Origin: Mustelus asterias
Taxonomy: Eukaryota
Length of the DNA: 64,000 bases
Assembly (NCBI RefSeq): GCF_964213995.1
Contig: NW_027590120.1
Span: 1,922,001-1,986,000 of the forward strand
Direction: 5' to 3'
The first letter of the stretch is position 1; every line of letters begins with the position of its first letter. Of the stretch, positions 1-64,000 are shown piece by piece. The notes beneath the pieces were generated by a model, which was given only the letters and a program-made list of their open reading frames with translations, ran no database searches and was not told where the DNA came from. The position numbers were made by a program, and so were the translations under genes.

Positions 1-338
1 AGTCCGTGTGGGCTTTTAAAGCTCTTCTCACACTTGGAGCATTGAAACTCTCTCTTGTCAGTGTGAACTTGCTGGTGTTTCAGCAGGTGGGATGAGCGAG
101 TGAATCCGTTTCCACACACCGAGCAGGTGAACGGCCTCTCCCCGGTGTGGAGTCGCTCATGCAGCTGAAGGCAGATGAACTGAGCGAATCTCTTCCCACA
201 TACGGAACAAATGAACGGCCTCTCCCCGGTGTGTCTGCGTCGATGAATTTCCAGCTCAGATGGGGATCTGAATCCCTTCCCACAGTCCACACATTCCCAT
301 GGTTTCTCCCTGGTGTGAACGGTGCTTTTTGCTTCCAT
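1..338 (-). CDS. C2H2 zinc-finger gene, 5' part (runs off the left edge)
   Basis: Manual translation from ATG at 338: [51 protein letters not shown]...; 3 complete fingers plus the start of a 4th, no stop before position 1. Acceptor-like ttttacag upstream at about 443-450. Confidence 0.85.
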
Positions 339-827
339 GTTCAAAGGCTGATGATTTTCAAGTCCTGATGAATCGAGTGACTCTGTCAGATTTTGATGTG
401 ATGTTTGGTTTGACTTTCCTGATTGTGAACCTTTCAAATATTCTGTAAAATGAATTTAAGACAGAATCAAGGAAATGTAAAAGAGAACCCAGAAAAACAC
501 AAAGGCAGGTTGTGAAATTGAGCTAAATTAATCTTGTAATTTGTGGGGCCAGCGCTAGGAAAAAGTGACCCTGAAAACTGCTGGCATCTCATAAAAACCC
601 AACTGGTTCACTAATGTCCTTGAGGGAAGGGAACCTGCCACCCAGTCGGGGCTTACACAAGACTCTGGCTTCCATGGGAGGAGAGAGAGAGGTGAAGGAG
701 GGTAAAAAAGATGAACTTCATAGATCTGCAACTGAATTTGAATTTTGAAAGAATCTCCCAAACCCATAACTCCATCCACTGGAAAGACAAGAGCAGCTGA
801 TGCCTGGAAAAACCATCACCTCCAAGA

Positions 828-1075
828 CACACACCAGCGAGTTCAGACTGGGGAGAGACCAGACTCCTGCTCCACATGTGAGAAAGATAGAATCGATCAT
901 CCAATCAGCTGACACACCGGCGAGTTCAGCAGTGATTACTGGGCTTGGATTCTGCTGTTGTTGCTGCTGTTAATGACATCCAAGACTGAACTCTGTTCAT
1001 TCTGATAGTTTGGGTTTGTTTCTGTTGATGTTTATAATCTCTATAACTGGACTGGATGTTTAATATTCTGGAACT
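828..1075 (+). pseudogene. ZNF 3'-end remnant (one degenerate finger plus the family 3'UTR)
   Basis: cacaccagcgagttcagactggggagagacc... followed by ggattctgctgttgttgctgctgttaatgacatccaagactgaac, which matches the 3'UTR of the intact ZNF genes. Confidence 0.7.
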
Positions 1076-1162
1076 TGGCTTGTTTTACCTTGTGACCCTT
1101 ACTCTTCTAATAAAGTATCTTTCTTTGGTCTGTAGCAAATAGTGATTTACTTGTAATTTTTT

Positions 1163-1715
<553 letters not shown>

Positions 1716-2024
1716 TAAAATCCGAATGATAATCAAGTTACCGTTAACTGGGCAGCTCCGTCAGATCCTGATGTGATGTTTGTTCGAAGATTCCTGACTG
1801 CAAATCCTCCTCTTCTAAAACTCTGTGACACTGAATTTAAAAGAAAAAAAAAGTGAGAGAGAACCCACAAAAACACAAAGGCAGGTTGTGAAATTGAGCT
1901 GAATGAATCTGGTAATTTCTGGGGCCGGCACTGGGAAAAAGTGACCATGAAAATTCTGGAGTGTCATAAAAACCCAAGTGATTCACTGATGTCCTGCAGG
2001 GAAGGGATTGAATGTCACCCATTC

Positions 2025-3050
2025 TATAGGATCATGGCTGATCTGACATTCCTCATGTCCACTTTCTTGCCCTTTTCCCGTAACCCTTGATTTCCTTAAT
2101 CAAAAATATACACAAGGGCTTTGCCCCCACAGCTCTCTGTGGCAAGGAGTTGCAAAGACTCTTAACCCTCTGGGAGAAGAAATTGCTCCAGATCTCAGTC
2201 TTAAATTGGCACCTTTTATTCTGAGACTGTGCCCTCTGGTCCCAGACTCTCCCATGAGAGGAAACATCCGCTCAGCATTTACCCTCTCAAGTCCCTTAAG
2301 AATCCGATATGCTTCAATGAGATCACCTCTCATTCTTCTAAATTCTAATGAGGAGAGGCCCAACCTGTTTAACCTTTCCTCATAAAACAATCCCTCCATA
2401 ACGGGGATAATCCAAGTGAATCTACTGTGAACTGCCTCCAATGAAATAATATTTTTCCTTAAATAAGGAGACCAAAACTGCTCACAGTCCTCCAGATATG
2501 GTCTCGCCAGTACCTTGTACAGCTGCAGCAAGACTTCCCTACTCATATACTCCAACCATGGTGGCACTGCAGTTAGCACTGCTGCTTCACAGCGCCAGAG
2601 ACTCGGGTTCAATTCCTGGCTTGGGTCACTGTCTGTGTGGAGTTTGCACATTCTCCCCGGTTCTGCGTGGGTTTCCTCCGGGTGCTCCGGTTTCCTCCCA
2701 CAGTCCAAAGATGTGCAGGTTAGGTGAACTGGCCATGCTAAATTCTCCCTCAGTGTACCTGAACAGGCGCCGGAGTGTGGCGACTAGTGGATTTTCACAG
2801 TAACATCATTGCATTGTTAATGTAAGCCTACTTGTGACAAATAAATAAACTTTACTTTACTTGAAATAAGGGCCAACATTCTATTAGGCTTCCTGATTAC
2901 CAACTGCACCTGTGTGCTGGGTTTCTGTGTTTTGTGCAGAAGTCCCCCAAGTCCTGTTGTGTTGCAGCTTTACAGTCTTTTCCCCATTTAAATAATACTC
3001 CCCTGCTCTCCCTTCCAAAATGAACTGTTTCACATTTTCCCACATTATCA
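2025..3050 (-). mobile_element. CR1 LINE 3' fragment, interrupted by a SINE at about 2560-2861
   Basis: ORF 2100-2708 contains the CR1 C-terminal motifs LYKVLARPYLEDCEQFWSPY and RRMRGDLIEAYRIL. Confidence 0.85.
2560..2861 (+). mobile_element. tRNA-derived V-SINE (HE1-like head and core, alternative tail)
   Basis: B box gggttcaattcc, core ctgtgtggagtttgcacattctcccc, tail gtaagcctacttgtgacaaataaataaactttac. Confidence 0.85.
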
Positions 3051-3850
3051 TAGAGTCCCTAACAGTGCAGAAGGAGGACATTCAACCCATGAGTCGCACC
3101 AATTCTCTCACATAGTATCTTACCCAGAGCCTCTCTCCCACCCTATCCCCATACCCTCACACATTTACCATGGCTAATCCATCTAACCTACATGTCTTGG
3201 GACACTAAGGGGAAATGGCCAACCCACTTAATCTGCACATCTCTGGACTGTGGGAGAAACAGTAAGAAGTCTCACAACGCCAGGTTAAAGTCCAACAGGT
3301 TTATTTGGTAGCAAATACCATAAGCTTTTGGAGCACAGCTCCTTCGTCAGATGGAGTGGATATCTGTTATCAAACAGTGCAAACAGACACAGAAATCAAA
3401 TTACAGAATACTGATTAGAATGCAAATCTCTACAGCCAGCCAGGTCTTAAATGTACAGACAATGTGGGTGGAGGGAGCATTCAACACAGGTTAAAGAGAT
3501 GTGTATTGTCTCCAGACAGAACAGCTAGTGAAATTCTGCAAGTCCAGGAGGCAAGCTGTGGGGGTTACTGATAATGTGACATAAATCCAACATCCCGGTT
3601 TAGGCCGTCCTCATGTGTGCGGAACTTGGCTATCAGTTTCTGCTCAGCGACTCTGCGCTGTCGTGTGTCGTGAAGGCCGCCTTGGAGAACGCTTACCTGA
3701 AGATCCAAGGCTGAATGCCCGTGACTGCTGAAGTGCTCCCACACAGGAAGAGAACAGTCTTGCCTTGTGATTGTCGAGCGGTGTTCATTCATCCGTTGTG
3801 GGAGAAAACCAGAGCACCTGGAGGAAACCCACACAGACATGGAGGAAAGC
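3050..3850 (-). mobile_element. HE1-like SINE split by a Penelope insertion
   Basis: SINE sequence stops at 3259 and resumes at 3797; TGTGGGAGAAA is duplicated at 3249-3259 and 3797-3807. Confidence 0.75.
3260..3796 (-). mobile_element. Penelope-like element 3' fragment (GIY-YIG C-terminus plus terminal repeat)
   Basis: ORF 3565-3864 (RMNEHRSTITRQDCSLPVWEHF...RRVAEQKLIAKFRTHEDGLNRD) resembles a PLE GIY-YIG end; 11-bp TSD; hammerhead-like motif at 3318-3354. Confidence 0.85.
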
Positions 3851-4107
3851 TGCTGGATTATCATAAAAACCCAAGGGGTATGCTGATGTCTGTCAAGAAA
3901 GGAAATCTGGCACCTGGTCTAGAGTGGAGACAGAGAGAAGTAGAAGGGGCCGGGGTGAAGGAGAGGGATTTTATACATCTAGAACTCAATGAGAACTTTG
4001 ACAGAATCTCCCAAATCCTCAACCTCCACCACCTAGAAGGACCGAGGTAGTAGGTAGATGTGAACACCATCACCTCCAAGATCCCTCCCCCCCCCAACTC
4101 ACACACA

Positions 4108-4410
4108 ATCCTGACTTGTCTGACATCCAGTACTAAAAGAACTGAAACTTCTTTCATATAAACACTGGGAAGACTGAACCCATTGTCTTCAGTCCCCACT
4201 ACAAACTCCACTCCCTCGCCAGCAACTCTATCTTCCTGGTAACTGTCTGAGGCTGAACCAAACTGTTCACAACCATGGTGAAATATTTCACCCCAAGATG
4301 AGCTTCCAACCACATTGCCACATCATCATCAAAACCGCCTATTCCCATCTCAGTGACATCGCCCGACTCCACCCCAGTCTCACTTCATCTGGAACTCTCA
4401 ACCATTCCAA
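4108..4410 (+). mobile_element. Old L2-like LINE fragment
   Basis: ctgacatccagtac...ttctttcatataaacactgggaagactgaa resembles the L2 'W..NFLQLN..KTE' region; paralogous to 53400-53960 and 54900-55340. Confidence 0.55.
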
Positions 4411-4464
4411 TGTGACGTGGAACTCAAGGGAATGGAACTGACCAAATTGCTCCACAGAGAGTTC

Positions 4465-4627
4465 AGTAAGTCTCACAACACTAGGTTAAAGTCCAACAGG
4501 TTTATGTGGAATCACGAGCTTTTGGAGCACTGCTCCTTCCTCAGGTCACTCACCTGATGGACTTTAACCTGGTGTTGTGAGACTTCTTACTATGCCCAAC
4601 CCAGTCCAATGCCGGCATCTCCACATC
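4465..4627. mobile_element. Two Penelope terminal fragments in inverted orientation
   Basis: gtaagtctcacaacactaggttaaagtcca (4465-4494) and its reverse complement tggactttaacctggtgttgtgagacttcttac (4558-4590). Confidence 0.75.
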
Positions 4628-5099
4628 ATGGCTACCATGGAGAGTTAGCATGGATTTAAGTTGCCAAATGCATTTCCTTCTATGTTGTAATCTCTGCATC
4701 ACTGGAAATTGATAAAGCAGCCACACTGCTGTATATTTCAAGACAAAAAATATGGGATCATAAATAACATATCTCTCTCCCATACAAATTTACTGTTGAT
4801 TTAAATGTTAGCCCTCTTCTGGGAAAACTGAATTGTGAACATTGGGTAAGAGGCTACCCTATTAGCCAGATAAACTGAGGGAACTAAAAGATGTCAATGT
4901 CTTTGAGAGAGAAACAAAAATATACCTGGGCCTAGTCCTGTTCCTGAATCCGGTCTTCATCTGTAACCTTTCCAGAGTCTGCTGCCTCCCTGGATTCACT
5001 TCCTTTCCCTTCAGTTGCTGCAAGTCCCCAATTTCCCCCAGAATGAGAAAAGAAATGGAAAGGGGGAAACATTGATTTCCTCCCAGATGTTGCCCAGAG

Positions 5100-5630
5100 G
5101 AGGGAGTTTGGACAACTTCCGCATTGTGACGTCCATAATAGAGCTCTGCCTAAATCAGCCAATAGGAATCATTCTGCTCCGCGATGACGTCTCCGGTGTG
5201 CAGGCCCGGGCGCGCGGACCCGGGAGCCCCGCCCCCACCCATTGTTCCCCCTCCCCCTCCACCTCTTCCAGCCACGGTTTCCAGGCAACCGGCTGACGGC
5301 TCCGGCCAGAGCGAGAAGCCGCGTATTGATCGCCCCCTCCCTCGGCCCGGGACTGCGCATGTCCAAGGGAGAGGGGAAGATGTGCATGTGCGGGGGGGAG
5401 CCAACCTTTTGACCTGCTGCTGAGGTGTTGGCCAATGGAAAGTTGGAGGACCGGACGTTCTCTGGTCCTCCAGCCAATCAGAGCGCCCCCATTGTCTGAA
5501 TGCGGAAGTGGACAATGAGCTTGTTCAGCTGCTCATTCCTGCCCAGCAAAGCTGCTGCTGCTCTCTCTCTGAATGAAGATTGCGCTTCAGACAGACTCAA
5601 ACTTCTTCTGTCTCTCCAACATCTGTGAGT
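5100..5630. promoter_or_regulatory. CpG-rich, probably bidirectional promoter with non-coding exon 1 and donor GTGAGT at 5625
   Basis: High GC/CpG; CCAAT at 5432 and 5474; GC boxes; ETS-like CGGAAGTG at about 5503; palindrome 5444-5472; flanked by inverted copies of the intron-1 5' module. Confidence 0.7.
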
Positions 5631-7910
5631 AAAACACTTTCTTTTCTCCCCCTTTCCATTTCTTTTCTCATTCTGGGGGAAATTGGGGACTTGCAGCAAC
5701 TAAAGGGAAACGGAGTGAATCCAGGGAGGCTGCAGACTCTGGAAAGGTTGGCCCGGGTCTCTCTTTCTCTTAAAGACATTGACATCCTTTGCTCCCTCAG
5801 CTTGACACGCTGATTTGTCTGGCTAAAAGGTCCCTTTCCTAATGTTCACAATTAAAGGGCTGGTTTCCCCAGGTGATGGCTGACATTTAAAAGAACAATA
5901 AATTAATACAGGATAGAGATATGCCTTGTGTTGTTATATTGTAGATTTGGTGTAATATTTATGGTTCTGTAACAAAGTACATTTATTATTATTTCTCATT
6001 TTGTAATGTAGCACTGAAGCTATGTTATATATTTTCACTCATCGAGTCATTACAGCGCAGAAGGAGTCCATTCAGTAACTCGAATCCATGCCGACTCTCT
6101 GTCGAACAATCCAGTCAGTCCCATTCCCTTTCTATATTACCTTTCCCCTGCAACTTTATTTCCTTTATGTGCCCATCTAATTTCTGAAATATATTAAAGG
6201 GGACAGTAAACTAATACAGGACAGAGATGTGCCTCTGCTCCCCATAGCCAGGAACTGATAGCCTGCTCCCTTATATTGTATATCATTCTCTCTGTATTGC
6301 TTGTTTCCTCTGATTCTCAGCTTTTATCTTTGACCACCTCATCTTTCTGCTTTTTAAAATCTCTCTCAGTTTTTCTCTCAGTCTTTCTGTCTCTCCTTTC
6401 CTCTGTATCTTTCTCAGGCTTTGTGTGTTCCTATTTGATCAAGATGTTCAAAATCAGGGAGAGTTTCTGATTGATTACAGAGGGAAAAACAGGGAGAAAA
6501 GCAGAAAAACCCGGCAGGTCTGGCGGCATCTGTTCAGAGAGTTAACATTTTGAGTCCATATAATTCTTCAGGGCAGGAAAAACATGGGTTATCCATCTTA
6601 GATCAGGGAATGTGCTGGGGGAGATTTAATAGAGGTGTTTAAAATGACAAATGATTTATGATAGTGTCAATGGAGAGAAATGATCTCCCAGCAGCAGGAG
6701 GGTTTGTCGATGGAGAGAATCGATTTCCCCGGTGCAGGAGGGTCTGTAAGCAGAGGATACAGAGATTTAATTTAATTGACAACAGAATTGGAAGGGGTGT
6801 TAAGGAGAATGTTTTACACAATAACTTGATATGATCTGGAATGCACAAACTGACAGGTGCTCGAAGCAAGTTTAATAGTAGCTTTCAAAGGGAATTGGAT
6901 AAATACTTGCAGAGGATAAATTGGCAAAGTTATGGTGAATGGGATTAATTAGACAATTCACTCATCTTTGTGACATTCTGAATGTATCTCTCCTCAGGTT
7001 TTAATATTTGATCTTTTCGATTATAATGTGTCTCAAACAGAAGATTAAAATATTGGGTTTGATGAGCTGTCAGATCTCTTTCCTGTGTGTCTGTGTAACT
7101 TGAGAACTGGAGATAACAATGAGAAGGAACTGATTATTTTCAGTTCCTCTAACAGATACACCTCAGATATCAGAAATCCCTGGAGCTCCCCATGTCCTCA
7201 TTATTCTCGCCTCGAGTATAACAGCTCTCAGTCAGGCCGAGTCAGTCACATGTGTCTCTGTCATGATGTTTCCACTTGTATTTTATCACTCACCTCCCAG
7301 TGACACTCACCATAACACAGACACCTTAAAATATCATTGTTCCCTTGCACTTTGTCCTCCTATTATAATCAAATGTTTGTTGGGCCTCTTGTCTCCCTTA
7401 ATGTCAGATTACCTGCAGTTAAAATGACCTCAGAGACACTGAAACTGCCGTTGTAAAATACAGCAGAATTGGAATGACAGACAGGTTATTGTCCGATAAT
7501 GACAGTGGCAGAGTAACACACACCGGAATCTAAATACATTATATCAATAGACCACGACTCACTCACACTATCAAATGAAACTTAAACTTTGGTTATGGTG
7601 CACGAGATACTGACTGTATTACCATTACATTGGATCTAATGCTGTGTTCACTAACATACTGCAATGTGACTCTAAATATTTTAACAAACATTGTATTTGT
7701 TACACTCAGAGTAAGTCAGTGCTTTGCTGTGTTGTCTCTGTGCCCCATCTCCACTCTGAATGAATTGGAGCCTGTGTGTGTCATTGTTACACTGAGACTC
7801 TGTCACTGTTATTACTAATGTGGAGATGCCGGCGTTGGACTAGGGTAAACACAGTAAGAGGTTTAACAACACCAGGTTAAAGTCCAACAGGTTTATTTGG
7901 TAGCAAAAGC

Positions 7911-7947
7911 CACAAGCTTTCGGAGTCTTAAGCTCCTTCTTCAGGTG
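7911..7947 (-). ncRNA. Minimal type I hammerhead ribozyme motif in the PLE terminal repeat
   Basis: Reverse complement reads CAC-CTGAAGA-A-GGAGC-TTAAG-ACTCC-GAAA-GC-TT-GTG. Confidence 0.65.
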
Positions 7948-8100
7948 AGTGGGAATTCTGTTCACAAACAGGGCATATAAAGACACAAACTCAATTAACA
8001 GAATAATGGTTGGAATGCAAATACTTACAGCTAATCAAGTCTTAAAGGTACAAACAATGTGAGTGGAGACAGCATCAAGACAGGCTAAAGAGATGTGTAT

Positions 8101-8446
8101 TCATAGAATCATAGAAACCCTACAGCACAGAAAGAGGCCATTCAGCCCATCGAGTCTGCACTGACCACAATCCCACCCAGGCCCTACCCCCATATCCCTA
8201 CATATTTACCCACTAATCCCTCTAACCTACGCATCTCAGGACACTAAGGGCAATTTTAGCACGGCCAATCAACCTCACCCGCACATCTTTGGACTGTGGG
8301 AGGAAACCGGAGCACCCGGAGGAAACTCACGCAGACACGAGGAGAACGTGCAAACTCCACACAGACAGTGACCCAAGCCGGGAATCGAACCCAGGTCCCT
8401 GGAGCTGTAAAGCAGCAGTGCTAACCACTGTGCTACCATGCCGCCC
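8101..8446 (-). mobile_element. HE1-like V-SINE, full length, inserted in the Penelope element
   Basis: A box TAGCACAGTGG, B box GGTTCGATTCC, CR1-like (ttctatga)n tail. Confidence 0.9.
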
Positions 8447-9487
8447 CACTGTCCAGACAGGACAGCCAGTGAGACTCTGCAAGTCCAGGCAAGTTGTGGG
8501 GATTACAGATAGTGTGACATGAACCCAATATCCCGGTTGAGGCCGTCCTCATGTGTGCAGAACTTGGCTATCAGTTTCTGCTCAGCAACTCTGCGCCGTC
8601 GTGTGTCGTGAAGGCCGCCTTGGAGAATGCTTACCCGAATATCAGAGGCCGAATGCCCGTGACCGCTCAAGTGCTCCCCAACAGGAAGAGAACAGTCTTG
8701 CCTGGTGATTGTCGAGTGGTATTCATTCATCCGTTGTCACAGCGTCTGCATGGTTTCCCCAATGTACCATGCCTCGGGACATCCTTTCCTGCAGCGTATC
8801 AGGTAGACAACTTTGGCCGAGTTGCAAGAGTATGTACCGTGTACCTGGTGGATGGTGTTCTCACGTGAGATGATGGCATCTGTGTCGATGATCCGGCACG
8901 TGTTGCAGAGGTTGCTGTGGCAGGGTTGTGTGGTGTCGTGGTCACTGTTCTCCTGAAGGCTGGGTAGTTTGCTGCGGACAATGGTCTGTTTGAGGTTGTG
9001 CGGTTGTTTGAAGGCAAGAAGTGGGGGTGTGGGGATGGCCTTGGCGAGATGTTCGTCTTCATCAATGACATGTTGAAGGCTCCGGAGGAGATGCCGTAGC
9101 TTCTCCGCTCCGATGAAGTACTGGACGACGAAGGGTACTCTGTCCACCGTGTCCCGTGTTTGTCTTCTGAGGAGGTCGGTGCGGTTTTTCACTGTGGCGC
9201 GTCGGAACTGTCGATCGATGAGTTGAGCGCTATATCCTGTTCTTATGAGGGCATCTTTCAGCATCTGGAGGTGTCTGTTGCGATCCTCCTCATCCGAGCA
9301 GATCCTGTGTATACGGAGGGCTTGTCCGTCGGGGATGGCTTCTTTAACGTGTTTAGAGTGGAAGCTCTCCACTCACATTGTTTGTACCTTTAAGACTTGA
9401 TTAGCTGCAAGGATTCGCATTCCAACCATTATTCTGTAAATTGAGTCTGTGTCTTTATATGCCCTGTTTGTAAACAGAATTCCCACT

Positions 9488-9524
9488 CACCTGAAGAAGG
9501 AGCTTGAGGCTCCGAAAGCTTGTG
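9488..9524 (+). ncRNA. Minimal type I hammerhead ribozyme motif in the inverted PLE repeat
   Basis: CAC-CTGAAGA-A-GGAGC-TTGAG-GCTCC-GAAA-GC-TT-GTG: intact core, perfect 5-bp stem II, palindromic AAGCTT in place of stem III. Confidence 0.7.
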
Positions 9525-9589
9525 TGACGTTTGCTACCAAATAAACCTGTTGGACTTTAACCTGGTGTTGTTAAACTTCTTACTGTTAT

Positions 9590-10050
9590 TATTGGACAAG
9601 CAGCAAATCACCGTCACAATGCCCGGCTGATTGACGGCAGCGCGGACCAATGGGAAGAGGGGACAGTGCTGGAGGACCGACATGGGGCGGTCGGTCCTCC
9701 AACCAATCGGAGCGAACGAGGGGCGGGGCCAACTTTGACTCGAGCATGCGCAGTATGAGTAATGGCGATGGGAAACGGCTTTTGCTGTGGGCTCGGAAAT
9801 CTGTTCGAGGTGATTGGAGGAACGGAGAGAGCAATGGATCGTCCAGGTGGGTGGAAACGCTGCATAACCATGTTGTGTAAGCCGCAAACCGCGGAAGAGA
9901 ACTTCCCGGACCCAGTTTGTACCGAGCAAGGCTGCAGCTCCTCGTGTTCGTCCAGGGTTAACGTTCGCCATCTTTATTGGGGGCAATAGGCAGCAGTGCG
10001 CACGTGCGGCCGCCATGTTTGTAGAGGGCAATGTTGTCAATCAGTGGGAG
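9590..10050. promoter_or_regulatory. CpG-rich promoter-like island
   Basis: CCAAT at 9647 and 9703 around palindrome 9670-9701; GC box GGGGCGGGGC; NRF1-like GCATGCGCA; YY1-like GCCGCCATGTT at about 10009; inverted paralog of about 37730-38170. Confidence 0.6.
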
Positions 10051-10767
10051 GGGCTTTTGTGTGGCTTTTGCTACCAAATAAACCTGTTGGACTTTAACCT
10101 GGTGTTGTTAAACTTCTTAAGGGGCTTGTTCCCCAGTGCTCAGAATGGAGACAACTTGTCCATCAAACTGCATCAACCCTGAGTCCCAATGTCTTATTGA
10201 TGAGGCAGAGCGGTGGTAGAGAAGGAAAAAGAAAGGAAAATAAAAACAATAAATGCTGGAAAATCTCAGCAGATCTGACAGCATCTGTGGAGAGAGAATA
10301 GAACCAACGTTTCGAGACTGGATGACCCATAGTCGGAGCTTGTACACGTGTAAACAGAGCATGTAAACTTTGACACCTCCATGTACCCTTGTACACCTCA
10401 ATCAATCTACTTTGCTCCAAGGAGAACAACCCCAAGTTATCCAGCCTAACATTGTAACTATAATTCCTCATCCCTGAAACCATTTTGATAAATCTGCTCT
10501 GCACCCTGTCAAGGAGCCTCACATCCTCCATAATGTGTGGTGTTCACTGGTTTGCACAGACCCAGGTATTCTGTGTTCCTGTCTGTGATCTCATCACATA
10601 CTTACAATTGCACAGTGACATCACCCCCGCTCCCCGGGGATTTCCTCAACTGGGAGATTTTTCTCTGATGCCAATGCTTCTGATATCTTTCCAGCTGCAG
10701 GCTCCAGCAGGAGATTTTAATATTAAAATCAGTTAAATTGTTTCAGAGGTGAGTGTTTGTGACCATT

Positions 10768-12273
10768 CACGGGCGCGGGTTCTCGTCATAAACCAGCTGG
10801 TCTCCTCCATGCTGTGGTACCGGCTGGTCCCTTTGACCCCTCCCCCTGGCTTTGTCACCGATATCCAGAGAACCCTCCTGCGGTTCTTCTGGGGCAATCG
10901 ACTGCACTGGGTCCCTGCTGCGGTTCTGTATCTCCCGCTTGAGGAGGGCGGGCAAGGTCTGGTGTGCCTCCGCACTCAGATAGCGACCTTCCGCTAAAGG
11001 TACCTTTCCGTTGAGCCCCCTCCACAGTGGTGTGCCATATTTCTTCTGCCACTGGCACGGCCTCAATTATGACGTGCAGCTCCTGCATATCGAACTGGGG
11101 CGTGCTTCGACCACCCTGCAGGAGTTGCCCGTCTTTTACCAGGACCTCCTCACCGTCTGGAACAAGGTCGCCTCGCGACACAGCTCTCCCCCGTCAGGAG
11201 TAGCAGCTCTCGTGCGAGAGCCGCTGCTCCGGAATCCGCTCCTCCAGCCGTATGACTTCAGGTGGCTGGCGGAGAGGAGGGCTGTGGACGCCGGGGTGAC
11301 CAGAATCGGGGACGTGCTCGATGGCGGAGGAGCGGGCTGGATGGGCCCCCGCGTGCTGGCTGAGCGCGTGGGGACGACCGTCCGGCACGCGGCCAAAGCC
11401 ATCCTAGACCTTAGGACGGTCGTGCTCGGCCCCGAAAGTGCACGCAAACTCGAGGCGGCGCAGGCGTGCGGTGGGATCCCGCCCGAGCGTTCCCCTGTTC
11501 GGACAGAATTCCACATTGGCCCAAAACTTCAACCCTCCTCCCCTGGGTGAGGTGCCCCACAGCCTGAGCCGTCTCGCGGAAATGTCCTCCGTGCCTTTTC
11601 CTACCGCGCGGAGGCGTTTCCTGTGCGGGCTGCTGCTGCACACCTTCCACTACCGCCTCCTTGCCTGTCGCCCGGATACACCTTGGCGGGCCTTGTTTCC
11701 GTAGAGGTCCCTCTACGGAGGGATTGCCCCAATTACATCGGGGACGTGGGGTGAAGGGTGATGCATGCAGCAGTTCCGCACAACCGTAGGATTCACTGGT
11801 TCACGGGCTATGAAGCTTGCCCCTTCTGTGGCCTTGTGAAGTCCGTGGACCATGTCTATGTTTTGTGTCTTAGGTTGCACTTTCTTTTTGTTGGGGTCGG
11901 GATGGCGACCTCCTCGTGAACCTGCTCCTGGGCCTGGCGAAACGCGCCATTTACCGGTCCAGGCTGCGGGCGATCGAGGGGGCCGTCCATCCTGACTGTC
12001 TTCCCCTCTACCGCGGCTACGTTCGCGGCCAGGTGTCCCTGGAGAGGGAGCATGCGGTGTCCACGGGCGCGGTTGACGCCTTCCTCGCCCGCTGGGCACC
12101 GCAGGGGTTGGGGTGCGTTATCGACCCTAATAATCACATTTTAATTTGATGTTTTTAAGTTTCCTTTGTACTTTGATTTCTGTTCGGACTGTTCTCCCTC
12201 CTTTTGGGGAGCTGCCCCTTTTACTTTGTCCTGACTTAATCTGAGTTTGTTTATTTGTTTTGACCTAAAAGAG
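10768..12273 (+). mobile_element. Tx1-like non-LTR retrotransposon, 3' fragment of ORF2 (pseudogenised)
   Basis: RARVLVINQLVSSMLWY...FFWGNRLHWV...LPLEEGGQGL and NLLLGLAKRAIYRSR motifs resemble Tx1 ORF2 C-terminal regions; several stops/frameshifts; T-rich 3'UTR. Confidence 0.8.
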
Positions 12274-12274
12274 G

Positions 12275-13350
12275 CCAACATCTGTGAGTAACACACTTTC
12301 TTTTCTCCCCCTTTCCATTTCTTTTCTCATTCTGGGGGAAATTGGGGACTTGCAGCAACTGAAGGGAAAGGAAGTGAATCCAGGGAGGCTGCAGACTCTG
12401 GAAAGGTTGGCCCAGGTCTCCCTCTCTCTCTCTCTTAAAGACATTGATATAGAAACAGAGATGATAGGAGCAGGAGGAGGCCATTTGGCCCTTCGAGCCT
12501 GCTCCGCCATTCATTATGATCATGGCTGATCATCCAACTGAGTAGCCTAATCCTGCTTTTTCCCCATAACCTGTGATCCCATTCACCCCAAGTGCTTTAT
12601 CCAGCCGCCTCTTGAATACATTCAATGTTTTGGCATTGACTACTTCCTGTGGTAATAAATTCCACAGGGTGACTACTCTTTGGGTGAAGAAATGTCTACT
12701 CACCTCCGTCCTAAATGGTCTGCCCTGAATCCTCAGACTGTGACCCTTGGTTCTGGACTCCATCGGGAACATCCTCCCTGCATCTATCCTGTCTCGACCT
12801 GTTAGAATTTTATAAGTCTCTTTGAGATTCCCCCCTCATTCATCTGAACTCCAACGAAAACAATTCTAACCTGGTCAATCTCTCCTCATACATCAGTCCC
12901 GCGATTCCCTGAATCAGCCTGGTGAACATCCTTTGCTCCCTCAGCTTGACACATTTATTTGTCTGTCGAAAAGGATGGTCTTTTTCCTCATGTTCACATT
13001 AAAGGGCAGCTTTCCCCAGGAGATGGCTGACATTTAAGGGGACAGTATGTTAATATAGGACAGAGATCTGTCTAGTGTTATTATATGGTACCCAGATTAG
13101 ATATATTATTTATGTTTCTGTAATAAAATACTTTTATTATTAGTTCTTGCATTGTAATATAATGCTATAGCGATGTTATACATTTCCAGTCATAAAGTCA
13201 TTACAGCACAGAAGGAATCCATTCGGTAACTCGAGTCCATTCTGACTCTCTGTATAACATTCCAGTCCCAATCCCCCTCTATATCCCCATTCTCCTGAAA
13301 GTTTATTTCCTTCAAATGCCCATCCACTTTCGTTTTTAAATAGAATCCAT
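12275..13350 (+). repeat. Second copy of the exon-1 donor/intron-1 5' module (donor GTGAGT at 12284)
   Basis: Near-identical to 5617-6200 except for a CR1 insertion at 12447-12925. Confidence 0.8.
12447..12925 (-). mobile_element. CR1 LINE 3' fragment
   Basis: ORF 12530-12772 (RTKGHSLRI...FFTQRVVTLWNLLP) and CR1 3'UTR. Confidence 0.85.
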
Positions 13351-13450
13351 AGATATGGATGGAGATTTACAACTTTTTGGGAATGAAATAGGAAAGAATG
13401 TTCCATAGAAACTAGAATTGGCTGCTCTGAATTTCTATCCTATACTGACA

Positions 13451-13812
13451 GGGGCGGCACGGTAGCACAGTGGTTAGCACTGCTGCTTCACAGCTCCAGG
13501 GTCCTGGGTTCGATTCCCGGCTCAGGTCACTGTCTGTGTGGAGTTTGCACATTCTCCTCGTGTCTGCGTGGGTTTCCTCCGGGTGCTCCGGTTTCCTCCC
13601 ACAGTCCAAAGATGTGCGGGTTAGGTTGATTGGCCAGGTTAAAAATTGTCCCTTAGAGTCCTGGGATGCGTAGGTTAGAGGGATTAGCGGGTAAATTAGC
13701 GGGTAAAAAAAAAAAGGGATTAGCGGGTAAGGCCTGGGTGGGATTGTGGTCGGTGCAGACTCGATGGGCCGAATGGCCTCCTTCTGCACTGTAGGGTTTC
13801 TATGATTCTATG
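13451..13812 (+). mobile_element. HE1-like V-SINE, full length
   Basis: A and B boxes, V-core, ttctatga tail; inserted into a duplicated intron-end motif (13360-13925). Confidence 0.9.
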
Positions 13813-14969
13813 ACTGTGATGACTTTTGCAAACTCATTTCATAGGATATTGAATGAGGAATCAAAGGCAAAAATCTCAACCGTCACGTCTAGACAGAGCC
13901 ATATTCCTTGGGATCTGAATATCTTGTAATATGGAACTGTAGCTACGTTATATATTTCCAGACATCTCTTCCCTCAGAGGGTTGTTAGTCTTTTGGATTT
14001 CTCTTCCACAGGGACCAGTGGAGGCTGAGGATCATTGAATATATTCCAGTTAGACAGATCTTTGACTGACAAGGGTGTCAAGGGTTATGGGGAACAGACA
14101 AGAAGATGGAGCAAAAGCTAAGACGTGGGGGGATTTCTTCACTCAAGGATGTGGGAAAGCTTTGGAATTCTCAATCCCTGAGGACAGTGAAGCCTCAGTC
14201 ATCAACTACTTGCAAGAGAGAGATTGATTGGTTTCTAGATATTGAATATATCAAGGGATATGGGTTTAGTGTGGGGAGAATGATGCTGAGGTAGATGAAC
14301 GAATTATCTCATTGAATAGTTTAAAAGAATCGATGGGCCAAATGGCCGACTGCAGCTCCTATTTGTTATGGTCTCTGTGTCCAGGACAGGAAGCAGTGAG
14401 CATGGATCTGTCAATCAGCCTCAATCAGCACCTTCAGGAGAATTGGGAGGGTGAATATTAGATACAGCAGAGTGAGAATGGAGGGAGAGTGTGTGGGATG
14501 GAAATTTACAGCTTTTTGGGACTGAAATAGGAAAGAATGTTCCATAGAAACTAGAATTGTCTGTTCTGAATTTCTATCCTGTACTGACACTGATGACTTT
14601 TGTCAACCTGTTTTACAGGATATTGAAAGAGGAATCACAGGCCGAAATCTCAAACGTCACGTCTAGATCTGACAGAGTCATATTCCTTGGGAGCTGAATA
14701 TCATCGGACTTTGAATCTGGAAGGAGAAATGATTGTCCAGTCTGTTGATTTGAAAAGATTTGAAATGTCAGTGTGACTGGAAAAGCAGCAACACACTGCC
14801 ACACTCGAGTGAGAGTGTTCCAGTGCACTAACTAAAGAGCTTTAACCAGTTACACAGCCTGAATAAATATCACACCATTCACAGCAGGGAGAGACTGTAC
14901 CCGTGTTGTGAGTGTGGACGAGACTTCAACTGATTGTCCACCCAAGAGAGAGGTAAGGACACCTGCACC

Positions 14970-15980
14970 ATGGAGAAACCGTGGAAATGTGGGGACTGTG
15001 GGAAGAGATACAGAGCCCCATCAGAGCTGGAAGCTCATCGGCGCAACCACACTGGGGAGAGACCATTCACCTGCTCTCAGTGTGGGGAGGGATTCACTCA
15101 GTCATTCAGCCTGCAGTCACACCAGCGAGTTCACACTGGGGAGAGACCGTTCACGTGTTCTCAGTGCGGGGAGGGATTCAGTCATTTATCCAGCCTGCGG
15201 ACACACCAGCGAGTTCACACTGGGGAGAGGCCGTTCACCTGCCCTCAGTGTGGGAAGGGATTCACTTGTTCATCCAGCCTGCAGTCACACCGGCGAGTTC
15301 ACACTGGGGAAAGGCCATTCACCTGCCCTCAGTGTGGGAAGGGTTTCACTCAGTCATTCAACCTGCGGGCACACCAGCGAGTTCACACTGGAGAGAGGCC
15401 ATTCACCTGCTCTCAGTGTGGGAAGGGATTCACTCAGTCATCCCACCTGCGGATACACCACCGAGTTCACACTGGGGAGAGGCCATTCACCTGCTCTCAG
15501 TGTGGGAATGGATTCACTCAGTCATCCCACCTGCAGACACACCAGCGGGTTCACACTGGGGAGAGGCCATTCACCTGCTCTCAATGTGGGGAGGGATTCA
15601 GTCGGTCATCCCACCTGCAGACACACCAGCGAGTTCACACTGGGGAGAGGCCATTCACCTGCTCTCAATGTGGGGAGGGATTTACTCAGTCATCCCAGCT
15701 GCAGATACACCAGCGAGTTCACACTGGGGAGAGGCCATTCACCTGCTCTCAGTGTGGGAAGGGATTCACTCAGTCATCCAGCCTGCTGACACACCAGCGA
15801 GTTCACACTGGGGAGAAGCCGTTCACCTGCTCTCAATGTGCGAAGGGATTCACTCGGTCCTCCCACCTCCAGATACACCAGCGAGTTCACACTGGGGAGA
15901 GACCGTTCAGCTGCTCTGTGTGTGAGAAGAGATTCAGTCTTTCATCCGCCCTGCTGAGACACCAACAAGTTCACGAGTGA
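14970..15980 (+). CDS. C2H2 zinc-finger protein, 12 fingers, 336 aa (gene A)
   Basis: Starts at Kozak ACCATGG (MEKPWKC); 12 CxxC-x12-HxxxH units with TGERPF linkers; acceptor ttttacag ends at 14618. Confidence 0.9.
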
Positions 15981-17167
15981 TTCCAGGGGTTGTTTCTGTT
16001 ATTGTTTCTGCTCTCAATTACATCCAGGACTGCATTTTGTTCATTCTCACAGTTGGTCAATGGGGAGGGTCAGAGGGTTTCTTTCTGCTGGACTGGCCGG
16101 TCTCATGACTTTGCCTCCAGTGGGCTGATGCTCTTTGAGTCGTGTTACCAAATTTCACAAGGATCACAGAGTGACAGGGTGTGAGGAAGTTAAGAGTCAC
16201 TATTTTTGTTTGAAATCCCCTCAAATGCCCATCCAATTTCCTTTGTAATTGTTTATTGTCTCCACTTCCTCCACCCTCGTAGGCAGCAAGTTCCAGCTCA
16301 TTACCATTCGCTGCATCAAAATATTCTTCGTCACATCCCACCCCCACGCATCTCTGATCCAAAACCTTAAATCTGTGTCCCCCTCATCCTTGTCCCATCA
16401 GCTAATGGGAACAGCTTTTCTTTGTCCACCTTATCTAAACCTGTCAGAATCTTGTCCACCTCTATCAAATCTCCCCTCAACCTCCTTTGCTCCAAGGGAA
16501 ACAACCCCAGCCTGACATCGACAATAAAGAACAAACTAACAGAATATGTTAATACCTGAAATCAAATGGGAATGTTTAATTTCTGTTTTAATGATATTGT
16601 GAATATATTGTCCTGGACAATAACAGAATTGGAATAACTCACCTTGGGTGTGGTTGAATGGAATACCTCAATCTGATATCCACCTACAGTCTAGTGAAAG
16701 TGTGGAATGTGTAGCTGGAAATCCCTCCCTAACAGCACTGTGGGTGTACTTACACCTCAGGCATTGTAGCAGTTCAGGAAGGCAGTGTTGGGGTTGACCA
16801 TGGCCGAGGCAGCTACATACAGCCACATATTCTGTTATAATTGAAGGACTGCAGATTGAATGTGAGGCATTATGGGACTGGACTATCTTAACCACATTCC
16901 TGTGACTGCTCAGTTTCTGCAATCATGAACCATTAAAGCTGCTTAGCAGGGCCCCAACAGAGGACCTGGTGAGAATATTTACTCAGAATGAGCTAAAATT
17001 AGCTAAAACAAAGATTTTGCAGCTGGCAACATGTTTGGGATTTTAAATCAACAAAGACTTGATGTTTCCGATAAAATCAGGCCTTGGAAGTTGGCTAAAA
17101 AAAGTTTAAGTTATAATGAAGGGGAATGAAGGATCTTGTGTCTTATTTTAATCAAGGAGTTGTGAGC

Positions 17168-18082
17168 TTAGACCATAAGACACAGGAGCAGAATTAGGCC
17201 ACTCGGCCCATCGAGTCTTCTCCGCTATTCAATCATGGCTGATATTTTTCTCATCCAAATTCTCCTGCCTTTTCCACATAACCCCTGATCCCCTTATTAA
17301 TCAAGAACCTATCTATCTCTGTCTTACAGACACTCAATGAACTGACCTTCACAGCCTTCTGTGGCAAAGAGTTCCACAGATTCACCACTCTCTGGCTGAA
17401 GAAATTCCTCCTCATCTCTGTTTTAAAGGATCATCCCTTTAGCCTGAGGTTGTGCCCTCTAGTTTTTTCCCACTAAGTTTCAATAAGATCTCCCTTCATC
17501 CTTCTAAACTCCAATGAGTGCAGACCCAGAGTCCTCAACCATTCTTCATACGACAAGCTCTTCATTCCAGAGATCATTCTTGTGAAGCTCCTCCAGACCC
17601 TTTCCAAGACCAGCATATCGTTCCTTAGATGTGGGGCTCAAAACTGCTCACAATACTCCAAATGGGGTCTGACCAGAGCCTTATACTGTCTCAGAAGTAC
17701 ATCGCTGCTCTTGTATTCTAGCCCTCTTGACATGAATGCTAACATTGCATCTGCCTTTCGAACTGCCAACTAAACCTGCACGTTAACTTCAAGAGAATCT
17801 TGAACAATGACTCCCAAGTCCCTTTGTGCTTCTGATTTCTGAAACATTTCCCCATTTAGGAAATAGTCGATGTCTCCATTCCTCCTCCCCAAGTACATAA
17901 TCTCACACTTTTCCACATTGTATTCCATCTGCCACTTCTTTGCCCACTCTCCTAGCCCATCAAAGTCCTTCTGCAGCCCCTCTGCTTCCTCAATACTACC
18001 TGCCCCTCTACATATCTTTGTATCATCTGCAAACTTAGCAACAATGCCTTCAGTTCCATCTTCCAAATCATTAATGTATATT
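17168..18082 (-). mobile_element. CR1 LINE 3' fragment (RT)
   Basis: ORF 17770-18066 KFADDTKI...WAKKWQMEYNVEKC; CR1 3'UTR at about 17170. Confidence 0.85.
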
Positions 18083-18682
18083 GCGAAACGTTTGTGGTGC
18101 TCTGTCGCTTTAAGAAGCTATAGCTGCGAGAGAGAATGCTGAGGATTCATTGTTTGAAATTTACGAGCTGTGAGAACCTGTGTGTTTCATTTGTTTTATG
18201 TGGATGTTTGTAGATGTGTTTTATTATTGTTTTGGGCTACATTTGTTAAGGTTTATCTTTCTGGGGAATTAACCTTATCTTGAGTCTTTAATTAAAGGCA
18301 TTTCTGGAAGTTTAGAAACAGAACCACAAGAACGCTTAAGGAATTAATTTTGTTTATTGTTGTAAAGCACATGCTATGTTTCTCTGTTTGTGTGTGGATG
18401 ATATTTGTTGAATGCTTCAAGCTTTCAGGTTTTCTGTCTGTGATTTAAATCAAACATTTAAATAAAGGACGTGTAATTAATAAAGCTTTTTTTCATAAAA
18501 GTTGTGAACCTGGAGCCACATTTACTGGCCAGAGACATGATTCCAGGAAACTTTGCTAAACTTGTGGGAATTTTAATCCAGATTCAAACTCACACATATG
18601 AGTATGAGAGAGTTTTAATTGTAATGGTTATTTAAAATTTGGGACATGTGAAATAATTCTGACCATTCCTGTGTTCATTGAA

Positions 18683-19032
18683 TCATAGAATCCCTCCAGT
18701 GCAGAAGGGACCATTCGGACCATCGAGTCTGCACCATCTCTCTAACAGAGCACCTTACCCAGGCCCTCTCCCCTGCCCTATCCCTGTAATCTCACACATT
18801 TACCATGGCTAACCTATCTAACCCACACAGCTTGGGAGACGAAGAGGGAATTCAACATTGCAAATCCACTGAATCTGGGCATCTTTGGTCTGTGGGTGGA
18901 AACTGGAGCACCCGGAGGAAGCCCACGCAGACACAGGGAGAACATGCAAATTCCAAACAGACACTCACCCAAGGCTGGAATTAAATGCCTGACGCTGTGA
19001 GGTAGCAGTGCTAACCACTGTGCCACCATGTC
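18683..19032 (-). mobile_element. HE1-like V-SINE (older copy)
   Basis: Diverged match to the other SINE copies. Confidence 0.8.
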
Positions 19033-20919
19033 ACCCGATAGTTGAGGCCAAAACATTGCCTGATTTCAAGAAGATATGAGATATACTCTTGGGGCTAAAG
19101 GGATCAAGGGATATGGAAGGAAGGGGCGAATCAGGAAATTGAATTCAATGATCAGCCATGATCAAGATGAATGGTGGAGCAGGCTCAAGGGGCCGAATGG
19201 CCTACTCCTGCTTCTAGTTTCTATGTTTCTCTCCACTGGGCCAGCATTCCATCCAGTGGCACAGTGGTGAGCACTGCTGCCTCAAAAAAGCAAATACAAC
19301 AATGGCTTTGGCATCTGCTACAATGTGACTGACAGATTGACAACGGAGTCAAGGGCATCAGGAGCAAAAGATACCCTGGGAGGTGGAGAAGAATGCGACG
19401 GAGATTACGTGCGGGTCCTTGATTGGTTTTCTAAAGAGATTCAGAAAGGAAGCAGCAAGTTGGAAAAAGTCCAGAATAAATTAATTTCCAGTTACATTGG
19501 AAACCTGTTGCCTCACAGCTGAGTCCAAAATATAAAGAGTTGAGGGAACTGGTGGATAAGCTGCAGAATGGAGCTGATTGCTGGCAGGAGAGCACGTCTC
19601 ACCTGGACAATCAGTTACATTGGGAACAGGGGGCAGATGATAGGGTGAGTGGAGCTCAGAAAAATCTACTGCTGTTCGGCCAAACTCTGGAACAAGATAT
19701 TGATTTATAGTCAGAAAATATCAGATCAAGTGAAGAGTTAGAAAATGCCGTGGGGACTTTGAGGAAGTTAATTCAGCCACAAAGTGACACCTCCCCTGAA
19801 GCAGACCACTCCCTGTGTTTAGCTAACATCAAACAACCTGAGACACAAATCAGTCACCAGTGAGTAAATGTAGTTGTTTTCTCCAAAAAAAGAATCACTG
19901 AAAGCACTCCCCCTTCTCCTCTGCCTCTCCTGTGTGATAAGGGAATGCAGGTGTGTGTGATTAGCCATGACTTCTGCACCATCATGATCCACAACGCTTA
20001 CTCCAAGTTGGTTTGCCCAGTTGAAGGAATGCTGTACATTTGAGTCATAATTGTTGAAGCAGGGTGTTGTTTGAAAGCATCACAGATTCGAAGAATTAGT
20101 TTGGAAAGGGAATAAAAATTAATTTAATTTGAACTGCCGTGTGTTTCTGTTTGAAATAAATTCAGACTGTACTAAAATGTGAAAGGAATGTATTTGGGTT
20201 TGAAATTAAGTTGTTCAAGGTTAGAATTGTGAAGGCCAATTTGCTCCCAAAACACAAAGATCAGGCTGCAGTTTGGCAGCAAACCAGTTCCAACTTTCCT
20301 AAACATCTGAGTTTAAATTGTTGAGATTCGGTTAACAACATATTTCACAAAGTATTTCTTTCAACTTTGATTAAGTGGAAAATATTGAAAGTTGAAATTG
20401 GTGTTCAAAAAAGGATCGATAAAAGAGATGAAATTGGAACAAAATTGAAGAAAATAACACGAGAGAAGTTTTTTAAATTATGTAAGTTGATGCAATTGCC
20501 AAGTTTCCTCTGCCCACTCCCCGCCTCTCTCGGTTCCACAGAGAAGTTAACACTTTCAGCAGACAGTTGATTGTTATAAATCTCCACACAGCCTTTGTTT
20601 TTTAATGTAACCTATACTTGGACATATTAACTCACTGAGATCTTGGCCAGAGCCAGATGGATTGTTTGTGTTTTTTAAACAGGTGATGATGGTTTCCAGC
20701 TCTGAGTGAAGTCAACAGTTTTGAGAATTAAAGCAGAGAATAAAAGACTTTACTTTTCAGAAAACCACCAAGCCTGCTTAGGATACTGGAATTGATAAAC
20801 ATCTGATGTGAGTTGCTATTTCAAGCATTGAAAATGGAAATCACCTGTTGTTTAAGGGAAAGAACAAAGTTGATAATGCCTGGAATCAAACACAAATTTG
20901 GGGCAGCACTGTGGCACAA

Positions 20920-21262
20920 TGGTTCTCATGGCTGTCTCACAGTAAGAAGTCTCACAACACCAGGTTAAAGTCCAACAGGTTTATTTGGTAGCAAATAGGC
21001 CAGGGACCCGGTTCGATTCCTGACTTGGGTCACTGTCTGGCGGAGTCTGCACGTTCTCCCTGTGTCTGCGTGGATTTCCTCCGGGTGCTCCAGTTTCCTC
21101 CCACAGTCAAAAAGACGTGCTAGTTAGGTGCATTGGCTAGGCTAAATTCTCCCGCAGTGTGCCAGAGCAGGCGCCGGAGTGTGGCGACTAAGGGATTTTC
21201 GCAGTAACTTCATTGCAGTGTGAATGTAAGCCTACTTGTGACTAATGAATAAACTTTGACTT
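20920..21262 (+). mobile_element. V-SINE (alternative tail) carrying a ~60-bp Penelope terminal fragment at 20941-20998
   Basis: B box ggttcgattcc; inserted agtaagaagtctcacaacaccaggttaaagtccaacagg. Confidence 0.75.
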
Positions 21263-21514
21263 CAAATATTCTTAAAGTTTTTAAAGTTTATTTATTAGTG
21301 TCACAACTAGACTTGCATTAACACTGCAATGAAGTTACTGTGAAATGTTCGGTTTCTTTTTAAAGATATTATGAGTATATTTCATGTTTTAAAAGATTCT
21401 CCAGAACTCCGGAAAGTGCAGTTTAAAGGAATGCATACATTCGGGTATGGAACATTCTGGTAAAGGGGAAGTATAGATGAGGTAAATGAGGTGACAGCTT
21501 TTTCTTGGAGATAT

Positions 21515-21780
21515 TTAAAGTTTATTTATTAGTGTCACAAGTAAGGCTTATTGCAATGACGTCACTGTGAAATTCCCCTAGTCACCACATTCCGGCGCCT
21601 GTTTGGGACAATGCACCTAACCAGCATGTCTTTCAGTCTGGGAGGAAACCGGAGTACCCGGAGGAAACCGACGCAGACACGGGGAGAATGTGCAAACTCC
21701 GCACAGACAGTGACCCAAGTCGGGAATCAAACCCAGATCCCTGGTGCTGTGAGGCAGCAGTGCGAGCCACCGTGCCACCC
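21515..21780 (-). mobile_element. V-SINE (alternative tail)
   Basis: Reverse-complement match to 2560-2861. Confidence 0.75.
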
Positions 21781-22299
21781 CTTGTTTGTTTCTTTGTCCA
21801 TGAACTATTTGAGAGAACTGAATTTTATAATCTGGCCGCCATCTGAGACGTTGGGATTGTACAGGGGGAAATAAGCAAATACGTTGAGATGGAAAACCCC
21901 TTTGACCCCGGCTTTTGACTTTCTTTTGAAGTTTCCAGCAGAATTATTGGATGGTGCATCCTTTGAAAGAGAGTGGAATTCAGGATGATGATTGGTAAAA
22001 TACCCAGCACCATCGCTATAGACCTGATAAACCTTTCACAAATACACAACAAGGATTTGTGGGAGAGGACAGAGAGATAACAACAAGCAAGACAAAGTAC
22101 ATGTCTGGTTAATAACAACAACATGAGAGACAACATTTAACATGGAGGGAAATGTGTGAAGATGGCTTATGAATGTGAGACTCCAACAGAGAATTAAAGA
22201 AGGAATTGGAACACTGATGTGAGATTGCAGAATTGGTTTGTAAGTTGTGAATGAACTAATATGCGAGAGTGCACAGTGCAGCTGTATTGAAGAATGAAG

Positions 22300-22625
22300 T
22301 GTGGCACGGTGGCACAATGGTTAGCAGTGCTTCGTCATAGCGCCCAAGGACCCGGGTTCAATTCTGGCCTCGGGTCACTGTCTGTGTGGAGTTTGCACAA
22401 TCTCTCCGTATCTGCGTGGGTTTCCTCCAGGTGCTCCGGTTTCCTCCCACACTCCAAAGATATGCAGGTTAGGTTGATTGGCCATAGTAAATTGCTTCTG
22501 AGCGTCAGGCGAACTAGCAGGGTAAATAAATGGGGTTTTGGGGATAGAGCCTGGATGGGATTGTGGTCGGTGCAGACACGATGGGCCAAATGGCCTCCTT
22601 CTGCACTGTAATGATTCTATGATTC
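22300..22625 (+). mobile_element. HE1-like V-SINE
   Basis: A/B boxes, V-core, ttctatga tail. Confidence 0.85.
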
Positions 22626-23534
22626 AAATGGGACTTTCTCAGCTGCTTGACTAACAGCGTGACATGAAATGGTTAATATGACCTGAAGAGTAAGAAATCA
22701 TTTTGAAATGATCAAGGCACTGACACAGACTCCAGAGAAACTGACTGGAAGAACAAATTAAAGTAAATGGAATTTTGGACTGGGACAAATGAAGGCGCGG
22801 GAGAAATAATACTGAATAAGAATTATTACAAGATGGAGCAGGTTAAGGGACAGCTTGAGAATTGTTTTGAATCTATGCAATTTATACAGCAATTATATGT
22901 TATCACTGCTTTTATATCCAATTATACCATTTCAATTATGTCTGAAAATTAGTTGTGAGAAGGAGATTGTAAAGGGAATGGAAGTTGGCTACCTTGGGCT
23001 AAGCCAATGAGGAAAAGGGGGAAAATGCCAGAGTGAATGAATAGATTTAGTAAAAGGGGTGATAGATGTAACACCCCTGCATTAGAGTAAAATCACATGT
23101 TAATCAAATGCTCCACATCAAGGTTCTAATATCAGCAAGGTTGTTTACTTGTTTGAGGAACAAACAGTTTCTGGATTACAGACAAGTCTTTGGGTGAAGT
23201 TTTAATAATAAACCTACATAGGCAAAATAGGAATTTTTGAACAATGTTCTGTGCTCTGACTAACAGTATAACATTTATAGCTGTATTGGAGCTGGGAGCT
23301 GTGTTAGAATGCTCAGTGGGATTTGTGAGTGATCTTGGGCTTTGCAGGTTGGACTCTAGTTGTGGAGGTACTGAGTGCCCCTGGGGCAGGATTTTGGGAA
23401 ATCGCCTTTGGTTCAGGACCCCGAGGAAGATTCACATTTCTACTTGGGGTGGTCACTCAATGGAGTTAGTGAAAGTCATTATTGTTATTCATAATTTTAC
23501 CTTTCTAAAAATAAACTTTGAAATGGGAATGGGA

Positions 23535-24310
23535 AAATGAGCTGTAGTCCAGAAGCCAGTGTTGAGTGTTGTGAGGTACTGAGGAGGGTATCAAGGTTGC
23601 AGGAGTGTACCGGCAGACAGGAAGGTGGGTTGAAGTGTGTCTACTTCAATGCAAGGAGCATCTGGAATAAGGCAGGTGAACTTGGAGTGTGGATTGGTAC
23701 TTGGGACTACAATGTTGTGGCCATTACGGAGACATGGTTAGAACAGGGACAGGAATGGTTGTTGGAAGTTCTGGGGTATAGATGTTTCAGTAAGAGTAGG
23801 GAAGGTGGTAAAAGAGGTGGAGGAGTAGCATTATTAATCAAGGATAGTTTAACGGCTGCAGAAAGACAGTTCGAGGGGGATCTGCCTACTGAGGTAATAT
23901 GGGCTGAAGTTAGAAATAGGAAAGGAGCGGTCACGTTGTTAGGAGTTTTCTATAGGCCCCCAAATAGTAATAGAGATGTGGAGGAAGAAATTGCAAAGCA
24001 GATTATGGATAGGTGACTTTAACTTTCCAAATATTGATTGGAACCTTTATAGGTCAAATAGTTCGGATGGGGCAGTTTTTGTACAGTGTGTGCAGGAGGG
24101 TTTCCTGACACAATATGTGGATAGGCCGACAAGAGGTGGGGCCACATTGGACTTGGCCCGTTTCATTACCCAGTACCAAGTGTTCGGTTTGTTTGTGGGA
24201 GAGCACTTTGGAGATAGTGACCACAATTCGGTGTCTTTCGTTATTGCAATGGAGAGGGATAGGGCCGTACGGCAGGGCAAGGTTTACAATTGGGGGAGGT
24301 GGAATTATGA
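23535..24310 (+). mobile_element. CR1 ORF2 N-terminal (APE endonuclease) fragment
   Basis: LKCVYFNARSI...VAITETWL...GGGVAL...GVFYRPP...GDFNFP...SDH motifs in ORFs 23537-24446. Confidence 0.85.
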
Positions 24311-24449
24311 TGGGATTATTTTGATGCAGCGAATGGTAATGACCTGGAACTCGCTGCCTACGAGAGTGGAGGAAGTGGAGACAATAAACAATTACAAAGG
24401 AAATTGGATGAGCGTTTGGGGCATTTCAAAAATAAATGCTGACTAAATA

Positions 24450-25090
24450 TCTCTGAACTTCCTCACACCCGGTCACTCTGTCATTCTTGTGAAATTTGAA
24501 ATCAGGTATTTGCAACAAGACTCAAAGAGCATCAGCCCACTGGAGGCAAAGTTGTGAGACCGGCCAGTCCAGCAGAAAGAAACCCTCCGACCCTCCCCAA
24601 TGACCAACTGTGAGACTGAACAAAATGCAGTCCTGGATGTAATTGAGAGCAGAAACAATAACAGCAGACTCTCATCCCCATATTCACTTCTGAACTCGCT
24701 GGTGTCTCAGCAGATTCGATAACTGAGTGAATCTTTTCCCACATGCAGAGCAGTTGAATGGCCGCTCTCCTGTGTGAACTCGCTGGTGTTTCTGTAGGTT
24801 GGATGACTTACTGAATCCCTTCCCACATTGAAAGCAGCTGTATGGTCTCTCCCCTGTGTGATCTCGCTGGTGTGTCTGCAGGCTTCATATCCGAGTAAAT
24901 CCCTTCCCACACTGACAGCAGGTGAATGCACTCTCACCAGTGTGAACTTGCTGGTGTCTCTGCAGAGTGGATGAATCAGTGAATCCCTTCCCACACACCC
25001 AGCAGGCGAACGGCCTCTCCCCAGTGTGGCTGTGCCGATGAGCTTCCAGTGGAGAGGGCACTTTGTATCTCTTCCCAGTGTGTTGTGCCT
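24450..25090 (-). pseudogene. Truncated ZNF pseudogene, third copy of the gene A/B lineage, with 3'UTR
   Basis: About 4-5 degenerate fingers ([22 protein letters not shown]...) with a stop; 24450-24680 matches the gene A/B 3'UTRs; 5' end replaced at about 25091. Confidence 0.8.
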
Positions 25091-25328
25091 GATTCAATTG
25101 ACAAACAGTTTATTGAGTTACGCCAGCGGGGAGAAGCCACAGGGGCTGACCATGTGCAACTCCACCCAACAAAGAATATCATCAATTCTTATCCAGTTAC
25201 TCAGCCCATCCCGGCTGGACACAATCCAATCAGAATGGTGATAGATTACATACATTTTCGGTTCAATAAAATTAGTATCTGGGCATTATGGGGCTTTGTG
25301 ATCATCTCATGGACAGGTGCCCCATCAT
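25091..25328 (-). mobile_element. Possible short LTR (TG...CA, AATAAA near the end) truncating the pseudogene
   Basis: On the minus strand a purine-rich tract precedes TG; CCAAT-like and AATAAA signals are present; it ends ...gaatCA. No TSD verified. Confidence 0.3.
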
Positions 25329-26117
25329 GCTTTCCAGACCCCCCTTGGGGGGGGGTCTTTCTTGGGCTTTCTTTGTACATCGACTCCCTTAGTTAGAAAT
25401 GGGGCGGATTAAAAGTTCTCAAATGGACGTCAGCACCCTTCCTTTGTTTTAATCGAATGACCACATGGTCTGGGAATCATTTCTATTTAATACTCTCTCT
25501 TTTTAAACTCTTTTCTTCAGTATCCAATTCCAGAATTTTCCTTTCCTTTGTGTGACTTGTGTCAGGAATAAATCTTTGGACCTGACAGGAAGTTTAACCC
25601 AAGATCAATCCAACACAGGATTGGTCAGAATCATTTCACATGTGTCAAATTTTAAAGAACCATTACAAATTAAAACTCTCATTCTCACATGGGTGAATTG
25701 TATCCGGATTAAAATTTCCAGATGTTTAGTAAAATATCCTGGAATCCTGTCTCTGGCCAGTAAATATGGCTCCAGGTTCATAACTTCTGAACAAAAAAAG
25801 TTTTATTGATCACACTTCCTTTTTTAAAAATCTGTTTGATTTAAATCACAGACAGAAAACCTCAAAGCTTGAAGCATTCAACCTACAAATATCATCCATA
25901 CACAAACAGAGAAACTTAGCATATGCTTTACAACAACAATGACCAAAATTAATTACTTAAGCGTTCTTGTGATCCTGTTTTTAAACTTCCAAAAATGCCT
26001 TTAATTAAAGACTCAAGACAAGGTTAATTCCCCAGAAAGATAAACCTGAACAAATGTAGCCCAAAACAATGATAAAACACATCTACAAACATCCACAAAA
26101 AACAAATGAAACACACA

Positions 26118-26750
26118 GGTGGAAAAAGTGGTGAAGGCATATGGCATGCTTGCTTTTATTGGACGGGGCATAGAGTATAAAAGTTGGCACATGATGTTGC
26201 AGTTATATCGAACGTTGGTTAGGCCGCATTTGGAATACTGCGTCCAGTTCTGGTCACCACACTACCAGAAGGACGTGGAGGCTTTGGAGAGAGTGCAGAA
26301 AAGGTTTACCAGGATGTTGCCTGGTATGGAGGGTATTAGCTAGGAGGAGAGATTGAGTAAACTAGGGTTGTTCTCTCTGGAAAGAGGTTGAGGGGGCAAC
26401 CTAATAGAAGTTTATAACATTACGAAGGGCATAGATAGGGTGAACAGTTGGAAGCTTTTTCCCAGGTCAGAAATGACAAACACAAGGGGTCACAAGTTCA
26501 AGGTAAGGGGGGCAAGGTTCAATACAGATATGCGGGGGACGTATTTTACACAGAGGGTGGTGGGGGCCTGGAATGCACTGCCAAGCAAGGTGGTTGAGGC
26601 AGACACGCTAGGATCATTTAAGACTTATCTAGATAACCACATGAACAGACTGGGAATAGAGGGATACAAACGGATGGTATGTTAGGAATACATGATCGGT
26701 GCAGACTTGGAGGGCCGAAGGGCCTGTTCCTGTGCTGTATTGTTCTTTGT
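26118..26750 (+). mobile_element. CR1 LINE 3' fragment
   Basis: ORFs 26119-26685; nearly identical to 31960-32598. Confidence 0.9.
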
Positions 26751-28164
26751 ACATATTCCAGACTTTCACTCGACTGTCGGTGGATATCAGATTGGTATAT
26801 TCCATTATAGGGTCTGTTCTGTGCTGTACTGTTCTATGTTCTATAACATCTTTGTTGATTTAAAACCCCAAACACGTTACACCCAAACACCGGCAAAATC
26901 TTTGTTCTTTATCTGGGGATAAAATTCTCAGTTATTCCAAATTCCTCCAGGCTATGCTTAATATTTCCACATTTAACTTATTCCCAGAAATCCTCAATTA
27001 TAAACTAAAATAGACACATGAGTTTCCGGGCAGTCTCAGGAATATGGTCAAGATAGTCCAGTCCCACAATGCCTCACATTCAATCTGCAGTCCTTCAATT
27101 ATAACAGAATATGTGGCTGTATGTAGCTGCCTTGGCCATGGTCAACCCCAACCCCAAGGGTGCCCTTCTTGAACTGCTGCAATGCCTGAGGTGTACGTAC
27201 ACCCACAGTGCTGTTAGGAAGGGACTTCCATCGAAACACAGAAAAACTACAGCACAATACCAGCCCTTCAGCCCACAAAGTTGTGCCGAACATGTCCCTA
27301 CCTTAGCGATTACTAGGCTTACCTATAACCCTCTATCTTACTAAGTTCCATGTACTTATCTAAAAGTCTCTTAAAAGACCCAATCGAATCCGCCTCCACC
27401 ACCGTTGCTGGCAGCCCATTCCACGCACCCACCAACCTCTGAGTGAAAAACTTACCCCTGACATCTCCTCTGTACCTACCCCCCAGCACCTTAAACCTGT
27501 GTGGTCTTGTGGCAACCATTTCAGCCCTGGGAAAAAGCCTCTGACTATCCACTCGATCAATACCTCGCAACATCTCATACACCTCTATCAGGTCACCCCT
27601 CATCCTTCATGTCTCCAAGGAGAAAAGACTGAGCTCACTCAACCTATCCTCATAAGGCATGTCACCTAATCCAGGCAACATCCTTGTAAATCTCCTCTGC
27701 ACCCTTTCTATGATTTCCACATCCTTCTGTAATGAGGCGACCAGAACTGAGCACAGTACCCCAAGTGTGGTCTGACCAGGGTCTTATATAGCTGCAACAT
27801 TATCTCACGACTCCTAAGCTCAATTCCTCGATTGATGAAGGCCAGTACACCATCCGCCTTCTTAACCACAGCCTCAACCTGCACAGCTGCTTTGAGCGTC
27901 TTACGAACTCTGACCCCAAGATCTTTCTGATCTTCCACTCTGCCAAGAGTCCTACCATTAATATTATATTCCGCCATCCTATTTGACCTGCCAAATGAAC
28001 CACCTCACACTTATCTGGGTTGAACTCCATCTGCCACTTCTCCACCCAGTCTTGCATCCTATCAATGTCTCGCTGCACCTTCTGACATCTCTCCACACTA
28101 TCCACAACACCTCCAACCTTTGTGTCATCAGCAAACTTGCCAACCCATCCTTTCACTTCCTCAT

Positions 28165-30863
28165 GGAATTGCGGATAGCGAAGAGCATTGTCGGGCAATA
28201 CAGCAGGATATCGATAGGCTGGAAAATTGGGCGGAGAGGTGGCAGATGGAATTTAATCCGGATAAATGCGAAGTGATGCATTTTGGAAGAAATAATGTAG
28301 GGAGGAGTTAGAACATAGAACATAGAACATTACAGCGCAGAACAGGCCCTTCGGCCCACGATGTTGCACCGACCAGTTAAAAAAAAAACTGTGACCCTCC
28401 AACCTAAACCAATTTCTTTTCGTCCATGAACCTATCTACGGATCTCTTAAACGCCCCCAAACTAGGCGCATTTACTACTGATGCTGGCAGGGCATTCCAA
28501 TCCCTCACCACCCTCTGGGTAAAGAACCTACCCCTGACATCGGTTCTATAACTACCCCCCCTCAATTTAAAGCCATGCCCCCTCGTGCTGGATTTCTCCA
28601 TCAGAGGAAAAAGGCTATCACTATCCACCCTATCTAAACCTCTAATCATCTTATATGTTTCAATAAGATCCCCTCTTAGCCGCCGCCTTTCCAGCGAAAA
28701 CAATCCCAAATCCCTCAGCCTCTCCTCATAGGATCTCCCCTCCATACCAGGCAACATCCTGGTAAACCTCCTCTGCACCCTCTCCAAAGCCTCCACATCC
28801 TTCCTGTAATGTGGGTACCAGAACTGCACACAGTACTCCAAGTGCGGCCGCACCAGAGTTGTGTACAGTTGCAACATAACGCTACGACTCCTAAATTCAA
28901 TCCCCCTACCAATAAACGCCAAGACACCATATGCCTTCTTAACAACCTTATCTACTTGATTCCCAACTTTCAGGGATCTATGCACACATACACCTAGATC
29001 CCTCTGCTCCTCCACACTATTCAAAGTCCTCCCGTTAGCCCTATACTCAACACATCTGTTATTCCTACCAAAGTGAATTACCTCACACTTCTCCGCATTA
29101 AACTCCATCCGCCACCTCTCGGCCCAACTTTGCAACCTGTCTAAGTCTTCCTGCAAACTACGACACCCTTCCTCACTGTCTACCACACCACCGACTTTGG
29201 TGTCATCAGCAAATTTGCTAATCCACCCAACTATACCCTCATCCAGATCATTAATAAATATTACAAACAGCAGTGGCCCCAAAACAGATCCCTGAGGTAC
29301 ACCACTTGTAACCGCACTCCATGATGAATATTTACTATCAACCACCACCCTCTGTTTCCTATCCGCTAGCCAATTCCTGATCCAATTTCCTAGATCACCC
29401 CCAATCCCATACATCTGCATTTTCTGCAGAAGCCTACCATGGTGAACCTTATCAAACGCCTTACTAAAATCCATATATACCACGTCCACTGCCTTGCCCC
29501 CATCCACCTCCTTGGTCACTTTCTCAAAAAACTCAATAAGGTTAGTAAGGCACGACCTACCTGCCACAAAACCATGCTGACTATCACCTATCAATTCATT
29601 ACTCTCCAAATAACTATAAATCCTATCCCTTATAATTTTTTCCAACATCTTGCCGACAACAGAAGTGAGACTCACCGGTCTATAATTCCCGGGGAAGTCT
29701 CTGTTCCCCTTCTTAAACAATGGGACAACATTCGCTAACCTCCAATCTTCTGGTACTATACCAGAGGCCAACGACGACCTGAAGATCAGAGCCAGAGGCT
29801 CTGCAATCACTTCTCTTGCCTCCCAGAGAATCCTTGGATAAATCCCATCCGGACCAGGGGATTTATCTATTTTCAGACCCTCCAGAATATCCTGCACATC
29901 CTCCTTATCAACTGTAATACTGTCTATTCTACTCCCTTGCAACCCAGTGTCCTCCTCAGCTATATTCATGTCCCCTTGCGTGAACACCGAAGAGAAATAT
30001 TGGTTCAATGCTTCACCAATCTCCTCCGGTTCCACACATAACTTCCCTCTGCCATCTATAACTGGCCCTAAACTTGCCCTAACCAACCTTCTGTTCTTGA
30101 CATACCTATAGAACGCCTTAGGATTCTCTTTAACCTATACAATAAATGGCAGAGTCATCAGGAGTATAGAAACACAGAGGGACCTAGGTGTGCAAGTCCA
30201 CAAATCCTTGAAGGTGGCAACACAGGTGGAGAAGGTGGTGAAGAAGGCATATGGTATGCTTGCCTTTATAGGATGGGGTATAGAGTATAAAAGCTGGAGT
30301 CTGATGATGCAGCTGTATAGAACGCTGGTTAGGCCACATTTGGAGTACTGCGTCCAGTTCTGGACGCCGCACTACCAGAAGGACGTGGAGGCATTGGAGA
30401 GAGTGCAGAGAAGGTTTACCAGGATGTTGCCTGGTATGGAGGGTCTTAGCTATGAGGAGAGATTGGGTAGACTGGGGTTGTTCTCCTTGGAAAGACAGAG
30501 AATGAGGGGAGATCTAATAGAGGTGTACAAGATTATGAAGGGTATAGATAGGGTGAACAGTGGGAAGCTTTTTCCCAGGTCGGAGGTGACGATCACGAGG
30601 GGTCATGGGCTCAAGCTGAGAGGGGCGAAGTATAACTCAGACATCAGAGGGACGTTTTTTACACAGAGGGTGGTGGGGGCCTGGAATGCGCTGCCAAGTA
30701 GGGTGGTGGAGGCAGGCACGCTGACATCGTTTAAGACTTACCTGGATAGTCACATGAGCAGCCTGGGAATGGAGGGATACAAACGATTGGTCTAGTTGGA
30801 CCAAGGAGCAGCACAGGCTTGGAGGGCCGAAGGGCCTGTTTCCTGTGCTGTACTGTTCTTTGT
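28165..30863 (+). mobile_element. CR1 LINE (middle element; pieces 28165-28308 and 30136-30863)
   Basis: HFGRNNVGRS|YTINGR continues across the inner insert; TCAT is duplicated at 28161-28164 and 30864-30867. Confidence 0.85.
28309..30135 (-). mobile_element. Young 5'-truncated CR1 LINE (inner element) with an uninterrupted 560-aa RT-containing ORF
   Basis: ORF 28404-30086 with [35 protein letters not shown]; (TGTTCTA)n tail at 28309-28330. Confidence 0.95.
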
Positions 30864-31080
30864 TCATCCAGGTCATTTATAAAAATCACAAAGAGTAAGG
30901 GTCCCAGAACAGATCCCTGGGGCACTCCACTGGTGACCGACCTCCATGCAGAATATGACCCGTCTATAACCACTCTTTGCCTTCTGTGGGCAAGCCAGTT
31001 CTGGATCCACAAAGCAATGTCCCCTTGGATCCCATGCCCCCTCACTTTCTCAATAAGCCTTGCATGGGGCACCTTATCAA

Positions 31081-32598
31081 GTTTCCAGTTACTGAGAGAG
31101 ACAAGAGATGAAATTGCTGGGCCTCTCACAAAAATCTTTGTTTCTTCATTGGACACAGGTGAGGTCCCAGAGGATTGGAGGATAGCAAATGTGGTCCCGT
31201 TATTTAAGAAGGGTAGCAAGGATAACCCGGGTAATTATAGGCCAGTGAACTTGATGTCCGTGGTAGGGAAATTGTTGGAGAAGATTCTTAGAGATAGGAT
31301 CTATACACATTTAGAACTGAATAATCTCATTAGCGATAGACAACATGGTTTTGTACAAGGGAGGTCATGCCTCATAAATTTGGTTGAGTTTTTTGAGGAG
31401 GTGACAAAAATGACTGACGAGGGAAGGGCCGTGGATGTCGTCGACATGGATTTTAGTAAAGCGTTTGACAACGTCCCTCATGGAAGGCTGGTGCAAAAGG
31501 TTAAATCTCACGGGATCAAAGGTGAACCAGCTAGATGGGTACAGAACTGGCTTAGCCATAGAAGACAGAGGGTAGCAGTGGAGGGGTCTTTTTCTGATTG
31601 GAGGTCTGTGACTAGTGGTGTTCTACAGGGCTCTGTATTGGGACCTCTGCTGTTTGTGATATATATAAATGATTTGGAGGAAGATGTAGCTGGTGTGATC
31701 AGTAAGTTTGCGGACGACACAAAGATTGCTGGAGTTGTGGATTGTGATGAACATTGTCAGAGAATACAGCAGGATATAGATAGGCTGGAAAATTGGGTGG
31801 AGAAATGGCAGATGGAATTTAATCCAAATAAATGTGAAGTGATGCATTTTGGTAGATCTAATGCAGGGGGGAGCTATACAATAAATGGCAGAACCATCAG
31901 GAGTATAGACACACAGAGGGATCTGGGTGTGCAAGTCCACGATCCTTAAAGGTGGCAGCACAGGTGGAAAAGGTGGTGAAGAAGGCATATGGCATGCTTG
32001 CCTTTATTGGGGCATAGAGTATAAAAGTTGGCACATGGTGTTGCAGTTATATGGAACGTTGGTTCGGCCGCATTTGGAATACTGTGTCCAGTTCTGGTCA
32101 CCACACTACCAGAAGGACGCGGAGACTTTGGAGAGAGTACAGAAAAGGTTTACCAGGATGTTGCCTGGTATGGAGGGTATTAGCTATGAGGAGAGATTGA
32201 GTAAACTCGGGTTGTTCTCCCTGGAAAGACGGAGGTTGAGGGGCGACCTAATAGAAGTTTACAAAATTACGAAGGGCATAGATAGGGTGAACAGTTGGAA
32301 GCTTTTTTCCAGGTCAGCAATGACAAACACAAGGGGTCACAAGTTCAAGGTAAGGGGGGCAAGGTTCAATACAGATATGCGGGGGACGTATTTTACACAG
32401 AGGGTGGTGGGGGCCTGGAGTGCACTACCAAGCAAGGTGGTTGAGGCAGACACGCGAGAAACATTTAAGACTCATCTTGATAACCACATGAACGACTAGG
32501 AATAGAGGGATACAAATGGATGGTCTAGTTAGGAACACATGATCAGCGCAGGCTTGGAGGGCCGAAGGGCCTGTTCCTGTGCTGTATTGTTCTTTGTG
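31081..32598 (+). mobile_element. CR1 LINE 5'-truncated (RT, frameshifted)
   Basis: ORFs 30819-31949 and 31927-32499 with RT motifs; CR1 3'UTR. Confidence 0.9.
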
Positions 32599-33196
32599 CT
32601 TTAAAATAGACACATGAGTTTCCGGGCAGTCACAGGAATGTGGTCAAGATAGTCCAGTCCCACAATGCCTCACATTCAATCTGCAGTCCTTCAATTATAA
32701 CAGAATATGTGGCTGTATGGAGCTGCCTTGGCCGTGGTCAACCCCAACCCCAAGGGTGCCTTCCTGAACTGCTGCAATGCCTGAGGTGTACGTACACCCA
32801 CATTGCTGTTAGGAAGGGACTTCCAGCTACATATTCCAGACTTTCACTGGACTGTAGGTGAATATCAGATTGATATATTCCATTCAACCACACCCAAGGT
32901 GTGTTATTCCAATTCCTTTATTGTCCAGGACAATACATTCACAATATCTTTCAAACAGAAATTAAACATTCCCATTTGATTTCAGACAGTAACATATTCT
33001 GTTAGTTTGTTCTTTATTGTCAATGTCAGGCTGGGGTTGTTTTCCTTGGAGCAAAGGAGGTTGAGGGGAGATTTGATAGATGGGGGACAAGATTCTGACA
33101 GGTTTAGATAAGGTGGACAAAGAAAAGCTGTTCCCATTAGCTGATGGAACAAGGACGAGGGGGGACACAGATTTCTTGTTTTGGGTTAGAGATGCA

Positions 33197-33270
33197 AGGG
33201 AGGGGGGAGTGGGGGGCTGGGGGGGGGGGGGGGGGGGGGCAGTGGGGTGGGGGGGGAATTGAGGGGGGAG
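33197..33270 (+). repeat. Poly-G / G-rich tract (21 consecutive G at 33219-33239)
   Basis: Seen directly. Confidence 0.9.
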
Positions 33271-33399
33271 ATGTGAGGAAGAATATTCTGATGCAGTGAA
33301 TGGTAATGACCTGAAACTCGCTGTCTATGAGGGTGGAGGAAGTGGAGACAATAAACAATTAAAAAGGAAATTGGATGGGCATTTGGGATGTTCCAAACT

Positions 33400-34465
33400 G
33401 AACGAAGAACAAAGAAAATTACAGCACAGAAACAAGCCCTTCGGCCCTCCAAGCCTGCAGCAACCATGCTGCCCGTCTGAACTAAAACCCCCTACCTTTC
33501 CGGGACCATATCCCTCTATTCCTATGCTATTCATATATTTGTCAAGACACATCTTAAAAGTCACTATCGTATCTGCTTCCACTACCTCCCCCGGCAACAA
33601 GTTCCAGGCACCCACCACCCTCTGTGTAAAAAACCTGCCTTGTACATCTCCTTTAAACCTTGCCCCTCGCACCTTAAACCTATGCCCCCCAGTAACTGAC
33701 TCTTCCACTCTGGGAAAAAGCTTCTGACTATCCACTCTGTCCATGCCCCTCATAATCTTGGAGACTTCTATCAGGTCTCCCCTCAACCTCCGTCGTTCCA
33801 GTGAGAACAGACCAGGTTTCTCCAAACTCTCCTCATAGCTAATGCCCTCCACACCAGGCAACATCCTGATAAATATTTTCCGTACCCTCTCCAAAGCCTC
33901 CACATTCTTCGGGTAGTGTGGTGACCAGAATTGAACACTAGATTCCAAGTGCGGTCAAACTAAGGTTCTATAAAGCTGCAACATGACTTGCCAATTTTTA
34001 AACTCAATGCCCCGGCCGATGAAGGCAAGCATGCCATATGCTTTCTTGACTACCTTCTCCACCTGCATTACCACTTTCAATGACCTGTGTACCTGTACAC
34101 CGAGATCCCTCTGCCTATGAATGCTCTTAAGGGTTCTGCCATTTACTGTATATTTCCATTCTGTATTAGACCTTCCAAAATGCATTACCTCACATTTGTC
34201 CGGATTAAACTTCATCTGCCATCTCTCCGCCCAATTCTCCAACTGCTCTATATCCTGCTGTATCCTTTGCCGTTCCCCATCGCTATCCGCAATTCCACCA
34301 ACCTTTGTGTCGTCCACAAACTTACCAATCAAACCAGTTACATTTTCCTCCAGATCATTTATATATATTACAAACAGCAAAAGTCCCAGCACTGATCCCT
34401 GCGGAATGTCACTTGTCACAGCCCTCCATTCAGAAAGGTACCTTTGCACTGCCAACCTCTGTTTT
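33400..34465 (-). mobile_element. CR1 LINE 3' fragment inserted downstream of gene B
   Basis: ORFs 33955-34455 and 33325-33948 with RT and C-terminal motifs. Confidence 0.9.
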
Positions 34466-34706
34466 CTTCTGACTAAATATCTCTAAACTTCCTAACACCC
34501 TGTCACTCTGTGATCCTTGTGACATTTGAAACCAGGTATTTGCAAAAAGACTCAAAGAGCATTAACCCACTGGAGGCTGAGACCAGCCAGTCCAGCACAA
34601 AGAAACCCTCTGACCCTTCCCATTGACCAACTGTGAGAATGAACAAAATGCAATCCTGGATGTAATTGAGAGCAGGAACAATAACAGCAGAATCCAACCT
34701 CTGGAA

Positions 34707-36812
34707 TCACTCGTGAACTTGCTGGTGCCTCAGCAGCCGGGATGAAACGCTGAAACCCTTCCCACACACAGAGCAGGTGAACGGCCTCTCCCCAGTGTGA
34801 ACTCGCTCGTGCGTCTGCAGGTTGGATAACTGAGTGAATTCTTGCCCGCACTGAGAGCAGGTGAACGGCCTCTCCCCAGTGTGAACTCGCTGGTGTGTTT
34901 GCAGGTTGGAAAGCTGAGTGAATCCCTTCCCACACTGAGAGCAGGTGAACGGCCTCTCCCCTGTGTGAACTCGCTGGTGTGCCCGCAGGCTGGATGACTG
35001 AGTGAATCCCTGCCCACACTGAGAGCAGGTGAATGGTTTCTCCCCTGTGTGAACCCGCTGGTGTGTCCGCAGGTCGGATGACCGAGTGAATCCCTTCCCA
35101 CACTGAGAGCAGGTGAATGGTCTCTCCCCAGTGTGAACTCGCTGGTGTGTCTGCAGGCTGGATAACCGAGTGAATCCCTTCCCACACTGAGGGCAGGTGA
35201 ACGGTCTCTCTCCAGTGTGAACTCGCTGGTGTGTCCGCAGATGGGTTGACCGAGTGAAACCCTTCCCACACTGAGAGCAGGTGAACGGCCTTTCCCCAGT
35301 GTGAACTCGCTGGTGTGTCTGCAGGCTGGATAACTGAGTGAATCCCTTCCCACACTGAGAGCAGGTGAACGGCCTCTCTCCAGTGTGAACTCGCTGGTGT
35401 CTCTGCAGGCTGGATAACTGAATGAATCCCTTCGCACACTGAGAGCAGGTGAATGGTCTCTCTCCAGTGTGAACTCGCTGATGTGTCTGCAAGTGGGATG
35501 ACAGAGTGAATCCCTTCTCACATTGAGAGCAGGTGAACGGTCTCTCCCCAGTGTGAACTCGCTGATGTCTCTGCAGGTGGGATGACCGAGTGAATCCCTT
35601 CCCACACTGAAAGCAGGTGAATGGGGGCTTCTCCCCAGTGTGAACTCGCTGGTGTGCCCGCAGGTCGGATGACCGAGTGAATCCCTTCCCACACTGAGAG
35701 CAGGTGAACGGCCTCTCCCCAGTGTGAACTCGCTGGTGTGCCTGCAGGTTGGATAACTGATTGAATCCCTTCCCACACTGAGAGCAGGTGAACGGCCTCT
35801 CCCCAGTGTGAATTCGCTGGTGTGTCAGCAGGCTGGATGACCGAGTGAATCCCTCCCCACACTGAGAGCAAGTGAATGGCCTCTCCCCTGTATGAACTCG
35901 CTGGTGTGTCCACAGCTCGGATAACTGAATGAATCCCTTCCCACACTGAGAGCAGGTGAATGGCCTCTCCCCAGTGTGAACTCGCTGGTGTCTCTGCAGG
36001 CTGGATAACTGAGTGAACCTCTTACCACACTGAGAGCAGGTAAATGGCCTCTCTCCAGTGTGAACTCGCTGGTGTCTCTGCAGGCGGGATGACTGAGTGA
36101 ATCCATCCCCACACTGAGAGCAGGTGAACGGCCTCTCCCCAGTGTGAACTCGCTGGTGTATCTGCAGGCTGGATAAATGAGTGAATTCCTTCTCACACTG
36201 AGAGCAAGTGAACGGCCTCTCTCCAGTGTGAACTCGCTGGTGTGTCTGCAGGTGGGATGACTGAGTGAATCCCTCCCCACATTGAGAACAGGTGAACGGC
36301 CTCTCTTCAGTGTGAACTCGCTGGTGTGACTGCAGGCGGGATGACCGAGTGAATCCCTCCCCACACTGAGAGCAGGTGAACGGCCTCTCCCCAGTGTGAA
36401 CTCGCTGGTGTGTCTGCAGGCTGGATAAATAAGTGAATTCCTTCTCACACTGAGAGCAAGTGAACGGCCTCTCTCCAGTGTGAACTCGCTGGTGTCTCTG
36501 CAGGCTGGATATCCGAGTGAATCCCTTCCCACACTGAGAGCAGGTGAAGGGCCTCTCCCCAGTGTGAACTCGCTGGTGTCTCTGCAGGTGGGATGACTGA
36601 GTGAATCCCACCCCACATTGAGAGCAGGTGAACGGCCTCTCCCCAGTGTGAACTCGCTGGTGTCTCTGCAGGTTGGATAACTGACTGAATCCCTTCCCAC
36701 ATTGAGAGCAGATGAACGGCCTCTCCCCAGTGTGGCTGCGCCGATGAGCTTCCAGCTCTGATGGGGTTCCGTATCCCTTCCCACAGTCCGCACATTTCCA
36801 TGGTTTCGCCAT
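34707..36812 (-). CDS. C2H2 zinc-finger protein, 25 fingers, 701 aa (gene B)
   Basis: Uninterrupted ORF MAKPWKC...HQQVHE starting at ACCATGG; acceptor ttttccag at about 37164; inverted paralog of gene A. Confidence 0.9.
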
Positions 36813-37599
36813 GGTGCAGGTGTCCTTACCTCACTCTTGAGTGGACAATTAGTTGAAACTTCGTCCACACACAGAACAAGATTACAGTCTCCACCTGCTG
36901 TGAATGGTGTGATATTTATTCAGACTGTGTAACTGGTTAAAGCTCTTTAGTCAGTGCATTGGAACACACTCACTCAAGTGTGGCAGTGTGTTGACGCTTT
37001 TTCACTCACACTGACATTTCAAATCTTTTCAAATCGACAGACTGGACAATCATTTCTCCTTCTGGATTCAAAGTCCGATGATATTGAGGTCCCAAGGAAT
37101 ATGACTCTGTCAGATCTAGACGTGACGTTTGAGATTTCAGCCTGTGATTCCTCTTTCAATATCCTGGAAAATGAGTTTCCAAAAGTCATCAGTGTCAGTA
37201 CAGGATAGAAATTCAGAACAGACAATTTCTGTGGAACATTCTTTCCTCTCTCATTCAGAGGGTGGGTTCTCCCCCGCATATGCACAGCTTCCCCTCTCCC
37301 TCGCACATTTTGCAGTCCCGGGCGGGGGGAGGGGGAGATCACCGAGCGGCTTCTCGCTCTGGCCAGAGCCGTCAGCCGGTTGCTTGGAAACCTTGGCTCG
37401 ATGTGGTGTAGGGGGAGGGGAACAATGGGTGGGGGCGGGGCTCCCGGGTCCGCGCGCCCGGGCCTGCACCATGGAACCCGGAGACATCACCGCGGAGCGC
37501 AGTGATTCCTATTGGCTGATTCAGGCAGGGTTCTATCGTAGCGTCACAATGCGGAAGTTGTCCAATGAGCTTCAGAGTGAAATTTCGCTCTCCGATCAC

Positions 37600-37700
37600 A
37601 TTCCATTGTGACGTCACACACTCACCCATTCCATTGTGATGTCACACCCTCACCCATTCCATTGTGACCTCACACTCTCACCCATTCCATTGTGACGTCA
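37600..37700. repeat. 28-bp minisatellite, about 3.5 units, with CRE sites
   Basis: Unit attccattgtgacgtcacacactcaccc; perfect TGACGTCA in the first and last units. Confidence 0.85.
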
Positions 37701-37985
37701 GGGCTTCCCTCTCCGATCACAATCCCTGCCGGCCTCCCACATGCAGCCTCAATGGCGGCAGTCAGCCCGGGTCTAACACTACAAGCTGCCGCTCCATTTG
37801 GTACAAAGGGGGGACCGGGAAGTTCATTTCCGGGGTCTGGGTTTGAACAACATGTTTACAAAGTCTCTCCACCCACTCGCCACATTTATCATTCCCCGCG
37901 CGCCGCCCTCTACCTCGTATTGATCTCGCCTCCAAATTAAAACCGCCCGTCTACCCGTCGCCATTACCCGCACTGCGCATGCTTC

Positions 37986-38130
37986 AGGTCCCGCCTCTCA
38001 TTCACTCCGATTGGTTGGAGGATCAGCCGCTCCCGCTCGGTCCTCCAGTCCCGCCCCTCGTTCACTCCGATTGGTTGGAGGACCAGCCGCTCCGGCTCGG
38101 TCGGCCAGTCCCGCCCCCTCTTCCTATTGG
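37986..38130. repeat. 60-bp tandem duplication of the CCAAT/palindrome/GC-box cassette
   Basis: gtcccgcc...ttcactccgattggttggagga(t/c)cagccgctc...ctcggtc occurs twice, with a partial third unit. Confidence 0.85.
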
Positions 38131-38602
38131 TCCGGAGCTGCCGTCAATCAGTCCCCGGGCATTGTGATGTGGAGCATGCGCAGTGTCATTGCTGTCCTTG
38201 GCGCTTGTTTGTCCCGGAGAAGCGGAGTCAGCGTTAGGCGGTGGCTGGGAGGATTTGGAAACACTTTGTGGATCCGCAAACCCTTCAGAATCATTGTCAG
38301 CTCCCTGGTTTGCAGCTGCGGGGCTTCTCCCTCCCTCCCTCCCGGGAACAGGCCCAGGTTAACGGCCCCATCCTGGCTCAGCCACTGGAGGATGGTTCAC
38401 ATCAGAGGATGGGGGAGGGGGACAATAAATAAGAGGTTACACTTTGGCCTCAAATCAATGAGGACTCTGATCTCTGGGAAGGAAGGAAACCCTGGGAGTT
38501 GGGCGGGGAGGATTCACAAACACCCGCTGGAGGCCCCAACACCCCCAATAAGACCCATTGGTTTTATTGTCAGTCTGCAGACAGTAGCTGGAGAACTGAA
38601 CC

Positions 38603-38885
38603 CAGTAAGAAGTCTCACAACACCAGGTTAAAGACCAACAGGTTTATTTGGTAGCAAAAGCCACTCGCTTTCGGATCACTGCTCCTTCATCAGGTGAGTC
38701 GGACTTGTGTTCATAAACGGGGCATATATATTGACACAAACTCAATTTACAAGATAATGGTTGGAATGTGAGTCTTTACAGGCAATCAAGTCTTAAAGGT
38801 ACAGACAATGTGAGTGGAGAGAGGGTTAAGCACAGGTTAAAGAGATGTGTACTGTCTCCAGCCAGGACAGTTAGTGAGATTTCCA
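38603..38885 (-). mobile_element. Penelope-like terminal repeat fragment with a mutated hammerhead motif (38662-38696)
   Basis: Matches 7855-8100 and 3261-3540. Confidence 0.85.
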
Positions 38886-39393
38886 CATCAAGAACTGAAC
38901 CCAGACAGAGGAGAGGGAGGGGGAAAACTGGGAGTGGAGGGAAGAAATGGTGGAGATGTTGAGATGGGTTTGGATTTCAGTCCAGGGGAGGAGGTAGAGT
39001 GTGTGGGACGGGGATTTATAGATTTGGGGGAACAAGAGAGGAAAATATGTTCCAGAGAAACTATGAATTGTCTGTTCAGAATTTCTATCCTGCACTGACA
39101 GTGATGGTATTTGTAAACTGTTTTTGCAGGGTATTATGAAGCAGGATTTACAGATGTGAAACTCAAACCAAACTTCACATCAAGATCTGTTTCAGTGATT
39201 TGATTCATCAGAAACTGAATATCATCAGCCTTTGTCTACAGAAGGAGAAATGTTCATTCTGTCTGCGGGCAAAGATTTCAAACATCAGTGTGACTGAAAA
39301 AGCACCTAGACACACAAACACACCTGAGAGTTTCCAATGTGCTGAATGTGGAAAGTGGTTTAACAAGTCTGAAAAATAATCACATCATTCTCA

Positions 39394-40704
39394 GTGAGTA
39401 GTGACCCGACACACATTCTGTGTAAACGAGGCTTCAACTCATCATCCAACCTGGAGTCACATGAGGACACCCGCACCACAGAGAAACCACTGAAATGTGT
39501 GGACTGTGGGAGGGGATTCAATTATCCGTCCGAATTGGATATTCATCGTCGCATTCACACTGGAGAGAGGCCGTTCACCTGCTCTGAGTGTGGGAAAGGA
39601 TTTGCTTACTCATCCAGCCTCTATACACACCGGCGTGTTCACACTGGTGAGAGGCCGTTCACCTGCCTCGAATGTGGGAGGGGATGTCATGCTTTATCAA
39701 GCCTCCTGATTCACTGGCAGGTTCACTCCGATCAGAGACTGTTTCAGTGTTCTGATTGTGAGAAAAGCTTTAAAAGCACAAAGGACCTCCTGAGACACCA
39801 GCGCACTCACATGGCGGTGAGACCATTCACCTGCTCAGTGTGTGGGAAGGGATTCACTCAGTCATCCCACCTTCTGACACACCAACTTGTTCACACTGAT
39901 CGGAGACCATTTAAATGTTCTGACTGTGAGAAGAGATTTAAAAGTAAAAGTGATTTACAAGTCCATCAGCGCACTCACACTGGGGAGAAGCCATTCACCT
40001 GCTCCGTGTGTGAGAGGAGATTCGGACGTTTATCCCAGCTGCAAACACACCAGCGAGTTCACTCTGATAAGAGACCGTTTCAGTGTTCTGACTGTGAGAA
40101 GAGCTTTAAAAGTAAACAGGATTTGGTGACACACCAGCGAGTTCACACTGGGGAGAAACCGTTCACCTGCTCGGTGTGTGGGATGGGATTCACCCATTCA
40201 TCCCACTGTCTGAGACACCAGCGAGTTCACACCGGGGAGAAACCATTCATTTGCTGTGTGTGTGGGAAGGGATTCACTGATTCAGCCCAGCTTCTGATAC
40301 ACGAGCGAATTCACACTGGGGAGAAACCCTTCGCTTGCTCCACATGTGGGAAACGATTCACTCAGCCACCCCAGCTCATTGCACATCAACTGGTCCACAC
40401 TGATCAGAGACCTTTTAAATGTTCTGACTGTGAGAAGAGCTTTAAAAGCACTAAGGACCTGCTGAGACACCAGCAAATTCACACTGGGGAGAGATCATTC
40501 ACCTGCTCCGTGTGTGGGAAAAGGTTCACTCAGTCATCCCACCTGCTGAGACACCAGCAGGTTCACACGGGAGAGAGATCGTTCACCTGCTCCGTATGTG
40601 GGAAGAGATTTGCTCGGTCAGCCAATCTGCTGAGACACCAGCAAGTTCACAAGTCACTGCAGGGGTTGGATTCTGCTGTTGCTGCTAATCCCATGCAGGA
40701 CTGA
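39394..40704 (+). CDS. C2H2 zinc-finger ORF, 14 fingers (gene C); start uncertain, first in-frame ATG at 39811
   Basis: Open frame of 436 codons; acceptor tttttgcag ends at 39129; family start ACCATGGAG reads ACCACAGAG here; family stop TGA reads TCA, extending the C-terminus. Confidence 0.75.
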   Translation: MSSDPTHILCKRGFNSSSNLESHEDTRTTEKPLKCVDCGRGFNYPSELDIHRRIHTGERPFTCSECGKGFAYSSSLYTHRRVHTGERPFTCLECGRGCHALSSLLIHWQVHSDQRLFQCSDCEKSFKSTKDLLRHQRTHMAVRPFTCSVCGKGFTQSSHLLTHQLVHTDRRPFKCSDCEKRFKSKSDLQVHQRTHTGEKPFTCSVCERRFGRLSQLQTHQRVHSDKRPFQCSDCEKSFKSKQDLVTHQRVHTGEKPFTCSVCGMGFTHSSHCLRHQRVHTGEKPFICCVCGKGFTDSAQLLIHERIHTGEKPFACSTCGKRFTQPPQLIAHQLVHTDQRPFKCSDCEKSFKSTKDLLRHQQIHTGERSFTCSVCGKRFTQSSHLLRHQQVHTGERSFTCSVCGKRFARSANLLRHQQVHKSLQGLDSAVAANPMQD

Positions 40705-40719
40705 ATCATGTTCATTCTG

Positions 40720-42020
40720 TTATTAAGGAGACTGGGATGGGACACAGATAATCTCCGTGCAATCAGGCAGAGTCAACATGGTTTTGTGCAAGGGACATCC
40801 TGTTAATTGATGTGTTGGATTCTTTGAGGAAGTAACAAGCAATGTGGATAAAGTGGAACCTGTGGATGTGGTGTATTTAGTTTTCCAGAAGGCATTTGAC
40901 AAGGTGCCACATCAATGTTTACCACACTTAATAAGAATTCGTAGCATAAGGCATATTAGCATTTTATCCATGTTGATTCTTTATATTAGCATGGATAGAG
41001 GATTGATGAGCTAATCGGAAACAGAGAGGAGGGAGAAACAAGTCATTTTTGGGATGGCAAAGTGTAGCCTGTGGAGTGCCACAGGGACCAGTGCTGGGCC
41101 CTCAACTATTGACAAACTATTTTCATGATGTGGATGACAGGATCAAAATTTGTTGATAACACAAAGGTAGGTAGGAAAGTGAGATGTGAATGACCATAAC
41201 AAGCCTGCAAAGCGATATAGATAGGGTCAGTGAGTGGGCAAAAAGTTGGCAACTGGAACAAGATTTTTGGATAATGTGAACTTGTCCATTTGGCAGGAAG
41301 GATGGAAAAGCAGCTGATTATTTAAACAGAGAGAGATTGCAGAACTTTGAGGTACAGAGGGATCTGGGTGTCCTGGTACCGTAATCAGGAAAAGTTAGTG
41401 TGTGGATCCAGCAAATGATTAGAAAGGTAAATGAATTGTTGTTTATTGCAGAGATGTTTTGCTGCATTTGTTCAGGGTATTGGTGAGACCACATCTAGAG
41501 CACGGTGTACAGTTTTGGTCTCCTTACTTAAGAGAGGACTTGTGTGAGAAGTAGTTCAGAGAAGGTTTAGTTGACTGATTCACGGGATGAGGGTGTTATC
41601 ATACAAGGAAATGTTGGACATGTTCGGCCTGTATCGAAAGGGGTTTAGAAGAATGAGAGAGGATCTGATTGAAACATAAAATTCAGAGGGGACTTGACAG
41701 AGTGGATGTTGATTGTAGAGAGAGGAGAACTAGAGGCACAGTTTAAAAATACGGGGTCTCCCATTTAAGACTGGGATGAGGAGAAACCTTTTCTCTCAGA
41801 GGGTTGTTACAGTGTGGAATTCTCTTCCACAGAGAGTGGTGGAGGCTGGCTCACTGAATATTCTGAAGTCTGAATTTAATAGATTCTTGATTGACGAGAG
41901 TCAAAGGGTGTGAGGGGTAAGAAGGAAAGTGGAGTTGAAGCTACAATCACATCAGCCGGGACCCTATTGAATGGTGGAGCAGGCTCGACGGGCCGAGTGG
42001 CCTTCTCCTGCTCCTAATTC
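40720..42020 (+). mobile_element. Old degraded CR1 LINE splitting the gene C 3'UTR
   Basis: aaggcatttgacaaggtgccac (KAFDKVP), ggagtgccacaggg (GVPQG), CR1 tail; the family UTR resumes at about 42035. Confidence 0.8.
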
Positions 42021-42151
42021 ACATGTTCCCATTGTGATAGTTGGAGTTTGTTTCTGCTGATGTTAATTTCCCAAAAAACTGAGCTGCAGCTTAATCTACA
42101 GAATAGAATCAAATAAATCTTGCCAATCTGATTGTTCAGCCAGGGTCTAAC

Positions 42152-42492
42152 TGGGCGGCACGGTAGCACAGTGGTTAGCACTGCTGCTTCACAGCTCCAG
42201 GGTCCCGGGTTCGATTCCCGGCTCGGTTCACTGTCTGTGTGGAGTTTGCACATTCTCCTCGTGTCTGCGTGGGTTTCCTCCGGGTGCCCCGGTTTCCTCC
42301 CACAGTCCAAAGATGTGCAGGTTAGGTTGATTGGCCAGGTTAAAAATTGCCCCTTAGAGTCCTGAGATGCGTGGGTTAGAGGGATTAGCAGGTAAATATG
42401 TGTGGGTAGGGCCTGGGTGGGATTGTGGTCGGTGCAGACTCGATGGGCCGAATGGCCTCCTTCTGCACTGTAGGGTTTCTATGATTTCTATG
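42152..42492 (+). mobile_element. HE1-like V-SINE, full length
   Basis: A and B boxes; nearly identical to 13451-13812. Confidence 0.9.
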
Positions 42493-43082
42493 AATGACAG
42501 AGCGGACTGGAAGAGCTGAACAACCAACTCCAGTTCCTGTGTAGTTTCTCCCAGGCTTCTCCCACTCTCTAACTCTGCTCCAGTGCTGGTTTCTGATGAA
42601 GTCTCTTCTCCCCAGGTCTCCCATCACTTTCCATTCATCAGCTGGTGTCTGAGTCCAAGTTTACCAGGAACAGGAGGAGGTCATTTATCCCTCAAGCCTG
42701 TTCTCTCATTCACTGAGGTCATGGCTGATCTGTGACCTAACTCCATTTACCCAGATTTTGTTTTAATCCTGACTTCCTCAGTCTGTTACAATGAGATTTA
42801 AAAAATAACTTTTGTTTACATCAGACCTTCAATGTAGGAGAGTGTCCCAAGGTGAATCTCAGAAACATCAATTGATAAATCAGACAACTGGCACTGAGGG
42901 GATGTTAGGAGGCTGACTGAAGACTTGGTGCAGTGTAAAGGGTTAATGTTAAATTTGTAAATATTCTACCCAGTGATGTAAGATCAGATGATAAGAGTTT
43001 GCTGAGAGATGGTTCTATGCTGAGCCTTGTGCTGTACATATTTAGAAGAAGGTGCAATAAAAAGTTATATTAACCAATAGCC

Positions 43083-45550
43083 TTGCCTCCAGCAGTCTTT
43101 GTCAATCCTGGCCAATCCCTGTGGCATAGGGACACCCACACTTGTTTGGGAGGAAGCTCCAGGATTTTGACCGAGTGACAGCGAAGGAACAGCGATATAT
43201 TTTGAAGTCAAGATGGTGAGTGTTACGATCCCAGTTGATGTTATAATTGGACAGGATGATTCCAGGATGGAACACTGGCTCAAAAGACTGCAACTTTTAC
43301 TTTTTGTAGAAAACATAAAGGAACAGAATCACAGGACTGCCAATTAGCTTTTAACAAAATATTTATTAAACACGAAGAGTTTGACGATAACAAAATACTC
43401 CTTGACTCACACTTGCCTTCACAAATGTATCCAGATTTCAAGAATAACATAGATTTAAAATTCCTTATGCTATAATGTTCTCAGTAAACACATGGTTCCT
43501 TTAAACCCACAGGTTGGCTGTGATCAGACAAGCCCCACTCTGAAACCAAGTGGCAGATGCAACTCAATCGATCCTCTGTGGATTTCTCCTCAAATTTCCC
43601 CCCAGATGATTGTCACGAGTGTTTCCAAACTTGGCTCTCAAAAAGACACGTGTTAATATCTCCTTCCAAAGCAACTTTCTCACTTCCAGGTCTTCCAATT
43701 GTTCTTTCAAACAAGGCTTTCTCTCCACTCTTTTAGCAAGAAGCTGCCTCTAGGTTTTTAACTCTCAGAATTCCTTTGCCTTGAATTGCAACATGCTTCC
43801 AAAATTCTGCATAAACTCAGATCATCAGTCCGTAACAGAATACAATTGCTTCAAAATCTGGATTTAAGGACATCAAACCTTCCCACTATTTCAGATATGC
43901 GGCTTCTCTTTCGCCAACCTCATCAGTTCTTTTCTTCCCAGGTCTGAGTTTAACTTCCATGAATAGTATCCTGTTCCAAAGACAATGCTGTTCCTTTTTT
44001 ACTTAAATATTCCTGAAACTTCTTTTCCATTCCCGGGTTTCTCAAACGAACTGTCCTTTAATTCCTCTGGAGCTTGCTTTCGCACACATTACTCCATTGT
44101 ATGGCTTTCCTGCTTCTAGTAGAGCTGAGAGCTGCTCACTCTCTCGTTTCCTCACCCCAACTGCTATAGAACAACGAACAAAGAAAATTACAGCACAGGA
44201 ACAGGCCCTTCAGCCCTCCAAGCCTGCACCGGTCATGCTGCCCGACTGAACTAAAACCCCCTCCCCTTCCGGGGACCATATCCCTCTATTCCCATCCTAT
44301 TCATGTATTTGTCAAGACGCCCCTTAAAAGTCACGACCAAAGACTATAAATTCAACTAATACTACACTCAAAAAACCTTCTCACCCTCAAGGTGCCCCTG
44401 GTTGCTATGCAACAATGCATTATTTCTCCAACTTCACGTTTATTTTTCACGCCATAAACTCTCTCAGCACAACAGGAATACAATTTCAATTGAAACCTAT
44501 CCCCCACACATGCAAACACCTTTGTTCAACATGAATCCAACCAAAGTTCTCCTCTTCCTACACAGAAACACTAAATCAAACTTACTTAAATCTATACTTT
44601 ATTTCTAATATTTAACAATAGAAACATAGATCACTTAAAACTATCTCTGTTTTCCTGACATGAGTGACTTAGAGAGGAAACTCCAGGTGGTGATATTCTC
44701 ATGTATCTGCTGCTCTTGGCCTTCTAGATGGTAATGTTCCTGAGTCTGTAAGATGCTGCCTAAGGAGTCTTGGTGAGTCCCTGCAGTGCATTTTGTAGAT
44801 GGTACACACTGTTGCTCCTGTCCGTCGGTGGTAGAGGGAGTGAATGTTTGTGGTTAGTGTGTTGATCAAGTGGGGCTGCTTTGTCCTGGATGGTTTTGAG
44901 CTTGAGTGTTGTTGGGAGCTGCACTCATTCAGGCAAGTGGAGAGTATTCCATCTCATTCCTGACTTGTGTCTTGTAGATGGTGGACGGGCTTTGGCTGGG
45001 GGAGTCAGAAAGTGAGTTACTCTCCTCAGGGCTGCCAGTCTCTGACCTGCTCTGGTAGCCACAGTGTCTATGAGTTTCTGGTCAATGTAACCCCCGCAGG
45101 ATGTTGATAATGGAAGGGGGATTCAGTGATGGTAATACCCTTGAATGTCAAGGGGTGATGGTTAGATCTTCTCCTGTTGGAGATGGTCATTGCCTCGGAC
45201 TTATGTGGCATGAATGTTACTTGCCACTTGTCAGCCCAAGCCTGGATATTGTTGTATTTGGACATGGACTGTTTCAGTATCTGAGGAGTCACAAATGGTG
45301 CTGAACATTGTGTATTCATTGGCGGATATCCCCACTTCTGATCTTATGAAGGAGGGAAGGTCATTGATGAAGCAGCTGAAGATGGTTGGGCCTCGGACAC
45401 GACCCTGAGAGATCCCTGCATTGATGTCCTGGAGCTGAGATGACTGACCCTCCACAACCACAACCATCTTCCTAATTGCCAGTATACGTCCAACCAGCAG
45501 AGAGTTTGCCCCTTGATATCCATTGATTCCAGTTTTGCCAGGGGTCCATG
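43083..45550 (-). mobile_element. Degraded CR1-group non-LTR element (host of the solo LTR)
   Basis: ORF 45231-45698 GISQGRVRGPTIFSCFINDLPS ([10 protein letters not shown]-like) and WADKWQVTF; the sequence is continuous across the LTR insert. Confidence 0.7.
43221..44660. mobile_element. Solo LTR (about 1.44 kb, including a CR1 tail at about 44168-44335)
   Basis: Termini TGTTA...TGACA and a 4-bp TSD TGAG (43217-43220, 44661-44664). Confidence 0.75.
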
Positions 45551-45876
45551 ATCTGGGTGGCACAGTGGTTAGACCAGTTGGCTCACAGCCCCAGGGACCG
45601 GGTTCGATTCCGACCTTGGGTGGCTGTGTCGAGTTGGCACATTCATCAGCTTTTTTTTTGTGGATCATTTCAGTGGAAATGTGCTCTCCCAGACTCAAAG
45701 AGCATCAGCCCACTGGAAACAAAGTTGTGAGACTGACCAGTCCAGCAGAAAGAAACTCTCCGACCCTCCCACTTCACCAATTGTCAAAATGAACATGGTT
45801 CAGTCCTGGATGTGATTAACAGCAGCAATAACAGCAGAATCCAACCCCTGTCATCACTTGTGAACTTACTGGTGTC

Positions 45877-47091
45877 TCAGCAGGTGGGATGACTGAGTGA
45901 ATCCCTTTGTGAATCCTTGTGAACTCGTTGGTGTGTCTGCAGGTGGGATGACTGAATGAATCCCTTTCCACACTCAGAGCAGATAAACGGCCTCTCTCCA
46001 GTGTGAACTTGCTGGTGACTCTGCAGATAAGATGAAAGAGCGAATCCTTTCCCACACTCAGAGCAGGTGAATGGTCTCTCCCTGGTGTGAACACGTCGGT
46101 GTGCCTGCAGGTTAGCTGAACGAGTAAATCCCTTCCCACACTCAGAGCAGGTGAACGGCCTCTCCCCGGTGTGAACTTGCTGGTGATTCTGCAGGTCGGA
46201 TAACTGAATGAATCCCCTGCCACACTCGGAACAGGTAAATGGCCTCTCCCTGGTGTGAACCTCCTGGTGTGACACTAGGTGGGATGATTGAATAAAACGC
46301 CTCCCACACTCGGAGCAGACGAATGGCCTCTCCCTGCTGTGAACTCCCTGATGTGACATTAGGTGTGACGATTGGATAAAACGTTTCCCACATTCGGGGC
46401 AGCTGAATGGCCTCTCCCTTGTGTGTGTTCCTTTGTGTGTCACTAGATGTGATAACTGAATAAAGCGCTTCCCACACTCGGAGCAGGGGAACAGCCTCTC
46501 CCTCCTGTGGACTTCCTGGTGAGTCACTAGGTGTGATAATTGAATAAAACACTTCCCGCACTCAGAGCAGTTGAAAGGCCTCTCCTTAGTGTGGGCTCGC
46601 TGGTGTATCTGCAGGTGAGATGACTGAGTGAAACCCTTTCCACAGTCGGAGCAGGTGAATGGTCGCTCTCCGGTGTGGATTTGTTGGTGATTCAAAAGTT
46701 CAGATGAATGATTGAATTGCTTCCCACACTCAGAGCAGTTGAATGGTTTTTCCCCAGTGTGAACTTGCTGGTGTGTCAGCAGGTGGGATAACTGAGTGAA
46801 TCCCTTCCCACACTCAGAGCAGGTGTACAGCCTCTCCCTACTGTGAACTGCTTGGTGATTCCACAGGTCGGCTGCCTGGAGAAAACCCTTCCCACACTCA
46901 GAGCAGATGAAGGGCCTCTCCCCAGTGTGGCTGCATTGATGAATCTTCAGGGCAGATGGGGAGCAGTCTCCTTCCCCACACTTGGAGCAGGGGAACAGTC
47001 TCTCCCCAGTGCGAATATGTTGATGAGTTTGCAGTGCAGACGGGATATGGAATTCCTTACCACAATCCTCATCTTTCCCCGGTTTCTCCAT
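45877..47091 (-). CDS. C2H2 zinc-finger protein, 13 intact fingers (gene D)
   Basis: ACCATGG start ([10 protein letters not shown], first finger degenerate); last finger destroyed by an indel; predicted intron 47427-48517 (GTCAGT donor, ttttacag acceptor). Confidence 0.85.
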
Positions 47092-48517
47092 GGTGTGGAT
47101 GTCCTTGTGTCTTTCCAGGTTTAACAATCAGTTAAATCCTCATCCACACATAGAGCATGTGCACTGTCTGTCCCCGCTGTAAATGATGTGATATTTTTGC
47201 AGTCTGTGTCAGTGGTCTTTTGACAGTCAGTGTACTGGACACTCTCACTCAGGCCTGTGTTTCTTGGTGCCTTTCCAGTCACACTGATGTGACAGAAAAA
47301 ACAGATAAATATTTCTTCTTCTAGATTCAAGGTCTGATGATATTCAGGTTCTGATAATTTGAGTGACTCTAACATGCCTTAACATGTTTTGAGATTGCTG
47401 GCAGCAAATCTTCCCCTTATAACTTCCTGTAAAATGAGTTTACAAAAGTCATCACTGTCAGTATCAAACAGAAATTCAGAATAGACAATTCTAGTTTCTG
47501 TGGAACATTTCTTCCTTTCTCGTTCCTCTCGATCTGTACATCTCCATCCCACACCCTATCCCTGTCTCCTCACTCTGCTGTATGTATAATACACCCTTCC
47601 AATTCTCCTGAAGGTGTTGATTCATGCTGATCAACAAATCCATACTCACTGCTTCTTCTCCAGCACTGAGATATCTTCATGCAGGCTGCCAGTCTAAATA
47701 CCTAAATATACTTAGTGAAGTAAAATGTATGTAACATAGGGGACCAGTTTAATAAATAGAAGTACAGCAAGGCTATGAGATAGAACATTATTTCAACAGT
47801 GAACATTCTTGAATATCAATTGTTTGGCTATGAGGGCGGTGCATTTTGATACATTCAATATTTCAAAATGAAATTAGATGGGCAGTCAAAATAGACTGGC
47901 AGGGGAACAGGGATACAGACGGGATGAGGAGCATATCAGCCATGATTGAATGGCGGAGCGGACTCAATGGGCCAAATAGCCTAATTATGCTCCTCTATCT
48001 TATGAACTTATGGGGGAATGGGACTGACTAGTTGGCTCTACAGAGAGTTAGCATGGACTTGAGTTGCTGAATGGACTCCTTGTGTGATATAATAACCCGA
48101 TTACTGAAAATAAACTACTTAGTTACAGTATTAACAAAACTAAAAATAATAAAAAATGAACTTTATTACTGGACCATGCATAATATATCTAATTTGTACC
48201 ATATTACAAGACTGCACACATCTCCGTCCTATATTAATTTACTGCCCCTTAAATTTCAGCTATTTCCTCGGGAAATCATCCCTTTAAATTGTGAACATTA
48301 GGAAAGAGACCATCCTCTTAACCAGACAAATAAATGTGACAAGTTGAGGAAGCAAAGGATGGCAATGTCTTTAAGAGGGAGAGAGATACCTGGGCCAACC
48401 TTTCCAGAGTCTGCAGCTCCCTGAATTCACTTCCTTTCCCTTCAGTTGCTGCAAGTCCCCAATTTAACCCCAGAATGAGAAGAAAAAGGAGAGAAGAAAA
48501 CAAAGTGTTTTACTGAC

Positions 48518-48900
48518 AGATGTTGACGACAGGAAGAGGTTTCCGTCTGTCTGAAATCCAATCTGCATTGTCACAAAGCCCGCACTCTGATTGGCTGGAG
48601 GACCAGTGTCCTTCCGGTCCTCCAATTCCTCCCATTGGTCAATGCCCCTCATGAAGACAGTGGTGCAGCGGAAGTGAGTGGGAGACACTTTGACCCTGGA
48701 TCGCTCGAAGTTGTTGGCCAATGGGAAACGCTATCCTCCGCACATGCGCAGAACTTCTCTGGGTTCATCATGCGCAGTCCCACCCGGCGAATAGAGCGAT
48801 TTCCTCAGCGCGGGGGATTGTGGGAGCCCCGGCCGCCATTACTCGGCCGGAGCCGAGTCTCCAAACACCTGGGACTGCGATGGATGGGATGGGGAGGAGG
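48518..48900. promoter_or_regulatory. CpG-rich promoter / non-coding exon 1 of gene D
   Basis: ATTGG at 48590 and 48634 around palindrome 48596-48624; CGGAAGTG; NRF1-like motif; intron-1 module at 48300-48520. Confidence 0.7.
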
Positions 48901-49149
48901 CGAAGTGACCCCATCCGGATATAATGTACATCTGGGTAGTCACTGGAATTGATAGCGAAGCCGCCTTCGCAAAATTCAGGTGTAAAAATTTAGACACCTG
49001 GGTGACATATTGGGGAGTGGAATAGCTCAATGTGAAACTGAACCCCAGAGTCAGCAGCGTCCTTGGGGGAGAACTGGGGAAAAATAAGGAGGGTGGTCAA
49101 AAGAATTAGGCTTACAATTGATAGGGAGGAGGCAGATGTTTAAAGTTTG

Positions 49150-49605
49150 AAATTTGATTAGATTTGATTTATTATTGTCACATGTATTAGTAGACAGTGC
49201 GAAGTATTGTTTCTTGTACGTTTTACTGACAAAGAGAAGAAAAGAGGAGGGTGCAGAATGGAGTATGACAGTCATAGCTAGGATATAGAGAAAGATCAAA
49301 TTAATGTGAGATAGTTCCACTCAAAAGTTTGATGGCCGCAGGGCAGAAGCTCTTCTTGATTTGGTTGTACATGTCCTCAGACCTTTATATCTTTTTCCCG
49401 ATGGAAGAAGGTGGAAGAAAGAATGTCCAGGTCTTTGATTATGCTGGCTTCTTTTCTAAGACAGTGGGAAATGTAGACAGAGTCAATGGATACGAGGCTG
49501 GTTTACATGATGGATTAGGTCATTCATGACCCTTTGTAGTTTCTTGTGGTCTTGGACAGAGCAGGAGCAATATCAAGTTCTGATACAACCAGAAAGAATG
49601 CTTTC
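49150..49605 (-). mobile_element. Rex1/Babar-like LINE 3' fragment
   Basis: Reverse-complement paralog of 59030-59442. Confidence 0.6.
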
Positions 49606-49619
49606 CAGAAAGGGAGGAG

Positions 49620-49850
49620 AATGTTACGTGACAACCAGAATATCAGTTTCAAATTTCTATCCTGTGCTTACATTCATTGCTTTGATAGATGTTTTTATTT
49701 ACAAGGGATTAGAATGGAAGGATTTTCAGTCAGAAACATCTTGATTCATTTGGACACGACTATCATCAGTGATCAAATGTCAGAGGAACACTGATGCCCT
49801 GTTCAAAAAGATTTCAATCATCAGTGCGAATGGAAAAGTTGTGTGATGCA
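49620..49850 (+). pseudogene. ZNF exon-2 5' remnant (intron end plus decayed 5'UTR), finger array lost
   Basis: aatttctatcctgtgcttacatt...aagatttcaatcatcagtgcgaatggaaaag matches the class I module. Confidence 0.6.
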
Positions 49851-49939
49851 CATTCCCAAGAGAGAGAGAGAGATTTCCAGGAAAAGAGACATAAGAATAT
49901 ATGAACAAATGAACTATGAGCAGGCCACTCAGGCCGTTT

Positions 49940-50700
49940 CAGTGCTCAGCACCGACAACTGCCAGTTTCCAGATGCAATTTTACAACTCATCCGCTTAAT
50001 CCTGGACCACAATGTCTTCACCTTCAACAACCAGTTCTTCATCCAGACACACGGAACAGCCATGGGGACCAAATTTGCACCTCAATATGCCAACATCTTC
50101 ATGCACAGGTTCAAACAAGACATCTTCACCGCACAGGACCTTCAACCGATGCTAGATACACTAGATACATTGATGACATTTTCTTCCTTTGGACTCATGG
50201 TGAACAATCACTGAGACAACTATATGATGACATCAACAAGTTCCACCCCACCATCAGACTCACCATGGACTACTCTCCGGAATCGGTTGCATTCTTGGAC
50301 ACACACATCTCCATTAAGGACGGTCACTTCAGCACCTCACTATACCGCAAGCCCATGGATAACCTCACGATGCTCCACTTCTCCAGCTTCCACCCTAAAC
50401 ACGTTAAAGAAGTCACCCCCTATGGACAAGCCCTCCGTATACACAGGATCTGCTCGGATGAGGAGGATCGCAACAGACACCTCCAGGCGCTGAAAGATGC
50501 CCTCATAAAGAACAGGATATGGCGCTCAACTCATCGATCGACAGTTCCGACGTGCCACAGCGATAAACCGCACCGACCTCCTCAGAAGACAAACACGGGA
50601 CATGGTGGACAGAATACCCTTTGTCGTCCAGTACTTCCCCGGAGCGGAGAAGCTACGGCATCTCCTCAGGAGCCTTCAACATGTCATTGATGAAGACGAA
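49940..50700 (+). mobile_element. Penelope-like element internal RT fragment
   Basis: NVFTFNNQFFIQTHGTAMGTKFAPQYANIFM, YIDD-like and AFLD...TSLYRKP motifs; frameshifted. Confidence 0.9.
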
Positions 50701-51303
50701 GGTTTGTGACAAATCCCCACATTAACATGGTCAATTCCCCCATATTTCTGTGCTTGTGTCTCCAATTGGGCCCCCAGACTGCCATCATTTCCATCCACTA
50801 ATGGAAATGTTCATATATTTGGCATGGTGTGACAGCCCTATGGCTGTAAAATGGTAGATCCTCTGGCTCAGTATGAGCTGTGACTTGGTGGACGGGCTAT
50901 GAATGTGATATAAATACAGCCTTACAGATGATGCATTTCGTCCAAGTCAACTTGACAGTCAAATGATGAGGGCTGAATGGACTCCCCGAACTCTCTCGTT
51001 GCATATTGTTCTTATTGAATGGGATCATACCTATCCAAGCAGTGTAAAAAAAAGGAAACAACAGGAAACAAGTAGCCAGAGTAAATCTTGGTCCAGAGGA
51101 AGCTCACTTCAAAAGCAACTAACTTGTGTTAATATTAAAAACATTTGCAACATATTGTTTGACACAAAACTGATTCAGTTTAATTTTATCCAGAACATTA
51201 ACACCTATTACCGAGCTGCAGTTTATGAACACCAGCAGAATAGGACCCTAATGAATGTTGTTCAGTCCTGGGTGTGATTAACAGCAAAGTCTAACTCCTG
51301 CCT

Positions 51304-52579
51304 TCACTTATGAATTCGCTGATGCGTCAGCAGGTTGGATTTCCGAGTGAATCCCTCCCCACACTTGGAGCAGGTGAATGGTTTCTCACCAGTATGAACT
51401 CGCTGGTGTTCAATTAGTATCGACGATCGACTGAACCCAGTCCCACATTGAGAGCACATGAATGGCCTCTCGTCAGTGTGAACACGTTGGTGGGACCTCA
51501 GATCTCCAGATCGTTTGTAGCACTTCCCACAGTCTGGGCATTTGAAAGGTCTCTCCTCAGTGTGAACCCGCTGGTGAGCCATGAGTTGGGAGGACTGAGT
51601 GAATCCCTTCCCACAATTGGAGCAGGTGAACGGTCTCTCCCCAGTGTGAGTTCGCTGGTGTTCAGTGAGATGGGATGATTGCCTGAATCCAATTGCACAG
51701 TGAGAGCATCTGAATGGTCTCTTGTCAGTGTGAACATGCTGATGGGATTTCAGTTCTCCAGAACTTTTATAGTAATTCCCACAGTCTGGGCACTTGAAAG
51801 GTCTCTCTCCAGAGTGAACCCGCTGGTGCACCATGAGTTGGGATGACCGACTAAATCCCTTCCCACACTCCGTGCAGGTGAATGGCCTTTTCCCAGTGTG
51901 AATTCGCTGGTGTACAGTGAGTTGAGATGATTGCCTGAACCCAGTCCCGCAGTGCGAGCACCTGAACGGTCTCTCCTCAGTGTGAACACGTTGGTGGTAC
52001 GTCAGTTCCCAGGAACTTTTATAGCCCTTTCCACATTCTGAACAGTGAAAAAGGTCTTTCCTCGGTGTGAACTTGCTGATGGCGTGTCAGTTCCCGGGAA
52101 CTTTTAAAGCACTTCCCACATGCTGGACATTTAAAAGGTCTCTTGTCAGTGTGAACTCGCTGGTGTGATAGCAGGTTGCTTGTGTGAATGAATCCCTTCC
52201 CACACTGGGAGCAGGTGAATGACCTCTCCCCGGTGTGAACTCTCTGGTGTACCAGCAGATTGGAGGACTGAGTGAATCCCTTCCCACATTTGGAGCAGGT
52301 GAATGGTCTCTCTCCAGTGTGAACTTGCCGGTGTCTGAGCAGGTTGAACGACTGAGTGAATCCTTTCCCACACACAGAGCAGGTGAACGGCCTCTCCCCA
52401 GCATGAACTCGCTGGTGAATTTCCAGTTCAGATGGGGAATAGAATCCTTCCTCGCAGTCCCCACATTTCAACGGCTTCTCTTCAGTGTGACGGCACTTGT
52501 GGTTCGTGGGGTCAGATGATTCATACACAGAACACGTGTACAGATTCTCCCCACTGCAATCGATGCTTTTTTCTTCCAT
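51304..52579 (-). pseudogene. 14-finger ZNF gene split by a single +1 frameshift (gene E); pseudogene or assembly error
   Basis: MEEKS start at 52579; one extra base in the A5 run at 52048-52052; removing it gives a stop-free frame to 51304. Confidence 0.75.
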
Positions 52580-52838
52580 GTTCAAAATCCAATCATGATC
52601 CAATGGTTACAATAATTTGGGCGACTCCATCAGATCCTGATGTGATGTTCGCTTTGTGTTTCCTGACTGAAAATTCTCCTCTTCTAAAACCCTGTGAAAC
52701 TGATTTAAATGGAAAAAAGGCAGTGAGAGAGAACCCACAGAAACACAAAGGCAGGTTGTGAAATTGAGCTGAATGGATCTGGTCATTCGTGAGGCCGGCA
52801 GTAGGAAAAAGTGACCATGGAAACTGCCGGATTGTCAT

Positions 52839-53125
52839 TGGGCGGCACGGTGGCACAGTGATCAGCACTGCTACCTCACAGCGCCAGGGACCTGGGTTTG
52901 ATTCCCGGCTTGGGTCACTGTCTGTGTGGAGTTTGCATGCTCTCTCCGTGTCTGCGTGGGTTTCCTCCGGGTGCTCTGGTTTCCTCCCACAGTCCGAAAG
53001 ACATGCTGCTTAGTTGCATTGACCCGAACAGGTGCTGGAATGTGGCGACTAGGGGAAGTTCACAGCAACTTCATTGCAGTGTTAATGTAAGCCGACTTGT
53101 GACTAATGAATAAACTTTTAACTTT
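52839..53125 (+). mobile_element. V-SINE (alternative tail)
   Basis: Head and core as in the other copies; tail cttgtgactaatgaataaactttt. Confidence 0.85.
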
Positions 53126-53399
53126 AAAAAAACGCAACTGATTCACTAATGTCCTTCAGGGAAGGAAACCTGCTCCCTGGTCAGGGGTGACACAAGACTC
53201 TGGACAATCTGGGAGAAGAGATCGAGGGGGAAGAGGCAGTGAGACACAGGTAGGAGAGGGTGAGACAGAATTGGGCAGCACAGGAAAAAAGGAATTTCAA
53301 ATATTTCAAACTCCCACAACCTCCACCACCTCGATGGAGCAATGAAGCAGGCGTATGGGAACACCATCATCTCCAAGTTCCTTTTCAACTCACACACCA

Positions 53400-53960
53400 T
53401 CCTGACGTGTCTGACATCCAGTACTGGATGAACAGAAACTTCTTCCAATTGAATATTAAGAACAAAGCCGTTGTCTTCAGTCCTCACAACAGACTCCACT
53501 CTCTCTCCCTGGCAACTGTCTGAGGCTGAACCAGACTTCTCACAACCTCAGTGTCCTGGCTCACCCCAAACTGAGCTTCCAGCCACATATCCTCATCATC
53601 ACCCAGAATGTCTATTTCCACCTCAGTAACATCGCCCGAGTCTCAAATCATCTTGTTCAGAAACTCTCATCCATTCCTTTGTTACCTCTGGACTTAACTC
53701 TCCCAGAGCACTCTTTGCTGGCCTCCCGCATTCAGCCTCCCTGCAATCCTCAGGTCATCCAAAACTCTGCTGTCTGTGTAATTACTCAAGACTTGTTCAC
53801 CCATCACCCCTGTGCTCACCGACCTATAAAGGTTCCTGTTTAAGAACCACTAACATTTTAAAACTCCCGTTCTTGTTTCCAAATTTCTCCATGACTGCGA
53901 CCACTCCTCTCTCTGTAATATCCTTCAGTCACACAATTCTCCATCATCGATGCTCTCCCC
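53400..53960 (+). mobile_element. Old L2-like LINE fragment
   Basis: SDIQYWMNRNFFQLNIKNKA motif and ...catcacccctgtgctc...; duplicated at 54900-55340. Confidence 0.65.
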
Positions 53961-53969
53961 TAATTCCAG

Positions 53970-54420
53970 CCTCTCTTCAGTGTGAACATATTGATGGGAT
54001 GTCAGTTCCTGGGAACTTTTATAGCACTTCCCACAGTCTGGGCATTTAAAAGGTCTCTCGTCAGTGTGAACTCGCTGTTTTGTCATGGGTAATGATGACT
54101 GAGTGAATTGTTTCCCACATACAGAGCAGGTGAATGGCCTCTCCCCCAGGTGAAGCTGCTGGTGTTTCAGCAGGTTGTTTGACTTATTGAATCACAACCC
54201 ACACTCAGAGCCAGTTCACAGCCTCTCCCTTGTGTGACTGCGTCGCTGAGTTTCCAGTTTAGACGGTAACTGAAGGCCTTCTCACAGTCCTCATGTTTCC
54301 ACAGTTTTCCCCGGTGTGATAGTGTCTCGACAGGTTAGATGATTGGTTGAAGCCTCATCCACACATAGAACATGTGTACGGTTTTTCCCCACTGTGAACA
54401 GTGCTTTTTCCTTCAATGTT
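53970..54420 (-). pseudogene. Truncated ZNF pseudogene, tandem duplicate of the gene E 5' part
   Basis: Degenerate fingers incl. [16 protein letters not shown]; upstream 54420-55340 is paralogous to 52580-53960. Confidence 0.8.
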
Positions 54421-55709
54421 CAAAATCCCATAATTTGGACAACTCCATCTGATGTGAATGTTTGGTTTGAGTTTCCTGACTACATATCCTCCTCTTTCAA
54501 TACCTCATGAAATTAATTTAAAACAGAGAAAAGGGAGTGAGAGAGTGCCCACAAAAACACAAAGGCAGGTTATGAAATTGAGCTGAATGAATCTGGTAAT
54601 CTGTGGGGCCGACACGAGGAAAAAGTGACCATGGAAGCTCCTGGATTGTCATAAAAACCCAACTGGTTCACTAATGTCCTTTAGGGAAGGGGACTTACCA
54701 CCCAGTCTGGGCCGACACAAGACTCTGGCCTCTATGCGAGGGGAGAGAGGTGAAAGAGGCAGGAACAAAGGAGGTGATTTTCTACTTTGAATTCTAGAAC
54801 TCTGACAAAATTCTCCAAACCTTCAACTTCCACACCAAGGAGGACCAGGTGTATGTGAACACCATAATCTCCAAATTCCCCTCCAACTCGCACACTGTCC
54901 TGCCCTGTCGGATATCCAGTACTGAATGAACAGCAATGTGCTCCATTTAAATACTGGGAAGAAGAAAACCATTGTTTCTCTTCAGTCCCCGCTACAAACT
55001 CCACTCCCAAACTACTGACTCCATTCTTCTCCCTGACAACTGTCTGAGACTGAACCGGACTGTTCCCAGCCTCAATAACAGCTTTCACTCTAAACTGAGC
55101 TCCTGACCTCATATCTGCATCATCACCAAGACTGCCAATTTCCATCTCAGTAACATTATCTGACTCTGTCCTTGATTCTGCTCATCTGCAGCTGGAACTC
55201 TCATCAATTTCTTCGATAACTCCAGACTTAACTATCCGAATGCATTCCCAGCCTCCTACATTCAATCGCCCTGAAGTCTTAAAGTCATCCAAATCTCTGC
55301 TGGCCATGTGCTTACTCACACCAAGTCTTGTTCACTCATCACCCCCGAGCTCACTGCCTGCAAAGGCACTTAGTGTATAACACTTCTTTGAAATGCCCTG
55401 GGAAAGTCTATGACATGGAAGACATATAAATACAGATTGTTATTATTGACATGTATCATCGTTCCTTCATCATCACTGGGTGAATAACCTGTAACTCTTA
55501 CCTAACGAATTGTGGGAGCATCTTCACCACATGGACTGCAACGGTTCAAGAAGGTCAAACACCATCTTGCCCACAGGTACCTGGGGATGGGGAATGTTTG
55601 TGCTGGTCTTGTTAGTGAAAGGACACAGTCTATTTATTTATTAGCATCACAAGTAGGCTTACTTTCACACTGCATTAAAGTTACTGTGAAAACCCCATAG
55701 TCGCCACAC

Positions 55710-56055
55710 AAGTTTATAAAATTATGAGGTGCATAGATAAGGTAACAGTTGGAAGCTTTTTCCCTGGGCAAAAATGACAATCATAAAGAGAGCACAATTC
55801 AAGGTAAGAGGGGAAATGTTCAGTTGAGACATGAGGGGGAAGTTTTTTACACAGTGGGTGGTGGGGGCCTGGAATGCACTGCCAAGCGAGGTGGTCAAGG
55901 CAGATACATTAGCAACATTTAAAACTTAGCTGGATTGGCACATCAACAGACAGGGTATAGAGGGATATAAGCGGTTGGTTTAGATAGGACAACGTGATGG
56001 GCGCAGGCTTGTGGGCCGAAGGGCCTGTTCCTGTGCTGTACTGTTCTTTGTTCTT
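55710..56055 (+). mobile_element. CR1 LINE 3' fragment
   Basis: Matches 26410-26750; tail tgttctttgttcttt. Confidence 0.85.
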
Positions 56056-56059
56056 TATC

Positions 56060-56410
56060 CCCTATCCACACCATCGGGAACAGTGCGCAGGCGCAGTACC
56101 GAACATGGTATGGAGCATGCGCGATGTTAGTGATGGCGAAGGGAGGATCCTTTTGTCTCATCCGCAGCCGGTAAAGATGTGGAAACGCGCAGGGCCGATG
56201 GAGTCGGCGGGTGAACGGGGAGGTTTCTAAATACCTGCTGAAAGCCTCAAACCGCGAATACGGACCTGCAGGTTCCGCGTTTGCAGCTCCGGTTTGTTCT
56301 CCCGGGGCGAAGAGCCCGGTTAACAGCCGCCATCTTAGTTCAGCGGAGGGCAGAGCGCATGCGCTGGCGTCTTGGTGACGCACTTGTGACACAGCAGAGA
56401 GTGGACGGGA
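56060..56410. promoter_or_regulatory. CpG-rich promoter between the E/F genes and gene G
   Basis: NRF1-like GCGCATGCGC (about 56355) and TGCGCAGGCGCA; YY1-like GCCGCCATCTT (about 56326). Confidence 0.6.
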
Positions 56411-57019
56411 TTCAGGATTTCTGTTTTTAACTGGGTCCTAGTGCCCGAGTCACATAAAAGGTTCAGAGACACTGGTCAGAACTTTCTGGTTCAGTTCGGA
56501 AGGTTCCCTTTGGTTTTGTTGATGCTTTGGTTGTTGATTTTTGTCTTTCAGTTCGTTTGGACCATATGATTGGAGGGAATAAGAAAGGAAAGGATGTTCC
56601 ATCCGAACTAGAATTGTCTGTTTTGAATTTCTATCCTGTATTTACACTGATAACTTCTGTAAACTCCTTTTGCAGGGAATTAGGATGGGAGGATTGACAG
56701 GTGGGAAATTTAAATCAAACATCACATTGAGATCTGACAGTCATTCGATTCATCAGGACCTGAATATCAATGTGGAAGGAGAAATGTTTATTTGTTCTGT
56801 CTGTGGGAAAAGATTTCAGACATCAGTGTGATTGGAAAAGCACCGAGACACACACGCACCCGAGTGAAGGTGTTCCAGTGAACTGACTGTGGAAAGAGCT
56901 TGAACCAGTTACACAGCCTGAAAAAACATCACACCATTCACAGCAGGGAGGAACCGTACATGTGCAGTGTGTGTAGTCAACTGATCATCAACCTGGAGAG
57001 ACACAAGGATACCGGCACC

Positions 57020-57778
57020 ATGGAGAAACCATGGAAATGTGAGGATTGTGGGAAGGGATTCAAATGGCCATCCCAGCTGGAAATCCATCAGCGCACTCAC
57101 ACTGGGGAGAGGCCATTCACCTGCTCCATGTGTGGGAAGGGATTCAGAGAGTCATCCAACCTGCTGCAACACCAGCGAGTTCACACTGACCTGAGACCTT
57201 TTAAATGTCCAGACTGCGGGAAGGGCTATAAAAGTTCTGGGGACCTGATGTCCCATCAACGTGTTCACACTGACCAGAGGCCATTTAGGTGCTCTCACTG
57301 CGGGACTGGGTTCAGGAAATCATCTGAATTCACTGTACACCAGCGCACTCACACTGGGGAGAGGCCATTCACCTGCTCCATGTGTGGGAAGGGGTTCATT
57401 AATTCATCCAACCTGTCGAGACACCAGCGCACTCACTCTGATGCAAGAACTTTTAAATGTCCTGACTGTGAGGAGAGCTTTAAAAACAGTGATAATCTGC
57501 TGAGACATCGACGCACTCACACTGGAGAGAGGCCATTCGCCTGCTCTGAGTGTGGGAAGGGATTCACTCGATCAGCCGCACTGCTGACACACCGGCGAGT
57601 TCACAGCGGAGAGAGGCCGTTCACCTGCTCCGAGTGTGGGAAAAGATTTACTTGTTCATCTCATCTATTGAAACACCAGCGCACTCACACTGTGGAGAGA
57701 CCATTCACCTGCTCTGAGTGTGGGAAGGGATTCACTCAATCTTCTAACCTGCTGACACACCAGCAAATTCACAAGTGA
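57020..57778 (+). CDS. C2H2 zinc-finger protein, 9 fingers (gene G); alternative in-frame ATG at 56960
   Basis: ACCATGG MEKPWKC start; acceptor ttttgcag ends at 56675. Confidence 0.88.
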
Positions 57779-58077
57779 GTGCAGAGGTTGGAGTTCTCTG
57801 TTATTGCTGCTGTTGATCACATTGAGGACTAAATGTGTGGATTAAACCTGAGGTGTGTAAGGAATGTGTCCCAGCTGCTCTCTTCCATGGTTCAGAGCTC
57901 CTCGGCACGGAACAGAGGCTCCTTTACAACTGTGTTTAGAGTCAGGAAGAACAACAGTGAATGCTGGAAACATGCTGTCAAATCAGAGATTGTTGTAAAA
58001 CTGGGATCTGTTCCTGAGTGAGAGTGAAACAGCAGGTTTAAGTTTCCTGTCTGGAACTGATTGTGGTAATTATGGTA

Positions 58078-58300
58078 ATCATAGAATCCCTACAATGCAG
58101 AAGGAGGCCATTTGGCCCATCGAGTCTGTACCGACTCTCTGTCAGAGCATCTTCCCCAGACACACCCCTCCCACGCTAGCCCCATTACCCCACGCATTTA
58201 CCCCACTAATCCCCCTAACCATAACATCTTGGGACATCTATGGGGCAATTTAGCATTGGTCAATCTGTCTAACCTGTACATCTTTGCACTGTGGGAGGCA
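58078..58300 (-). mobile_element. HE1-like SINE 3' half
   Basis: atcatagaatccctacaatgcagaaggaggccatt... tail. Confidence 0.7.
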
Positions 58301-59029
58301 ACCAGGGAGCATTTCCGTGGAGATGCTGCTTCTACCCAGAGTGTAATGGTAATGCTGCTGCACTTTGATACGACTGCTCAGACATCAGACTGTGTCAGCT
58401 CTTATTGATACTGAATAAAATCTAACCACTGTCACCAATAAGGGCTATTACTGGGAATCATTTCAGAGTTTGGGAAAAGAGAATAAAGGGCTAATGGACA
58501 CCCCGAATCCCAATTCTATAGATTAAAAGGATGTTCACAATGCTCTGGGTCCAAATGGTTTCTCTTCAGCTCCTCTGCACCTGTTACTGTGACTCCACAC
58601 TTTGGGCACATGGACTGAACCCCAGGGGTTCCGTCACCACCTGCCCCAATCGCCCAGTCTCCTGCCCCGATTGGCTGGAGGCCCATTTCCCAGTCAGTCT
58701 TCCAGCACCTTCCTGTCTCTCTATCAGTGCGACGTCCAGGGCAGTTTCCCAACTGGGGCACAGGCCCCATTATTCTCAGCTAAATTCAGCTCTTAGCTCC
58801 GTTGCCTGGCTGGCATTGACACAAGCAATAGAGACAGAAAGGTGCCCCAGGCTCAAGTGGGAACCTGAAACTTGTAGCTTTCAACAAACTCTTCAACATT
58901 TGTGCATTCAATACCTGTTTTTGTATGAGGTTGTTATTTTTCCATTGAGGCACTGGAGGCAAAGAATAACTTTCCCTTTCTAACTTTGTATTGTCTGTTG
59001 TATCAGCCACGGCGCAGTGGATCACAGTC

Positions 59030-59442
59030 TTCCACAAGAAACTACCAAGGGTCATGAACAAAGCCCAGTCCATCTCACAAACCAGCCTCCCATCCATTGA
59101 CTCTGTCTACACTTCCCGCTGCCTTGGAAAAGCAACCAGCATAATTAAGGACCCCACACAACCTGGACATTCGCTCTTCCATCTTCTTCTGTTGGGAAAA
59201 AGATACAAAAGTCTGAGGACACGTACCAACCGACTCAAGAACAGCTTCTTCCCTGCTGCCATCAGACTTTTGAATGGACTTACCTTGCATTAAGTTGATC
59301 TTTCTCCACATCCTAGCTATGATTGTAACACTACTTTCTGCACTCGTTTCCTTCTCTATGAACGGTATGCTTTGTCTGTATAGCGTGCAAGAAACAATAC
59401 TTTTCACTGTATGTTAATACATGTGACGATAATAAATCAAAT
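59030..59442 (+). mobile_element. Rex1/Babar-like LINE 3' fragment
   Basis: C-terminal IIKDPTQPGHSLFHLL...RTNRLKNSFFPAAIRLLN motif; tail aataaatcaaatc. Confidence 0.7.
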
Positions 59443-61667
59443 CTTCACTCTGAATCTGAAGATTGTTCTTTCCAATCCCAGTCCATTGACCTGAGGCCAA
59501 CATTCAAAGTGCCAGCACTGAGGGAGTGCTGCATTATTAGAGCTGCTGCCTTTAGGATGAGATGCCAACCCAAGTACCCCATCTGCCCCTTTTATCCCCA
59601 AAGTGACCATTACCTGACATCAGAGTTGGGCTGATTGTGACATGACACTTGGTCAATTTGGTTACCAGATTAATTTAACCGGATCCCCAATTACTGACAC
59701 CACCTTCTCTCATTATCTTAGACAGGAATACAATTGCACAGTTTCACACTAACCCTTTATCTGATTCTATACAATCAGCTGTTCAGACAATTTGAAATTT
59801 TGAGACGAATCAGAGCTTGAAGGTCTCTCTTGAAAATACATTTATCATCATTGCACATTCTTCACATACACAGCAATTCAGATTATAATTTTTACAGCAA
59901 ATAAAACTCAGCTTTTACGATAAGCCGACATGTGACACTAATAGATAAATTTAAAAACAGTGACTGATTCTTGATTGATTTATTAATTGTAACTCAATTA
60001 AATCTCACGACTTCTCCAATCATCTATTGCTGATCGCCAGCTAATTAATACAGTAATCTTTAATTAATATACTTGGCTACTACAAGATAGACTAGTTCAG
60101 AAAATGTGTGCCACGGAAATGTATACAGCAACATCATGCTGAGCAGAGCATATAAAAACTGCATTCATCGTGGACCCAAATGTATGGATTTCATTTTTGA
60201 TGAGACTTTGTAGAAATGGAATTGTTATTTTTAAAAGACAGTTTGTAGAAAGACAACAGCTTTCTTCCTTACTAATCCTGACCAGACTGAACCTTATTCT
60301 TCAGCTGGACTTTGGAAGAATATGATATCCTGTAGCTTATCAAAATTAGAGAATAATTTCTTCCTTTAAACAATTTCTGCTGGCTCTGCGGTTTCTGGAA
60401 ACATTTCAGGTGATTCAGTGTTAATATTTTAAAATAAAGATCTAGCCTTTATGATGTAATTGTCTATTACACTGAGTCACGAACGATATCTTAATCAAGG
60501 TTCATTACTGAATCTGTTTCATGACTGGGTTTTAATATAAAATCAATTTGTAGCAAATAAAGACAACTGACAGAAGGTGAACAGACTGTTAGAAGCCACA
60601 TGTTTTGAGTTTAAAATGGCTTCCTTGACCTTGTTACTTATAGCAATGAACATGGTATGAAAATGATTGAATTTTAAAACTAAATTTGATTACCCAGGCC
60701 TGCAGTTTCCTCCATTAGCACAGTCACTACAATTCACAGAACTTCATTCACTGTATAATGCTTCAGGACAAAGGCAGAGTTCGATAGATTCCAGAGAAAC
60801 AAGGTGGTGAAAGGTTATCAGGGGGAGGTGGGAATGTGGAGTTGAGGTTTCAATTAGATCAGCCATGATCGTGTTGAATGGCAGAACAGGCTCCTGATTC
60901 ACATGTTCATCTGACACCCGGTGGTTGTGAGAGGTGCTACAGAAATGCAATTTTTTCTTGTTCTCCACAATATTGTATATATTACACTCAGTCCCTGCAT
61001 CAAAATCATTGTTAAAGGTTGAGTCTAAATTTGACACATTTTGAATGATGGGCTGCTTTTCTCTAGAAAAGAGAAGACTGAAGGGTGACCTGATGGAAGT
61101 CTTTAAGGTTATGAAGGGGTTCAATAATCCAATAGGGATTTCAGTGAGAAACCTCTTTACCAGCGAGTGGTGAGAATGTGGAACTCACTACCACAGCGAG
61201 TGGTTGAGGTGAACAGCATGAATACATTGAAGGGGAAGCTGGATGAGGGAGGGAGAAAGAAATAGAAGGATATGCTGATGGGGGGAGATGAAGAGGGGTG
61301 GGTGGAGGCTCATGTGGAGCATAAATACTGACACAGACCAATTGAGCCGACTGGCCTGGCCCTGTGCTGTAGACTCAATGGAACAGAGACTAATGTATTT
61401 ATTTTAGATCTACCTGTAGTGGTAGGAAAAACACTATTTACTGTCCAGGATAAAATAAATATCCTTCATCAGTTTTTGTGGATCATTTCAGTGGAAATGT
61501 GCCCTCGCTCAAAGAGCATCAGCCCACTGGAGGTAAAGTTGTGAGACCAGCCAGTCCAGCAGAAAGAAACCCTCCGACCCTCTCACTTCACCAACTGTCA
61601 GAATGAACATGCTTCAGTCCTGGATGTGATTAATAGCAGCAATAACAGCAGAATCCAACCCCTGTCA

Positions 61668-62609
61668 TCACTTGTGAACTCGCCGGTGTCTCAGCAGCTT
61701 TGATGACTGAGTGAATCCTTTCCCACAGTCAGAGCAGGTAAACAGTCTCTCCCCAGTGTGAACTCGCTGGTGTGCCCGCAGGTTGGATGAATTACTGAAT
61801 CCTTTCTCACACTGAGAGCAGGTGAATGGTCTCTCTCCGGTGTGAACCCGCTGATGTGTCTGCAGGTGGGATGACTGAGTGAATGTTTTCCCACAATTTG
61901 GGCAGGTGAATGGTCTCTCCCCAGTGTGCAATCGTCGATGTTTCTGCAGATTTGATGCATAAGGGAAACGCTTCCCACACTCAGGGCAGATGAACGGCCT
62001 CTCCCCAGTGTGAACTCGCTGATGTATCAGCAGATAGGATGAATCAGTGAATCCCTTCCCACACTCGGAGCAGCTGAACGGTCTCTCCCTGGTGTGAACT
62101 CGCTGGTGCCTCTGCAGGTTGGATGAATTACTGAATCCTTTCCCACACTCAGAGCAGATGAATGGCCTCTCCCCAGTGTGAACTCGCTCGTGTGTCTGCA
62201 GGTGGGATAACTGAGTGAATCCCTTCCCACACTCTGAACACGTGAACCATTTCTCCCCGGTGTGACCTCGCTGGTGCATCAGCAAGTTGGATGATTCACT
62301 GAATCCCTTCCCACAATCGGAACAAGTGAATGGCTTCTCCCCGCTGTGAACTCGCTTGTGTGTCTGCAGGTGGGATGAACTTGTGAATCCTTTCCCACAC
62401 TCAGGGCAGGTGAATGGCCACTCCCCTGTGTGAACTCGTTTGTGTGTCTGCAGGGAGGATGAATGAGCCAATACCTTCCCACACTCCAAGCAAATGAACG
62501 GCCTCTCCCCAGTGTGATTACATCGATGAGTTTCCAGTTGGTGTGAGAAATTGAATCCTTTACCACAGTCTCCACATTTCCACGGCTTCTCCATGGTGCT
62601 GGTGTCCAT
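61668..62609 (-). CDS. C2H2 zinc-finger protein, 11 fingers, 313 aa (gene H)
   Basis: [12 protein letters not shown]...; acceptor at about 62946; promoter presumably beyond the right edge. Confidence 0.9.
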
Positions 62610-63400
62610 GTGTCTCTCCCAGTTTGACAGTCAGCTGAAGCCTCATCCACAACAAAACACCCGAACGGTCTCACCCCAATGTGACTGGTGCTGTCTTTTC
62701 AAGCTGTGTTGGAGTTTTTTTCCACAGTCAGTTCACTGGAACGCTCTCACTCCGATCTATGTGCGTCCATGCTTTTCCAATCACATTTATGGTTGAAATC
62801 TCTTGAAGCAGAAGAACAGACAAATATTTCTCTTTGTAGATGCCAAAGGCGGATGTTGTCCAGGTCCCGATGAATGGAGTTAATCTGTCAGATCACCATG
62901 AGTATTTGTTTTGAGATTTCTGTCTGGAAATCCTCTTCTGATATCCTGTAACACGAATTTCCAAAATTCATCACTGTCAGTGCAACTTAGAAATTCAGAA
63001 AAGACAATTCCAATTTTTATAGAAAATTCTTTACTTTTTCCCACTATACACCCTCCCAATTCTCCTAAAGGTGCCAATTCATGTTGGTTAACCAATCTAT
63101 GCTCATCACTTCCTGTTCAAATGTGTGTAATATGCAGCACTCATTACTTGGTTGGAGATATGGTGGGTGCAGCGAGTGATCATGATCTGGAACTGGGTGC
63201 CCACGGATCTGGTGGCATTGAAAGCAATTAAAGATTTCAAACTGAAATTGGAGGCACACTTGAAGGAAATAATCTTGCAGGAGAATGAGTAGATGGAGGG
63301 GCAATGGGTCTGACTGGATTGCTCTATAAGGAGTTGATATGGACTCCTTCTCTATTGGAATAACGATGCCTGGAAATATATTAACATAGTTACAATGTTC

Positions 63401-63740
63401 TCATAGAAACCCTACAGTGCAGAAAGAGGCCATTCGGCCCATCGAGTCTGCACCGACCACAATCCCACCCAGGCCCTACCCCCATATCCCTACATATTTT
63501 ACCCACTAATCCCTCTAACCTACACATCTCAGGACACTAAGGGGCAATTTTAGCATGGCCAATCAACCTAACCCGCACACCTTTGGACTGTGGGAGGAAA
63601 CCGGAGCACCCGGAGGAAACCCATGCAGACACGAGGAGAATGTGCAAACTCCACACAGACAGTGACTCGAGGCCAGAATTGAACCCAGGTCCCTGGAGCT
63701 GTGAAGCAGCAGTGCTAACCACTGTGCTACCGTGCTGCCC
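63401..63740 (-). mobile_element. HE1-like V-SINE, full length (partial copy follows at 63764-63932)
   Basis: Near-identical to 8101-8446. Confidence 0.9.
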
Positions 63741-64000
63741 CATTCTATTACAAGACTAAAATTATAGAATCCCTACAGTGCAGAAGGAGGCTATGAATCT
63801 CATCCAGTCTGCACTGACCACAATCCCACCCAGACCCTATTCCCATAACCCCACTTAATGACCCTGCTATTCCCACAGACACTCGGGTCAATTTTACCAC
63901 GGCCAATCAACCTAACCCGCACATCATTGGACGAACCTGTGTTGAAGATATTAAAAAGGCCATGTGTTTAACATAAAGTCAATTTATTTGACTATTATCC

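What the first reader, a model, noticed from the sequence alone, without database searches (positions are those of the whole stretch)
14970..36812. Effector-less ZNF arrays diversifying like PRDM9: 12 vs 25 fingers in otherwise near-identical paralogs
Seen: genes A and B have highly similar 5' and 3' flanks, but their arrays differ in length. The 84-bp units are homogenised ([15 protein letters not shown] backbone) while the recognition helices vary widely ([49 protein letters not shown]...). No KRAB/SCAN/BTB/SET domain is encoded; the proteins are essentially all fingers. Established: this homogenised-backbone, variable-contact pattern is the signature of PRDM9 and of fast-evolving TE-targeting KRAB-ZNFs. 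Inference: this may be a chondrichthyan ZNF repertoire that generates new DNA specificities by unequal exchange, possibly a KRAB-independent TE-recognition system. This is the best candidate for an undescribed system in the window.
Basis: partly seen in the sequence, partly recalled or inferred. Interest (0 to 1): 0.78.

Follow-up and report, generated by a model that had tools for sequence, protein, structure and literature searches.

The report
Shark finger-only genes reshuffling DNA-reading fingers
Two sister shark genes have reading frames made only of zinc fingers (12 and 25), with the fingers in unmatched order and most varied at the positions that read DNA, so they are likely a fast-changing set of DNA readers, probably aimed at jumping genes, with no known silencing domain attached.

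Summary
Observation confirmed, with two corrections. A (12 fingers) and B (25) are intact, finger-only reading frames, but their flanks are 91-94% identical, not near-identical, and units are no more alike within a gene than between genes. In-frame stops 12 and 6 codons before a Kozak ATG, and a frameshifted leader holding fossil fingers, leave little room for an effector exon. Interior fingers are non-collinear mosaics from a shared pool. Contact positions -1/3/6 are more diverse than synonymous sites (0.43 vs 0.14, p=0.006); an allele-count test was not significant. The PRDM9 statistic (0.39-0.48) lies at the low end of true PRDM9s, a level some ordinary ZNF genes also reach. The leader marks a family found in seven shark species; five other genes in the window lack this pattern. 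A conserved acidic, proline-bearing lead finger is a candidate cofactor dock. Expression, polymorphism and transposon targeting are untested. Published counts show thousands of shark ZNF ORFs, but nine searches found no description of this family. New variant of a known kind.

The parts
14970..15980 (+). Gene A reading frame, 336 aa, 12 C2H2 fingers, ATG in ACCATGG context; in-frame stop 12 codons upstream
34707..36812 (-). Gene B reading frame, 701 aa, 25 C2H2 fingers (one extra Pro in linker 15), ATG in ACCATGG context; in-frame stop 6 codons upstream
14970..15050 (+). Lead finger of A (helix APSELEA): family-typical, Pro at +1, acidic at +5, outside the shuffled pool
36732..36812 (-). Lead finger of B (helix TPSELEA); 7 of 84 nt differ from A's lead finger
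15051..15890 (+). Ten interior 84-bp units of A: mosaic, contact-diverse
34797..36731 (-). Twenty-three interior 84-bp units of B: mosaic, contact-diverse, not collinear with A
14619..14969 (+). Leader of A's finger exon after a conserved acceptor: frameshifted linker, decayed fingers, short upstream ORFs; inferred 5' UTR
36813..37163 (-). Leader of B's finger exon, 8% diverged from A's; inferred 5' UTR
9600..10020 (+). CpG-rich promoter-like segment upstream of A, homologous to 38167-37752; role inferred (CCAAT, NRF1-like and ETS-like labels recalled)
12276..12421 (+). Family exon-1-type donor (GT at 12284) and the short downstream segment that catshark RefSeq model P0130 joins to the leader
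5100..5625 (+). Second CpG-rich promoter-like segment with the same exon-1-type donor (GT at 5625); alternative first exon for A, inferred
37255..38170 (.). CpG island between B and C; fused at 37256 directly to the end of B's intron (inferred deletion); 28-bp repeat 37599-37700 supplies donor-like sites at 37625, 37653 and 37681 (-)
24314..25090 (-). Third member of the A/B subfamily: 5'-truncated, about 5 fingers, one in-frame stop; 3' flank 7-9% from A and B
3..455 (-). Control paralog Z0: 107 of 112 residues identical to Mustelus asterias model P0154, with the same helices
39373..62630 (.). Other family members C, D, E, F, G and a decayed copy near 54.0-54.4 kb: same leader and lead finger, heterogeneous arrays

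Best explanation
A and B are finger-only C2H2 reading frames of a shark-wide gene family whose interior fingers are in unmatched order and unusually varied at DNA-contact positions, likely because recombination among the 84-bp units keeps remixing them while selection favours new contacts, most likely to recognise fast-changing repeated DNA such as retrotransposons. Shown: intact frames beginning at a Kozak ATG on the first finger; stops and frameshifts in the leader; non-collinear units; a constrained backbone; contact sites more diverse than synonymous sites. Inferred: a short non-coding first exon is spliced to the finger exon; gene conversion and unequal exchange mix a pool of unit variants older than the A/B duplication; the proteins bind DNA. 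Least supported: the targets are transposons, and the proteins act by occupying them and recruiting a partner through the fingers themselves, the conserved acidic lead finger being the candidate dock. I put about 0.8 on the architecture and reshuffling, 0.65 on diversifying selection at contacts, and 0.45 on transposon targets.
For: Finger-only; 5 of 32 leader indels are multiples of 3 (pairwise indels, not independent); no effector in 124 of 124 upstream frames; none seen in the 27 leader-profile hits, whose N-termini share no visible domain; catshark models P0123 and P0130 appear to join promoter-side segments to the leader and end before any finger. Reshuffling: the best collinear A-B chain costs 85 differences against 78.1 +/- 3.3 for shuffled orders; 111 of 171 site pairs fail the four-gamete test; 14 of 19 informative sites are polymorphic in both genes. 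Selection: pairwise dN/dS at -1/3/6 is 3.5 (A; bootstrap 2.0-6.8) and 2.9 (B; 1.9-4.5), backbone 0.25 and 0.23; per-site diversity 0.43 at 6 contact sites, 0.14 at 14 fourfold sites (p=0.006; p=0.008 without CpG-prone sites) and 0.05 at 41 backbone sites. Control: Z0 keeps its helices in Mustelus asterias (107 of 112 identical), while only 1 of 8 helices of the A/B-type array in that model occurs in B and none in A. Context: 475-3,586 ZNF ORFs in eight chondrichthyan assemblies, and a ZNF-retroelement correlation across animals (PMC10547256). Lead finger: Pro at +1 in 7 of 8 and acidic +5 in 7 of 8 window genes, against 1 and 0 of 84 later fingers; both together in 2 of 1,438 fingers from 158 non-shark proteins.
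Against: Counting distinct alleles gave omega 1.22 at contacts (0.92 without CpG changes; p=0.34 and 0.65), so relaxed constraint is not excluded. Pairwise dN/dS is unreliable under conversion (PMC5519329), and the site test rests on 6 contact sites (3 after the CpG filter for A+B). Linkage did not decay with distance (rho 0.006, p=0.53), so recurrent mutation could explain part of the mosaicism. Synonymous divergence between units (0.19-0.20) exceeds flank divergence (0.06-0.09), so turnover is slower than in mammalian PRDM9. No binding or target data exist. B has lost the family's usual exon-1 donor, and several neighbours are broken. Loss of finger-only OZF did not raise LINE-1 expression in HEK293 cells (PMC8896011). 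End units of any tandem array escape exchange, which could explain the lead finger's retention.
Confidence: 0.5

Rival explanations
1. Mechanical turnover: the array is a coding minisatellite in a repeat-rich cluster; unequal exchange changes finger number and order, selection only keeps fingers folding, and contact residues drift freely without a specific target.
For: Allele-count omega near 1 at contacts; positions 1 and 5 also vary (dN/dS 1.2-1.6); many decayed paralogs; concerted evolution arises sporadically in repeat proteins (PMC5100051).
Against: Contact sites exceed fourfold sites threefold in diversity, also without CpG sites; 25 fingers remain intact over 2.1 kb.
Confidence: 0.22
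2. The proteins are fast-changing readers of non-transposon DNA (satellites, the ZNF clusters themselves, gene promoters) or act as decoys competing with other DNA-binding proteins.
For: Same sequence signals as the best explanation. Wells et al. note satellites as ZNF targets and no ZNF-retroelement correlation in birds or flies. OZF binds LINE-1 without measurable repression.
Against: Transposons are the documented driver for the comparable KZFP and FiNZ families.
Confidence: 0.18
3. The finger exons are the DNA-binding half of a split PRDM9-like system or are PRDM9-derived: an effector is supplied by a distant exon or a partner, and they steer meiotic recombination.
For: PRDM9 statistic 0.39-0.48 overlaps complete PRDM9s (0.33-1.0 in Table 1); between-finger DNA diversity 0.12 resembles pike (0.11), eel (0.13) and green turtle (0.12) PRDM9.
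Against: No SET, SSXRD or KRAB upstream; in-frame stops just before the ATG; whale shark has its own complete PRDM9; most family members have ordinary arrays. Descent from shark PRDM9 was not tested.
Confidence: 0.06

Closest known systems
FiNZ-ZNF family of cyprinid fish (PMC10547256; read parts 1-2 of 9, passages, and a supplement search)
   Same: Large lineage-specific, clustered, KRAB-independent tandem-ZNF family with a finger exon preceded by a small exon; positive selection at base-contacting residues.
   Different: FiNZ genes encode a conserved 28-aa acidic N-terminal domain; here the leader is frameshifted and translation starts at finger 1. Repression was shown in zebrafish and is untested here.
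ZNF146/OZF (PMC8896011; passages read)
   Same: Protein of C2H2 fingers only; binds LINE-1.
   Different: OZF is one highly conserved mammalian gene; here there is a multi-copy family with reshuffled arrays.
PRDM9 finger minisatellite (PMC5519329; section 25, part 1 of section 10, passages, 30 of 51 supplement rows)
   Same: Similar 84-bp units with diversity concentrated at contact positions; P 0.39-0.48.
   Different: No KRAB, SSXRD or SET; low end of the range (human 0.687, mouse 0.910); between-finger DNA diversity 0.12 against 0.079 and 0.034; units shared between paralogs.
Young mouse KZFP clusters (PMC5363842, PMC11952569; passages read)
   Same: Transposon-rich clusters; close paralogs differ by tandem duplication of fingers; frequent pseudogenes.
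   Different: They carry KRAB and recruit TRIM28; KRAB-box families are reported as depleted in cartilaginous fishes (PMC8455134, passage).

Membership tests
PRDM9 | KRAB, SSXRD and PR/SET domains N-terminal to the array | tested here: not met
   0 of 124 upstream frames matched; in-frame stops before the ATG
PRDM9 | [quoted passage not shown] | tested here: met
   P=0.388 and 0.419 (0.461 and 0.477 without finger 1) on Baker's columns V11, V12, V15, V18; low end of 0.33-1.0
PRDM9 | Strong concerted evolution within one array | tested here: inconclusive
   Units 88% identical, but no closer within than between genes, p=0.33
PRDM9 | Allelic polymorphism of array length; germline expression; hotspot binding | not testable with these tools
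   No read data could be examined
KRAB-ZNF (KZFP) | KRAB exon in frame with the finger exon | tested here: not met
KRAB-ZNF (KZFP) | Clustered tandem fingers in a single 3' exon, diversifying at contacts | tested here: met
   About 11 loci in 64 kb
FiNZ-ZNF | Conserved coding N-terminal peptide on its own exon | tested here: not met
   Leader indels 5 of 32 in multiples of 3; leader out of frame with the fingers in A and B. A FiNZ profile itself was not run.
Finger-only ZNFs (OZF-like) | Protein made only of C2H2 fingers | tested here: met
   0 and 1 residues outside 28-aa units; assumes the predicted ATG is used
Transposon-targeting ZNFs (functional class) | Binding to, and repression of, transposon sequences | not testable with these tools
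   No motif predictor, transposon library or ChIP data available

The most novel reading that the evidence does not exclude
Sharks run a third, effector-free zinc-finger defence against transposons, parallel to KRAB and FiNZ: many finger-only genes whose conserved acidic lead finger docks a silencing cofactor, and a young subfamily that builds new DNA specificities by recombining sub-finger pieces from a pool shared across paralogs.
Probability: 0.2. Interest if true: 0.85.

Novelty: new variant of a known kind. Interest (0 to 1): 0.52.

Why it matters
Chondrichthyan genomes hold up to 3,586 tandem-ZNF ORFs and up to 242,270 retroelement ORFs, yet KRAB-box families are reported as depleted in them. 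How they control transposons is open. A family that translates fingers only, with a recognisable lead finger and a subfamily under PRDM9-like turnover, gives concrete genes to test. It would show whether sequence-specific silencing needs a separate effector domain, and whether PRDM9-style array evolution can arise outside meiosis.

Tried and rejected
No whole genome was held, so subfamily size and genome-wide ranks are unknown. Sequencing runs: 20 of 22 listed runs hold part of B's flank (best share 0.61); no RNA holder listed. No reads were laid, so splicing, expression and array polymorphism stay open. Whole-protein search with A returned generic ZNFs (54% identity at rank 1; 2 chondrichthyan proteins among the 120 listed). 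A leader search among longer proteins found nothing (2 candidates; weak evidence). The Atlas gave generic zinc-finger clusters only. IQ-TREE printed no omega. Linkage-decay test negative, and identity in B did not depend on unit spacing. Of 27 leader-profile hits, 17 were looked up and all were sharks; P0134, P0139 and P0142 look spurious; 7 were not looked up. Rows dropped: first and last fingers of A and B in the interior analyses (and the allele counts); B finger 15 partly masked in the dN/dS and removed (allele counts). The background (115 of 120 hits; median 0.272, maximum 0.434) was selected by similarity to A and is biased. The shark rows were chosen by the motif, so only the window counts are unbiased. 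Rejected: assembly artefact (all units distinct); leader as a FiNZ-like coding domain (frameshifts); long alternative frames over the arrays (by-products of the repeat). Motif prediction against transposons was not attempted. No look-alike earlier finding by sequence. Paper searches listed no study of this family; subscription journals are mostly absent from the library, and three supplement files of PMC10547256 were not searched and may discuss sharks.
Full report
What is there. The window is a cluster of about eleven C2H2 zinc-finger loci among retrotransposon fragments. Gene A (14970-15980, +) encodes 12 fingers and gene B (36812-34707, -) encodes 25. Every finger keeps its structural residues, and the proteins have 0 and 1 residues outside 28-aa units. 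Their flanks differ by 6-9%, so they are recent but not near-identical paralogs. A third, truncated member with a stop lies at 24.3-25.1 kb.

Are they effector-less? Each finger exon begins at a conserved acceptor 351 nt before the ATG. That leader holds a linker and decayed fingers; among six paralogs only 5 of 32 pairwise indels are multiples of three. In-frame stops lie 12 (A) and 6 (B) codons before an ATG in ACCATGG context. By inspection, no pyrimidine-rich acceptor lies between the stop and the ATG. A Pfam scan of 124 upstream frames gave four frames with weak, below-cutoff matches and no KRAB, SCAN, BTB or SET. A profile of the leader found 27 proteins. The 17 looked up come from seven shark species, their N-termini share no visible domain, and no effector family appeared. 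Two catshark RefSeq models appear to join promoter-side segments homologous to those in the window to the leader and end before the fingers; the mapping is direct for P0130 and by my reading of the translations for P0123. Their RNA support was not checked. The likely gene is a CpG-island promoter, a short non-coding exon, and a finger exon translated from finger 1. Expression was not tested.

How the arrays evolve. Interior units are 88% identical within A, within B and between them, and gene-specific clustering is absent (p=0.33). The order does not match: the best collinear chain is worse than most shuffled orders (85 against 78.1 +/- 3.3), only one helix is shared, 111 of 171 site pairs fail the four-gamete test, and 14 of 19 informative sites vary in both genes. 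Synonymous divergence between units (0.19-0.20) exceeds flank divergence. I infer that the variants predate the duplication, or pass between paralogs, and are remixed by conversion and unequal exchange. Linkage shows no decay with distance, so recurrent mutation may contribute.

Selection. Pairwise dN/dS at -1/3/6 is 3.5 and 2.9 against 0.25 and 0.23 in the backbone. Conversion undermines that measure, so I also compared sites: 0.43 diversity at six amino-acid-changing contact sites against 0.14 at fourteen fourfold sites (p=0.006; 0.008 without CpG-prone sites). Counting distinct alleles instead gave 1.22, not significant; that measure saturates, but it leaves relaxed constraint open. Neighbours C, D, F and G give contact dN/dS of 0.5-1.7. 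Z0 keeps its helices in Mustelus asterias (107 of 112 residues identical), whereas the A/B-type array in the same model shares 1 of 8 helices with B and none with A. Fast turnover therefore marks one subfamily, not the whole family.

How PRDM9-like? On Baker et al.'s columns, A and B score 0.39 and 0.42 (0.46 and 0.48 without finger 1), against 0.24-0.32 for five neighbours. Complete PRDM9s span 0.33-1.0, and copies scoring 0.41-0.50 rank 6th to 11th in cow, turtle and salmon, so a few per cent of other ZNF genes reach this level. The arrays behave like a slow PRDM9 array, but the genes fail the domain test for PRDM9.

The first finger has Pro at +1 in 7 of 8 window genes and an acidic residue at +5 in 7 of 8, against 1 and 0 of 84 later fingers; the pair occurs in 2 of 1,438 non-shark fingers. 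A skate protein has a similar first finger. An acidic helix suits DNA contact poorly (general knowledge), so it is a candidate protein dock. End units escaping exchange is the plain alternative.

Mechanism and comparison. The most likely reading is a repertoire of fast-changing DNA readers aimed at transposons, acting by occupancy and by recruitment through the fingers. This rests on analogy: FiNZ-ZNFs repress transposons without KRAB, ZNF and retroelement counts correlate across animals, and finger-only OZF binds LINE-1, though its loss did not raise LINE-1 expression. Finger-number plasticity among paralogs is known in mouse KZFPs. Wells et al. tabulate 475-3,586 ZNF ORFs in eight chondrichthyan assemblies, but their main text does not name sharks or cartilaginous fishes. 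Nine searches found no account of this family.

Verdict. The feature is real and the architecture well supported; selection at contacts is probable; the function is untested. New variant of a known kind, interest 0.52.

Noticed in passing
window 14950-14958 (+) and 36832-36824 (-): A and B both carry a strong donor-like site (GT at 14953 and 36829), 17 nt before the ATG and absent from the other aligned paralogs; it could splice the array out of some transcripts.
   Followed up: no
window 37256: B's promoter-like segment is fused to the end of its intron, removing the usual exon-1 donor; a 28-bp tandem repeat nearby offers substitute donor-like sites.
   Followed up: partly
window 13357-13923: Partial duplicate of A's acceptor region, interrupted by a roughly 360-bp interspersed repeat found many times in the window (SINE-like is my recalled label).
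   Followed up: no
window 39373-40704: Gene C has an intact 14-finger frame but ACA where paralogs have the lead ATG; the first Met is residue 146 of the open frame.
   Followed up: no
window 51304-52606: Gene E is split by a frameshift near 52.05 kb, and its array shows a three-finger (252-bp) period.
   Followed up: no
window leaders of A, B, C, D, F, G: A TGA at the same place in the first fossil finger is shared by all six, suggesting the leader was cut off once in their ancestor.
   Followed up: partly
window 23522-34482: Dense LINE fragments between A and B: RVT_1 hits at 28404-30134 (-) and 30750-31949 (+), endonuclease hit at 23522-24016.
   Followed up: no
window 10760-12265; 8452-9372; 49920-50700: Retroelement-like fragments, one inserted just before the donor at 12284. 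The Tx1/L1-like and Penelope-like labels are recalled; Pfam gave no hit.
   Followed up: no
proteins P0154, P0125, P0155, P0159: Public gene models appear to fuse neighbouring finger genes with retroelement or histone H2A sequence, so annotation of these clusters is unreliable.
   Followed up: partly
protein P0108 (Hemitrygon akajei): A stingray protein has a similarly homogenised array on a different backbone (backbone identity 0.905, 43% of diversity at -1/3/6 over 5 fingers), hinting at a parallel subfamily in rays.
   Followed up: partly
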